Shown in pieces: positions 1 through 64,000 of a stretch of 64,000 nt of DNA. Source of the stretch: Blasia pusilla (lineage: Eukaryota). The DNA lies in assembly GCA_050084515.1 (NCBI GenBank), contig CM114271.1, positions 38,998,001 to 39,062,000 of the forward strand. The letters are read 5' to 3'. A program made the position numbers and the translations under genes. The notes below the pieces were generated by a model. It was not told the DNA's origin. It searched no databases and saw only the letters and a list, made by a program, of their open reading frames with translations. Every line of letters starts with the position of its first letter. The stretch's first letter is position 1.

Positions 1-639
1 GGAATTTTTTGACTCCAAGGGAGGGAAGGTTTAGTTGGAGTAACTTCGCCGATGGACTCAATAAGTATATCCGTGAGGTTCAGGAGGAGATTAATGACCT
101 TGCCACGGATGAGACACTCTTGCGATTGAGTAGGAAGAGACCTCATAGAGGATATTAGGTAGCTGAAATGATACTCTATTTTGATGCCATTGGGTATATT
201 TGTAAATAGAACGTGAAATATAGCATATTGAAGTGGATGGATTAAGGAAGTATGTTGCCCAGGTTTGAGCGCGTTGATGTCATAGATATAGCAACGGATG
301 AGAATCTCCTCCCATTAGATTGTATTGTCACCAGTTGTAAATTCTTTGGTTCTAGATATTTGTAGTCATGTACAGCGGGAATTGTAACCTACTATAGAGA
401 ATGGAAGTTAAGATTGCGAGAATTGTAATATATTGCAGAAAGTGGAAGCTTAAGATTATGAAGCCATGTGATATTTGGGGATTTTTTTAATCATCCCGAA
501 TTGGAACTTGACTTCCAAATCTTATCTATTCATTGAGCATATTTATTGTCATCTAATGATCGTGCGATGGACTTGTTATGTGACATGTGTGTACAGTTTC
601 TTATTGGAGAGCTAGCATCCTCAACGTTGCTATCCTCTG

Positions 640-3135
640 GATCAATTCGAAGTGTAGTTCCAATAAGCTTGCTCCTAAGATCCCTTCGTCTTGAAAAATT
701 GTAGAATCGGAACTTTGGTTCTGATTGTACCCCAAAGTGCCTCGCCCGCTGAAAGTCATTTGGAGCCAAACTTGGACTCAGTTCAATTGGATCGTGAGAT
801 CCAATTGCAGCCGCAGAACGCGCCCATAAAGGGAAATCCCTATCCTCGATTGGAACTGTAGTTCCAAACAGCCTGCTCCTTGCATCCCAATAGGTCGGCA
901 ACAAGTGCAGAAGCAGAACCTTAGTTCTGATTGTGTCCCAAACTACCGCGCCCGCTAAAAGTCATTTGGAGCCAAACTTGGACTAGTCCAATTGGATCCT
1001 AAGATCCAATTCCAGCGGCAGAAGGCATCTGGTAAAGGAAAATCCCCATCCTCGATTGGAAATGTTGTTCCGAATCGTTTGCTCCTCACATTCCAATAGG
1101 TCGGCAACAAATGTAGAATCAAAACCTTAGTTGTGATTGTGTCCCAGACTGCCGCGCCCGCTGAAGGTCATTTGGAGCCAAACTAAGTCGCAGTCCAATT
1201 GGATCCTAAGATCCAATTTCGGCCGCGGAAGGCGTCTGGTAAAGGGAAATCCCCATCCTCGATTGGAAATGTAGTTTCGAATGGTCTGCTCCTCACATCC
1301 CAATAGGTTGACAACAAGTGTAGAATCAGAACCTTAGTTCTGATTATATCCTAGACTACCGCGCTCATTGAAGGTCATTTGGAGCCAAACTAAGCCGGAG
1401 TCCAATTGGATCCTAAGATCCAATTCTGGCCGCAGAAGGCGTCCGGTAAAGGAAAATCCCCATCCTCGATTGGAACTGTAGTTCCGAATCTACTTATCCT
1501 TGCAACCCAATGGGCCAACAACGAGTGTAGAATCAGAACCTTAGTTTTGATTGTGTCCCAGACTGCCGCGCCCGCTGAATGTCATTTGGAGCCAAACTAA
1601 GTCGCAGTCCAATTGGATCCTAAGATCCAATTCCGGCCGCAAAAGGCGTCCGGTAAAGGAAAATCCCTATCCTTGATTGGAACTCTAGTTCCGAATGGCC
1701 TGCTCCTTATCTCCCAATAGGTCGGTGGACATTGGCAAATCAGAATGTTAGTTCTGATTGTCTCTCAGACTGCCGCGCCTGCTGAAGGTTATTTGGAGCC
1801 AAACTTAGTCGGAGTCCAATTGGATCCTACGATCCAATTTCGGCCGCAAAAGGCGTTCGGTAAAGGAAAATCCCCATCCTCGATTGGAACAGTAGTTTCA
1901 AATTGCTTGCTCCTTGTATCCCAATAGATCGGCAACAAGTGTAGAATCAGAATCTTAGTTTCAATTGTGTCCAAGACTGCCGCGCCCGCTGAAGGTTATT
2001 TGGAGCTAAACTAAGTCGCAGTCCAATTGGATCCTAAGATCCAATTTTGGCCGCAGAAGGCGTCCGATAAAGGAAAATCCCCATCCTCGATTGAAACTCT
2101 AGTTCCGAATGGCCTCCTCCTTATCTCCCAATAGGTCGGAGGACATTGGAGAATCAGAACGTTAGTTTTGATTGTCTCCCAGACTGCCGCGCCCGGTGAA
2201 GGTCATTTGGAGCCAAACTTAGTCGCAGTCCAATTGGATCCTAAGATCCAATTCCGGCCGCAGAAGGCATCCGGTAAAGGGAAAACCCCATCCTCGATTG
2301 GAACTGTAGTTCCGAATTACCTGCTCCTTATCTCCCAATAGGTCGGAAGACATTGCAAAATCAGAATGTTAGTTCTGATTGTCTCCCAGACTGCCATGCC
2401 CGCTGTAGGTTATTTTGAGCCAAACTTAGTCGGAGTCCAATTGGATCCTAAGATCCAAGTTCGGCCGCAGAAGGTGTCCAATAAAGGGAAATCCGTATCC
2501 TTGATTGGAACTGTAGTTTCGAATTTCCTGCTCCTTGGATCCCAATAGGTCGGCAACAAGTGGGGAATCAAAACCTTAGTTTCGATTGTACCCTTGACTG
2601 CCACGCCCGCTGAAGGTCATTTGGAGCCAAACTTAGTCGGAGTCCAATTGGATCCTAAGATCCAATTCCGGCCGCAGAAGGCGTCTAGTAAAGGGAAATC
2701 CCCATCCTCGATTGGAAGTGTAGTTTGGAATGGCCTGCTCCTTGCATCCCAATAGGTTGGAAATAAATGTAGAGTCGGAACGTAAGTTCTGGTTGTCCAA
2801 TTGGAACCGAAGATCCAATTCTTGCCCCAGAAGGCGTTCTGTAATATTTAACCCCAATTTTCAATTAGAAATGTGGGTCTCAATCACCTACTCCTTACAT
2901 CCCAATAGGTCTGCAACAAGTGTAGAATCGGAACCCTAGTTTTGATTGTGTCCTAAACCGCCGCGACCGCTGAATGTCATTTGGAGCCAAACTTAGTCTG
3001 AGTCAAATTCGATCCTAAGATCCAATTCTCGCCGTAGAAGGCGTCTGGTAAAGGGAAATCCCCATCCTCGGTTGGAATTGTGGTTCCGAACGGCATGCCC
3101 TCAAGATCCCAATGGGTCGGCAACAAATGTAGTTC
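640..3135. repeat. Tandem satellite array, 207-bp unit, about 12 copies (outer copies degenerate, one with a ~54-bp deletion)
   Basis: The anchor (c/t)ATCCT(c/t)GATTG recurs at 841, 1047, 1254, 1461, 1668, 1875, 2082, 2289, 2496 and 2703 (spacing 207, first interval 206), then at ~2856 and 3063. Confidence 0.95.
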
Positions 3136-4594
3136 CGAGCTCATTTGGAACTAGAGTTCCAATTGCCTTTTCTTGGCACTCGGTGGGAGCTTCTCGCGGG
3201 CCAAACCAGCACATTGCGCTATCAACTTCAAGGCTATCTCGACTGGTAGAAACCAAATACTTCTAAGTTCATTTGGAACTAGATTTCAAAACGCCACTCA
3301 ATAATCTTCCAGTGGAACAATAGATCCAAATGACGTAGAAATGTCAGTAGGATGTATTCCAAAGCGTGAACAACTCCTTCAGCGGAAGTAGTAGGTCTAC
3401 GAACAACAGGACTTTACAGATTCTTGCCGGCTGGGGAGAAGTGGGGTTGGGGCTGAGGGTCCATGAGGCCAAGATTATTTGTTTCTTTACTTGAGAATGC
3501 TTTGGAATTGGGTCTTAAGCTCCGATTTGGTTGACGAAAGCACGAACCTTGGCAAAGTCCGCATTCAATCATCCGCCACCTCCTTTACTGTGAAGTCGCG
3601 AAATAAATTAGTTTATGTTGCAAATATTGCTCTGACGGGTGTACGACGACTTTAACCACATCACACGCTAGCCTTCGCTCTCTCGAGATGTCCAAAGAAA
3701 CGAACAAAATAAACACTGTCAACATCATTCGTAACCTTTTAACTTCAAGATCATACTATATAGGGTGTCGGCGACTAAAAAAGATTTGATTGGTTGCAAA
3801 AGAACTTGAATATATGATCATATTTAAATGGACTTAAATCCTTATTTGACTTGTAAGTATGACTTCAAGAAAGTCGAAAATCCAGAAATATTTTAATTCA
3901 CGAGGAATGTCGAAATTGGTATTTTTCATTGATTAAGATTAACTAATGATTTAGTTAATGGGAGGAATGGAGGGGAGGGAGTAGGTATTCTTTAAAATTT
4001 TACGAAATAGTAGAATTATTCAAGGGAGTGGAATGCTATTATTCTTTTAAGGTTTAAGAAAATGGAAATTATTTCAAATTTTGAAATGATTTTTTTTCTA
4101 GATTATTAAAAAATATTTTTTTGTGGAAGCCCACTAAAGTGATATGCCACTACCATCGGACTTGGTTAGGGGTGTCCCTTTTCTTTTTTTGGATGTGGCT
4201 TTCACGTACTCGAGACTCTTTGACTCTCCCTCTTTTTACTCCATGTGGGTTTTCACATAACCCTCTTTCCTCTATTCAGCCGCTTTTTATTGGAATTGTT
4301 TCTCTTGTAGACTATAGAAGAAAATGGCCATAAAGATCCTTGCAAAGATTTAAGGAGTAAAGCATCGTTCCTTCCATAAAGTGTGGCGTCCACTTCCTTC
4401 ATGTTGACATAGAAAACAAAGTCATGTCCCCTTTGCCACCGAATCACTCACCCACTCACTCCCCCGCGAAAAGTGACATGTCCACTCCCTTCCCGTGAGG
4501 GGGACGTAGAACCAAAAGCTGCGTCGCCTCACCCACTCTCTCGCTAGGAAACGACTATGCAAACAGAGATGCACAGGTCGCTCGTTGCGGAGCC

Positions 4595-4599
4595 AAAAA
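4595..4599 (-). terminator. Probable RNA Pol III terminator (T5) of the tRNA-Gln gene
   Basis: First run of 4 or more T on the minus strand, ~36 nt downstream of the tRNA 3' end. Confidence 0.5.
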
Positions 4600-4635
4600 T
4601 TCGGTCTCACCAACCTTCATTCAACCCTTCAATCC

Positions 4636-4707
4636 AGGCCCCGCCGAGATTTGAACTCGGGCTACTGGATTCAGAGTCCAGTGTCATGACCACTAGACTA
4701 CGGGGCC
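4636..4707 (-). tRNA. tRNA-Gln, anticodon CUG
   Basis: The reverse complement GGCCCCGTAGTCTAGTGGTCATGACACTGGACTCTGAATCCAGTAGCCCGAGTTCAAATCTCGGCGGGGCCT is 72 nt, with a GGCCCCG/CGGGGCC acceptor stem, CTGGA-CTCTGAA-TCCAG anticodon arm and GTTCAAATC T-loop. It closely resembles plant nuclear tRNA-Gln(CTG). Confidence 0.95.
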
Positions 4708-7396
4708 GGATGTTGCAGAAAGCCGCCATTCAACTTGTACTGATGGATTCTCTTCCAACACCTCCAGCTTCATCTGCGATCTGTTGTGTGAACGAATCCG
4801 CAACCGTGCGCTAAGGGAAGCAGTCAGGTGAGGACGTTTCAAGGCCACAAGCTCAAGGCGAAGGGGTGAGTTGAGGTTGGCCGTGGTGCTCGGCTATTGG
4901 AAACTGATATTCGCTTGAATTTCAAGTAGGGAAGAGGGTCGGTTGGTTCAGACGAGAGACGGCGTTGCATTGCGGCTGTCAAGAGCCAAATTTCGTAATG
5001 GTTAGACTACGGTTCAGGTATTGGTACCGAGGATTGATGGTCGAATGGGCCTATCAATACCAGCGTTGCAACGTCTATGGCAAGAAGTGCCCCTCGAAAA
5101 TTTTTTGTCGAACGTTTGCGACGTAGCAAAGAGGGTCGCTCAGTGTAGACAAGAAAGGAAAACTCTGCTTTGGGTAAACCCCCACTTATCAGCGTCAGAA
5201 CGTCTAGAAATAGCAAGGCGAGCCACTTGAAATTTGTTTGCGTGGCTATGAAGAAAATTAAAACATATTCTCGTTCTGTCGAGGCTTTCGGATCTTGCTG
5301 TAGAAAATAGTTAACTGACAATTGACGCCTCATATCTCCTGCCGCTCAGGGGAAGATAGCACTGATCACCAATTGCGGAGAATTAATGGCGTTTCACTAT
5401 CCATGTGTTCTGTGCCTGGGTCTCACCTGAGCTAGATCGATCCTGTAACGGCATGATATCTCAAGGAGCTTGGCTTGATGATTCTTGACGTAGTCTCAAG
5501 GCTCAGGGGCTATGGTGCACACAAAAAATTGAGCATCGTCGTAGAAAATAATCCTTGGCGGATCAGCCGATGGAGCGAGAGGGTGAGGCTCCGTGAGTTT
5601 TGAGACTGCTTACAAGGAATTTGACGAGTTGACGAGATCGAGGGTAATTCCATGGTCGATTGGGTTCTGAAGGTTGAATTGAAAGGTAATGGATCTCTAG
5701 CAGCCATTGACTTGTCAATGTGAAAACAGTTGGGACACTGTGCCAAGAGTGGAATTGATCATCCCCTTGGGTTGAATCCGCCATTTGATCTACTCGCTTT
5801 ACTTGCCTTCGCACTACCAAATTTTTTGAAACTAAAACATATTCCGGTTTAGTTATGCAGCCCAACTTTACTCCAATATTTCGAGTGAACTTGTTCGGGT
5901 ACCTTACACCCAATTTCAGAGTTGTTTGATCTGGATTTTTATTTCTGATTTACCAAACTACTTTCTTCCTGGATCCCGTAGCCAAATTCGTCCAGTGAAC
6001 TCCGGTGGCACGCTATAGTCAATGTCGATTGCATTACAACTCTGATTCACCGTAGGAAGGCCCTAATCTCTTTCGTGGGAACCCAACGCACTTCACATTT
6101 GTGCCCCAAATCCCTGGTTCGGATTCTTGTGCAAGAGTAGAGCTTGTCATTGGATGCTCACATGAATCGTGTTTCCAAAACGAACCTTCGAAACCATAAG
6201 GGATCCAAAATCGCTGGGAAACAGTTGAGTCGAGTCCCGTCTCTATTCGATAATGAGCTCTAGGAATTTATGTTGCGTGGTGTCGCAGTAACGTGGTGTC
6301 GCAGTAAAGCGACTAATTGAAATGGACTACGATCCGTGGTCGACTCGTGAAGAGGCTGGCACAACGTCCAGGAGGTCTTGTATCAGGCCGTTGCACATCA
6401 CGTCAACCAGGAGCAAGTGCTGCCGACTCCTTTCGCCAATCGCTGGGAAAAGGCTGAAAGCGTCCATTGTTCAAATCAAGTAACGCGATCTGGACAATGT
6501 CCCGTGCTTACGATGGCAAGACATCAAGCTTCACAATAGCAACCCACAAATTTCTCCACTGCGCGCTACGTTCGTCAGGGGAGAATTGAAAAGCTTGCCG
6601 GAGGGCAACCTTCGATGCAGAGAGCTTTTCAAAACCTGACACGACCATGCATAGATGGGAGGAGAAAATGGGGCAGGCCATGACCCAGACAGCAACGCCG
6701 GCCCTGAAACACAAGAGGTGCAACCTTCGATTCAGAGTGCCACGAACCATGTAGAAGGAAATTAAGTCTGGATTACGTTGACAACACCGTGTTTTGAGGA
6801 AGTTCAGAGCCATGCCCACCCAAAGGCTCAAGAATGGAATGGTTGATCGGTAGTTGGCGCCCGAGATCCAACTAAACTCTCGAGGGCAAACTCCCCGATC
6901 TTGGATCCTAACACCTGCCTGTGTGGTTCACATATATTGCCGTTAAAAACACCAGTCCCTATGCACCACCGGAGTCCCATTAATTAGATGGCAGATGGGG
7001 GTTGACTGAGATTTCAGGGTATCTCGGGTGGGCTGGCTACCCTGGCGACGCAGAACCTCGTTTGTTGGCTCTCCTTGAAATATCTGGAACGACGTTGTGT
7101 GCACACTGTGAAGACGACAAGCTGAAGCCTCGAGGACATGATCCAGACTGACACTGTTGTCCGGGATTGTTCCACCAGAATTATCATCAGTCTTCAGGCA
7201 TCATCGTGCGCTTGACGAACGGCGACTTGACTGACTGGTCTCAATTCTAACAACGGCTCTACGGAATGCCCCGGCGTAAAACCACGCAAGTTTCCTGTCA
7301 GGGTACTTGGGAGATCACCATGTCTAGTCCTTCCTTGCCGTCTATGATGTTCAAGTTTAGAGTACTTCCACTCCGATGATATGTTCTTTCCCGTAG

Positions 7397-9968
7397 ATGA
7401 TGAGGGCTGTCACATCTTCTGTGATGACTTCGACTGGCAGGCGATGCCGGAAAGAAAAGAGCACGTCCATCCGGAGAATCTTCTTCATATGCTTGTGCAG
7501 TATCCTAATCTTTGTGTGCTTTGCGCCGTCCATCGCACATTGGTTTTCTGTTCTTCCGGATTTGGCCACGCTGAGGTTGAGCTCGGAAGCAGCGAATGCC
7601 CACAAATCGTGTAAGAATTTCACAGACTTCGAGAAGGAGAAGCACAACTCAGCGAATCTGCTGCCAGAAGGCGAACGGTATTTGTGGTATTCCCCACATG
7701 ACGGATTCAGCAACCAGGCTCGAGAGTTGAGGAATGCACTTAGAATTGCCATGTTGCTGAATCGCACGCTCATCTTGCCGCCTGTAGTGGATCATGGAAC
7801 TGTGAAACATGGACGGTGCTTGAAACCACGTGCAAACCAAAGAAGGCTTAGAGAGAAATCGTGGAGCTCCATTTCCACACACATTATGCAATCCAGGTTG
7901 GGGAGCTCATGCTGTCTTTCGTGACGTGATGGACTCAATCTGCTCATGCATCTGTGTCTGTGCTTGTAATGACTAGCGCTCTCCTTCTACATGACTTGTC
8001 CCCAATTTTGAGCTTTGATGATTGTGAAGAGTCCTCAGGTGCCCTTCTCTCTTTCATTGCTCATCCCATTTCGTGAAGATCCCGGTTCTCACTCTCCGAA
8101 CTCTTTTTCAGGAGTCGTCGAGCTTTCTGCATCCGTTTCTATGCTTCTGCTTGCTCGTTCCAGTCAATATTCCCTGTGGACATCTGTCTTAGCATCTCTT
8201 GATTCCGACTAGTCCCCAACCTATCTTCTCTCCGCACCTGGATGCAATTGCATGGTTGCAGTCGCTTGTTCCATCCCACCAACAGACCGAAGATCCTCAT
8301 GTTGCACTTTTGTCATTGGCACATGTACGTACACGTTTACATTGATCATCGGCTTCCTTTTCCTGGACATTAGCGCAACTGTAAACTATATATTTAACTG
8401 TATGGCTACTTGAAGAGCTGCGCAACGAGGCGAAGTCGTACAGTGATCCCGACACTGAGCTGGTAGTGGCCTCCAGATCTAATGCCATATGTACTCACAC
8501 CACTGAACCAGTAGTATCCTGTACGAACTTCTATGAGTCCTACGCGATCAGACCTGAATTTCACTCAGCATAATCGTCGCAAAGGCAAACAATATCTAGT
8601 ATCCAGTACTTATTAATTCACAAGATCATCATCATCATCCTGAACACGAGGTCCACGAATGATCCTCCGCGAACTCAAAACTTCTCACTCGTAATCAGAC
8701 CTCCAAATCAATCGGCGTGTTCCTAGGTTCGCAGAGGATGGAAGAATGATGAAGTTTTTAGGACTTGTTGCTACTACTATCCGTTGAGATGAAGGATTTG
8801 ATACTGGCGGGTGGGTGTCTGCAGGTACGTTTCTATCGGAGACATTGTGGATCTGAGTGAAATCAGTCCCAGTATGGTGAAGATCATCGATCTGAGAGTC
8901 TTTCTGGCACTCTGGTGCGGCCTGAGCATTGGTCAACTGTGTAGTGGACCTATATGCAGCGACTGGGCTGATGCCTTGGAACCACAGCACTGGGGTTCTT
9001 TGAAAACATGCACCTCCAGACTCCTGCCCCCTCCAGAGAATCCGTCATGTTTGCTGTATGAAATAGACAATGACTGCCCCACCACAATCTGGACATATAG
9101 CGAGGATCCATTCACTCGCCTTGTCCTTGAAGAACAGCTGATGGAAAAGCTACGCCACGACTCCGAGTTACACAACAGAGGTATCAACATGGTTGCAGAC
9201 AAGCTCCAGAGGATCACGAGGAAGGACGTGGTGCAGACTCTAGGTCCTGGGTCCGTAGCTGAGAGTTATTTCCTCCTGGCCTTTGGGAATTTGTTCTCTC
9301 GAATGTACAAGGGCATGGAGCTTCACGTGGATCTGAACGAGGCCCACGGAGACCCTGGTATGGACGCCAAGCTGCAGGCTATTGCGATTCGTCCTTTCAC
9401 TCAGGAGATCGTGGGAGCAGCCAAGGCTTTTGTGGAGCATAGGCTCCCAAGTCGGCCGTACTTCTGTGCTCATGTGAGGCTGGGTGAAAGAGCTTTTGGG
9501 AACGTTTGGAAAAAAACGCTCACGCCCTTGAAACGAAAACTGGAGGACCTGGTCATGAGCACCAACGATAAAGTGGATTTATTCTTAATGACCGATTTAG
9601 CACGAGTGAATTGGACTGGCACTTTTCTTGAAGAAGTGGCCACTAGTGCTCAGTATGAGCTGCACAGTCTCGATGGACATGAGGATCTTCTGAGCCATGC
9701 TGCCCATCAGATGCTCCTGCAAGAGCATGCCTTCCGCATTGGACATCTACCAAATGTAAGAAAGGGTAGCACTGCGACGAGAGAAGCCAAGTCATCTTTT
9801 CAGGTCGAGCAACCTCTGCGACTTCCCAACGTCCGACTTTACTTGGAAGAGGTCATATGTTCTTGTGCAAGCTTGGGGTTCCAAGGGACGTATCGGTCCA
9901 CAGTCACAAGTAACATCAACGATATGAGGAACGCAGGTTTGTGTCCATTAGGAAATTCTCAGGAATAA
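7397..9968 (+). CDS. O-fucosyltransferase family protein (plant OFUT30-like); join(7397..7896,8825..9968), 547 aa
   Basis: N-terminal transmembrane anchor, then YLWYSPHDGFSNQARELRNALRIAMLLNRTLILPP (O-FucT N-terminal motif), YFCAHVRLGE, and the C-terminal EEVICSCASLGFQGTYRSTVT. A GT-AG intron (TCCAG|GTTGGG ... TCTGCAG|GTACG) joins in frame to give SRYVSIGDIVDLS; total 1644 nt. The ATG directly follows an acceptor-like TTTCCCGTAG, so an upstream exon is likely. Confidence 0.9.
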
Positions 9969-11723
9969 AATTCCTATGTATGGAAGGGCTTAGTGAAATT
10001 TCGTGATTATAGTTGCTAAAGAGCTCTATTCCAATCACGGCCATCGACATCAACTTGAATCATCTCTGAAGCCTCATTAACTTTCAGCGGCATAAGCAGG
10101 GAGATTCAACTGGTCCTAGCAGTACCTAGAAGTACCTAAAAGACTTAAATCAATCTCCAATATTGTGATCGAGCCAGGGAAAGTTGTAGCTCGTAGCCTC
10201 CACACAAACCTGGAAAGGCTACGAGTACCAAAGATGGTATAGTGTAGGCTAATTTGCATGCAATTCATAGGATCGACATCATGCTGGACAGCATCCAAAT
10301 GTAGTGAACATAAATGGGAGTGAAGTACGGGTCTATGACACGTGAAGGAGCTCTTACTTCCCCAAAACCTGCTAAGACAGATCTAACTGCTTGGGCGGAG
10401 CTGAGACTCTGGGATAGAAGAAAATCTCCATACTGAAGTCCACCTTTTTCACAAAAGTTACGCTTCAGTCCTCTTAAGTTTCCATGGCAGACAGCCAACT
10501 AACCACATTCTCAAATAAAGTATCGCATTGGCCCAATTGATCAAAATTTGCAGCTTGCAATTTTATTGCACTTTGTTGTCCACAGGTCTCATGGCAGGTA
10601 AAGACTATTACGCTTCGCTTAGTTATCAAGACTAAACTAGTTTTGATACAGTAAATGTACACCTGCTATCTTGAAACAGCACAACTTGTCTCTTGGAAGC
10701 CCGGATCGGTGAACTAACTAATCAGATACACAAATTCTCAATTTATATAATCTCATGTCTACCCAAATAAATAGAAGAGAGTCCCTAAATGGATCTTGAT
10801 TTGTGTGCTGGAATTTGTTATCAGAAACAGTAATATACATCATGCACAGGTGTATTTCACCACACATGGTACGGTTACACACCTCATGACATTGATCTCG
10901 CACCGTTCTGAACCTGTTCCTTGCTTGTATGCAAGCAGAAGAAATAGCGCCCAAGGAAACGGCCTCAGTCTTCATTCATCGCATTTCAGGATTAAGACTC
11001 CATCCCAAATGAGAACCTGACAGGATCTTTCTGGAGGCTCCATCTTGATGCAAGAAGTTTCAGAGGTACCTTCTTTTCTTAGATAGCCTCTCTGTAGAAA
11101 TAACTCCATCGAATCAGGAACTCGATTTTGACAAGAGGATCTAAAAAAAACTTTATTCTAGTACAAAAAATATTTGCCTCAGATGTTTTGTGCACGCAGA
11201 AGACTCTTTCTGCAGTCATTTTGTGGGGAATCTAGGAGTCTTATACAGCCTTAAGAATCCTTTCCGTTGACAAGCACAGGAACACGGACCATTTTGGAGT
11301 GATTCCTCAAGTTGTTAACGTGTTTTGTCAATCATGTAAGCCACCATTAAGTAGAAGTACAAAGCACAAAGCCCCATTAGGTCTATCTGTGAATGAGTTG
11401 ACCGTAAGTATAAACAACACACATTAATGTTTACCTGGAGCAACCAGGACATAAACTCAGATCCACTATTCATACTTCTTGTATTCACAAACTAATCCGA
11501 CCGCCCAGGTTCCACTTCAAGAAGCCAATGTAAAGCTTTTGTCGAGAGACAATACAAAACTGATGTCCCAACCACTTAAGATTCACAAACAGCTCTAAAT
11601 CTTTAAGACATAAGTACAACGCTGCTAGGGTTGAAGCTACAAAAAATCTGTTTCCTGGAAGATTGTGTCCGTCCCATGCAATCATGAATGATCATCCTGA
11701 AGACAATTCACTTTTAACCTTAC

Positions 11724-13871
11724 CGTACGAGTTTCTTTTCCGGATTTCTGATGTCCTGAAAACTAAGAATTAGAAGGTGATCTTTTCGAATCAAGGTGCA
11801 GCCATGGATGACTAGTTCTAGTGTGGTTGCATACCTGCGTTTACTGAATTAAGAGCACTTCCATCATCAGCAACTCTTGCTTGTATAGAGTGGGCTTCAA
11901 GCTCTTCAGGCACTGCAAATTTTTCTCCAAGCAAGTCGAATATACTTAGTCTCGAAATTGTCACACAACCCTCAGCAATCTAATTTCCAACCTAATCCAG
12001 TATCCTAACTACTAAGTACTAGCTAGAATCAGTTTAAAAGGGTTATTGCTGTATCCAGTGAATTTTAGTGAAATACCTGGGCTGATTGCGTTAACGATCC
12101 CTGAAATACTTGCAAGCCTTCCTAGTATAAAATTGTGCGGGCTAGTTTGAGTACTCGACTCATGTGCGAGCATATTCATATTCGCTGATATTCTTTTCAA
12201 GTAATCTTCCTGTGCAGTAAAAGTACATGCTGATCAGCTTTTATTGAATAGAAAGTGAACAATGACAAATATCTGGGTCATAAACTGCCGCGACCAGACC
12301 TTGCAAGCTTCAAGAGAACCTTTGCAAAATCGGTGACCGAAGAAACATCAAGTGATTCGCTGACGCTAGTGATTCGCATAATTAACCTGATTCACTGCCG
12401 TTTGAAAGATCTTTTCCTCAAAACTCCAGGCCAAGCTCAACAGCTCTCCCACATTTCCTTGCGTATGTCTCTCAAGAGTATCCATTCTGCGTCATAACGT
12501 TCCTCTCCATCAATGACAATTCGGCCTGGTGCGCTGCCTTCAACAAGATTATCGTTTTCCTTGACTACTCATTCCGACGCATACTGCTCTCACAGCCTGC
12601 ACACTGTCATGTTCTCTGTCCTACATTTTGTGTAAGAGAAAGCCAAGATCACAGCAATTATCACACTCTTAAGAACAACAGTGGAACTATTTTGTTTCTG
12701 TTCACATGAAAAAGTAGGATAGTGAAGGCCAAACAAACTCACATTCGCTTGACAATATTCTCCCTAGATTCGAGAGGAAGACCCGCTCTCCAGTCGCTAA
12801 GAATCGCTACACAACCACGACAAATTATGTTTCAATAGCTTGGTGGGACTATCTTGTGTTCCATATCTCACCTGTCCTGTCCTCTCCAATTCTCCGGCAA
12901 GCCTCTTGCTCAGAGAACATATGTAACACCCAAATTATGTATCAGGATCGACTCATCCAAGCCATCCGAGACAATTCAAGAGAGGTCAAAGCATTTCTGA
13001 CGGTGAAACGTAGAGATACATACCTGGGTGGATCGCATTATCAGCACCTTGAACACTCGCAATCTTTGCCTGTAAGGAGGTGGCAGGAGATTGCCCTTCT
13101 CTCTCCAACGAGAGTATTTTTAAAGAGATTTTCCTCAGATACTCTTGCTGTAAAACAAATATCAAGCTGCCAATCCATCAGCCACCTTCATGTCCATAAA
13201 GAAATGATCACACTCTAGAATTCCTAGCAGACGGACTACTTGAGCTCATGAACTGGAACGGCATGTGAGAATATAGAAAACTGGTCGGTTGAGGCCGCGA
13301 CCTGATCTGCAGCAGTCTGGTAAATCTTTTCCTCAAAACGCCAGGCGAGCTTCAGCAGCTCTCTCACATCCTGCCCAGCCATGGGCAACAGTCTCTGGAA
13401 AGCATCTAGTCTGGATTACACAATCACTCCACATCAGGCACTTCATATTTTAAATCTGGTTCTAAAGCATCCTAGTCAACCATCCTTTCAATTGCGTACT
13501 CCTCGCTCCTCACGGTCCACAGGTTAAGAATTCAGAAACACGCCTGACGTTTGAACCAAGATTTATCAACTCCCTCATTCGTTGATTTTGGTACCAAAAT
13601 TATAATGCACTTGGCTATCGATTCCCAGAGTAATCTGATTTTCATAAATGCATTGCAAGGGATGTCTCGTATGAGTGGCTAGAGTGGCGAGCAAGCCTCA
13701 TGGGCTAACGAACATCTTGCTTCTCGTCGAATTTCTAAGAATCCATCAACCTGTTTTATTGATGCCTGGCTATTAAAGAGATCTAATTCGGTCCAAAAGC
13801 ACTCACATGCGCCTGACAATCTTTTCCCTAGCCTCTAGAAGCAAACCGATTCTCCAGTTGCTGTAATCCAT
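11724..13871 (-). CDS. MED15-derived protein with two tandem KIX domains; exons 13871-13807, 13410-13302, 13147-13024, 12806-12743, 12486-12387, 12209-12077, 11912-11835, 11755-11724 (last exon and stop not resolved)
   Basis: Manual splicing gives MDYSNWRIGLLLEAREKIVRRI/LDAFQRLLPMAGQDVRELLKLAWRFEEKIYQTAADQ/QEYLRKISLKILSLE...A/ILSDWRAGLPLESRENIVKRI/MDTLERHTQGNVGELLSLAWSFEEKIFQTAVNQ/EDYLKRISANMNML. All junctions are GT-AG and phase-compatible, and intron positions match exons 1-3 of the MED15a gene at 40592. Confidence 0.82.
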
Positions 13872-15849
13872 CGAAGTTAACGAAGTCTTGTCCCGTACAG
13901 TACTGTTCCGCTTATCGATACGAGGGTAACAATCTGAACAAATCGGGCCGACTAACTGTCTGACGCCCCCCTGATCCAATCCAATCTTATCAACGCCCGA
14001 GCGAATACGCTACCTAGCAAGGTAATTCCATCCGCATGTCAAAACGGTAACGCCACCGACACTGCGTATCCCCATGGCTTCCCACGGAAAAGTACGACTC
14101 TATCTAAGAGTAGAACTGCAAACCCTCGTTGTCCAAAATTGTCTGGTCACAGACGAATCCGTAAGATCTTTGCAAGTGCGCAATGCCCAGTCTGGCTCCT
14201 CAACGACTGTAAGTGGTCTGCAGATGTTGCAAGGAAACAAGTGAACGCAGAAGTCCCCAGATCTTCAATTCCCAACCCATCCACGGACCAGCAACCAGAG
14301 AATTGCCAGTATAATCTGCTTCAACGACCGCTGCGGACGATCGTCAACCCTTTGCCTATTCCTCGCCTAGTTTCCAAAACTTCAACACGGCAGTAATCCT
14401 GGAATTCTGATGAACTTCGCTCGACCTGCAGCTCTTGGGCTGCGGGAGAAGAGCCGTTCCTCCTCGTCTCTTGAATAATAAAGCACTAGATCAACGGAAA
14501 ATTAGTCCAAAGCACTCGCTCGGCACTGGCCTACCGAAGGAAATGAAGGACAGAGCAGATTTCCACTAAAGGACCTCGGTGGAATATATTCCCGTAAAGT
14601 CAGGATCTGCTACGGCGAGAGGTTGAGGAGAGTTCTGAACGGGAAATTGGATCAGGGCGGAATAGATTCCCACGAACAGGACCAGTGAGCGAAGTGCGCA
14701 TACATTCTGCAATGCACTCTCATGACATAAGAAAAATGTCCACATCCTAGGGCACTGGTCCACATTCAGCCCTTCCGACTCCGTACACGACGGCTTCACA
14801 AATAAAAGCAGCAGCCTAGAGTCCTAGACTCTGGCCCTAGAGGCTGGTCTTCTATTCTACACTGTACTACGCCCGTCGTGATTATCCACAGAGCACAAAA
14901 CTCCAGGCGGACTGACTGCTGAGCAATCAGTCAGCCTGAGGGGGATGAGCAGTCACTGCTCGTCCGCCTCAGGAAATCTCCTCTTCCGATTCGCTGATTC
15001 CTGCTTTCTCAAAAGGTCATCGGAATAGAATACACTTTCTTTTTTTGTTTTATTTTCTTGTTTGTCTCTGTCTAACTATTTCTCTCCCTGTCTCCCTATC
15101 TCTGCACCGTCCAGCCAGGCACTCATTAATGAGTACAGTCTCTCTCTCTCTCTCGCTTCTGTCTGAGTTTTTATCCTAGATCGGCTCGTAGATCACGCCT
15201 AAACCTCACGGAGAGAATTTCAAATCGAATCATTGGGGAGTCCGTTATCGAGTTCTTCAGAAGTTCGGGATTCGGGAAGCGCAATGGGAAGCTCCGCTCG
15301 TGGTCGAGTTTACTACAGTAGATAGACGCATATGAAATCTCCACAAGCTTGTCTATTCGTCAAGTTGGCGGACATCTTTGGTCGGTTTAAGGGGACAAAC
15401 TTTCGGTCCGAAGCTCTCTCTTACAATTTTCGTGTGGTTATCAACGCAGAACTAGAGCTCCCACTTTATGGAGTCGTCCTAGGCTGGCACCACTGTTCTG
15501 GCTCTATCGATAGATCGTGAGGGTGGTCCTAGCCCGCTGCGATTCCATGACAGAGCGAACGGAGAGTGGCGCGGGGAGAATTTCCCATGAACACAACAGT
15601 GCTGAGATCTGCTACGGATTCTGCCCCGTGTCTTGTCGATGGGGAGGTTGCGCTTTTGACCAACTCCATCGAACCGGACCGGGGCAGTTGACTAGTACGA
15701 CTTGCAGCTGACCAATGCCACTCAGCTATTGATCATGGAACATCTGTCCGTACAATGACTAGTTCTTGTCTCCTACGCAATAGGGAAGGATCACTAATTT
15801 TAGGGAGTATCGGTAATACACCAATCCTAATTTTAAAAGTGTCAGAAAA

Positions 15850-16023
15850 GTTTTTTGTTAGTTAGTGTATAAGAAAAGGCTAAACATATTACACATAATT
15901 TCAATTTTTTGTGAAATATCTTCATGTTGCCCATTTGAAGAGTTTTTGTTAGTGTATAAGAGAAATATTAAACATACCACACACAAATTCAAATTTTTTG
16001 TGAAATATTTTCATGTTGTCCAT
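15850..16023. repeat. Two diverged AT-rich tandem copies of a ~90-bp unit
   Basis: GTTAGTGTATAAGA..AAACATA..ACACA..AATTTTTTGTGAAATAT.TTCATGTTG.CCAT occurs twice in tandem. Confidence 0.7.
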
Positions 16024-16071
16024 AGCGAGATGTTTGTAAATCAAGGAAGCAGTCTCCCAAAATAATATACA

Positions 16072-16100
16072 CTAGTAGGGTTTCCGTGCGATGCACGCGA
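16072..16100 (-). mobile_element. Helitron-like 3' terminus (hairpin + CTAG|T)
   Basis: The minus strand reads CGTGC-ATC-GCACG-GAAACCCTA-CTAG|T: a GC-rich hairpin ~9 nt before CTAG and a T target, which is the canonical Helitron 3' end layout. Confidence 0.6.
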
Positions 16101-16249
16101 CAAGAAGGGACAGAATAAAAAATTGGGATGAGGTATGGAGGAAGAAAATGGCAACAAGCCAATACAAAACCAAGTCAATGAGTTACATGATTAATAGTTT
16201 GAAACAAATCGGACAAGAACACTAGTGGTTGGTTAGGCCAGAACGGAAG

Positions 16250-17590
16250 ACGAGGTGAGTGGGCCCCAAGTGCTTTAGCTCAACATATCAACGCAAATGC
16301 TTATGCACATTGTAAATCCATGGAAAAGCATTGTAAAAAATAATTAGTCACTAGGGAGAGAGAAGGACTATGAAAAGAGGAAAGGTGATGATCCTCGAGG
16401 GAGTGGTGAGCACATGTATCCGAGAAAGTATCCAAAGGGAAATGTAAGTGCCTAAATACTTCTACTGCAAAAGGAGTAAATCCATCAGTTGCATGTCTCA
16501 CCACATAACTCCTTCATTCTTGTTACTACATTGGCCGCTGAACCTTTACTATGTGCCACTTAATACACCAAATCAAAACAACAACATCACTCAATAGACG
16601 AATGTCACCTCGAGACGTAACAAGATCAAATCTCCGATGAGAAATTGCTTGTGTAGTAAAGGGTAGAAGATATGACACGTAGCTATTCTTGCCTAGCATT
16701 GTACCCTATTGTACAAACCATGGATGTTGCCTCCTCTCTCATCACATCATGGATTGTTGTTCATTCTGTGTCATGTGCAAATTGGAGAATGTCCATACCA
16801 ATTACATTAATGGGCTCCGTGTATACATAATTTGGCATACCTAGAAGTGAAGGATAAGGAAGTCTAAGGTGTAGCCTCCAATCTGCGAGAACATATTCTA
16901 GAAAGACGAAATAGAACACGAGGAGGACTTGCAGTAAGCCATGCACCTACTCATCTACCCACACATGAATGCAAAAAAGTTTGATGAATGTCATAGGATG
17001 TCTCAAAGAGAATGTTGGAAAAGTTGATTTGGTGCAAATTCTTGGAGATAAGCTCTTGAAGTCAATCGAGCCCTTTGTAATCAATTGAGTGAAGGGGGTA
17101 GAATTACTTGTGTAGGAAGTGGAAGAAGAGCCTCGAATGATCTCACTTGTTGGAATAATAGATTTCCATCCTCTACAAAGGCCAAATGATTCATCAAGAT
17201 AGATGCATCTCCTTTGAGAAATCTTGAATTCATAATCAAGGCAACCAAAGCCTAACTTCCCAAAAAAATTATGGTGCATATGCAATTAATGAGGAAAGCC
17301 TTACACCTCGAAAAGAAATAAGAAAGATATTGTGTCGTGAAGCCAAGACACCATCATCTCCCACAAAGTATTTGAACCAAGAAGTTGATCGAAAGTTGTT
17401 ATGATAGAAGTGTCAAAAGAGGTCAACCAATGTAAGAACTCTAAAGTGGGAGAATAAATGCAATGAAGGTAGAAGAGATGTTGTAGAAAACCTTGGGATA
17501 GAATCCCATAAGAAACTTGGGGATACCATACATGAGATAACAAATGGATCCATTCTATATTTTTCAAAAGGGTCTCATCCAAGAACTTGG
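16250..17590 (-). mobile_element. Degraded non-LTR retrotransposon C-terminus (CRE-like zinc motif + restriction-like endonuclease)
   Basis: Broken minus-strand frames give GAWLTASP, WRLHLRLPYP...GMDILQFAHDTE*TTIHDVMRE (resembling LRLRLGLP..G.HLL.C..G.ER...HD.VR), RRFDLVTSRGDIRLLSDVVV and DGFTPFAVEVFRHLH. This is the motif order of REL-endonuclease non-LTR elements. Confidence 0.55.
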
Positions 17591-17639
17591 AGATCTAGTC
17601 AATGAAGCTAATGGCGACCCCAAGAACCCAAACCCCTTT

Positions 17640-19797
17640 TGTTGTACGCCTACTCAAACGTCGATCTCATGCGGTGCAAAAGCTTGCATTTAGTAGGTCA
17701 CACTCACACCACTAATTTGCATCCAAACACACTTACATTAGTCCTAGTTCGAGTCCATCAGCCTTACATCTCCAACAGTTCCTAAGTCAGGCTATCCATC
17801 AAGCCCAAAAATTCCTATCCCCTCTCTTCCCAACACAAGCAAGTCTTTCTTGACTTGGAACACACTTCCTAGATAGTCCAAGCACTTACAATATCACTTA
17901 CACGCCTCGCGATTCCAAATTTCCAATGAATCTTAAATGAGTCTTTAACCGAGACCCAAAATACGAATCCAAGGTTACATTCATAATTAGCTCTCTTGGA
18001 CTTGCCTCGGTGTCCACACCCCAAAGCCAACACCCGATCCATTCGGTGCCTTTGGTTTACCCCAAGGCTCCCCAAAGTTGAGTTCAAGTTTCAAGCACCC
18101 TTGGAAACCCTTCCCCTTATGTATAGTTTTGGAGATCCCCATCCCCTCTCCACTTTTGAGAAAATCAGACCGCTCATTTTAGCCCTAAACCCAATTATCA
18201 TTTTGATAGTTTAGAGGTAATTTCTCAATCTTTGTTCATATGTTTGTCTCGATCTTTGTTGCATTGGAATTATTTACGCATAAGCTTTCCAACGCCACCT
18301 TATGAATCCCAAGCACATCTTGGATGTGATCATCATGACTTTAAACACCATAAAACCTCAAATGCCAATAAAGTTCCAAGTCTCCTTGGCACCCAACTCT
18401 CATGGGACTTGAGCTCCTCTCAAGTCCTACTTGGCATTTGTTCTTATTCCACTTGGTTATGAATATCATCCTTGAGACGCCCAACAAGGCTTGTGTCTCA
18501 CTTAAAAATCATGTCTCATTCTAGAGACTTCGATGCGCTTCCATCTTTGTGTGAGCCCACTAGAGCTATGATGTTTTGCATTGTCGCAAGTTTGGCTATG
18601 AGGGCCACGACACTCATCCATCTTTAGAGGTTGATGCCCTCATGGAGGCAAAACTTTTAATATCAAATATTTTTGGGAAGCCGACCCCTTGACATCAAAT
18701 TTCATTCTCATAGCTAACTTGTAATTCCTCTTTTGGCTTAAGTTTTAGGTTCTCGCATGCACCACTTAGAAACATTTAGCTTCTCCTTTGAGGTAAACTT
18801 AGATCAGCTTCACCACGCTAATCTAAATTAACCTAATAAGTTATCCAAGTAAGTTTGCTATCAATGATTTGATTGCTCATAATATGCATGTTAACATCCC
18901 ACATGTTCACAGAGTCCACAAGACATAATACTTTTGGATCACTAGTGAGTTTGACTTATAATTAGGCGCATCTCTAAGCTTACTTATGAAATCATAAGTA
19001 AGATCAACCCAAGCCCCAAGATAGAATCATATACCTCGTCAACGCTAGGGTCAGCCCAAGTGTCGATTCCTCAACACTATAGTTTGTTCTATGTGCTTAT
19101 CCAAATCGCTCACTTCAAATTTGCCTCGCATCTCCTCTTGACATTGTCGTGCGCATACACATCGCTACACAACATGCATCGTTGTCACCAAACACACACA
19201 CAAATATGCACGATCCCATGCTAACTCATGGCATCCAAACAATGAGACAAGAAGTACTAAAATATTTCCAATCTCTTTGTAAAGTAAGATCCAATCTCTC
19301 TCTCTCTCTACACCATCTCACACCATAGCTCTCAAAGGTGTGAACTCTCCCTCATGTCAAACCAAACCCACTCTCCTAATGAGAGGCTTGGGTTACACTC
19401 ACAAGGCAAGGGACCATAGCTCCGCCACCTCATGCCAAGAGATTCAACAAAGAGAGAATGAGCTCTCAAGCTCTCTCCTTGAGGTATACTACTCACCTCT
19501 CCAAAGCTCTCTCCATGGTAACCTATTTTCCCAATTCATCTCCTTGGCTCTTGACTTGATGTAGGAGGTCAAGGGCCAATTAACAAAAATAGAAAGTTGA
19601 TCATATACTCAAAATGTTACTTGCCTAAAATAGTAAGTTCCTCAATATGGCTCCAAATAAGCCGAAACAAAGGGGAAACCTACTCTCTCAGGTTTCCCAG
19701 GGCCTCATCTGGTCATCCTCGACCTATTGAGCCTATCCTCCACTACTCACAAAGGCGCTCTACTAGATCTCACCGATCTATCCTAAAAGACGTGACA
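17640..19797 (-). mobile_element. Long (~2.16 kb) LTR of a Gypsy-type family, solo or truncated
   Basis: TG...CA termini (tgttgtac at 17640, cgtgaca at 19797). 19272-19797 is the reverse complement of 58128-58648, and the other end matches the fragments at 42480-43397 and 52131-52803. No matching TSD seen. Confidence 0.75.
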
Positions 19798-20019
19798 ACA
19801 TACATCCTAAGCACATGAGGAACTATTCATTGCCATGTACTACCATAAAAAATTGAAATATTCCACTTATGCATAGAATTTCCAAATCCATGCACCACTT
19901 TATTTCCAAAACTAGTACATTCTAGTTATAACGACTTTGAGTTGCCCAAGCTCCAACAATCACAATTTATGTCCCTAGCCTCTCCATATACTAACGCATG
20001 TGCTTTCATTGCATCCGTT

Positions 20020-21100
20020 TGAAGTCTTGTAATACCTCTTAAGCATGTTCTAAATTTTCCTCTGCAATCCAAGTCACCTCTACAGTAGCCCCATCAATTG
20101 ACCAAGTATTCATACTTGTTGGCCCTCTATCTTGAACGCAAGATAGTCTCCACTTTAAACTCCGATTCTTCCTTGATGATCACCGTCGCATCGGTTAGGG
20201 TCTTACTATTTGCCTTTGCTCAGGACGCCCATTATCCTATAAGAGCCTCTTCAATAATGACACATGGAAAGTTGAGTGGATCTTGAACTCTTCTGGAAGT
20301 TCCAACGTGTAGACATCCCCAAACGAGTTGGCCTTGATTACATACGATTAAGCATACTTGGCACACAAATTTGCAGACAACTCTTTCGGAAGAGTGAGAT
20401 TCTTCACACTCAACCGCATAATTTCTTAAGTATTGATTCATGAAGAAGTTTACTCACTCTGTTTAACCATTTTTCTGGGGATAGAAAGTTTTGCTAAAAT
20501 TCAACTTTGTCCTCAATCTTCTAAATATATATTTCCAAAAGGAACCGTTAAACTTTGGATCTTGGTCTGCTACAAAATTCCTTGGTAACCCATGTAATCG
20601 CCACCAATTATCTAATAAAAGTCAAGAAGCCGTATAGGCCATTGTAGAATCTACCATCGGGACCAACCTCCCCAACTTGTTGAACCGATTAACCATCACC
20701 AATATGGCATTGTATGCCTTAGACTTTGGAAGACTCATTATGAAATCCATACTTATGCTTTGCAAGGGTCTTTCTAGAGTCCGAAATGGATGAAGTAAGC
20801 CTTGTTTCTTCCCATAAGAAACTCTACTTGCTTGGCACGTTACACAAGTCTTCAAAAAGTGAGCAACATCCTCCTTCATATTGGCCAAAAGAACCTCTTA
20901 ATTAGAATAGAAAGCATGGATTTCTACCCTTTATGTCTCGCCAAGGATCCATCATGACACTCTATCAATACCTTCTTTTAAAGCTTATCTCCTCTAACAT
21001 AGATTTTGCTCTTGTTAAACCTTAATAAACCTCAAACTGATGTTGGCTATTATCTTCTCTCCCTACTTCAATTTCCTTAAGTACTCCTTTGCTTGGGTAT
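20020..21100 (-). mobile_element. Gypsy (chromovirus-like) integrase remnant with C-terminal chromodomain
   Basis: ORF 20622-20888 reads MKEDVAHFLKTCVTCQ...GLLHP...QSISMDFIMSLPKSKAYNAILVMVNRFNK (integrase Zn-finger/core junction). A chromodomain-like EFKVETILRSR*RANKYEYLVN*WGY lies at ~20085-20165. Confidence 0.8.
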
Positions 21101-21690
21101 CCTTCACGAATCCTTCTCTCCAAATTTTTCCCTTTGGGAAATATTGCTCTCTAGACTTGCGTCAATGGCATATGCACGTATTCATCCCTTTGAGGATGTA
21201 TTTGAGTAGAGTTGAGTTTCCATTTTGGGAAGTGGCCCTTGATCCTCGATATTCAGGTCAAGAGCCAATTGATGTAAGGAAGTGCGAAGTAGTGACATAA
21301 AGTGTTGAAAGAGTAAGGAAGACGTATGAGAGTAATTGACCTAAATAAATCTGTACATAAAAATAGGCACTAATAGAGAAGGAACAAAAACTAGAAAACC
21401 ATATGAAAAGAATGAACTTGCCAAGACAATCATAACAAGACTAAGTACACCAAAAAATAGATACTCCATCAAAAGTTTTAAAGGGAATTGGAAACAGTAA
21501 ATAGAAGGATGTAAGGAGAAAGTGAAAGCCACTCACAGAAGATTGTTATGAAGGGATAAGGTCATAATGTTTGTCCCGACGAGTAGCAAACGATTGAGAA
21601 AAATCTAAAAGAGGAATCCTTTGAACGGATTGTAACTTGGGATCGCATGATAAAAAGAACGCAATTGAGTATGTGAAATTGCATTTATGA

Positions 21691-21801
21691 ATCTATGGGC
21701 TTATTCATGGGAGAAGGAGGTGCAAGATCCCAAGAAATTATGGGATTTAACAAATTTCTTGGGATCTTGCACCTCCTTCTCCCATGAATAAGCCCATAGA
21801 T
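21691..21801. repeat. Perfect 49-bp inverted repeat with a 13-nt loop
   Basis: 21691-21739 ATCTATGGGCTTATTCATGGGAGAAGGAGGTGCAAGATCCCAAGAAATT is the exact reverse complement of 21753-21801. Confidence 0.95.
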
Positions 21802-22419
21802 GAACATAATTGTAAAAAAGAATAACCTAAAGTTCAAGCTTAAGAAGATGAACAAGTCGAGTATAAGATCCAAAAGATTGGAGTAAGATTGAAAGAGTTA
21901 CTAACAAAACACTTAGCAATCCTTCATGTCCTCTTCCTCCTCCCCTAGGAGTCCCCCTCCTCCTAACACCAAATGATCCAAATCCCACCAATCAAATTTC
22001 CATTTGTAGACTCTACTCAACAAATTGTATTGAGGAAAGGTTTCTTTTCCTATAGCATGAGCAGCACTAAATTTCTTTTGGTGGATAATATGACTAGTAA
22101 TTCCATATTCTACTCTAGTGTATTAAAATAGTTCGGCCCTATGCTATAGAGGATCACAATGATTGGCTAGATCCATGTAATCACTGCTCTTATTGCGGAC
22201 CTTAATCAAAACTCTAAGAAGTATAAGTCGGGTCCAAATTCATTACCAAGAATACTTACACCTTCAATTCAAATGGATAAGACGTAACAAAATATTCTTA
22301 CTAGTGTGCAACCAAAAAATTTTTTTTTTTGGATCCAATGTTATCATGAGATTTATTTTTCTTGTCCCAATGCCATATGTCAATCAAAGAGAATTTTGCA
22401 AATCTTCTCATAATAATAT

Positions 22420-22721
22420 TGTGGAAAACTGCTAAACAAGCATAACTGGTGGAAAACGGCTCTCACACATACACACCACTATGGAGAACGAAATTTGCAA
22501 TCAGAGAATGGGTGGAGGCTAGTCCTCTTCTCAATTATATAGGGTATATACAAGCAACCCTAACCCTATCCTTAACCATAGTCTCGAGTTAGCCTAACTG
22601 TGATTAACTAACCCTAGTTAAGATAATCGTGTTTAACTAACTAACCAAGATTAAGCTTCCCTACTTCGTGTGAGTGCAGTTCAGGTGTCTCATGAGTTTG
22701 ACTATAACTCAATCTTTAATA
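22420..22721 (-). repeat. Copia 3' LTR (302 bp)
   Basis: Adjacent to the PPT; direct repeat of 27410-27703. Confidence 0.93.
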
Positions 22722-22730
22722 CTCCCCCTC

Positions 22731-25700
22731 AAGCTCATATCGATATCTCTAACGCCTAAATCCTTTCTAAACATCTCAAACTTATCTCTAGACAATGCCT
22801 TTGTAAAGATGTCAGCAATTTACTAATATGTACTTATATACACAAGATCAATTTCTCCTGCAAGCACTTTCTCTCTGATAAAATGATAGTGCACCTCAAC
22901 ATGCTTTGTACGAGCATGAAACACAAGGTTATTAGCAAGCTTGATGCTACTAATATTGTCTGCATATATTATACTAGGTCCTAAGTTACTAACACCAATC
23001 TCAACAAGTAATCGATGAAGCCACACCGCCTCACATGCTGCATTGGTTGCTCCTCCGTACTCAGCCTCTGTTGAAGATAAAACAAATGTAGGTTGCTTCT
23101 TTGCTTTATCTTATAGCTGCGCTTCCCAAAGTAAATGAATAACCAGATGTGGAGTGTCGATCAGACACGCTTCCTATCCAATCAGCATCTATGAATCCCT
23201 ATAATTGAAAACTCGGAGAAGGTTCAAATTGAAGCCCGAATTGAATAGAGAATTTCACATATCGCATAATCCTCCTCACAGCATCAAGGTGAGGTTTTCG
23301 AGGTGCTTGCATAAACTGGCTCACTAGACCAACAACAAAACTCAAATCTGGTCTGGTTATAGTTAGATAGATCAAACTTCCAACCATGCGCGTGTACATA
23401 TTAGAATCTGCAAGTTGCTCTCCTTCATCCACTCTTAGCTTCACGCTCTGGTCCAACGGTGTAGAGATTGGCTTATAGGTCGTCATACCATATTTTGAAA
23501 GCATATGAAGAGCATATTGTCGTTGTAGTAACCATATGCTCTCTCCAACCTTGATAAACTCAATACCAAGAAAGTACTTGAGTTCTCTCAAGTCCTTCAT
23601 ATCAAATTCTGCTTGTAACTTAAGCTTGACTTGTTGTACCATTTCTTCAATACTCCCAATAATCAAGAAATCGTCGACATACAACACAATGAGAACTGTA
23701 TGATCTTATCCTCTCAAGACATATAACGAGGAGTCAGAATCACATACCCTAAAACCCAACTCTTGTAGGACGTATGTAATCTTGCCATACCAAGCTCTTG
23801 GAGCTTGTTCGAGCCCGTATAGAGCTTTCTTCAACCTGCATACGCGAAATGGAAACTTGGGATGCTCGTATCTAGGTGGTTGAGTCATATATACCTCCTC
23901 ACATAGACCTCCATTCAAGAAGGCATTTTTGATGTCCATGTGATGTAATCTCCACTTCTTACTTACTACAATTGCAACCACTGTTCTCGTAGTCGCCATC
24001 TTTGCAACAGGGCTAAATGTTTCCTCATAATCGATACCATATTGTTGTGCATAGCCCTTAGCCACCAATCTCGCTTTGTATCTGTTAGGTGTACCATCTT
24101 GATTGCGCTTGATTTTATAAATCCATTTGCAACCAATAGCTTGCTTACCGGAAGGTATATCAACCAGCTCCCATGTTTGTTGATGTCTTAATGCAACAAG
24201 CTCTTCCTCCATAACTTCAATCCATTCGACTTTACTCGCAGCTTCTTCAAAACAACTCGGCTCCTGCTCTTGAAGGGTAGTCATCATATATGCATGATGT
24301 GTCGCAAGGAAACCTTCATTTATGAATCTATGAACTGGATGTGTAACTCTACTTGATCTACAAAGTTGTTGTTCAGAGGTAAATGCCTCTAACACCTGAC
24401 TCAAGCTCTGACTAGTGTTAATAGACTGAATATGTACTCTTCCCGTCCATGGACTCATAGATTTAATGGATGAATCTAGGACCTCTCCTAATCCTGCACT
24501 AGTACTTGGGGAAGTTGAAGACAATGTCTGTTGGTTTATAGTCATATTCTCCCCCTCAATAGACAAGTTTAGAGGTGGAATAGGCTCAGATGGAGCATAC
24601 CATGACTTTAGCTCATCAAAGACAACATCCCAACTAATAATAAGTTGCCTAGAGGATGGAATGTAGCACTTATATCCCTTAGTTCCATCAACATAGCCAA
24701 TGAAGATACATCTTTCAAACTTGGGGTCTAATTTCTGACGTCTCTCAGAAGGAACATGAGCATAACAGATACATCCAAATACTTTCAAGAAGAAAAATTC
24801 AGGTTTACTTCTTGTGAAGACTTCTAATGTAATTGTATCATGAACTCCTACTGTTGGAGTTCGGTTGATTAAGAAGACTGCACATGCTACAGCCTTTACC
24901 CAATACACCTTAGGCATGTTCTTCTCATTCAGCATAGCTCGTATCGCTTCAACAATATGCCATTTTTTCCTCTCAGCCACTCCATTTTGTTGTGGAATAT
25001 AGCGGAAAGTCACTTGACGTTGGATGCCATTCTGACGTAAATAGTCATCAAACTCTGTTGAAAGATACTCTCCTCCTCCATCACAACACAATTTCAGAAT
25101 GTGTTGTCGAGTCTACTTCTCTACTAGAACTCTGAATATTTGGAACACTGAGAATACCTCTGACTTGGCTTTCAAAAAGTATACCCATATATATCTAGAA
25201 AAGTCCTCAATAAATGAAACAAAGTACTGGAAACCACTAAGGTTCTGTTGTGATGTTGTCCACACATCATTGTGGATCAACTTCAATATCTTGGATGCTC
25301 TTCTACCTTGCTTTGGAAAAGGAAATCTAGCTTATTTTCCAAATTGGCAAGCAAGGCATACCTCTAACGTAGAAGGACTCGTTAATTTAGGGAGTCATAT
25401 TACTATATTAGATGATGAAAGACTCTGTAATCTTTGAAGATTCATATGTTCAATTATTTTATGCCACACATTTAGATCTGTGACTTGTTGGCTCGTTTGA
25501 CCATACATTGCTGTTTGAAACTCTGGCATAGAAACATCTAATTTGAACATTCTTCCAGATCTAGTTCCTTTGGCTATCGTAGTCTGGTCATCCATTGTTT
25601 CAATAAAACAACCATCTTCGTTAAACTTCACTTGATAACCCTGTTCTACTATATGTCCTACACAGATCAGATTTCTTGCAATGGTAGGAACATAGAGAAT

Positions 25701-26891
25701 ATTTCCAAGAGCACAAAGACCATTTGATGCTATTGGAACTTTACCGGTATGCGTGATATGATGTCGAGTGTCATCTCCTGTGAGCACAATTGCAGGATCT
25801 TTCACCGGCTCCAAACTACTAAACCATTTCGCTTGTGAGGTCATGTGATTTGATGCATCGAAGTCAATGTACCAATCTGCTGTCGAGTCTTTCTTGACCA
25901 TTGCTCCCATATGATGAGTCATGACCAAGAGATGCTCCGTTTGTGAATGTTGCTGTTTTTGGTACTGCTCTTGGTGTTGTTGCTCCACATAGTTTTGTTG
26001 CTGTAAGGCTCCTGTTCTCATATCTGCCTTCTTTTTGAAGCAAAACTTTGCATAGTGACCCTTTATCCCACAGTAATTGCAAGATCCAGGGACCCTCTGC
26101 TGCTGACCTTGATCCCAACGGTTTCCACCATCACCACCATGTGATTGTGTGTGGTACTGGTTCATAGTTGATTGAGTGACGTTATATTGAGTGCCTCTTT
26201 CTCCATATGCTTGATATCCACCACGACCACGGAAGTTTCTGCCACGACCCTTGCCTCTTTTTGATCCATAACCTGAAAATAGCGCACTCTCTTGTAGACT
26301 TGACGAGCTACCGCTACCTACTAGGCGCATCTCTTCACTGATCAACAGAGGAACTAACTCTTGAAAGGTTGGATACTTCTCTCTTACAGAGATAGAGGTC
26401 TCAAAGGACTTGTAATCATTTGGAAGGCCTTAAAGAGTGAATAAGATCAGATCATCATCTTCTATTATCACTCCAATGCTATTCAACTGATCAACAATAT
26501 ATCTGATACTCAAAATATAATCATTGATGCTTTAGGATCATTTCCTCACTTCGTTCAATTTGTGTTTCAATTGAAGCTTTCTGGTCTTTATAGATGTCTG
26601 GAACAGCTTTTCCAATGTATCCCACGCCTCCTTCAGACTATCAACATCTTGGATGTGACCTATCATTGGCGAACTGATCGTTATTGAAATGTAGTGGACT
26701 ACTTGCCTTGCGCGTTTATTCCAAGCGCGAACATTCAAGTCTGTTGAGTCACCTTCTGGATTGGCCTCATCACCGGTGAAAAGCTCACATAGATCTTGAC
26801 CCATGAGAAATTTTTTCATGCGAAACTTCCAGACATTGTAATTCTGCTTGTCTAGCTTCTCGGCTGTGATTGCTGCTGAGGAATATTCCAT
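22731..26891 (-). pseudogene. Copia gag-pol polyprotein, disrupted by stops and frameshifts
   Basis: EKLDKQNYNVWKFRMK (gag), CNYCGIKGHYAKFC (zinc knuckle), WYIDFDASNHMT (protease, DSGA mutated), DGGGEY...QQNGVAERK (integrase), YKARLVAKGY, DIKNAFLNG, LYVDD (RT), ARTKHVEVHYHFIRE (RNase H). Confidence 0.95.
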
Positions 26892-27409
26892 GATAAACGA
26901 TTTCACTCACAAAAAAATGTAATTTCAGGATTTCTACTGCTCCAATTGAAGCATAGACCACTCCTACACAGAAATCGACCTGAAATTTTCCAAAATTGAT
27001 CAACTGTATGAAAGAACTAGTCGAAATTGGCCTATAGAGAGCAAACTACACAACTTTTCTTCACTAATTGCACTTTCCTACATTGAAATTGATGTTGCAG
27101 GAGCTCAGAGTGTTAGAATTGAGCATTTTTGGATGCGTTGGAAAGCTCTTGATGAGATTTACAAGACGGTTAGAACTAGCTTTAGGAATTTTTCTCGTCT
27201 TAGCGGACCCTGACGGCTGAATCGACCGGGAAAGCCCTAAAAAATGCCTCCAACGTTTTATCACCATCAAAGCTCCACTTGAAATCTGCACCCACTGAGC
27301 TCTGAATAAAATTTCCTTCTCCCAAACTGAAATTTTGCCTTCTCTTGCCTCTCTTCTCTCTTCAAACACCAAGAATTTAAAGTGATATTCTCCTCCCGCT
27401 CTAATATCA

Positions 27410-27703
27410 TGTGGAAAACTGCTAAACAAGCATAACTCGTTGAAAACGGTTCTCACACACACACACCACCATGGAGAACAAAATTTGCAATGAGAGAATG
27501 AGTGGAAGTTGGTCCTCTTCTCAATTATATAGGGTATGTACAAGCAACCCTAACCCTATCCTTAACCATAGTCTCGAGTTAGCCTAACTATGATTAACTA
27601 ACCCTAGTTAAGATAATCGTGCTTAACTGACTAACCAAGATTAAGCTTCCCTACTTATGAGTTCAAGTGTCTCATAAGCTTGACTGTAACTCAATCTTCA
27701 ATA
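27410..27703 (-). repeat. Copia 5' LTR (294 bp)
   Basis: Direct repeat of 22420-22721, with ~20 substitutions (mostly transitions) and an 8-bp indel by manual alignment. Confidence 0.93.
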
Positions 27704-27983
27704 AAAATAAAATTTCAACTTCGACAAAATAATACATGTGGCAACATTGGAGAAGTAAGGAATTTTCCATTGGAGAATAAGCATATTTCATGTGGTCTAA
27801 GATCGCTTAAATATTGTTAGAAATCGATGATTCTAAACTAATCCGATCCAATTCTTGAATCACACCACCAAATGCAAAATGCATTGAGCTATTAGTATGC
27901 AATAAAGTCAGATTCACCAACACTTGACAACTTGGAATTACATGGAGTTTACCAGACGAAGTGCCTAACCACTATACAAGAAA

Positions 27984-28011
27984 CTAGAGTGTAGCTCGTG
28001 TTGTGCACAAG
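27984..28011 (-). mobile_element. Second, more degenerate Helitron-like 3' terminus
   Basis: Minus strand CTTGTG-CACAA-CACGAG-CTACACT-CTAG|T: an imperfect hairpin followed by CTAG|T. Confidence 0.35.
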
Positions 28012-28699
28012 ACCAATCATGATTAAGAATTACAAAAATATTTCTTGTTGCCTATATTACGAGGAAGGAGGGTGTTCTATTTGGGGATAATAGTAGGGGT
28101 AAAAATTTGGAGTTTTCTTCTTATCTTTTCTATTGGCCACTTCAAATTCTTCCAAAAAAATCTCGCCTACATCATTAAATTCCTAAATTTATTCTTAAAA
28201 TTTTTAGTTATTTTGTCATTGCTAATACTCGTCATTTTTCAATAAAAAAAATTAGCCTTTTCACATAAGATATCATTCTCTCATTTTTCCAAATCCTAAA
28301 AAATTATTAAAATATTTTTTTGAAAAATCCAAGATTATTAGTTAAACTCACTTAGGCTTGTCTAACTCTCTTCAATTCTGATAGTTCCCTTATATTTCAT
28401 TTCTTTTCTATTAATTTTTTATTTCTTTATTTGATCTCATTGAGTCTTGGATCTTGCTCATGGTTGCACAAAAATGGACAAGTCCGTCCCTAGGTTGGTC
28501 GTAGACGGACAAGTTTGGACATATCAATGTACATTGATTTCAAAAGGTGGGGCCCATACTTATAGTTCATGGTGGAAGGTAGGGCAAGAGCAGGAGGACT
28601 TATTTATATTGTAATGCTACCAAGATATATTTTTATAATAAGTAGTGATTATGAATTAAAAGCGAAGAACTATGAGAAGGCGAGTTGATGATTCTCAAG

Positions 28700-29400
28700 G
28701 GAATTGTGACCACATGTTTTCAAGGAAATTATCAAAAGTTACAACCCAAAAACTTCCATTGTGAAGGGAATAAAGCCAACGGTTGCATATCTCACCACTT
28801 AATTTAACTTCTTGATTCTTGGTCTTCATTAGCTGCAAAACCTTTAGTACGCGCAGCTTGATACATGCATCAAGTAACAACATGTAGGATCAACAACCAC
28901 AACATCACTCAATATGCAAAAGCCACCTTGAGATAGAAGTTACATAATGAGGTCATGTTGTTAACAAGATGTTTCTTCTTTAGTATGATGAAGTACGAAC
29001 CACTGATGATATTGCCTCTTTAATCACATCAATCTCGACCATAGTCAAAGATTGTTTTATAGATAATGCTAGAAAAGTTGATAAAAGCAAATTGTCTAAG
29101 ATAAGCTCTGTAATCAATTGATTGGAAGGGGAAAGAATTTCTTGCGTAGCAAGTGGAAGAAAAGCTTGGGCACATCTGAAATGTTATTAGAATAATATAT
29201 ATTCCTCCTCAATATAAGCAGGATGATCCATCAAAAGTTTCATCAATTTTGGCAATTTGATGATGTCACTAGTTCATGGCTTCCAGAATAGGGCGTGAGT
29301 TGATTGGTATTTCAAAACCCTGAACTAGCAATGCCACCAAGTATGTTGGAGTGATATGGATGATAGGAAGGTAATCAACGATGGGATTATAGACCTTTTG
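28700..29400 (-). mobile_element. Second degraded copy of the CRE-like/REL non-LTR fragment
   Basis: Shares blocks with 16570-17150: CAAC.ACAACATCACTCAATA at ~28893 vs ~16580, and GTAATCAATTGA..G.AAGGGG...GAATT.CTTG.GTAG.AAGTGGAAGA at ~29110 vs ~17077. Confidence 0.55.
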
Positions 29401-31842
29401 CTTTAAATGTTATAGAATAGAGGTGTGTATCATTGTAGGTAAGAATAGATGCCTATTTAATGTCAAAGGGACGTAAGCACCACCCAAGGAAGAGATAGAA
29501 AATCTTGTTGGGACCTAATCCTATTTGTTTCTAGTTTCCATGTTAGAGTATGGTTTCCACCGTAATTAGTTGTATGGATGATGTCATTGATGTATGGGCA
29601 ACATAGCAAATCATTTATGTCAATCAGCATTGATTTTTATTTTGTTTCAAATCCTATGAAGTTTTGGTTTTTTTAAAGATCTTTTATAACCATCTTTTCC
29701 CTTCTTGAAGAAAATGGATCCTTAGGGCCCACTAGGTCCCAATATCTCATATCTCAAGAAGACATTTTCTGTTAGTTATGTACAAGATCCTCCCAAACTT
29801 TTATCAACCACCAATGTCTCTCCTCTCAAAAAGACATCCAAACAATCAACAAGATCCCACCAAACCATTGGTTTCAACAAATTCCATGCAAATTTCCTAA
29901 AGAACCTTTGGATCTACTGAAGGATAATCATCCTTGGTTTTACCTATGCATTTACCATTATATTCACTTGTCTTGGGATATTTTAAATTCTGCGTTGTAC
30001 TTTCCTCACAATACGCAAGAACAGCAATGTCCAAGACCTTTCTACACATCTATATACTAATGGAGGATTGAAAATTTTGATACTCAACTTTTCGTGAAAG
30101 AGAAAGAAAAATACTTTGGGACTCATTAAAAGAGACCATGCATAACGCAGGCACCTCACTATGTCTCATGTTTCACCATAACTAGTTAGAACAATATCTT
30201 ATGAAGCTTTAAGATCCTAAACTCATTCAATCCTTGCACCTCTTCTCTCACATAAGTCATCGATATCCTACAAAGCACCTTCCTGTCAGAACATGCATTT
30301 AGTTCATATGTTTTGTTCATACAATTTCAAAGATCAAGCACTTGGCCTCCTCCAATTCATCTCTAGCAAACGACTAGCCAGATCAACTTATCCAACATGT
30401 GGAGTCAATAAATGCTAGTGTTGTTCTGGCCAGTTCAAGAAATCATCTGAAAGGATTCCATCTATCCACTCCTACAATGGATCCCATTTTGGATATGTGG
30501 AACTCCATGACAGCGATCCTCATCAGGTACAAAAGCTCCTTACCCTCTCAGTAAGCTTTCCCCAGGGGAACATGTTTGACCACATGAGTTAGAAAACTGC
30601 GCTGGCTTCATTAGAGTCCTTGAGGCAGATTGGGGTAGGTCTAAATTGGATGGAGGGTCTTAGAGACACCCTCCCAAGCATTTGTTGCATAGGAGGAAAA
30701 CATAGAATCAGTTAAGCCTGTGCAGAAAAAAAACAGAACAATTTTAAAGAAGGGATAGTTCTCCCTTATCACCACGTTATTCAAGTCAAGATAGGTACTC
30801 TTCAGTCACTCATCTATCTTGGCCAAACTAACTTCTACGCCTGGTCTCTACCACTTTTATTTAAAGAAGTTATGGATTATCATCGTGGCCCTGAGCGGAT
30901 TCGTTAGACTAAAACGAATAATGCCTGAAGGCTAACTATTTTAATATAGTGCCTGTCATGGATTTCGGACCATAAACTCCTGACAACTTATAACCTAGAG
31001 GCTTGGACTAGTGCATTTAGAATGAATAGACAAATGGATACAGGTAGAATCTGGCATATTCCTTTGGATCTGCTAGACAGCTTTAGTTGAGACCACATAT
31101 TGTCGTTGCACTGAAAAACTCTTTACTGTATTGTACAAGCTTTAATTTCTAAATCAACCCTAACAGAATGTAACCTTCACTTGAAACAAAGATCATGACT
31201 TCTACCTGATCGCAAGTGATCTATGGACTGAGTTCAAGTCGCTGTTTACCTACCACCTATATCAATAATCAGATGTAGTTGGACAAACTGCAAGGTATTA
31301 GGCAATGCGCCCATTCTCTTCCATGATAATTTACAGTGCGGAAGGCCATCAGACAAAGAGACCTTAAAACGAAAATAGACCAAAAAAAGTGCCTCGTCGC
31401 TTTTAACTCTATGGATCCTAAAAGAATATGCACAAGAATTGCGAAACTACACATCTTTGCCGAATTTGATCCAGTCCAGATGAATATTGAATTCTTCAAA
31501 ACCACAATATTCCCCGAACCCCACATATACACCAAGTACACTGCCTCCTTTTCAACAGCTCCTTCACTGTAGCATTAAATTCAATCGAAATGTTAAGAGC
31601 CGTGTCAAGACTAAACCACAAGCAAAGCAATGCACTCCAAGACTTTGAAAAACTACATGGATATTCACCTGTGTCCGGAGTCCAACTGAGTGCAACATTC
31701 AACTTATCAGTAACCAACTTTCTATTGCTTTTAAGTTCTGCTCTAGTTTCCAATACTCTAAATGATTTAGGGTAGATTCTGAAAGAATAACCACTACAAC
31801 AATTTCTGCAACTATCGGAAGATGTGCAAATTCCGTTAGGCT

Positions 31843-34631
31843 TCATGATGCACTTACAAATGTCTCCCACATGCCGATTGTAGTGCTGAAGGTTCCACCA
31901 CCATGACAAGTTGCTGCTTCTGCAAGGGCATTGCGTGCACATTTGTCCCAGACTGCAGCCATAGCTTTAAGAGAAACAGGTGGAGCTAGCGAACGCACTT
32001 CTCTTGTGAACTCATCTCTTGCAGCAGAAGCAACAGGATAACTGTATCACCAGTAGATTCTCTTTAGTTAGCCACCACTATTCCATTGTGACTATCATAA
32101 ACTTCCAATCTCGTTTCTCTGCAACTGAAATGCCAGGCTGAAATAATTCAGGTGGAGTCAATAAGTGCTAACAGCCATTGCCAGATGGTCGAACAGAACA
32201 AAAAAAATTACAGCTCTTTTAAATTTCCGAATCACTGATAGATATCGCCTAACTCAATTTCGGAAGTGATCCAAATCCAATTTTCATTTGAAGAACTACT
32301 GAGACCAAGCAGTGAAAACTATGACTTAGAGTCAGAACTAGAAATGTACTAGTAAATCATGAAAGTAATTTTCTTCCATATCCTCTTCTTGCCATTACTT
32401 TAAACCAACTACCTCTACAGGTAGTGAGTGGACAGCCCTCTGAAGTTAGCTGTAGCTCATCACAGCATGAAACTTAGAAGTGCTATGGGCAACTCACCCC
32501 TCGAGAGTTGCAGGATCCATTTATAAGGTCCGCACTGACAAAACAAAATTTGAACAGGTCTTACCACCCATAGTATTCATTAGTAAAATTAGGAATTTTC
32601 CTTATGTAAATGCTCTCCTAGCTTTAGCAATAGCGTCCTTGTACCCAAAGTATACCTTAATTACCCGAAGTAAGAAAAAAGGAAACTTGAGAGGAGGAAA
32701 GTACCTGGAGTTTGGAGCCATATGTTCTGACCAGAATATAGGAGACGACTCAGGGTAGCTTGGAGGTATTAGCAACCAAACAAGAGGGAGTGAGACCTGC
32801 AATCAATTACAATACTCTTCACTTACTTTAGAGAGCATTTCCATGATCATTTTTACAAATCAAATCCAACAAGCCTAAAGACACATGATAATGGCATTAT
32901 TTGTGACTGCAACTTCTTAAAGGTAGATTGCCAAGAAGCAGCACCATCTTGTTTCGAGAGTTGAAGCTTGGGCTCACAGCGACACCCTTGTACGAGCACG
33001 TAACCACTACACCTTCCTTCCCTTGGGCAGCTGCTTCCTCTGTACCTTCTTCACTAATTTCCACCTCAGTATCTATGAGGAAGTCATTCACCATTTTTAT
33101 CTCATCTTTCACAGCCTCTGGTACCTGTGACAAAAACTCTCATAAATCTTAAAATGCACATCAACAAAGAAGAGTATACATCTCACTTCGGTGACATCAG
33201 CCACAAAATGAAAATGGATTAGAGATGAACCAATCTTACAATTCAAGAGAGACAGCAGACAACACATCCAAATAAACAATATCCAAGACCATCTCAACAG
33301 TGTTGATTACCTTCATTCTCGGACTCCTGAGATTTGAGGTTATCATTGACCCTGTCTCCAGAGTGTCAAATCCCTCTGCTTTATGAAGACTGTTGACAAC
33401 AGATCCATCTGCTGATACAAGACTAAGGGCCACTGAGTCCATTCTACGAACTTTTTTCCTTGCAGTGTTGGAACTCTCTTGAGATAGCCGACTCCTGGTG
33501 TGCAGTCTTGCTTTGGTGATAGCAGCCAAGTCCTCACCAACTGCTGCTCTGGAACCATTTCCAGGTGCAGACGCTCCTAGTTTATCATGACAACTGATAA
33601 CAGCATTCATCTCTCCTACTGCTGAACTCAAAACCTTAGCTGACATAGAGTCAATCTGCATTCACATACAAGAGGAGGTCAGTATCTATCGAAATTGCCA
33701 GAAACTGCAGTTTCTTCAAAAGCCACCACCGTATAACTTTGTTTTGGAAATGCTAAGCTCTTGGGTTACTTCTACTACACAAATAACTGTTGCAGCTACC
33801 CCATTCCACAAGCCTGAAATGCTTGCTGCTTTCCAGACTACATAGAGTCCACATAAATAAATATTTTCCTCTTGCACCCAACTGACAATTGGTCCACTGG
33901 ATTCTTCTACACATTCACACAGTACAGTGCATAATTGAAGTAAAGATGACACTTTCCACCCTCCACTACACCAAACAAAGTAGAACACAAACAAAGGCAG
34001 TGACGTACACCAAAATCTCTTGGAAACTAGAAACTGTTTCAAAACCCTCACATATCATAGACTAATTTATTTTCTTTAACTTAAATGTACTAAGGATTTC
34101 ATCTCACAAGAACTTGCCTTTGTCATCAGTCGCTCAAGAGGGTCCACATTTGTCTTATCCACAAAAGGAGTTCCGGGAGAAAATGCATGGGCACCCTCAT
34201 GAGGAACTGTCATAGAAGCAGGGCTTGGTGAGAAATCCACCATCAAAGGAGAGACAGAGGGTCCTGGTGTTCCAATAACCCCCGAAACTACATTACTGGG
34301 GGTTGCCACAGCTGGTTGAAGAGTTTGAGCACTTCCAGGAGTGCCAGTCACCGGTGTCGGAACTTTCAAATCAACCTCCTCAAGAGCAGGTGGCGAGGTA
34401 ACTTGTAGCAGAGATGGAGAAGGAGTCCTAAGAGGTGGTGGGGAAGCCTGCAAAGGAGTAGCTGCTTTAGCAGCTTGCAGGGGAGGGGCAAAATTTTGGT
34501 GTGAATCAGGTTGAGGAGATAGCTGCTGTTGAATAGAAATTTGAGGAGATGGAGCTTGTAAAATTTGTGGGGATGACACCAACTGTGGCATTTGGGGTGA
34601 GCCCACTTTCAACTGTTGGTGCTGCTGCTGC

Positions 34632-34678
<47 letters not shown>

Positions 34679-37600
34679 TTGCTGCTGTTGCTGCTGCTGC
34701 TGCTGTTGCTGTTGTTGTTGTTGTTGCTGTTGCTGCTGCTGCTGCTGTTGAGCCTGCAGTTGCTGTTGATGATATAGCTGCCGATGCTTCATTTGCTGTT
34801 GATGCAGCAACACCTGTTTGACAGCGACTTGTCTGGCCTTCAGTGCATCTCCCTTGAAGTCTGAGGTAGCAAAATCTGGCAACTGATTATTGTGATGAAC
34901 ATGCATTTGCGCTGCAACTTTCTGCTGTTGTTGCTGCAGCTGATGTTGCTGTTGCTGCTGCTGCTGCTGAAGTATTTGTTGCTGCTGAAGCTGGCGATTC
35001 TGGAGTTGTTGCTTGGCCTGCTCTTGATCTTTCAGTAATCGCTGTTGCTGCTGCACATGCAGCAGCTGTTGCTGTTGCATAGAACCAACACTTGGCTGCA
35101 AAGGATTAGAACCTGATTGTAGTAGAGAATTGACTCCATTTGGTTGCAGAACAGTGGCTGCACTTTTTTGCTGCAACGTGTTTACTCCACTTGGCTGCTG
35201 TAAGTTACTGACCACACCTGACTGAAGGGCGCTAGCTGCGTTTGGCTGCAAGGGATTGATCTGCAGAGTATTGGCCACACTTTGTAGAGGATTTACACTG
35301 TTCTGTGGGATTGCACTCACCCCATTCACAGGATGAGAATTGACAACACCTGATGCAGACATACTATTGTTCTGCATTGTTGCTGCAGTTGCCTGAGCTG
35401 GGTTAACTCCATTCTGCTGTAAAGAGGGCATTACAGTCTGCTGTAAAGTAGGTGCTAGAGAAGGTGCCAAAGACGGTAAGTTACTTGTTTGGATTGTGTT
35501 GGTTGAAGACTGCCCATTTACTGGCACTTGCATTTGCTGAACATGCTTGTTTTCCTGCTGTTGGAGTTGAGAGAGAAGCTGCTGTTGCGGTGGTGGTTGA
35601 GAGGCCTGATTTCCTGGCAGTTGCTGTTGTTGAGCTGGTTGAAGAGCTGGTTGCCTTCTTCGCTTGAAAGTCTCCATTATACTAACAATCTGCTTTTCGA
35701 AAGCTTCCACTTTATCTTGATTGAACTCCCGTGGTACCCTTTCCTTTTGCACTGTTAGGTACGGGATCATGCGATACAGGACATCCTTGTAGTGCTTCAG
35801 TTTTTGAAGTTGTTCAGGCGGCATTGGCTGATACAGAAAGAAAAACTGCTCAGCTATGATTTGTCCCATAAGACCTTCAATCAAATTTTGGATGGTGGTA
35901 GAATGAGAGCGTAAGAATGAACGGATTTGGTGTCCACGGGGACCAAAGAGGAAATAGATGAAAATTAACAATACGAATGAAGTGATATCCTCACATCACT
36001 CAAACCCAAAACACAAATAGAACAAAAAGTGGATTAATATGGACAGATTGAAATGATAAGAATTGACTCACCATTGAACTTCTTGTTGTTAGCATACTAA
36101 ACAATTCCTTCATATCTTGTAAATACTTATCTTTCAACACTTGCAACTGCACAAGAAGAGCACCAAGTTATCAAATGATTACGGGTGCAACACCCTCACC
36201 ATCAAAGAGAGAGACTCTACTCATTGTAGTGCCTGTCATAGCTTTGCGACCATAGACCCCACGCCCTGCTTGGACAGTGCTAGAGACAGATGGGTGTAGA
36301 GATAGACAGAAGTGAAGAAGGTACCCATATGAGAGTAGGGAGACACTCTCAGATAGTGTGAGTGCCGACCACATACAGTGTTGGTGCAGAGCTTCGGAAG
36401 GAAGAGAAATGCTTTATTAAAGAGAAGACTGCACTCATTAAGTACTGCCTGTCATAGCCTTGCGACAAGAGGGAGAGACTTCAAACCGAAACAACAGTAG
36501 CAAAGTCATAAGTAGGAAGGAATTACACAAAGATCACTGGACCTCACTACTTATAACAGAAGGTTGGGAAAACTCCATGACAAGTTCAATTGAAAATCAC
36601 CTTAGGCCAAACGATATCTCTGTGATCCAACACAGGAACTCCAGAGTGACCAGATGAATCAACAGAAGCTGTGAACACCATTTCATTGATAAAAAATAAA
36701 TTAATCCCAAGCTGCGATAAACTCACAAATCAATTTATTTCATGTTATAAAATGTGACACAGCATAAGCTTCAATGGTTCTGTAGCTTTGCATGTACATG
36801 GAATTTATTTTTTAATTTGAAGCATTTGTGAACTTGTCGGAAGGAAAACATCCAGTATGCATGACCTGCCACATTTACAGAAACTTCCACCCAAACCCTT
36901 CATTTTTACCTATACACTCCATGAGCCACAAACGAATATTCCCATGAGTCTATATTACTATTTGCAAAGACATCAATCATGGGCAGCAAACAGTAATACC
37001 AGTAGAAGACTCAGGAAACACACGTTGTTTCTGATGCTGCTGAAGGTCGTATAGGTTTGGCTGTTGTTGGCTTAGTGCTCCTGTAACCAGTAACCTTACA
37101 TCAATGATGATTCTTTCGAAGTTTGCTTATTCAACACTTCTTCCACAACAATGAGCAAGCTTTACAAATGTAACCACGAAGACTAGCTTTATGAAATTCC
37201 TCTTCCTAACGAGTTCAAAATTCTCTAGGAATTCCCAAAGCGTCTTCCCCAAATCCACACTCAGATCAGTCCACACAGTTACTGATAACAAACTAATAAA
37301 CATTTTTAATTCAGTCAATTTTCTCCTTGGGAAAGGACCACAATCTTAGATAGGTGAACATCTAGCATCTCTCCATCTTGCTCAATAAACTAAAGATCAG
37401 ATCTGACGTGCACCAATTAGCTCAATACCTGTTATCATGATATTAAGAAAAACTAGACGGATACAATCCTAAAAATACTGACACATCCAAAAAGCAACAC
37501 GGAGACACAATAGTTACTCTAAATGCTTTAGATGAACAGTGACTGTACTGTGCTTGAATGATCTGTTTGCTAGGTTTCCATTTGGAAATCCTACCTGATT

Positions 37601-39286
37601 GCTGAAGCCTCTGCTGCTGTGCCTGCTGATTAACAGCTTGCTGCTGTTGCAGCTGTTGTGGTTGCTGAGCTAATTGCTGAGATGGGTTTGGTTGCTGTGA
37701 TGTATGAGGTTGTTGCGACTGGGTCTGGATTGAACTAGGCTGCTGCTGCCCTTGCTGCAGACCATGTCACCACAAATTCCAGAGAGTAAGGAAACTCATC
37801 GAGTGACACTCCAATTACAGATAATTGTGTAAACATGATAGATGGGATTCATATAAAACTGTTTAAACAGAATCCCAAAATCAACCATGCCGAGACTTCC
37901 TATGCTTCATAGATTAGCAAGAGGTGCAAGGTAATATGAAGTGATATCACATCTTTGAGAACATTGTTTACATTTTTTAAGCAAAGAGTAAAATGAGTTA
38001 TGGCTGCTCTGCATTTGAGAAGGTAAAATTTAATGGAATACTTGTGCCCTTGTGATATCACTACTACTGAATTTGTGCTCATTTGTACATGTCTCTTTAG
38101 TTGATCCCTATGGAAGGTGTGGAGCAGATTATCTTCAATCCAAGCTATGTGATACAAAACTCCACGATTGTCCTTCACAGTAGATAAGACTCTGGAACTG
38201 CCACCTGTTGTTGCTGCACCTGTTGTTGTTGTTGCTGCACCTGTTGTTGTTGTGGTGGTGGTTGTTGTGGTTGTTGTGGGTGTTGTTGTTGTGGTTGTGG
38301 TTGTGGTTGTTGTTGTTGTGGTTGTTGTTGTTGTTGTTGTGGTGGTGGTGGTTGTTGCTGCTGCTGCTGCTGCTTCGCCTGTAACAACTGCTGCTGAATA
38401 AGCTGTTGTTGCAATGTAGATGGCACATTACCTGTCTGGGTGATCAACTGGTTTGTTGGCTGCTGCTGCTGTTGTAAAGTAGGTACCTGTAAGAAGACAA
38501 ATGTCAGGTTTTCTCACCAGTGAAGGCAGAAGTTTATCACTAACATATCATACTCCTACTTTTTCTAACTTTCTACTTGGCTTCTCCACAACAAGCTGTC
38601 CCACTTAGGAAAGAACACAACAACTGTACTGTACCACATGATATCTGAACTGTAGAATTCATAGGAGCCCAATCAGATGAAGTAATCTCAATAAACACAT
38701 ACCACCCATCTCAACCAAAGTCTTGCAGCTATCATACGTACATCATGATTCCGAAAGCCTCCACAAAATTATAGATTTAGGTTTCAGGACAAAATATAGG
38801 AAAAACTCCATTTGAAGTGGAGTACATGAATTCTTCACTCCCAGTTCCTACAAACACCACCTGCTGTTGCTGCTGTTGCTGTTGTTGCTGTTGTTGTTGC
38901 TGTTGTAAAAGATTTGCCTTCATCATTTGCTGCTGCTGCTGCTGCTGCTGTATTCGATGCTGGTAGATCATTTGTTGCTGGTGGACAGATGTCTGGAAGC
39001 AATGAATTAACAAATAAATGAAAAGTGCTCTAAAGTCATGTGCAGACAGAGATATGACTTCTTATCAATTAAAGAAACTTCTGGACAGTCTTAAGTAAAT
39101 GATTGTTCCTCCTTCCAACAGCAAGCTCTTTGCTTCTATCCTATATCAATTTTTAGTCTAGAGAGTACTTTGTCTGGATGACTTGCTTTCTGTAGGTAAA
39201 TGCCATCAATGTAGGGTAAAACTGTGATGTAATCCAGTTACTTCAACCTGGAAGCAAACTAAACAAACTTTACCTGCTGCTGCTGA

Positions 39287-39383
<97 letters not shown>

Positions 39384-40592
39384 GAACCTGCTGTTGTTGC
39401 ACCTGCTGTTGTGCCTGCTGCTGTTGTTGCACCTGGCGCTGCTGCATCTGTTGCTGCAGCCTTTGCGTGCTGAGAAGCATATTTGGAGGCATATTTTGGC
39501 CAGCATTAGCGGTAAGGCTATTTTGAGGCATTCCAGATAAACTGGAGAGAGTCGAACCCAGGCCCGTGGAACTTTGCATCACATTTGCAGAGAGGTTGTT
39601 CTGAAGAGATTGGGCCAACACCTGCTGCCGCTGTTGCACCTGCCCAGTTACCTGTCCAGCCATTTGGAGCCCATTGCTCAAACTTTGAGCCTGATTCTGC
39701 AATAGGAGTGCAGACGCTGCAAATTTGTAGCCAGTCATACATTAGAATATGCCATTTGAAAGCACATGCTAAACTATTCTTCTTGTCAAGCAACCAAACT
39801 GCTGACGATCCCAATATCAAAATTTAAGCTTGTATAAATACATTTATGACATGATACCTGAGTCCATTGGTTTGACACCACCTTGAATACCTGCAAGCCT
39901 TGCCTGAATAGAATTACCTGGAGCTATTTGCGCCTTAGTCTCCAAAGAAAGCATTCTCAAAGATATCTTCCTCAAGTAATCTTGCTGTGAAACAAGGATC
40001 CAAGGTACAACACAATCAGCTTCCCACTAACACAAGGTTACGGACAGCAAATGATACATTCAAGCAGACCAGAGTACAGCTACGCACAGATGTCAGACTT
40101 GAACAACATGCACAACGCAAGAAATTTGTGGAATTGACCTGGTCCGTTGCGGCATGAAAAATTTTTTCCTCAAAACGACAGGAAATTTTCAGCAACTCTC
40201 CCACGTTCTCGGGTAAAGTAGGAGGCATGTGCCTCTGAAGGGTGTCCATTCTGCATTACAAAGCACTACAAGTTAGCCGAGGATCCTCAGCAAGGTGTCT
40301 TTCCATCAATACTGCAATTCCAACTGCTCGCATCAAACATTATTGACCTGAAACACTGCACAGGTTTCGCAAATCCTCCTCCCAAATCATCCGAAGAACA
40401 CGGTGCCTTACTACCGAGAGAGACACGGCGCTTCTCAAATAGACATATAACTCATTCTGTATTGCTCCAATACTTCCCTGCTCGGGATTGACCTGAGAAC
40501 AAATCGGTGGAGACTAAAAGCACTCACATGCGCTTGACAATTTTCTGCCGGGAGTCATGAGGCAAACCGTTCCTCCAGTTGTTGTTATCCAT
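31843..40592 (-). CDS. MED15: Mediator of RNA polymerase II transcription subunit 15a; 15 coding exons: 40592-40528, 40250-40139, 39984-39858, 39716-39274, 38992-38861, 38486-38205, 37754-37595, 37080-37000, 36668-36601, 36146-36072, 35827-34118, 33655-33311, 33124-32945, 32796-32705, 32041-31843 (4071 nt, 1356 aa)
   Basis: N-terminal KIX domain (MDNNNWRNGLPHDSRQKIVKRIMDTLQRH...RFEEKIFHAATDQQDYLRKISLRMLSLETK) and a Q-rich middle. It has the plant MED15a signatures DPLERL, SAPGNGSRAAVGEDL, LLIPPSYPESSP and C-terminal WDKCAR...GGGTFSTTIGMWETFVSAS*. All splice phases are consistent. Confidence 0.93.
34622..34750 (-). repeat. Coding CAG/CAA repeat: 43 consecutive Gln in MED15 exon 11
   Basis: 129 nt of CAG/CAA codons between Ala and His. 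Confidence 0.95.
39289..39384 (-). repeat. Coding CAA/CAG repeat: 32 consecutive Gln in MED15 exon 4, including pure (CAA)19(CAG)9
   Basis: Plus strand has (ctg)9 at 39301-39327 and (ttg)19 at 39328-39384. Confidence 0.95.
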
Positions 40593-42479
40593 CCTGCCTA
40601 ACCACGGCGTATCCTCCAGACAGAAATTTCAAGCGGCAAAATACGTATGATCCTTTCACAGATTCAGCCTGGCTGAGACACTTCGTCCCACTCCACCTCC
40701 ACTCCGAACTAGAGCTTGGAATCGCACCACATCCTATGACGGTGGCGAGATAATTCGCCTTCCACGCAGAGAGGGTGATTTCCACGGTAATCTATGCATA
40801 ATGTTTTGTAACTTACGAGAAATGTTGGACAATGGCAATATCCAGACAACCTACTCCCACAAAGGACCTGCTCCAGCGATGCCACTGCAGACGCTCGAAC
40901 AAGACAAGAAGCCCTCCGTTGAGGTGGAAGCTCGCAAGCACAATCTGCTAATGATTTGGAGATGGCGCTCCACGATGGGGTTGATAATCCGTGCCTGACA
41001 ATTTTCACAGAGCGATCTCCTGCCTCTTCAGAAAACGGGGCAATCGACTAGATTGGTGGCGCTTAACCGACCTCCCAAAGAAAGCAGCGAGATCCCAAAG
41101 ACTCGTACCAATTCTAAACTTGTGAGCAGTGCCGCCCTAGATTGAGCCGGATGAGAAAAATTCAACCGCACTCCACAGAACACCCTTAGTCCAAATTCAC
41201 CACAACAGGGGCATCTAAAAACGAGGGGTTCGCGGAAGACGCTCCCTTCTCATTCGTCTCATCCATACCCATCAACAAACGAACTCTCGAAGTCCACAGT
41301 TCAATCCTCTCGAAAGCTTCCTTGAAAACCACCAGCACATTCCCTGCTAAATCGGCAAGTTTATGACGTATTAACTTCGTAGGTGATTCCACACCCGCAC
41401 CGCGATACGTTCGTCCCGCGATTCCCTCGCCGTCCAGTCTCTCTGGGGATGGACTTACCAAACTCGCACGCAACCTACTGATATCTCCATGAATATTCTG
41501 GCTTATTTAAACACACTTCCTTGAGCCTCCTTGCGCTCCGTCGAAGCGGAAGCGTATGACTGATTAGCAAACATAGCGTGAATTTCCCACCCCGTTTCAT
41601 CCGTTGCTACCCCAGCAGACCAAAACACTACTATGCATAAACCCGCAATCACCGATGTGAGAACCTGCCTGACCCCTTCCGTTCTGCCTTCCTAGTCGAC
41701 CCGTCTTCCCTCGCGACATTCTTCTTGAACTTCGCCAACTAACCCAACCCTAACTAACAAGTATTTTGACTCCTCGTCAGTCCAGCGGAGTCGCTAAATA
41801 CCTGGTCCCGTGTAAAGGGGCCCGTTGCCGGTGCCGAGTACTAATCGGACTCCATCCGACGGCCTAAAACCGGCAACAAATTGATACCTGCAAAAATCTG
41901 CGCCGTGCGAAATCAGAGTACAAAATTACAAACGAATTCTCGACTAAAGTGAAACGGTCTCTCGTGGGGCGGGGTCCAAATCGTACACAATCACATTACG
42001 CAATGAGCTTTTCTTAACCCGTCCATTTAATATTATCACTATTGTGCTTTCTCCGTCATCCATTTTCTTTAAAATCCATGGTGGAACAAGTTTATATCGC
42101 AATTAATGGGCTAACTAATGATAAGTAATTTGAATTACCCCTAGTTATCTCGACCCTATGTGCATATTCATCCTTAGATGCACTATCATAATCATACATA
42201 CACGTAAAGTAAGTAACGTGTCGGTGCTATGCACAATAAACAAAAATGTTTGAAGGACTAGTATATAGCCCGTGAAGGGTAGAAATTCAAACTTTTTTTT
42301 GCCCGTAGCATTCGAAGCGTTTTCTTGCTGCCCAGTTGCCACGTGTCAAGCAAAGAGCTGTTTGCAAATCAAGAAAACACTCTCCCATAATAATGTAGAT
42401 GCCAATGCAAAACATCATAATTCTAGTAGGCTCGCACTAGAATGGAAGCGCATCGGCGTCTCGGGTAGAGGATATGAGT

Positions 42480-43397
42480 TGTAGAAGCGAGACGCGAGTT
42501 GTGATAGGCGTCTAAAATGATGAAGGTCGTGATCTAGTAGAACAAGACCAAACGTCATGCAAGACTTGAGAAGAGCTCAAGTCCCACAAGAGTTGGGCAT
42601 CAAGGGGACTACAAACTGCCTTGGAACTTGACTGAGCGTTTGGGGGTTCTCCATGTTTGAGATCATGATAGCTAGACTCAAGATGAATAAGTGGCGTTGG
42701 AAAGCTTATGGGAAGACAATTCCAACGCACTAAAAATCCAAAAAAAACACACAAGTAGAGATCTAGAAACCATCCCCAAGCTATTGGAATTATAGCTGGG
42801 TTGAAGGCCACAAGAATAGGCCCAAGAGGACTTTCCTAAAGGTAGGAAGGGGATAGGGATCTCTAGAGCTATATATAAGAGGGGAGGGTCTCCAAGGGTG
42901 TTTTGGAACCTGAACCCCACCTTGGGGAACCATGGGGATAAATAAAGAGCATGAGATGGATTAAGAGATTGGCTTTGGGGTTTGAACATTGAGCCAAGTC
43001 CAAGTGGGGCAACTATGGATACCATCCTTTAACCTTGATCTGGTACTCAAATATTGAGACCTGATTAGAGACTCATCCAAGGTCTATTAGGTAGTTTGGA
43101 CCACCAAGCGTACTAATGTCATTTTAGGTTCCTCGACTATTAAGAAAGTCTCTCCCAAGTCTTGAAGGAATTTCCCGTATTAAGGACTGAGGAGTAAGGT
43201 CAATATCTGATCTCGTCTAGATCGGTTAAGCTTAAAGGATAGCCCGAGACCAAAACTCGAGAGACGCAAGGCTTGTTGATCTAAATTGTGGATAATGTGA
43301 GTGTGTTTGGGTGTAGATCACTCTGGAGAGCATGACTAGCTGAACACGAGCTTTTGCGACACATAAGACCGATGTTTATTAGAGTAGGCACATAACA
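42480..43397 (+). mobile_element. Diverged LTR fragment (3' part) related to the 17640-19797 LTR, opposite orientation
   Basis: Shares GACTTGAG..GAGCTCAAGTCCCA..AGAGTTGGG and GTGGCGTTGGAAAGCTTATG with the reverse complement of 17640-18450. Ends GAGTAGGCACATAACA, like GAGTAGGCGTACAACA. Confidence 0.7.
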
Positions 43398-43729
43398 TTA
43401 GATTATGAGAGAATGTATCCCAAGTAGGGCTCAAAAAGCCCTAATCACAAACAAGTATATGCACGTTTGAAACATTTTGGTAGGTGATAATACAACCTAC
43501 ACAATCCGGTAATGTTTGAAACCACGTATGGGTGGAAAATTTTCAAGAAGGAAGTGGGCACTAAGTAGGCAGAGGATGGATAGTGAGTGGAAATGAGGGA
43601 GGGAGCTGAGCTTTGAGATTAGAGCATCGAGGGAGTGAGGGAGGAATATGATGAGCATGAAGCTCTCTATTGTTGTCAAAATGGAGCATTAAACAGGGGA
43701 ATTAAATGTGAAGCTATGAGGAGGGAGCA

Positions 43730-44345
43730 TTATCGTGTGCATACACATTGCTACACAATCCACATCGCTAGTCACATCTACACACCATACAACACCAATC
43801 TTCCCCAACATATGGGTAGATCCACACAAAAATGAAACATACTCACGCATATACACTGGGATCCCACAAAAAAATCAAGAGTAGTAAATATGGCTTACCC
43901 GACCTAAAACTCCACTCATGAATCTACATCGGCATATCGAACCACATCCACCCTCTGCATGAGGGAATTCGGACGCTAGCACCCTAACTCCTACACACCC
44001 ATACACGTCTATGCAAGAGAGGCGCTCCTAAGGCTCAACATGAGAAAGATGGCTTGAGAAAGCCATCTCTCTCACTCTTATACCATTGGGAGCCAAAAGG
44101 CTCTTCCCCCAAAAATAACCCTGCCAACGGTAACCTACGTGCATAGGTTACCGGATGGCCATTGACTCGATCAACATGTCACCTGACGGACTAAAGAAAA
44201 ATAGGAAAATCTTCATAAACGACGTTCCCGACACACCAAACCTGTCGCCAACCTCATTCGACATCTCGGGACGAAGTTACACCCGAACAGCCCGTTGACT
44301 CTCTATGCCTTCGACGCGATAGAACTCTACAGACGTCGAGATAAG
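43730..44345 (-). mobile_element. Distantly related LTR 5'-part fragment
   Basis: ATCGTGTGCATACACATTGCTACACAA (~43732) matches ~19147, and GGTAACCTA is shared with ~19517. Boundaries are approximate. Confidence 0.4.
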
Positions 44346-45169
44346 ATGTGAAAGCATTGAACATGAAGAGGAAGAATAATTTCATACTATCAAAATTTTC
44401 ACTTAGTGCTATTGGTTGTTGAGGTAATATTGTTTAGCTCATTCATTGGAAGCTATTGTCAAAGGTTCAAAATTCTCCTCTCTTGAAGTTTTTTCATTAG
44501 TTCATTTCCTATTCTATATTTTGATGGAAAATTGAATCTAATCTCAATTAAGCTATTGAATATTGGTCGTAAACAGGTTCGAACAATCGGAGTATGTATG
44601 TAGTTCAAATCCCTCCTCCATGCACACTTTGTCTAGTAATGTTAGATGGAGGAAAGAGGAGGCCACAATCCCGCTAAAAAAATTTGATGACTTTCTCAAA
44701 GGGAAGAAAAATAGAAAGAATTTTCACTGTACCTTCAAGATTAATAATTCAAGTGAGAGAACAACATCAAGCACATTTTTCGATATTGATATGCTTCTGG
44801 ACTTTGTGATTTTATAAAAAGGAAAAAAAAAACTAAAAGGTCCCAATAATAAACTCCTTGCTCCTTGGTACATTTGTTTCTTGAGGATGACGATGCTACT
44901 TTTTCAATTGTGATGTGTGTAGAATGACCGTATTTGTGTTTTATTTGATGGATGCATTTGGAACATACAACAAGGATAACAAAATTGATCATAGGATGTT
45001 GGATGAAAGTGCAATTGTAGAAAATGCTCACATTGCATCACATCTATTGAATATATGTCATGAGTTTGTTAAATGTTTGTTGAGATATGGTATTCAACAA
45101 GTAAGATGCAAACCAAGAGGCAGGAGAGGACATAGAAGAGATTGAGAAACAAGGGGGAAAGTAAGGATG

Positions 45170-45456
45170 GATGTTTGGGTCACCTAAAACTAACGCTGAT
45201 GCATACAGACCTTTGCTCCCTAGCTCTATGTGTACAAAGCTAGCATTTGTACTCATGTTGATGAATATTTGTGGTCATCACAATGTCCCCGATGTGTTTG
45301 TTTGGTGGTTATTAGCATTCTTGAAGACAATTGTCTTTTGTGTAGGGAACACGATTCTTGGCATTAAGTATGAGGCAACTAAATTACTGTTGAGTCTTGG
45401 ATTGAATTATACTTGAATTATATACTTGGACTGAATTATACTTGGATCACATTCAT
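45170..45456 (+). mobile_element. CACTA/En-Spm transposase fragment (5' part)
   Basis: LLAFLKTIVFCVGNTILGIKYEATKLLLSLGLNYT resembles the LP.GN.LP...YEAK..L..LGL.Y segment that precedes IHACP in CACTA transposases. Confidence 0.65.
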
Positions 45457-45499
45457 GACATATTAGCACTTGAGTACCATCGGACTCATTCAAGGTTGC

Positions 45500-46370
45500 C
45501 CTCTTCTATATTTGAGGATTTCAGATCTAAATCTTGCAGAGGCCATATTTTTTAGATGGAGAATCATATGAAGCTGAGATTTTGAGGCAATGTGGATTAT
45601 AAAGAGGCGCCTTAGCCCTGAAAATTTTAAGCACAACCGAGTTACAAAGACGAAGTTGTGAGAGATTTTAGTTTCTGCTCTTCTAGATTTGAGGATTTTA
45701 GATCTAAATCTTGCGGAGGCCATATCTTTTGGATGGAGAATCACATGAAGCTGAGATTTTGACGCAATGTAGAGTGTAAAGAGGTGCCCTAGCCTTGCAA
45801 ATTTCAAGCACAACCAAGTCAAAGAGACAAAGTTGTGAGAGATTTGAGTTTTTCCTCTTCTAAATTTGAGGATTTCATATTTGAATCTTGCAGAGGCCAT
45901 ATCTTTCAGATAGAGTATCATATGAAGCTGATATTTTGAGAATATATGGGGTATGAAAATTTGCCATATCCCTGCAAAGTTCAAGCACAATTGAATTACA
46001 AAGATGAAGTTATGAAAGATTTTAGTTTCTAGTTGTTTAGATTTGAGGATTTCAGATCTGAATCTTGCAGAGGCCATATCTTTTAGGTGGAATGTCAGAT
46101 GAAGCTGAGATTTTGAGGAAACATGGAATGTAAAGAGGATCCCTATCCTTGTAAATTGAAAGTATAACCAAGTTACAAAGACGAATTTGTGAGAGATTTG
46201 AGTTTCTGGCCTTCTAGATTTGAGGATTTCAGATCTGAATCTTGAGGAGGCCATATCTTTCAAGTGGAGTATTACATGAAAGTGAAATTTTGAAGAAACG
46301 TGGAGTGTTAAAAGGCGCCCTATTCCTGTGAATTTCAAGTACAACCAACTTCTAGAGCATAAGTTTTGTG
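45500..46370. repeat. Five tandem 177-bp (59-codon) repeats immediately upstream of the LINE ORF
   Basis: GAGGATTT anchor at 45514, 45691, 45868, 46045 and 46222 (period 177). Minus-strand ORF 45490-46410 is open through all copies. Confidence 0.92.
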
Positions 46371-46391
46371 GTGTTGGAGATTCAATAATAC

Positions 46392-49300
46392 TTGATTGGA
46401 GGTCGTGCAATATTGGGATGTTGTGAAATCAACTACATGATGACTACTCAAGACGAAATCTTGAATCTAGTGCAAGTGGTCTGGCATGAATTTAAAGAGC
46501 TTCGACAAACTTCTCAATTGAACCTTGCACATATTCAAATCCGAGAGTTAAAGGCAACGCAAGAGGTTTTGATGAAAATGTTGAAAGATAGCTCTAGTGT
46601 GATGGTGGATCTTTCCAAATTTGTTGCGGATGTTCAAGAGAAGGCATCATCATTAGTGACTACTCCCAATAGTTCACAGATGCAAGGGTTTACTTTGGTG
46701 GGATCGACATGGAACCAAAGAAGGCAACGGGCTGGAAGGGGTTATGGCGGTATTGCTACTTTCATCAGGTCTCAATTTCTAACTTTGATACATCTAGAAG
46801 ATCAAGATATCGTGGGCCAATATCATTGGCTACGTCTTGGTTTGGTTGGGAGATCTTATTATTATTTGGAAGTTTATTATTTTGCACCATTTTCCATGCC
46901 TATCTACTCAACACGCACTTACAATCGAAGTCAATCGTTCCATCGATTTATTAGGGATGTTCTCAAATATCAAAGCAAAAGTGAAGTCTTTCTAGTTGGG
47001 GATTTCAATGCTCGCACACGTACTGCTCAATTTACCCAATTCAGTGATTCCTTGACTTCTCCTCTTCTCAAAGAACATGAGTGATTCCTTGACTTCCCCT
47101 AGAATCTCTTCGATCTTTCTACAAATCCTTTGATAGAGCATTTTTTAACTTTCCGAGCCACTTGTAATTTGAAAGTTCTTAATGGAACCTCTTATTTTCC
47201 CAACTCTCACTCCAATACGTGTTTCTCCTCTACCGGCGCTAGCACCATCGATTATCTTCTGTCCTCGCCCGCTAATAGCTATGTTATCTCTACATTTAAT
47301 ATTCTAGAACCTCAGCCTGAATCAGATCACGCACCTCTTTTATTTACTCTCTCACTATCAAAGGCAATTCCTCTCTCGACATGTCAATTTGTTTTAGCCT
47401 CTCCCAAGTTTCGCTTAGATCTTGGTAAAAAAGATCTTTATATGCTACATTCATAAGAACTCTTCATTCGCATTGTATGGAGCCCAGATCCACACACAGC
47501 AAGTTTGCAACTATCCGAATTGCTAAAAAACACTACATCTAAGTTCTTTTCGCGACATAGGGATAGAAGTGCTAGGAGGTTGCCTTATAATGGGTGGTTT
47601 GACTCTGAATGCAAGCAAGCAAGGGCAAGATCAGTAGATAAATCTTTGGATATCCAAAATCGGCTTATTATGACGAGCCTTTACAAATACTTGGTGAAAT
47701 CTAAGAAAAGAGTTTTCTTGCAGCACAAGCAAGAATCCTTGATAAGGGAGCTGCATGACGATCCCAAATCATTTTGGAGACGGTTAGTAGTACGGTCTTC
47801 AAAACCTACTCTTGATCCCAAGTCTTTGATATCTTTTGCCAAAAAGCTCTATTTCTTTCCCAATGCTACATATATGACACGTTGTGAAGGAATACCTAGC
47901 TTATTCTCTGAAGCAGAGATGATGATTCAACTAAGAAGATTAGCAAATGGTAAATGTGAGGATGTGAATCGTCTTTCTATTGAACTTTTCAAGTGGGGAG
48001 GAGATTCTATTGGACCAATCCTCACCAAAGTATTGGGCGATGCTATTATCTATGGTTTTCCTTCAACCTGGTTGCTACGAGAGATTGTTTTTATTCACAA
48101 ATCAGGAAGGAAGGACTTTGTGACAAACTATCGCACTATCATGGTGGGTAGTATTTTTGCCAAGCTGTTTGGGAAAATTGTGGAGTCAAAGTTGAGCGCA
48201 TGGACAGAGTCTTTCCAAAAGAGAGCATAGGTCCAAGCTGGTTTTTGCCCAACATACAACACCATCGACCATATCTTGACCTTGTGTGTTTTATGGGATA
48301 AATCTAAGGAAATGGGAAAGCTTTGTTTTGCGGTTTCATCGATTTCAAAAAAGCTTTTGATACCGTACCTTGTAAGCTCTTTTGGGATAGGCTGCAAGCC
48401 ATCGGAAAACCACCAAATCCCCTAGCAGCCGTGGTCACTTTATACCATTCCGTTTGGGCCAAGATCAAAGGTTCACAAACTCAAGAGTTGTTGAGTACCA
48501 CCCGGGTCATTCAAGGTTGCCCTCTCTCCCCTACTCTATTTGGAGTTTTCATAGATGAAATCGAAAAGTGGTTGGAGGAATATGATAGTGAAGGTGTCAA
48601 GCTTGGAGACTTTGTCATCAAAGCTCTATTATATGCAAATGATATCATATGACTTGCACGTGATGGCATTAGTTTACAAAAACATCACGACACTTTGGCA
48701 AGGTTTTGTACCCAAAATCAGATGGAGGTTAATATGGAGAAGTCTAAAGTCATTATAGTGGATACTATATCCAAGTTCTCGTTCTTTTACAAAGGTCTAC
48801 AATTAGAACAACTGAAGAGTTACAAATATCTAGGCATTGATTTCTCTCATGACTATAGTTGGGCACTTTGCGTGCAAAAGAAAATAGAAGTTGGTTACAA
48901 AGCTCTATATTCATTTTTAAATCGGTGTAGAAGAGCTCCATCTTGTGTCTTGGGGTCTTAGGAAGTTCTTATTTAGGAGCTTAGTGTTGTCAGTGGTCTT
49001 ATATGGGATCCAATTTTGGGGCCCTAATTGTAAGAAGACAGGTTGGGAGCGCGTGGAGAGGGTGCAAAAGATATTTCTACAAGAAGAATTGGCTGTAAGA
49101 AACCAAACTCCTTATGCTCTTCTTCTTGCGAAAATATGTTGTCTTCCTCTAGAGGCTGAAGCTCTTTACTTCACCATCACTTATATAGCAAGGGTAAGAT
49201 CTCTTCATGTTTCTCGCCTCCCTCCTCAAGCTTTGCAAGCCACACGTTCTATAGGATGGATGGCAGATGTGGTGACTTGGTCTTCAAAGTGGAATATGGC

Positions 49301-49765
49301 GGAACGCGATTGGGACTTGAAACCGATGGCACTCCGCAAGCATCTACATAAGTAATTTCTCAACATTATTTGGAGGAGCCTGGGCACAAAAATGGAGTTT
49401 TATCAACTTCATGTTAATCCTATGCTTGTATATTGTGAACAAGGATACCTACTTGCGTGGATCTCCACGTTCTTATATCATATTATCGCACGACATAGAA
49501 TTGGGTCTCATAGGCTAGGAATTGAGGAAGGACGATGGTTTAATATTGATAGAAGTGCATGAATTTGTAGGTTAAGTGACGGAGAAAATATTGAGGATGA
49601 AGATCATGTGTGTGTTACATGTCCAAGGTATGAAGAGATAAGACTAGCTCGTAAAATATATGTAGAGAATTTGTATACTTTACTACAACTAGTGCCTTAT
49701 GATTTAGGTTGTTATATTAGGGTTGTCATTATTCATCGCTCAAGTGCACTAGGCAGTAGCTAGGA
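46392..49765 (+). mobile_element. LINE (APE endonuclease + RT) non-LTR retrotransposon, disrupted
   Basis: GGIATFIR, VFLVGDFNART, TIDYLL and ESDHAPL (endonuclease); NYRTIMV, FIDFKKAFDTV, QGCPLSPTLF, LLYANDI and YKYLGI (RT); C-terminal GSHRLGIEEGRW...ICRL...IEDEDHVCVTCPRY. Several stops and frameshifts. Confidence 0.92.
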
Positions 49766-49869
49766 TAAGATCTTTAGGATCTTTTTCCGGGAGAGTGAAT
49801 GAATGACTTGTAATGTGTTTTTTAGCCTTTTGACCCTTTGGGTCCCACGGGCTTGATATATTTAACATT

Positions 49870-50205
49870 TATATGCATTCATGCATACCCCCATGGTCAT
49901 CTTCTTTTCAGAGGTGAGAAAGCAAATCGATTGAGTCTCCCAATATGTGGACAACACAAGTATGGAAATGTGGCCACCCAGCCTACAAAGGTACTTCGCC
50001 ATTTTGAAATCATTCCTAGATTTAAACGGATGTATAGTAGTTGGAATATAAGAGTGGGCCTCTCAACCGACGGGGTCAATCCGTTCGGGGACAAGAACAA
50101 TATCTTTTCTTGTTGGCATATAACCTGCTCAATTATAACCTAACTCCCTAATTGACTACAAAGAAGCTTTTGTGTTATTGGTTTAAACTTGCTTATCCCA
50201 AAACC
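49870..50205 (+). mobile_element. CACTA/En-Spm transposase fragment (continuation, Tnp2-like)
   Basis: CIHAYP...LPICGQHKY...PTKVLRHFEIIPRFKRMY..NIRVGLSTDGVNPF...SCW matches the IHACP..CP.C..KVLR.FP..PRL.R..N.RLGL.TDG.NPF CACTA motifs. Confidence 0.8.
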
Positions 50206-51686
50206 ATATTCTACTCTCTATCAAGCGCAGCTCAATATTCGTAGCTTGAGGTGTCCTTCATTCTTTTAGAAGGTGCTCTGGCAAGCATTTGGACTTCATT
50301 TTCTGCATGCACAAGTGAGTGCATACCTCTCACCAAAAGAACCAACACACATACAACCTCTTGCACCTCATTGAACTCCCAATTATAATTGGCCGTATTA
50401 ATATTATTGTTGAACCCAACCATGTAATTCCCTCTTGAGTCTTCAAGGTACTTCCCATCTCTCTTGTCATCAAGCAAGATCATGATCATAAGCATAAAAT
50501 GATGAACCCATCCATCTCGAGATTCCTTTTATATAGAATGGAAGACAACTGCCCATTGGCGACTCTAGATAGTCCAATTTTGAATCTCTTGCAACTCCAA
50601 ATTAAGACCAAGAGTCGCCAAGTACAAGTCTTAGTAGTTGCCATCTATCGTGAATTTGCACGTTACCACAATTTTAATTGTAGAATGGTTGTCCAAACTT
50701 GCAAAGTTGCATCAAGATGCACTGGATTCATGCAACATGAACCCACAAATTGACAATTGCAATGGAGTTGCAAAGAAGCCTCTCTTGGAAAATATGGAGC
50801 TACAATGGAGTTGCATCGGATACCTCTATCATGAGTAGTCAGTGCAAATTACTACATATATTACACATGTAGATTCCAATAACAACCTTGACACACTTAC
50901 TAAGAACAAGGAATCTTTTCTTTTTTGGATTTTGCGAGAAGAAAAGTTGAAGATGGACTTGTTGTCACATGAAGACCATAGTCCTTACAACAAAGAGGAT
51001 GACGGAAGAGGGGAAGAACCCCACGATACACGAAGTGGACCAATTCCCTTGAAGATAAACTAGAAGGTGATCTTCGTGTTCATCATTGAAAATGAATTAA
51101 ATGCGCACTTGGAAAACTCCGTCGACCTAGATATACTCAAGGTAGAGTTGAAGTACCTCAAGTGGCTAGATTGTGCAATTGGTGATTTTTCAAGGAAAGT
51201 GGAAGAAGGATTGGGCCATGTTTAATGGCCTTGCAAGTTATAAAGAGCTCCCAACAAAGAAGAGGAAGTAACTGAGCAAGCTATTCATCAAGCTCAAAGT
51301 CGCAGAGTTGATAAAGGAAATGAAGATTCATTATGGAGATGTAGAGCACAGGTCTTAGAAAAGAGATAAGATACTACAAGCCCAAAATGAAATATCCCCA
51401 CCAATGTAGTCAAAATGACCAAGGGTTCATATGTCGCCAAACTTTGGAAGTATGGGCCTATACCCACAACAACATTATCAACCATCATCTTCTCCGTTGC
51501 ACAAGGAGGAAGGAGGGATTCTACCATGACGAGTGCCATGAGGCCAACACCAACATGATGGATTGTCAAGAAGTCTTAGAGGCCTACTATCTTCTTTCGA
51601 TGGAGAGAAAAGAAATCGGGAAACCAAAGAGGAGATACATGATACAAATGAAAATGAAGGTTGAGTCAAATTGGAGGGGGGGGAGA

Positions 51687-51690
<4 letters not shown>

Positions 51691-51766
<76 letters not shown>
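51691..51766 (+). repeat. (GA)38 microsatellite
   Basis: 76 nt of uninterrupted GA. Confidence 0.97.
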
Positions 51767-51768
<2 letters not shown>

Positions 51769-52130
51769 AATGAGGACGTAAAAGGTGTTTTGAATGACTT
51801 CAATGTAGGTCGTAATATGAGTTTTGAAAGGCTTGAAGAGAATTTTGATTGCCTTGTACATAATGGCACTATTTCTAGAATCTTTCGTAGGAAGAGTGCT
51901 TCGGACAATAGCAAGGTTATTCCTCGTCTATCAAAATTGGAGAGTTTTATAAAGAATTTCCAACGCATATTTGATTTGGAAGCCAAATTTAATTTTGAAG
52001 GGAATGCACCAACAATTGTGTGAGAAGCATGAGATACTAAAGAGAGAGATGGAGAGTGTTGTTTGTGTAATCTCTTGAATGTTGATCTCATGTGATATGG
52101 AAACTTACATTCAATAAGACACACTTATAT

Positions 52131-52803
52131 TGTTGATGTGCATCCAAACACACTACACTAGTCTTGGTTTGAGTCCAACCTTACGTTTCCTTTAGTTCAT
52201 AGGTTGGGTATCCATCAAGCTAACCAATTCCTAACCCCTCACTTCCCAACATATGCAAGTCTTTCTAGAGTTGGGACAAACTTCCTAGATAGTCAAGACA
52301 CGTAAAACGACGCTTATGAACCTAGCGGTTCTAATTATCCAAGAAATCTCGAATGAGTCTCTAACCGCAAGCCAAGATATGAGTCATGGATTGACGTCCA
52401 AGGTTGACCTCCATAATTTTCTCCCTTGGACTTGGCTTGGTATCCACATCCCAAAGCCAACCTCTTGATCCATTCTGTGCCTTGGGTTTGCCTACGGCTT
52501 CCCAAAGTAGAGTTCAATTTCCAAGCACCCCTCATATATAGTTCTAGAGATCTCCACCCCTTCTCCACCTTTGGGAAAGACCTCTTGGACCGCTCCTTTT
52601 GGCCCTCAGCCCAACTACCAAGTTGGTAGTTTGGCGACAGTTTCTCAATATCTATTCATGCGCTTGTCTAGCTCTTTGGTGTGTTAGTATTTTCTTTGCA
52701 TAAGCTTTCCAACGTCACCTTATTCATCCCAAATGCATCTTAGGTCTTGTTTGTATGACCTTAAACACCGCAAAATCCCCAAAGGCTTATTCAATTCCAA
52801 GTC
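52131..52803 (-). mobile_element. LTR fragment of the 17640-19797 family
   Basis: Colinear with ~17720-18385 (GCATCCAAACACACT, CTTCCTAGATAGTC, CCCAAAGCCAAC, GCATAAGCTTTCCAACG). Confidence 0.75.
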
Positions 52804-55375
52804 TATTGGATTCTCAACATCCACTTCTCTGAGCACCATTAATCTCATTAGCCCCCTTGTATGAGGAGAAGCCTAGATTGATGGTTCGATTTAGACGTCG
52901 GAGGAATCATAATAATATGACGGAGATGGTTTATGGAGTAGCGTTACTAGGACTATCTAACCCTATATTGCATCAAGTTTAGGGCACCCTGATGCAAAAA
53001 AAATTATATTAATAGATTCGAAGAAAAATAGGTGAAAAATCCTAGTTTCTCGAGTAGTGAAATAGTTGAGAGCCGCAACGGTAGCGCATTCTCGTATGTC
53101 GAGTTATCTCCATGTTCAAGTTCCATCAAATCTCTTCTGTGAGTGCACAGATGGACTAGGCCACTTTGTATCTCCAAGTTTTTTAAGAGATTTCAATGAT
53201 TTCGTCATTTTCTGTTTTCTCACACACTTGCCGCTTAACTCTCTTGCGACTTCAACTCCTCTCAAATCTTGCTTAACTTTTAATCCCGGTTTATTGGGTC
53301 ATGATCATCATCAATTAAAATTTCTAACCTTGCTTGCATCTTACATCTGGTGTCTCCTTTAAGAGAATCTTCTTATGAGCATCTATCCTAGTGTGAGCCT
53401 GCTAAAGTTCTGATGCTTCTTATCGATGCACGTTTGGCTATGAGGATCGCAACAGAAAGGATCGAAAACGATTGAATTTCCATAGATGAACTACATAGAA
53501 GAAAAATAACCATAATAGCATACCAAATGAAGCAATAGAGAAAGGCATAGAACTGCAAGAGACACCATGACATAACTCACACCTAAGAGAACTCTACAGA
53601 AGGGTTGTCTCGTAAAAAATGTTGATATGATCTTATTTCAACCTATCGAGCAATTGTTTCCGCATGGTCTACGTGCATCATGGGACAATGTAGTGGATCC
53701 AAATGCTACCAACTATGCTTCTATGATATTGGAACCAACATCTCTCAATCCGAGTAGACAAGAGAAAGATATGCCTAATTGGATGAAGGCAAACGCTGTA
53801 GTTGAAGGAGGATTCCTCACGCCAAACAATTGGCCAAAATGCATGATTTTCTTCAACCCAATTATTGTGGAAGATTGATACGTGGCGGACCCATATAAAG
53901 TTTGTTATTAACATCCATACTATCTTCAAAAGGCCATGTTACTATCACACAAGAGTCCAACTTATAGATAATCTTGGTCAAGAAGACTTTATTATCTTTT
54001 GGCATATCTTTCCGCTCGCTCGATAGCAATGCACCAACTTTGTATAATAAGCGATCCCAAGAGAAAGAGAATTTCACTTTTTGTTTGGGACATTGTAGCC
54101 CATGATCAGATTATAGCCTTGAAGTGAACATAGATGGGGTCATTCACATAGAAATCCCACGTCTTTAAACAACTGATCCAAAAATATGATCGTAGCTCAT
54201 CTACTTCATTAAAATTTATGATTTAAGAGATTTTATTCACGGAATTGCTATAGATCTCCAAAATTGGGAGGTAGAAAACTTTTTCTTTATGCAGAGGTAA
54301 ATTCTATAAGAAGTCCAAGATGCCTTGGACACAACTTGTCAACTTCTTCTAAAGGATCATAAAAATCTATTTATGGATAATCTTGTCTTGAAAAAACTTG
54401 AATTGATCTTGCCATCTTTCTTATGGGAAGATATTCCTCAAAGGATAGAAGGGGGATATCCACAAACATACCATTACCCTCTTCGAATGCAGGAGGAACT
54501 CATTGAATTCTATGAGATCCAACACTTGCCGCATCCAACATCACTGTCAGTCCTATCCACGATCACACCTGATGTACACTCGCCATCACTCAGGCTCGAA
54601 TATCACCTAACAATGGGAAGTTCTCCAAAATGTAGGCCGAAGAACATCGTTGGGTAGTCTGCAAGTATCAAAGAACTCGCAACATCTCCCAAAATATGGC
54701 TGACTTCGGGTCCTGCAAACCAAGTCCCTGACCCATCAAAGAATGACCCTGACATGGCCACCTTGCCAACACCAAGTGTATCACACCAACCCTATCTAGA
54801 TCAAGTGCCCCCAACAACGAAATGTCGATCATCAATACATGCTAATATCCCCTAACTACAGACATTGGCAATAACTCATGATACTTGTCTCCAAACCTTG
54901 AGTTTGAATAGAAGTACACCAAATCCCTAGCATGTTGATTGGTCAATTTCTTGTGAGAAACATAATGTGAGGAAATCACTGAAATATCTTATAAATCTTG
55001 GAGATACAAAGTGGCCTAGTCCGTCCGTGCACTTTGATGTCAAGTTATCTACATGTTCGATCATGTTACATTGAACCTGAACATGTAGATAACTCGACAT
55101 ACGAGAATGCGCTACCGCCGCTGCTCCTAACTATTTCACTACTGGAAAAATAGGGCTTTTTACTTATTTTTCTTTATTTCTATTTAGGGTCATTTTGCAT
55201 CATGGTGCCCCGCATCCTAATGAAATATAGGGTTAGATAATCCTAGTAACTATGCTCCATAAACCACCTGTGTCATATTACTATGACTCCCTCGACGTCT
55301 AAGTCGGAACCATCAATCTAGGCTTCTTCTCATATAAGGGGGCCGATGAGAGAAGTGGATGTTGAGACTCCAACA
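52804..55375. mobile_element. Unclassified element bounded by ~420-bp diverged inverted repeats (52804-~53225 and ~54950-55375)
   Basis: The left arm T(A)TTGGATTCTCAACATCCACTTCTC...GAAGCCTAGATTGATGGTTC...GGTAGCGCATTCTCGTATGTCGAGTTATCT...GGACTAGGCCACTTTGTATCTCCAAG is mirrored at the right, ending GAGAAGTGGATGTTGAGACTCCAACA. Confidence 0.75.
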
Positions 55376-55379
55376 TTTA

Positions 55380-57330
55380 TTCCTCTAGCTATTGTGGATA
55401 AAACCATAATTGTACCAATTTCTCTCTGTTGAAGAAGAAGAGTCCACTTGTATTAATTTGGACTTAGCCAAAGAGCGCAATGTTGAGGCATCTTGAATGT
55501 GCATGCTTCACCAATCAAAGGGGTTGAGTGAATTGACAATTGGCCTATCAAACTTTTCTAGATGGTTTTGATGGTTCATAATTTTGCCCAACTCTCGCAA
55601 AAAAGTAGCTACATAAGAATTAGCCTTGGCGATATACATGCGATGCACCCCCTTTGCATAAAGTTTCAAATGTTATTTGAGATTTTTCATGCACTCAAAA
55701 TTTGAAGTAATGTCTTGAATACAATTAAGAAGATTGTAAGGGCAAGGATGTAACCTACTACGTGTAATTGATTGTGGATGAGCGCCCAATCAATAATTTC
55801 CATAGTTATAGATAATATCACAATAAAACCGCAATGCCTTCCATCCCTACCAGGCCATGGAGTTAAAGGAAAAGAACGCGTCTATTCCATTATGCCAAAT
55901 ACACGGTGATAATTCCGGCATATCATTGGTTAAGACTATCATACTCTCTCAAGAGAATAATAGTTGGTAGAGCCGCACCAAACAACCTTCTGTCCAAAAA
56001 TTATGATTTCCCATAATAGTCTCAATCTCTTGTGCCTTCTCCCTTTGCCTTGTATTTCTCCCATTGAAATACTCCCTAAAAGAATTTATGGAAACCATAG
56101 CATGGAATGCCTCCCTCAATTCTAAGACACATCCCAAAATTATAAAGTTTTTTATAAAGCGTATGCTATCAGGGCACAATAGCGGTCTCTTCGCTAGGTT
56201 TATTTCCATGAATTTGGCCATTACCCAAGTTTTTGTCTTGATAAATACTACCATCTCACAAGCTTGCGCAAAAATTCTATCCATCCAAGGTCACTCATTC
56301 CATTCTTTGCATACCAGATCAAGAGAATGTGATACATATCCATCCCAAAATATATGAGGAACCTTTGCTTCAATAAGTTTCTCTGCTGCTCGCTCATTGC
56401 TAGTTTTGTTTGTCACAAGTTGCAATACATTCTTTAGAGCTTTGCATAAGATCGTCCTCTTTATGTGACTTTCCAACCATTCAGTCATCTGGGATTTTCC
56501 CTTCGTGTCTACAAACTTGATCATGACCTCACATTGTGGACATGAAACCATGATGTTCACTAAAAATTCGCTCCTCATATTGGTCCAAGCATCCGTGAGG
56601 ATTGTGGCTCCCAAACCCAAATTATGCAATATAACATCAACCTTTTCCTTCATCTTCCCCATACGTTTCCCAAGTAAAGTAGTGTGCGACAAATTGTAAT
56701 TAGGACTAGAGTAACCCTGCACCTTTGTTGTTGCCAACATTGCTTGCTTGAAAGAATTTTGTCGTGCTACATCGAATGGTAGTCCACATTCGTAGAAATA
56801 TTTTGCCCACATGTTATTTGTAACTTCTATTCCTTGAAGGTTGAAAGAATCCCTCTAATCACCTTGCTTCTTTTCGATGGTACTAGTTGCTTGACACAGC
56901 CGTACTATTCCTAAGCTTCTGTCAAAATTTCCACTCGGTATCATGTTTGCAACCCCAACAACATAAGACACCAAACAAACAATATTTCTTGTCTCTTGCG
57001 AACCCAATTGGAATGGCATTGTCTACTCCGCTTCACTCGAGGGTCTTCCTTCCCTTCTATGTCAATTTCCCATAAGTATCCTATTTCGGAGATCTCGTTG
57101 CATATTAGAAGGGACCTTCATACACAATTTTGCATGTTGGGTATCCAGAATCCAATCCTTTGTCTTTTGTCTCTTGTGTGAAATGCTCCATCATCCATGT
57201 GCTAGCTATAATATGCTTTCATTGAATAAGAATAATACTTATATTGCCATTTTCTTGATGTTCCACCTTCCACTTATACATCTTCCTAATATTCTTTCAA
57301 AATTTATTGGAGTTCTTTGGCTTTGGTCAT
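55380..57330 (-). mobile_element. hAT-superfamily transposase remnant (BED finger-like, DUF659, dimerization region)
   Basis: WAKYFYECGLPFDVARQNSFKQAM...ATILTDAWTNMRSEFLVNIMVSCP...VLQLVTN...IFWDGYVSHSLDL (DUF659-type), and SSSSTERNWYNYGFIH..RNK at ~55380-55445 (dimerization domain). Confidence 0.85.
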
Positions 57331-58127
57331 GACTATAAGTAGATACTATCCCTACCCAAGCAATATTTGGATAATTTGCAACAATTTTATAGGCTCAATA
57401 ATTAGATATTTCAACTTGTGAAATATATGCAAATTATATCATATGTTATTCGTGAATGCTCTAATAGCAACCTTGGAACACTCACTATGAACAAGAAAGG
57501 TTCATATGCTAACCTGGATAACCAAGATACCTTAAATTATCAAGGTTATCCAATGGCAAAACATATCCTCACTTATCAAGTTCACCGATCTATGGAAAAA
57601 TAAATTTAGATAAAAGAGTAGAGAGAGGAGTGAGATTGTGAGAGAATACTAAAAATTAAATGAGTAAGTTGATAGAGGGGCGGATGGAAGGAAGGGACTT
57701 AATCCTTAATTTTTTTTCTCATCTATCCCCACGTACTATTAATGCCTAAAAAAACTCCACTAATAAACATGCCACAAATCTTATTTGGTTCTTCTAATCC
57801 CAATCATTATTCAACTCTCCTAACTTCTTGATCCACTTCACTTGCAACTAACCTATTTCGTAACATAATTACCCTATTATCTTATACTCTAACCTTCCCC
57901 TTTTCTCTCCATCTGTGAAGCCTAGGCCCGGACCCAACCCACATTGCTTGGAAGGGAGCCCGCATAATCCACACCTTGGGCAAGGGCAACCCCCATGGCT
58001 CGCACGCGGGTGGCCAATGTGTGGGCAAGCCAATATGTGGGCAGCCCGGGTTGGGCCCACTCACCTGGCCCGCACTAGGCCAAAGGAAGCTCACCTCAGG
58101 CCCATAGCATGTCCGTGTCAGGGCGTG

Positions 58128-60163
58128 TGTCACGTCTTTTAGGATAGATTGGTGAGATCTAATAGACCGCCTTCGTGAGTAATGGAGGACACGCTCAGTA
58201 GGTTGCGAATGACCTGTTGAGGCCCCGGGAAACCTGAGAGAACCGGTTTCCCCTTCGCTTCGGCTCATTTGGAGCCATATTAAGGAACTTACTATTTTAG
58301 GTAAGTATCATTTTGAGTATATGATCGACTTTCTATTTTTGGTAAGTGGCCCTTGACCTCCTACATCAGGTCAAGAGCCAAGGAGGTGACTTGGGAGAAT
58401 AGGTTACCATGGAGAGAGCTTGGGAGAGGGGAGGGTATACCTCAAGGAGAGAGAGCTTGAGAGCTCATTCTCTCTTTATTGAACCTCTTGGCATGAGGCG
58501 GCGGAGCTATGGTACCTTGCCTTGTGAGTGTAACCCAAGCCTCTCATTAGGAGAGTGGGTTTGGTTTGACATGAGAGAGAGTGCACACCTTTGAGAGCTA
58601 TGGTGTGAGATGGTGGAGAGAAAGATTGGATTCTACTTTACAAAGAGAGAATGAGAGAGTGAGAGAGCTTCATGGGGGAGCTTACTGGTCACTCGCTGTT
58701 TTTTCAGGTTGGGGACCCTGTTCCCCGTTCAGCGGCTCATGGGAGTGCTCACCGGAGCAAGGGCTGCTTTCATTATTCTTTGCATTTGCTGATTTTTCGT
58801 GTGGAAGAGTGGCGCGCGGAAGCGCTGCCCAATTGTTGATAGGGATTGAGTATGGAGGCGGGTTGCCCCATGCTGATGCTCTCGGGAGCACCATGTAACT
58901 TGCTGATTTGTATTTATACAGATGTTACATTTTCGTTGGGAGAAATCAGCGCGGGAGCGCTGCCGGATTTTGTGTAGGAGAAAGAGAAATTAGGCTTTAC
59001 GACAGTCCCCGTCTGTTTTTACTGAAATGTTCGATTCTAAATATTTTTTGATGCTGGCGTAGATCGTGAAGCTGTGCACGCTGTGCAACAAATAGTGCGC
59101 AATTTGGAGTCGTGACCAAAAAGTTATGGTCAATCTTGTAAAGGTGCCATTGCTAGGCGATTTTTAGGGTTAAATTGTGCAAACCCTAAATCAGCCGCCA
59201 CACCGGCGACGGCCGTCGCCATCATAGTCACCGTCACCGTCAATGGTCAACGGTCACCATCACCGGTCAACCGTCACCGTCAACAATTAACCGTCACCGT
59301 CGACGGTCGGCCATCACCATCAGCGGTCGATCGTCACTGTCAACGGTCCACCGTCCATTGTCCACCCTTTGGGTGCCATTGCCGCCATTATGGAGTGGAG
59401 GGTCTTCCACGACGTTCGTTGATTCCTTGACTTGCGTCGCCACCACTTACTTTGTTTTGGCCGCCACCGTCATCGCAGTTTCTTCATCAACCAGTGATGG
59501 CAGATGACCTCCGATTATGGTGTTTGAGTTTTGATTTCATGTTGCTATGTTGTGATTGGTAGCCGCTTGACGACGATCGAGTATCGCGGTCGACGCCCGT
59601 AAGCCGCGCAGCGCCGCCAATTGCGCGCCGTGCCCTCGTGGTCGCGCCTTTCGCACCGTCTCGATCGCGGAGCCGCACGTCATTGTGGAGCGAGTGTGGG
59701 TTTATTGTTGATTGAGGAGGGTATGCGCGGAGTGCCGCATCTCACCATCGAGGGCCGTGCCGTTCGTGAGTCGCGTGCGTGCGCTTCGCAACGCCCACCG
59801 TTCCGACCGGGGGACCGCTTTGTCTATCGAGGAGTTTTGAGCAGCCGTCGATGGGAGGAGAATGACTTGCTGATTGGAGGAGTTGTCTCCACGATCGAGT
59901 TGGGGTCAGATTTGCGATTCTTTGAGGAGCGACATCGACATGTGTTAGTTACCCATTGGTCCTTTACCTTGCGTGTGAGGGATTCAGGATTTGGTTAGTT
60001 TATTTGGGGATATTGGGTGTGTGGATGCTTTGAGAGCATCATTTATGTATGTGGTTTAGGGGACATAGACCTGTGTGGGATGTCCGGAGTTGAGGATAGG
60101 TTGTCGATGAGATGATAGCCTGGTCGATTAGCCGCACCACGCCGCGTGTTGCCGCACGTTACA
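58128..60163 (+). repeat. Putative 5' LTR of the DNMT-bearing element (3' boundary inferred at ...CGTTACA)
   Basis: The first ~520 bp are highly similar to the reverse complement of 19272-19797. The candidate CA end is followed by CGTCTCGGGGA, a possible degenerate tRNA-Asp-type PBS. Confidence 0.4.
59225..59360 (+). repeat. Short degenerate ~21-bp tandem repeats (ACCGTCACCGTCAACGGTCA-like), about 6-7 copies
   Basis: Recurrent (A/G)CC(G/A)TCACC(G/A)TC(A/G)ACGGTC units. Confidence 0.7.
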
Positions 60164-60619
60164 CGTCTCGGGGAGAGAGAGTGTAGATCGAGTGCCGCAT
60201 GTTTGGGATGAGTGATTGAGGGATTCCTCACGAGGTTCAGAGTGATCGGGTGAGAGGGGCACGAGGGTCATCACGGAGTCTGTTCGGGACTTTGAGAGGC
60301 GAGGTGATGAACCCGAGAGTAGCTTGAGAGGTTTTACGCGGAGTGGCGCGAGGTTTCGAGGGTCTCCACGTGAGGGACTACCTCGACCTCCTTCTGTGTC
60401 ATCGTCAGACGAAGGGGAGGGTATAGAGGAGTTTGTGAGCACATCGCCATACATTGTGAGTGGTCCTACCGGTTGGGCGTGATTGAGATGGACGACCAGG
60501 GTAGAGGACCGCATAGGTTTTCAGTGCGATGAGGGCACGATTGAGTTGCACGATTTTATAGCGAGTTTAGGAGTTGGTGCGACTCGAGGGCCAAGAACTC
60601 TAGAGAGTTCAACCCGTTC

Positions 60620-62720
60620 TGACATGGAACGGTATGTTCCGGCATTTAGAGGGGCTCCCATGGGCGATTACCATGAGTTCTCTCGAGAGATATGCATGTG
60701 AGATCGAGGCGTGGAGGCTCTACTATGACCCACATTATGTGTCATGGACGGAGCGTTCCTAGATGAGGAGGAGGAGTCGGGAGAGGCTCACGCCTCTTCC
60801 ACTAGTGACGTTTTAGGAGGGGTCACTCGCACGGGAGCGATTACCGTCTAGTCGGGTTTGTCCCGAGTTCAACCTGTGGTTGAGTTCTTTCTTTGAGAGT
60901 TGAGGGCGAGCTACCGGGGGTACGGACGGAGAAGTTGCGGAGCATCCTCGACTTCAGGCGCCGGGTGAGAGTTTGCGTGAGGCTTACACTCGCTTGCCGG
61001 TTGATCAACGTCACTCGGGAGTGCAGAGGCTCGAGCTATCAATCATGGTACGCGATGCTGGGCCGGACCACCGTGGACACGGGTGCGGAGGGGGTGCTTT
61101 TATGAACACCTCCCCTACGTTGAGAGATGTTTTTAGGGAGAACATTGAGCCCAACATGGCGGAGGAGGCGTAGCCACCATGGGTTTGGCGAGAGCAATCA
61201 CGATTGTCTGCACCCCATTGGAACGTGGACTCGAGATAGGTCATTGTGGCACCACGAGCTTAGGAGGATACCGGAGGCCGTGCCCACGAGACCTGCGCCT
61301 TTCGGCGGCGTGACCCTCTATTACTTGTTGGTCATATGGTGGAGCCCATCATGGGGTGATTGCACTCGTGAGGGTCATGGGCGTGTGCCTCGGCATGGAG
61401 GAGGAGATGGTCTTTGCACCAAGAGGTTATCAGTGTGACTATTGTCGAGGTATGGTCATACACGCGCCGGGTATTTCAGTTTACATCTGAGTTACGTCCG
61501 GACCGAGGGCGGAGAGGGCACCAGAGCGATAGCCGGTCCATGTGGGCCTAGAGATCGTGCATCCCAGGTGGTCTGTTGGGGAACGAGGAGGCTGGAGTTT
61601 CCGCCAGTGGTGGTGGAGCGCCCGTGGAGGAGGTAGAGTACCACCACCTAGACGCGTGAGGAGGCGCCGGACGTGCGGGATGGATCGCTCGATACAACAA
61701 CTCTGAGGAGCAGATTGTCGCTTGGCATTGAGGTTACCCGATGCCGGATACGTAACATCGACATCATATGGAGCAGCCAGAGATCTGGAGAATCCTGGAT
61801 GGATGTGCGGGGCTGCCCAGATGGAGGCCGCCGCAATTGTGACGCGTGGAGCGGCCGCAGAGTTGGATCCACAGAGGAAGCGGAGAAAGCGCTAGGCTTC
61901 TCGGTCTTTCACGTTGTCGAAGCGATGAGGACCCCATTGATGGGTCCTCATCAAAGTTCTGGAGAGTTGGTGATGTTGTTGGTGTGCAGGCATGAAGGGC
62001 GATGGGAGAAGCGAGTGCGACGACTCCTATTGTTGATGTTCAGGAGGGGCATGTGTCGAGCACGTTGTTGGGGGAGGCCATAGTTGTGTACCGCACTCCT
62101 TTATTTTCTGCTTCCGATGTTATGACGTTGGGGGGTACGCCCGCCGAGGCTTTTCGGCTGGCCGCTTCACTATGTGAGCGGAGTTGGAGTTCTGCATCAC
62201 GTTGAGGTGATTTGAGGAGGAGGTGATGGACCTGCCCTTGGGGGGCGGATGCCGGGCCGTCCATGTCGATTCATGGGAGGGTGCGGCTGCTAGGATGGCG
62301 GAGATGCCCGCTAGACCCGCGATAGAGCGTGCCATGGCTTCTCCTGGTGTTGTGTTGTTGGATAACCAAAGAGAGGTCTTCGTTGGTGAGTCCCGGAGGT
62401 AGAGCTTTTAGTCGGTAGCGTCTTGTTGATTAGGGGGCAGCGTCATTGAGGATTGGGCTTGCGAGCCGATGTGGAGCGTTGTCCATTCGGATCGGACATC
62501 CTTGGGTGGAGCAAGTACCACACAATATATCACCCGCCAGAGGAGTGGGTGGTGATTCACCCGGGATATCCTGAGATGAGTCCGTGAGTGCGCGCCAAAG
62601 CGATAGTGGATCGATCAAGAGTCCCTCACGGCGTCTTGGTTGGTGGAGCGATATTGTACCCGGCGGGGTTTTCCTGGATTCTTGGGAGGAGTTCCCCTGA
62701 GACCAGGATGGCGTCGGTGA
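60620..62720 (+). pseudogene. Retroelement gag + zinc knuckles + aspartic protease, heavily frameshifted
   Basis: Frame-hopping reading gives ..GVRTEKLRSILDFRRR..ESLREAYTRL.RLINVTR..WYAML..TSPTLRDVF (gag-like), C-W-S-Y-G..HHG.DC (~61325) and CDYCR..GHT..F.LH.E (~61434). A VL(L)D(S)GA-like motif lies at ~62420 and VLVGGAILYPAGF..DSWEE at ~62632. Confidence 0.55.
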
Positions 62721-63039
62721 TGGGCGCCTTAGCTCATTACCCGTTCGATTCACAGTGCGATGATCGAGCAGCGGCCATGAGAGATAGCGACCTTAGCGAG
62801 CATTTAGTAGTGCCATCACTTGGCCTAGTGATTTGATTGAGGACATGTCCATCTGAGGATACTCCGTTCTTGACATTTCTATGGAGAGAGTGTTATGGTA
62901 TTGCATCATTCCGTGGAGAGAGGTCTGTGGGACTCGAGAGCTTCAACGATTGGCGGATGAGCACGAGGCGTGGAGCGGCGTTTGCACCAGGCGTGACCGA
63001 GGAACCGAGGTAGCGAGGGAAGTGCTGATGACACCCTTG

Positions 63040-63990
63040 GATACCACACCCATTGTGTGGTGTACCGGAGAGGGTATTCGAGTGTTAGATCTCTTTGGAG
63101 GGATTAGCACCAGGTTAGCTTCTTTGTTTTGAGTGCGAGTACAACAATACTGTATGTGGAGAGTGATGATGTTGCGGCGTGTCTCACTACGACATGTGGC
63201 GCAATTATGCCTCGTTTTCCCGACTTATTATCTGCGCGTCAGCGATCTGAGTACGAGTTCCCCTCTTGAGGATATTTTGTTGTTGGGGGCGCAGGACTTA
63301 GAGCGGGTAGGGACCATTGATTTGGTCATTGCGGTTGGCCATGTCGGGGCCAATCGAGTGCTCGATGAGGACGGGTTGGTGACACTCGGTCAGTTGTTTT
63401 GGGAGATGTTGAGGGTCTTCGGGATTTGAGAGCACGGTCTCGTTCTCGGCCTACATTCTAGAGAATGTGCCGATCTTAGGAGACTCAGTCACGGGTGGTG
63501 AGTGCTCATCAGTGCGTGCTGGATCGGCCAAGTGTTCTTGGATGTGGCGAGTGTAGGTTCTAGAGCCCATCGCTCGCGTCTATGGTGGACCAACTTGGTG
63601 CCCCATGCGGTGTTATGGAGGGCGTATCGAGTGGAGCGCCCCTCCCATTTGTTAGTGGATTCCATTTTGGATCCAGGTTGTCGATCACGAGCGGTGAGGC
63701 ACGATGATCGACCACCGTTGACGTGGAGGTAGGTAGGTGCGGGCGGCCTTGCCCAGTTGTGAGTTTTCCGCTTCTGTGCATACAAGGAGGCCGGTCCTGG
63801 CTTGGTTTGGGATGACCAGGTTCAGCGGTTGGTGGAGCCAACGCCCGACGAGAGAGAGCGAGCAATGGGATTTCCCACAGGAGTGACGGCAGTACCATCA
63901 GTGTGAGAGGCATCACGACGCCATGTCTTGGGTCAGCGATGGACTGAAGCGCTTGACATGGATCCTCACTTGGGAGTGGTGAGCGGCGTC
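63040..63990 (+). pseudogene. C5-cytosine DNA methyltransferase domain within the retroelement pol region (frameshifted as assembled)
   Basis: Motif I IRVLDLFGGIST (63076), motif IV IDLVIA-GWPCRG (63316-63350), LFWEMLRV, motif VI YILENVP (~63452), motif VIII DVASVGSRAHRSRLWWTN (63541), motif IX DERERAMGFPTG (~63847), and motif X RRHVLGQ(A)MD (~63917), in canonical order and spacing. Confidence 0.88.
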
Positions 63991-64000
63991 ATATGAGATC

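Follow-up and report, generated by a model that had tools for sequence, protein, structure and literature searches.

Do land plants host retrotransposons that carry their own DNA methyltransferase (DNMT)? In the literature that we searched, such elements are described from dinoflagellates and one charophyte alga (PMC5890265). The question is raised here by the end of a 64-kb stretch of the Blasia pusilla genome (contig CM114271.1, positions 38,998,001 to 39,062,000), which we call the window. An earlier note, made from the letters of the window alone, had seen six C5-methyltransferase motifs behind a terminal repeat and gag-like, zinc-knuckle and protease-like segments, and had proposed a retrotransposon family with a DNMT in its polyprotein.

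Our analysis indicates that bases 58128-64000 (+) are very likely the 5' part of a decayed Ty3/Gypsy-type LTR retrotransposon copy with a DNMT3-type domain. The layout would be a 5' LTR, a leader of 1.85 kb, and an ORF that runs from a gag-like region through a CCHC knuckle and an aspartic protease into the DNMT3-type domain; reverse transcriptase (RT), RNase H, integrase and the 3' LTR would be expected downstream of base 64000, past the end of the window. The window copy is dead, but the Gypsy-DNMT3 family to which it belongs is transcribed and has many copies in this bryophyte; the kind of element is itself already known.

A broken methyltransferase domain at the end of the window

All six motifs could be located by three-frame translation on the + strand (Table 1). 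They stand in canonical, non-rearranged order between 63085 and 63944, split among three frames with stops between them. The last one, read in the earlier note as LGQAMD, is a composite across a frameshift, with VLGQ and LGSAMD being the sequences actually present. Ungapped matches to the Marchantia protein P0165 change frame at least seven times over 63028-63944, and several stops lie in the same stretch. Because of these frame changes and stops, the domain has no uninterrupted coding sequence, the gene is broken and the window copy is unable to make the enzyme.

Table 1. Features of the DNMT-bearing element and of related fragments, numbered from the first base of the window.
Feature	Position	Strand	Remarks
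LTR-like terminal repeat A, presumed 5' LTR	58128-58648	+	521 bp, begins TG
Leader between LTR and ORF start	58649-60480	+	about 1.85 kb; short imperfect repeat at 59230-59355
Gag-like N-terminal region, frameshifted	60500-61167	+	tblastn, P0163-P0166 residues 8-255
Zinc-knuckle (CCHC) remnant, CDYCRGMVIH...	61434-61475	+	site equivalent to CCHC at P0165 residue 334
Protease region and linker	62014-62900	+	tblastn to P0165 residues 502-800
DNMT3-like C5-methyltransferase domain remnant	62980-63963	+	motifs I, IV, VI, VIII, IX, X in order
Motif I, LDLFGGI	63085-63105	+	three-frame translation
Motif IV, GWPC	63333-63344	+	three-frame translation
Motif VI, ILENV	63455-63469	+	three-frame translation
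Motif VIII, RAHRSRLWWTN	63562-63594	+	three-frame translation
Motif IX, ERERAMGFP	63850-63876	+	three-frame translation
Motif X, VLGQ	63925-63936	+	three-frame translation; then (S)AMD, in another frame, to 63944
Second, separate DNMT fragment	54503-54952	-	motifs IV to VI, three stops; tblastx; ORF 54668-54841
Repeat A again, presumably as the 3' LTR of a truncated element	19272-19797	-	downstream of the integrase remnant
Gypsy integrase remnant	19798-20950	-	many stops; Integrase_H2C2 E 8.4e-4, SH3_Tf2-1 E 3.3e-7
B motif	19146-19170	-	exact match to the loose-end consensus before 58128

The profile check that the earlier note had proposed came out divided. Pfam found no DNA_methylase (PF00145) match in the window's three frames read with X at stops, and no relevant domain in the 44 stop-free ORF pieces of 57.5-64 kb; the relatives described below do match the profile. 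Weak hits to BPD_transp_1_N (E 0.06) and Minor_capsid_2 (E 0.29) were set aside as noise. We used the frame-1 reading of 62857-63999, with X at stops, as a phmmer query against 1.84 billion representative proteins. It matched 351 proteins at E<=1e-3, of which 124 reached E<=1e-10 and 2 reached E<=1e-30, the best with E 4.5e-34. Judged by this search, the similarity of the segment to C5-methyltransferases is far above chance. An ESM Atlas look-up returned only the entry 'DNA methylase, Streptophyta' and phage methylase look-alikes.

When the fetched relatives were compared back to the window by tblastn, similarity fell on the domain itself and on a second place on the opposite strand (Table 1). 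The second fragment is 63% identical to P0165 residues 930-1059 (E 3e-40) and 57% identical to P0018 (E 3e-36). With a read depth of about 250-700, it represents a lower-copy lineage.

The polyprotein around the domain

The best named relatives are liverwort proteins: CAM6104272.1 from Calypogeia fissa, and OAE24016.1 and OAE22373.1 from Marchantia polymorpha. A word-indexed search with OAE22373.1 yielded four proteins from Marchantia, 1248-1333 aa long, and one from Sphagnum fallax. We scanned 34 phmmer relatives, chosen among the best 150 of the 351, for Pfam domains. PF00145 was present in 20 of the 34, Gypsy-type RT or integrase domains in 16, and a retroviral-type protease or zinc knuckle in 2 further proteins. 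P0165 itself combines a CCHC knuckle at residue 334 and a DSG at 638 with a PF00145 match of 35.6 bits, against a cut-off of 22.

The region upstream of the window domain follows the same plan. The Marchantia proteins P0163-P0166 are colinear with it from residue 8 at base 60500 to residue about 1188 at base 63963, in the order gag-like region, CCHC, aspartic protease and DNMT3-like domain, and they match the gag-like part with 29-37% identity (tblastn, E about 1e-10). The upstream segments that the earlier note had named on the same strand are supported by these matches. The Gag knuckle and the D(S/T)G protease survive as remnants, recognised through colinearity with P0165: the degenerate knuckle at 61434 escapes Pfam, and the protease site at 62422-62439 reads LVD*GA, with a stop, where Marchantia has VLLDSGAQP at residue 638. 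P0165 residues 502-1188 align to 62014-63963 with no intron-sized gap; the earlier note had likewise seen no introns. Among the relatives tried, only the Marchantia proteins matched the region upstream of the DNMT domain; the upstream parts of the distant relatives P0006, P0060 and P0095 gave no match to 58.6-62.9 kb at E<=1e-3. The leader (58649-60480) had no Pfam match, no primer-binding site was obvious after 58648, and no polypurine tract was identified.

The window stops about 90 residues short of the C-terminus of the Marchantia proteins. No match to the family RT occurs anywhere in the 64 kb, where the only RTs are of Copia and LINE type. What follows the domain can be read from the relatives. 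In Marchantia MARPO_0091s0058 (P0170), DNA_methylase occupies residues 460-529, RVT_1 833-919 and RNase H 974-1098, and Mp_2g26090 (P0178) likewise has DNMT, RVT_1 and RNase H in this order. The metagenomic proteins P0152 and P0159 hold zf-CCHC, (protease), DNMT, RT, RNase H and integrase within one protein. Together with the colinearity of P0163-P0166, these proteins bear out the proposal of a family polyprotein with the DNMT between protease and RT. Across 147 near-complete domains (234 proteins), the DNMT precedes RT in 12 and follows RT and RNase H in 57; proteins of the latter group typically proceed to an integrase and a PHD finger.

Terminal repeat A and the extent of the element

The earlier note had also placed a TG-starting LTR, shared with another LTR of the window, in front of these segments. 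The two copies of this repeat, here called A, are indeed 90.3% identical over 528 columns (58128-58648 on the + strand, 19797-19272 on the - strand). Among public DNA reads, 4691 carry unmatched letters immediately before 58128, which marks the start of the repeated unit. The minus-strand copy adjoins an integrase remnant that is also matched by the integrase parts of P0072 and P0167 (tblastn). The element there is truncated, and a Copia insertion begins at 22414. Two copies of elements that share this LTR are thus presumably represented in the window, one by its 5' part and the other by its 3' end.

Some smaller features of these repeats were also recorded. The tail of the integrase ORF looks chromodomain-like by eye, a resemblance that Pfam did not confirm. 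About half of the family reads have the B motif ahead of repeat A; in the minus copy, B lies about 100 nt after A. A search for split direct repeats of the B1/B2 kind around the minus-copy LTR gave a short alignment only, at 61% identity.

Read depth bears on whether A and the coding region form one unit. We aligned public DNA and RNA reads from the source organism to 44001-64000 at 80% likeness and summed the mate columns per bin; in the DNA run (X20), 397,713 of the 12.9 million records read were placed on this interval. Depth over 58675-64000 is 2,600-4,400 per bin without a step. The LTR bin reaches 11,300, and depth is about 14,300 at base 58432 compared with 2,400-4,700 in the interior. 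We presume that A belongs to the DNMT element from their adjacency, the even read depth, and the second A copy beside a DNMT-less integrase.

The same observations can be arranged differently. Repeat A might be the LTR of a DNMT-less, chromovirus-like Gypsy element, and the gag-protease-DNMT stretch might belong to another element or a non-autonomous derivative, the two simply abutting. Repeat A recurs only once in the window, next to an integrase that has no DNMT in its vicinity; 1.85 kb of unassigned leader stand between A and the ORF, and A is 3-5 times deeper in reads than the interior. Several of the Marchantia proteins also stop about 90 aa past motif X and so lack an RT. On the other hand, the minus copy is truncated, with the Copia insertion beginning at 22414, and the excess depth of A is accounted for by solo LTRs and by the two LTRs of each element. 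The depth from 58675 to 64000 shows no step, no loose end falls at 58650-62700 among the best-supported 24 of more than 16,000, and P0170 and P0178 link the DNMT to RT and RNase H. We therefore regard a chance junction of two repeats as very unlikely and keep to a single Gypsy-type element that begins with A.

Elsewhere in the window, an exon of a host O-fucosyltransferase (7397-7921) has its nearest match in Marchantia, with 58% identity across 95% of the query, and the next in a lycophyte, in a search that gave 3 matches from 399 candidates. Pfam places hAT (DUF659) and CACTA (Transposase_21) remnants near this exon, which we take to be typical of plants.

A multi-copy, transcribed family

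The two lowest bins of the aligned interval have DNA depths of 15 and 23. Relative to these, the element interior is about 110-290 times deeper, and the two bins that contain the DNMT domain, at 2,800-3,300, are 120-215 times deeper. The family is thus multi-copy in the host genome, on the order of 100 copies or more, a figure that holds as an order of magnitude only because the true single-copy depth is uncertain.

Two RNA runs cover the interior at 9-36-fold depth, with a bias of ~10:1 toward the + sense orientation, assuming the read orientation of common stranded libraries. Most of these reads are less than 95% alike to the window copy (18/266/1296/1641 by likeness class in run X21) and so come from other copies; it is the family that is transcribed, not necessarily the window locus. 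The DNA reads likewise differ from the window copy in its damage. At five listed places (60029, 60685, 60789, 61167 and 62492), 67-85% of them differ by an indel of 1-2 nt, so the greater part of the family does not share many of the window copy's frameshifts. A smaller fraction of the reads does carry them, and a frameshifted subfamily may exist.

The observed/expected ratio of CpG is 0.88-1.12 in the element interior, compared with 0.43-0.56 in other transposons of the window and 0.25-0.44 in the LTR copies. The interior does not look like the product of long-term heavy CG methylation of this copy. We also considered one-sided deamination as the source of the strand skew (G>C, T>A) and rejected it, since the substitutions that separate family reads from the window copy occur about equally in the complementary directions (C>T 675, G>A 734, T>C 644, A>G 559). 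Given this symmetry, the skew looks like coding-strand composition.

Phylogenetic placement

We built a FastTree phylogeny of 149 DNMT domains without a host DNMT3 outgroup, entering each break in the window copies as X. The two window copies belong to a clade of 20 rows, supported at 100, that also contains 12 Marchantia rows, Calypogeia, Sphagnum and four others. IQ-TREE, run on 49 rows picked from the 149, recovers the same clade with 16 rows and an SH-aLRT of 100. The window domain is 69% identical to Calypogeia P0174 over 240-243 columns, and the window copies are 70-71% identical to Marchantia over 106-116 columns. At the level of sequence, grouping of the window copies with the transposon-borne DNMTs of bryophytes is strongly supported. 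Six Closterium proteins form a separate clade, and the rows in which the DNMT follows RNase H form a clade of their own (SH-aLRT 99). Klebsormidium nitens GAQ93235.1 (P0085), a more distant relative, lies in yet another clade, outside the bryophyte one. The deep nodes are weak, with support of 89 in FastTree and 51 in IQ-TREE, both without an outgroup, and either a single old acquisition or several would fit these trees.

Another reading would make the segment a host DNMT3 gene, or a processed pseudogene of one, lying by chance in transposon debris. The domain is DNMT3-like, and true DNMT3 genes exist in non-seed land plants (PMC12344493). Against such an origin, the ORF begins with gag-like, knuckle and protease segments that follow the Marchantia proteins colinearly, the bins over the domain are 120-215 times deeper than the lowest bins, a second DNMT fragment occurs in the same window, and the nearest relatives bear RT or integrase. 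This makes a stray host gene extremely improbable. As alternatives the earlier note had named a segment that is single-copy, intron-bearing or grouped with host DNMT genes; what we find is multi-copy, intronless, and clusters with transposon DNMTs in a tree drawn without host DNMTs.

The type of methyltransferase and its putative role

A sequence search of P0165 against the PDB returned DNMT3A as the best match (E 1.7e-8), followed by DNMT3B and 3C. DNMT3s account for 25 of the 27 matches; the remaining two are much weaker and belong to HaeIII (1e-3) and to a plant DRM (2.6e-3). By this measure the family domain is nearest to DNMT3 and not to DRM or to bacterial enzymes. Motifs I, IV, VI, VIII, IX and X of animal DNMT3A, 3B and 3C align with those of the family in an order that is not rearranged, whereas that of DRM is, and the family's AHRARLWWTNL pairs with AHRARYFWGNL of DNMT3A. 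Unlike the animal enzymes, to which its similarity amounts to about 36 bits, the family domain has neither PWWP nor ADD and sits in a retrotransposon polyprotein.

In intact members, the DNMT domain would be made within the polyprotein and presumably released by the element's own protease, with its Pro-Cys, ENV and AdoMet-binding motifs predicted to be retained. In our motif table, 9 of 12 Marchantia rows keep GWPCQG and 11 of 12 keep ILENVP; all six motifs are retained in Calypogeia, and in the Sphagnum row, which includes five of them, these five are retained too. By analogy with known elements, such a domain may act as a de novo methyltransferase on the element's new DNA or its surroundings, a function that we advance tentatively. 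CG is the most plausible context since domains of SymbioDIRS-Dnmt3 showed de novo CG methylation in yeast (PMC5890265). Alternatively, the domain may methylate RNA or play a structural part.

The family could indeed be real and its domain nonetheless not act as a DNA methyltransferase in vivo; it might methylate RNA, bind chromatin or be a pseudo-enzyme. The Klebsormidium transposon DNMT had no detectable activity in yeast, a result that its authors call inconclusive, and RNA methylation has been proposed for LINE-borne DNMTs (PMC5890265). GWECQG takes the place of the Pro-Cys motif in Closterium and two metagenomic lineages, and CpG is undepleted in the window copy. On the other side stand the bryophyte copies, which retain FGG, PC, ENV, RxR and the C-terminal motifs, and the CG methylation by SymbioDIRS-Dnmt3 domains in yeast. 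We consider a role other than DNA methylation rather unlikely for the family's domain.

Implications for bryophyte genomes

Gypsy-DNMT3 elements live in land plants, since relatives occur in two or more genera of liverworts and in a peat moss as well as in the window genome. The window copy itself is dead and without functional consequence. Marchantia, whose proteins share the architecture and have largely intact catalytic motifs, is a tractable model for asking what a transposon gains by encoding a predicted de novo methyltransferase. At least 17 annotated family proteins from this genus are public (15 cluster representatives and two more), labelled hypothetical, and relatives from Calypogeia, Sphagnum and Closterium are in public databases as well. 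The earlier note was right about a land-plant host, and the family is less exotic than it had assumed. Bryophyte DNMT genes that are annotated as 'hypothetical' may belong to transposons.

It is conceivable, though on balance rather doubtful, that an old streptophyte Gypsy lineage carried a catalytically competent DNMT3 from charophytes (Klebsormidium, Closterium) into bryophytes, where it would still be transcribed and present in at least a hundred copies. In that case, some de novo cytosine methylation in bryophytes would come from an unrecognised source, the DNMT3s that transposons encode, and these could confound both DNMT gene counts and mutant phenotypes in models like Marchantia.

Comparison with known systems

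De Mendoza et al. (2018) describe SymbioLINE-Dnmt, SymbioDIRS-Dnmt3 and KnitGypsy-Dnmt3 (PMC5890265). The main text of that paper makes no mention of elements from Marchantia or other land plants. Two later works, PMC12344493 (2025) and the preprint 10.64898/2026.05.21.726589 (2026), refer to transposon DNMT3s 'in streptophytes' and cite the 2018 study. Our literature searches found no description of a land-plant Gypsy-DNMT3, although the supplements of PMC5890265 and PMC12344493 may list bryophyte sequences.

The Symbiodinium elements are, like the window family, retrotransposons that bear C5-DNMTs, and the SymbioDIRS domain is of DNMT3 type. They belong to other classes, tyrosine-recombinase DIRS and LINE, and are described as independent acquisitions (PMC5890265).

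Closer at hand is a second architecture among our relatives, which runs RT, RNase H, DNMT, integrase and PHD, sometimes with a Tudor domain. It is mostly metagenomic, with one example in Monoraphidium neglectum. Its DNMT is about 40% identical to that of P0165 and also lies inside a Gypsy pol. Here the domain follows RNase H and the protein ends in a PHD finger, whereas in the window family the domain precedes RT.

KnitGypsy-Dnmt3 is an intronless DNMT3 within the Gypsy Pol of K. nitens, and it shares with the window family the Gypsy type, the absence of introns and a non-rearranged DNMT3-type domain in the polyprotein (PMC5890265). In the K. nitens protein P0085 (GAQ93235.1; phmmer E 2.6e-12), a zinc knuckle lies upstream of the DNMT, as it does in the window element. 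The features that make an element KnitGypsy-like, namely a DNMT3-type domain in a Gypsy polyprotein, intronless and multi-copy, were all found in the window family. The hosts differ, one being a charophyte alga and the other a land plant, and so do the numbers, with few copies in K. nitens compared with on the order of 100 or more in the window genome. The DIRS-like repeats reported for KnitGypsy-Dnmt3 (PMC5890265) have only a hint of a counterpart in the window element, in the form of the B motif.

The nearest counterparts are the Marchantia, Calypogeia and Sphagnum proteins, annotated for example as Mp_4g09160, Mp_8g17980, MARPO_0091s0058, Mp_2g26090 and BDL97_09G086500. They share architecture and clade with the window element and are colinear with it over 60500-63963. 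Whereas the window copy is frameshifted and ridden with stops, these proteins are open frames in which the methyltransferase motifs are largely intact.

Relatives of the DNMT domain

Among the database proteins related to the DNMT3-like domain of the window, P0060 and P0149 from Closterium and the metagenomic P0006 and P0095 carry GWECQG rather than GWPCQG at the catalytic motif IV. In these sequences glutamate takes the place of the proline in the Pro-Cys dipeptide, and the cysteine is retained. We also identified a second architecture in a large set of Gypsy polyproteins (P0016, P0017, P0024, P0070, P0104, P0195 and others), in which the order is reverse transcriptase (RT), RNase H, DNMT, integrase and PHD finger, with a Tudor domain in some. 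These polyproteins are for the most part metagenomic; a named member comes from the green alga Monoraphidium neglectum.

Transposons and host sequence around the element

Features of the window other than the DNMT element
Feature	Position	Strand	Details
Tandem array	700-2796		207-bp unit, 10.1 copies, 84% matches
O-fucosyltransferase N-terminus	7397-7921	+	
Long open frame	8802-9965	+	388 aa
B motif	19146-19170	-	Follows the minus-strand copy of repeat A by ~100 nt
Copia element	22414-27703	-	LTRs 22414-22721 and 27402-27703, 90% identical
Long open frame	34079-35995	-	639 aa
KIX_2 domain	40019-40255	-	E 6e-8
B motif	43732-43756	-	Further single occurrence, without repeat A
LINE remnant	46389-49352	+	Exo_endo_phos, RVT_1
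CACTA transposase remnant	49826-50140	+	Transposase_21
Inverted repeat, left arm	52806-53224	+	420-bp pair, 75.6% identity between arms
Second DNMT fragment	54503-54952	-	
Inverted repeat, right arm	54952-55373	-	
hAT-type remnant	56294-56854	-	DUF659

The Copia element encodes gag, Pol_BBD, SH3_retrovirus and RVT_2 on long open reading frames and apparently interrupts the truncated Gypsy copy ending at 19272. The KIX_2 and O-fucosyltransferase segments are likely exons of host genes. Neither of the two long open frames had a Pfam match at E<=1e-3; short internal repeats overlap the longer one.

CpG observed/expected is 0.88-1.12 across the interior of the DNMT element (58649-64000). The corresponding values are 0.49 for the Copia element, 0.56 for the LINE and 0.43 for the stretch at 28-44 kb; the two copies of the LTR give 0.25-0.44.

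The second DNMT fragment adjoins the right arm of an inverted repeat. DNA depth reaches ~1,860 in the bin that holds the left arm, and the arms are therefore part of a high-copy repeat, which may have captured or interrupted the fragment.

End structure of the DNMT element

Immediately upstream of repeat A, the presumed 5' LTR of the DNMT element, about half of the family reads at 58128 carry a 25-30-nt motif that we call B (consensus agreement 0.54). Together with the occurrences in the table, this placement could reflect split direct repeats (A1-internal-B1-A2-B2), and a nested insertion could also produce it. The split-repeat layout that the B motif could indicate in this family is the same as that described, in the legend of Fig. 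4c (PMC5890265), for KnitGypsy-Dnmt3, the Gypsy-DNMT3 element of Klebsormidium nitens.
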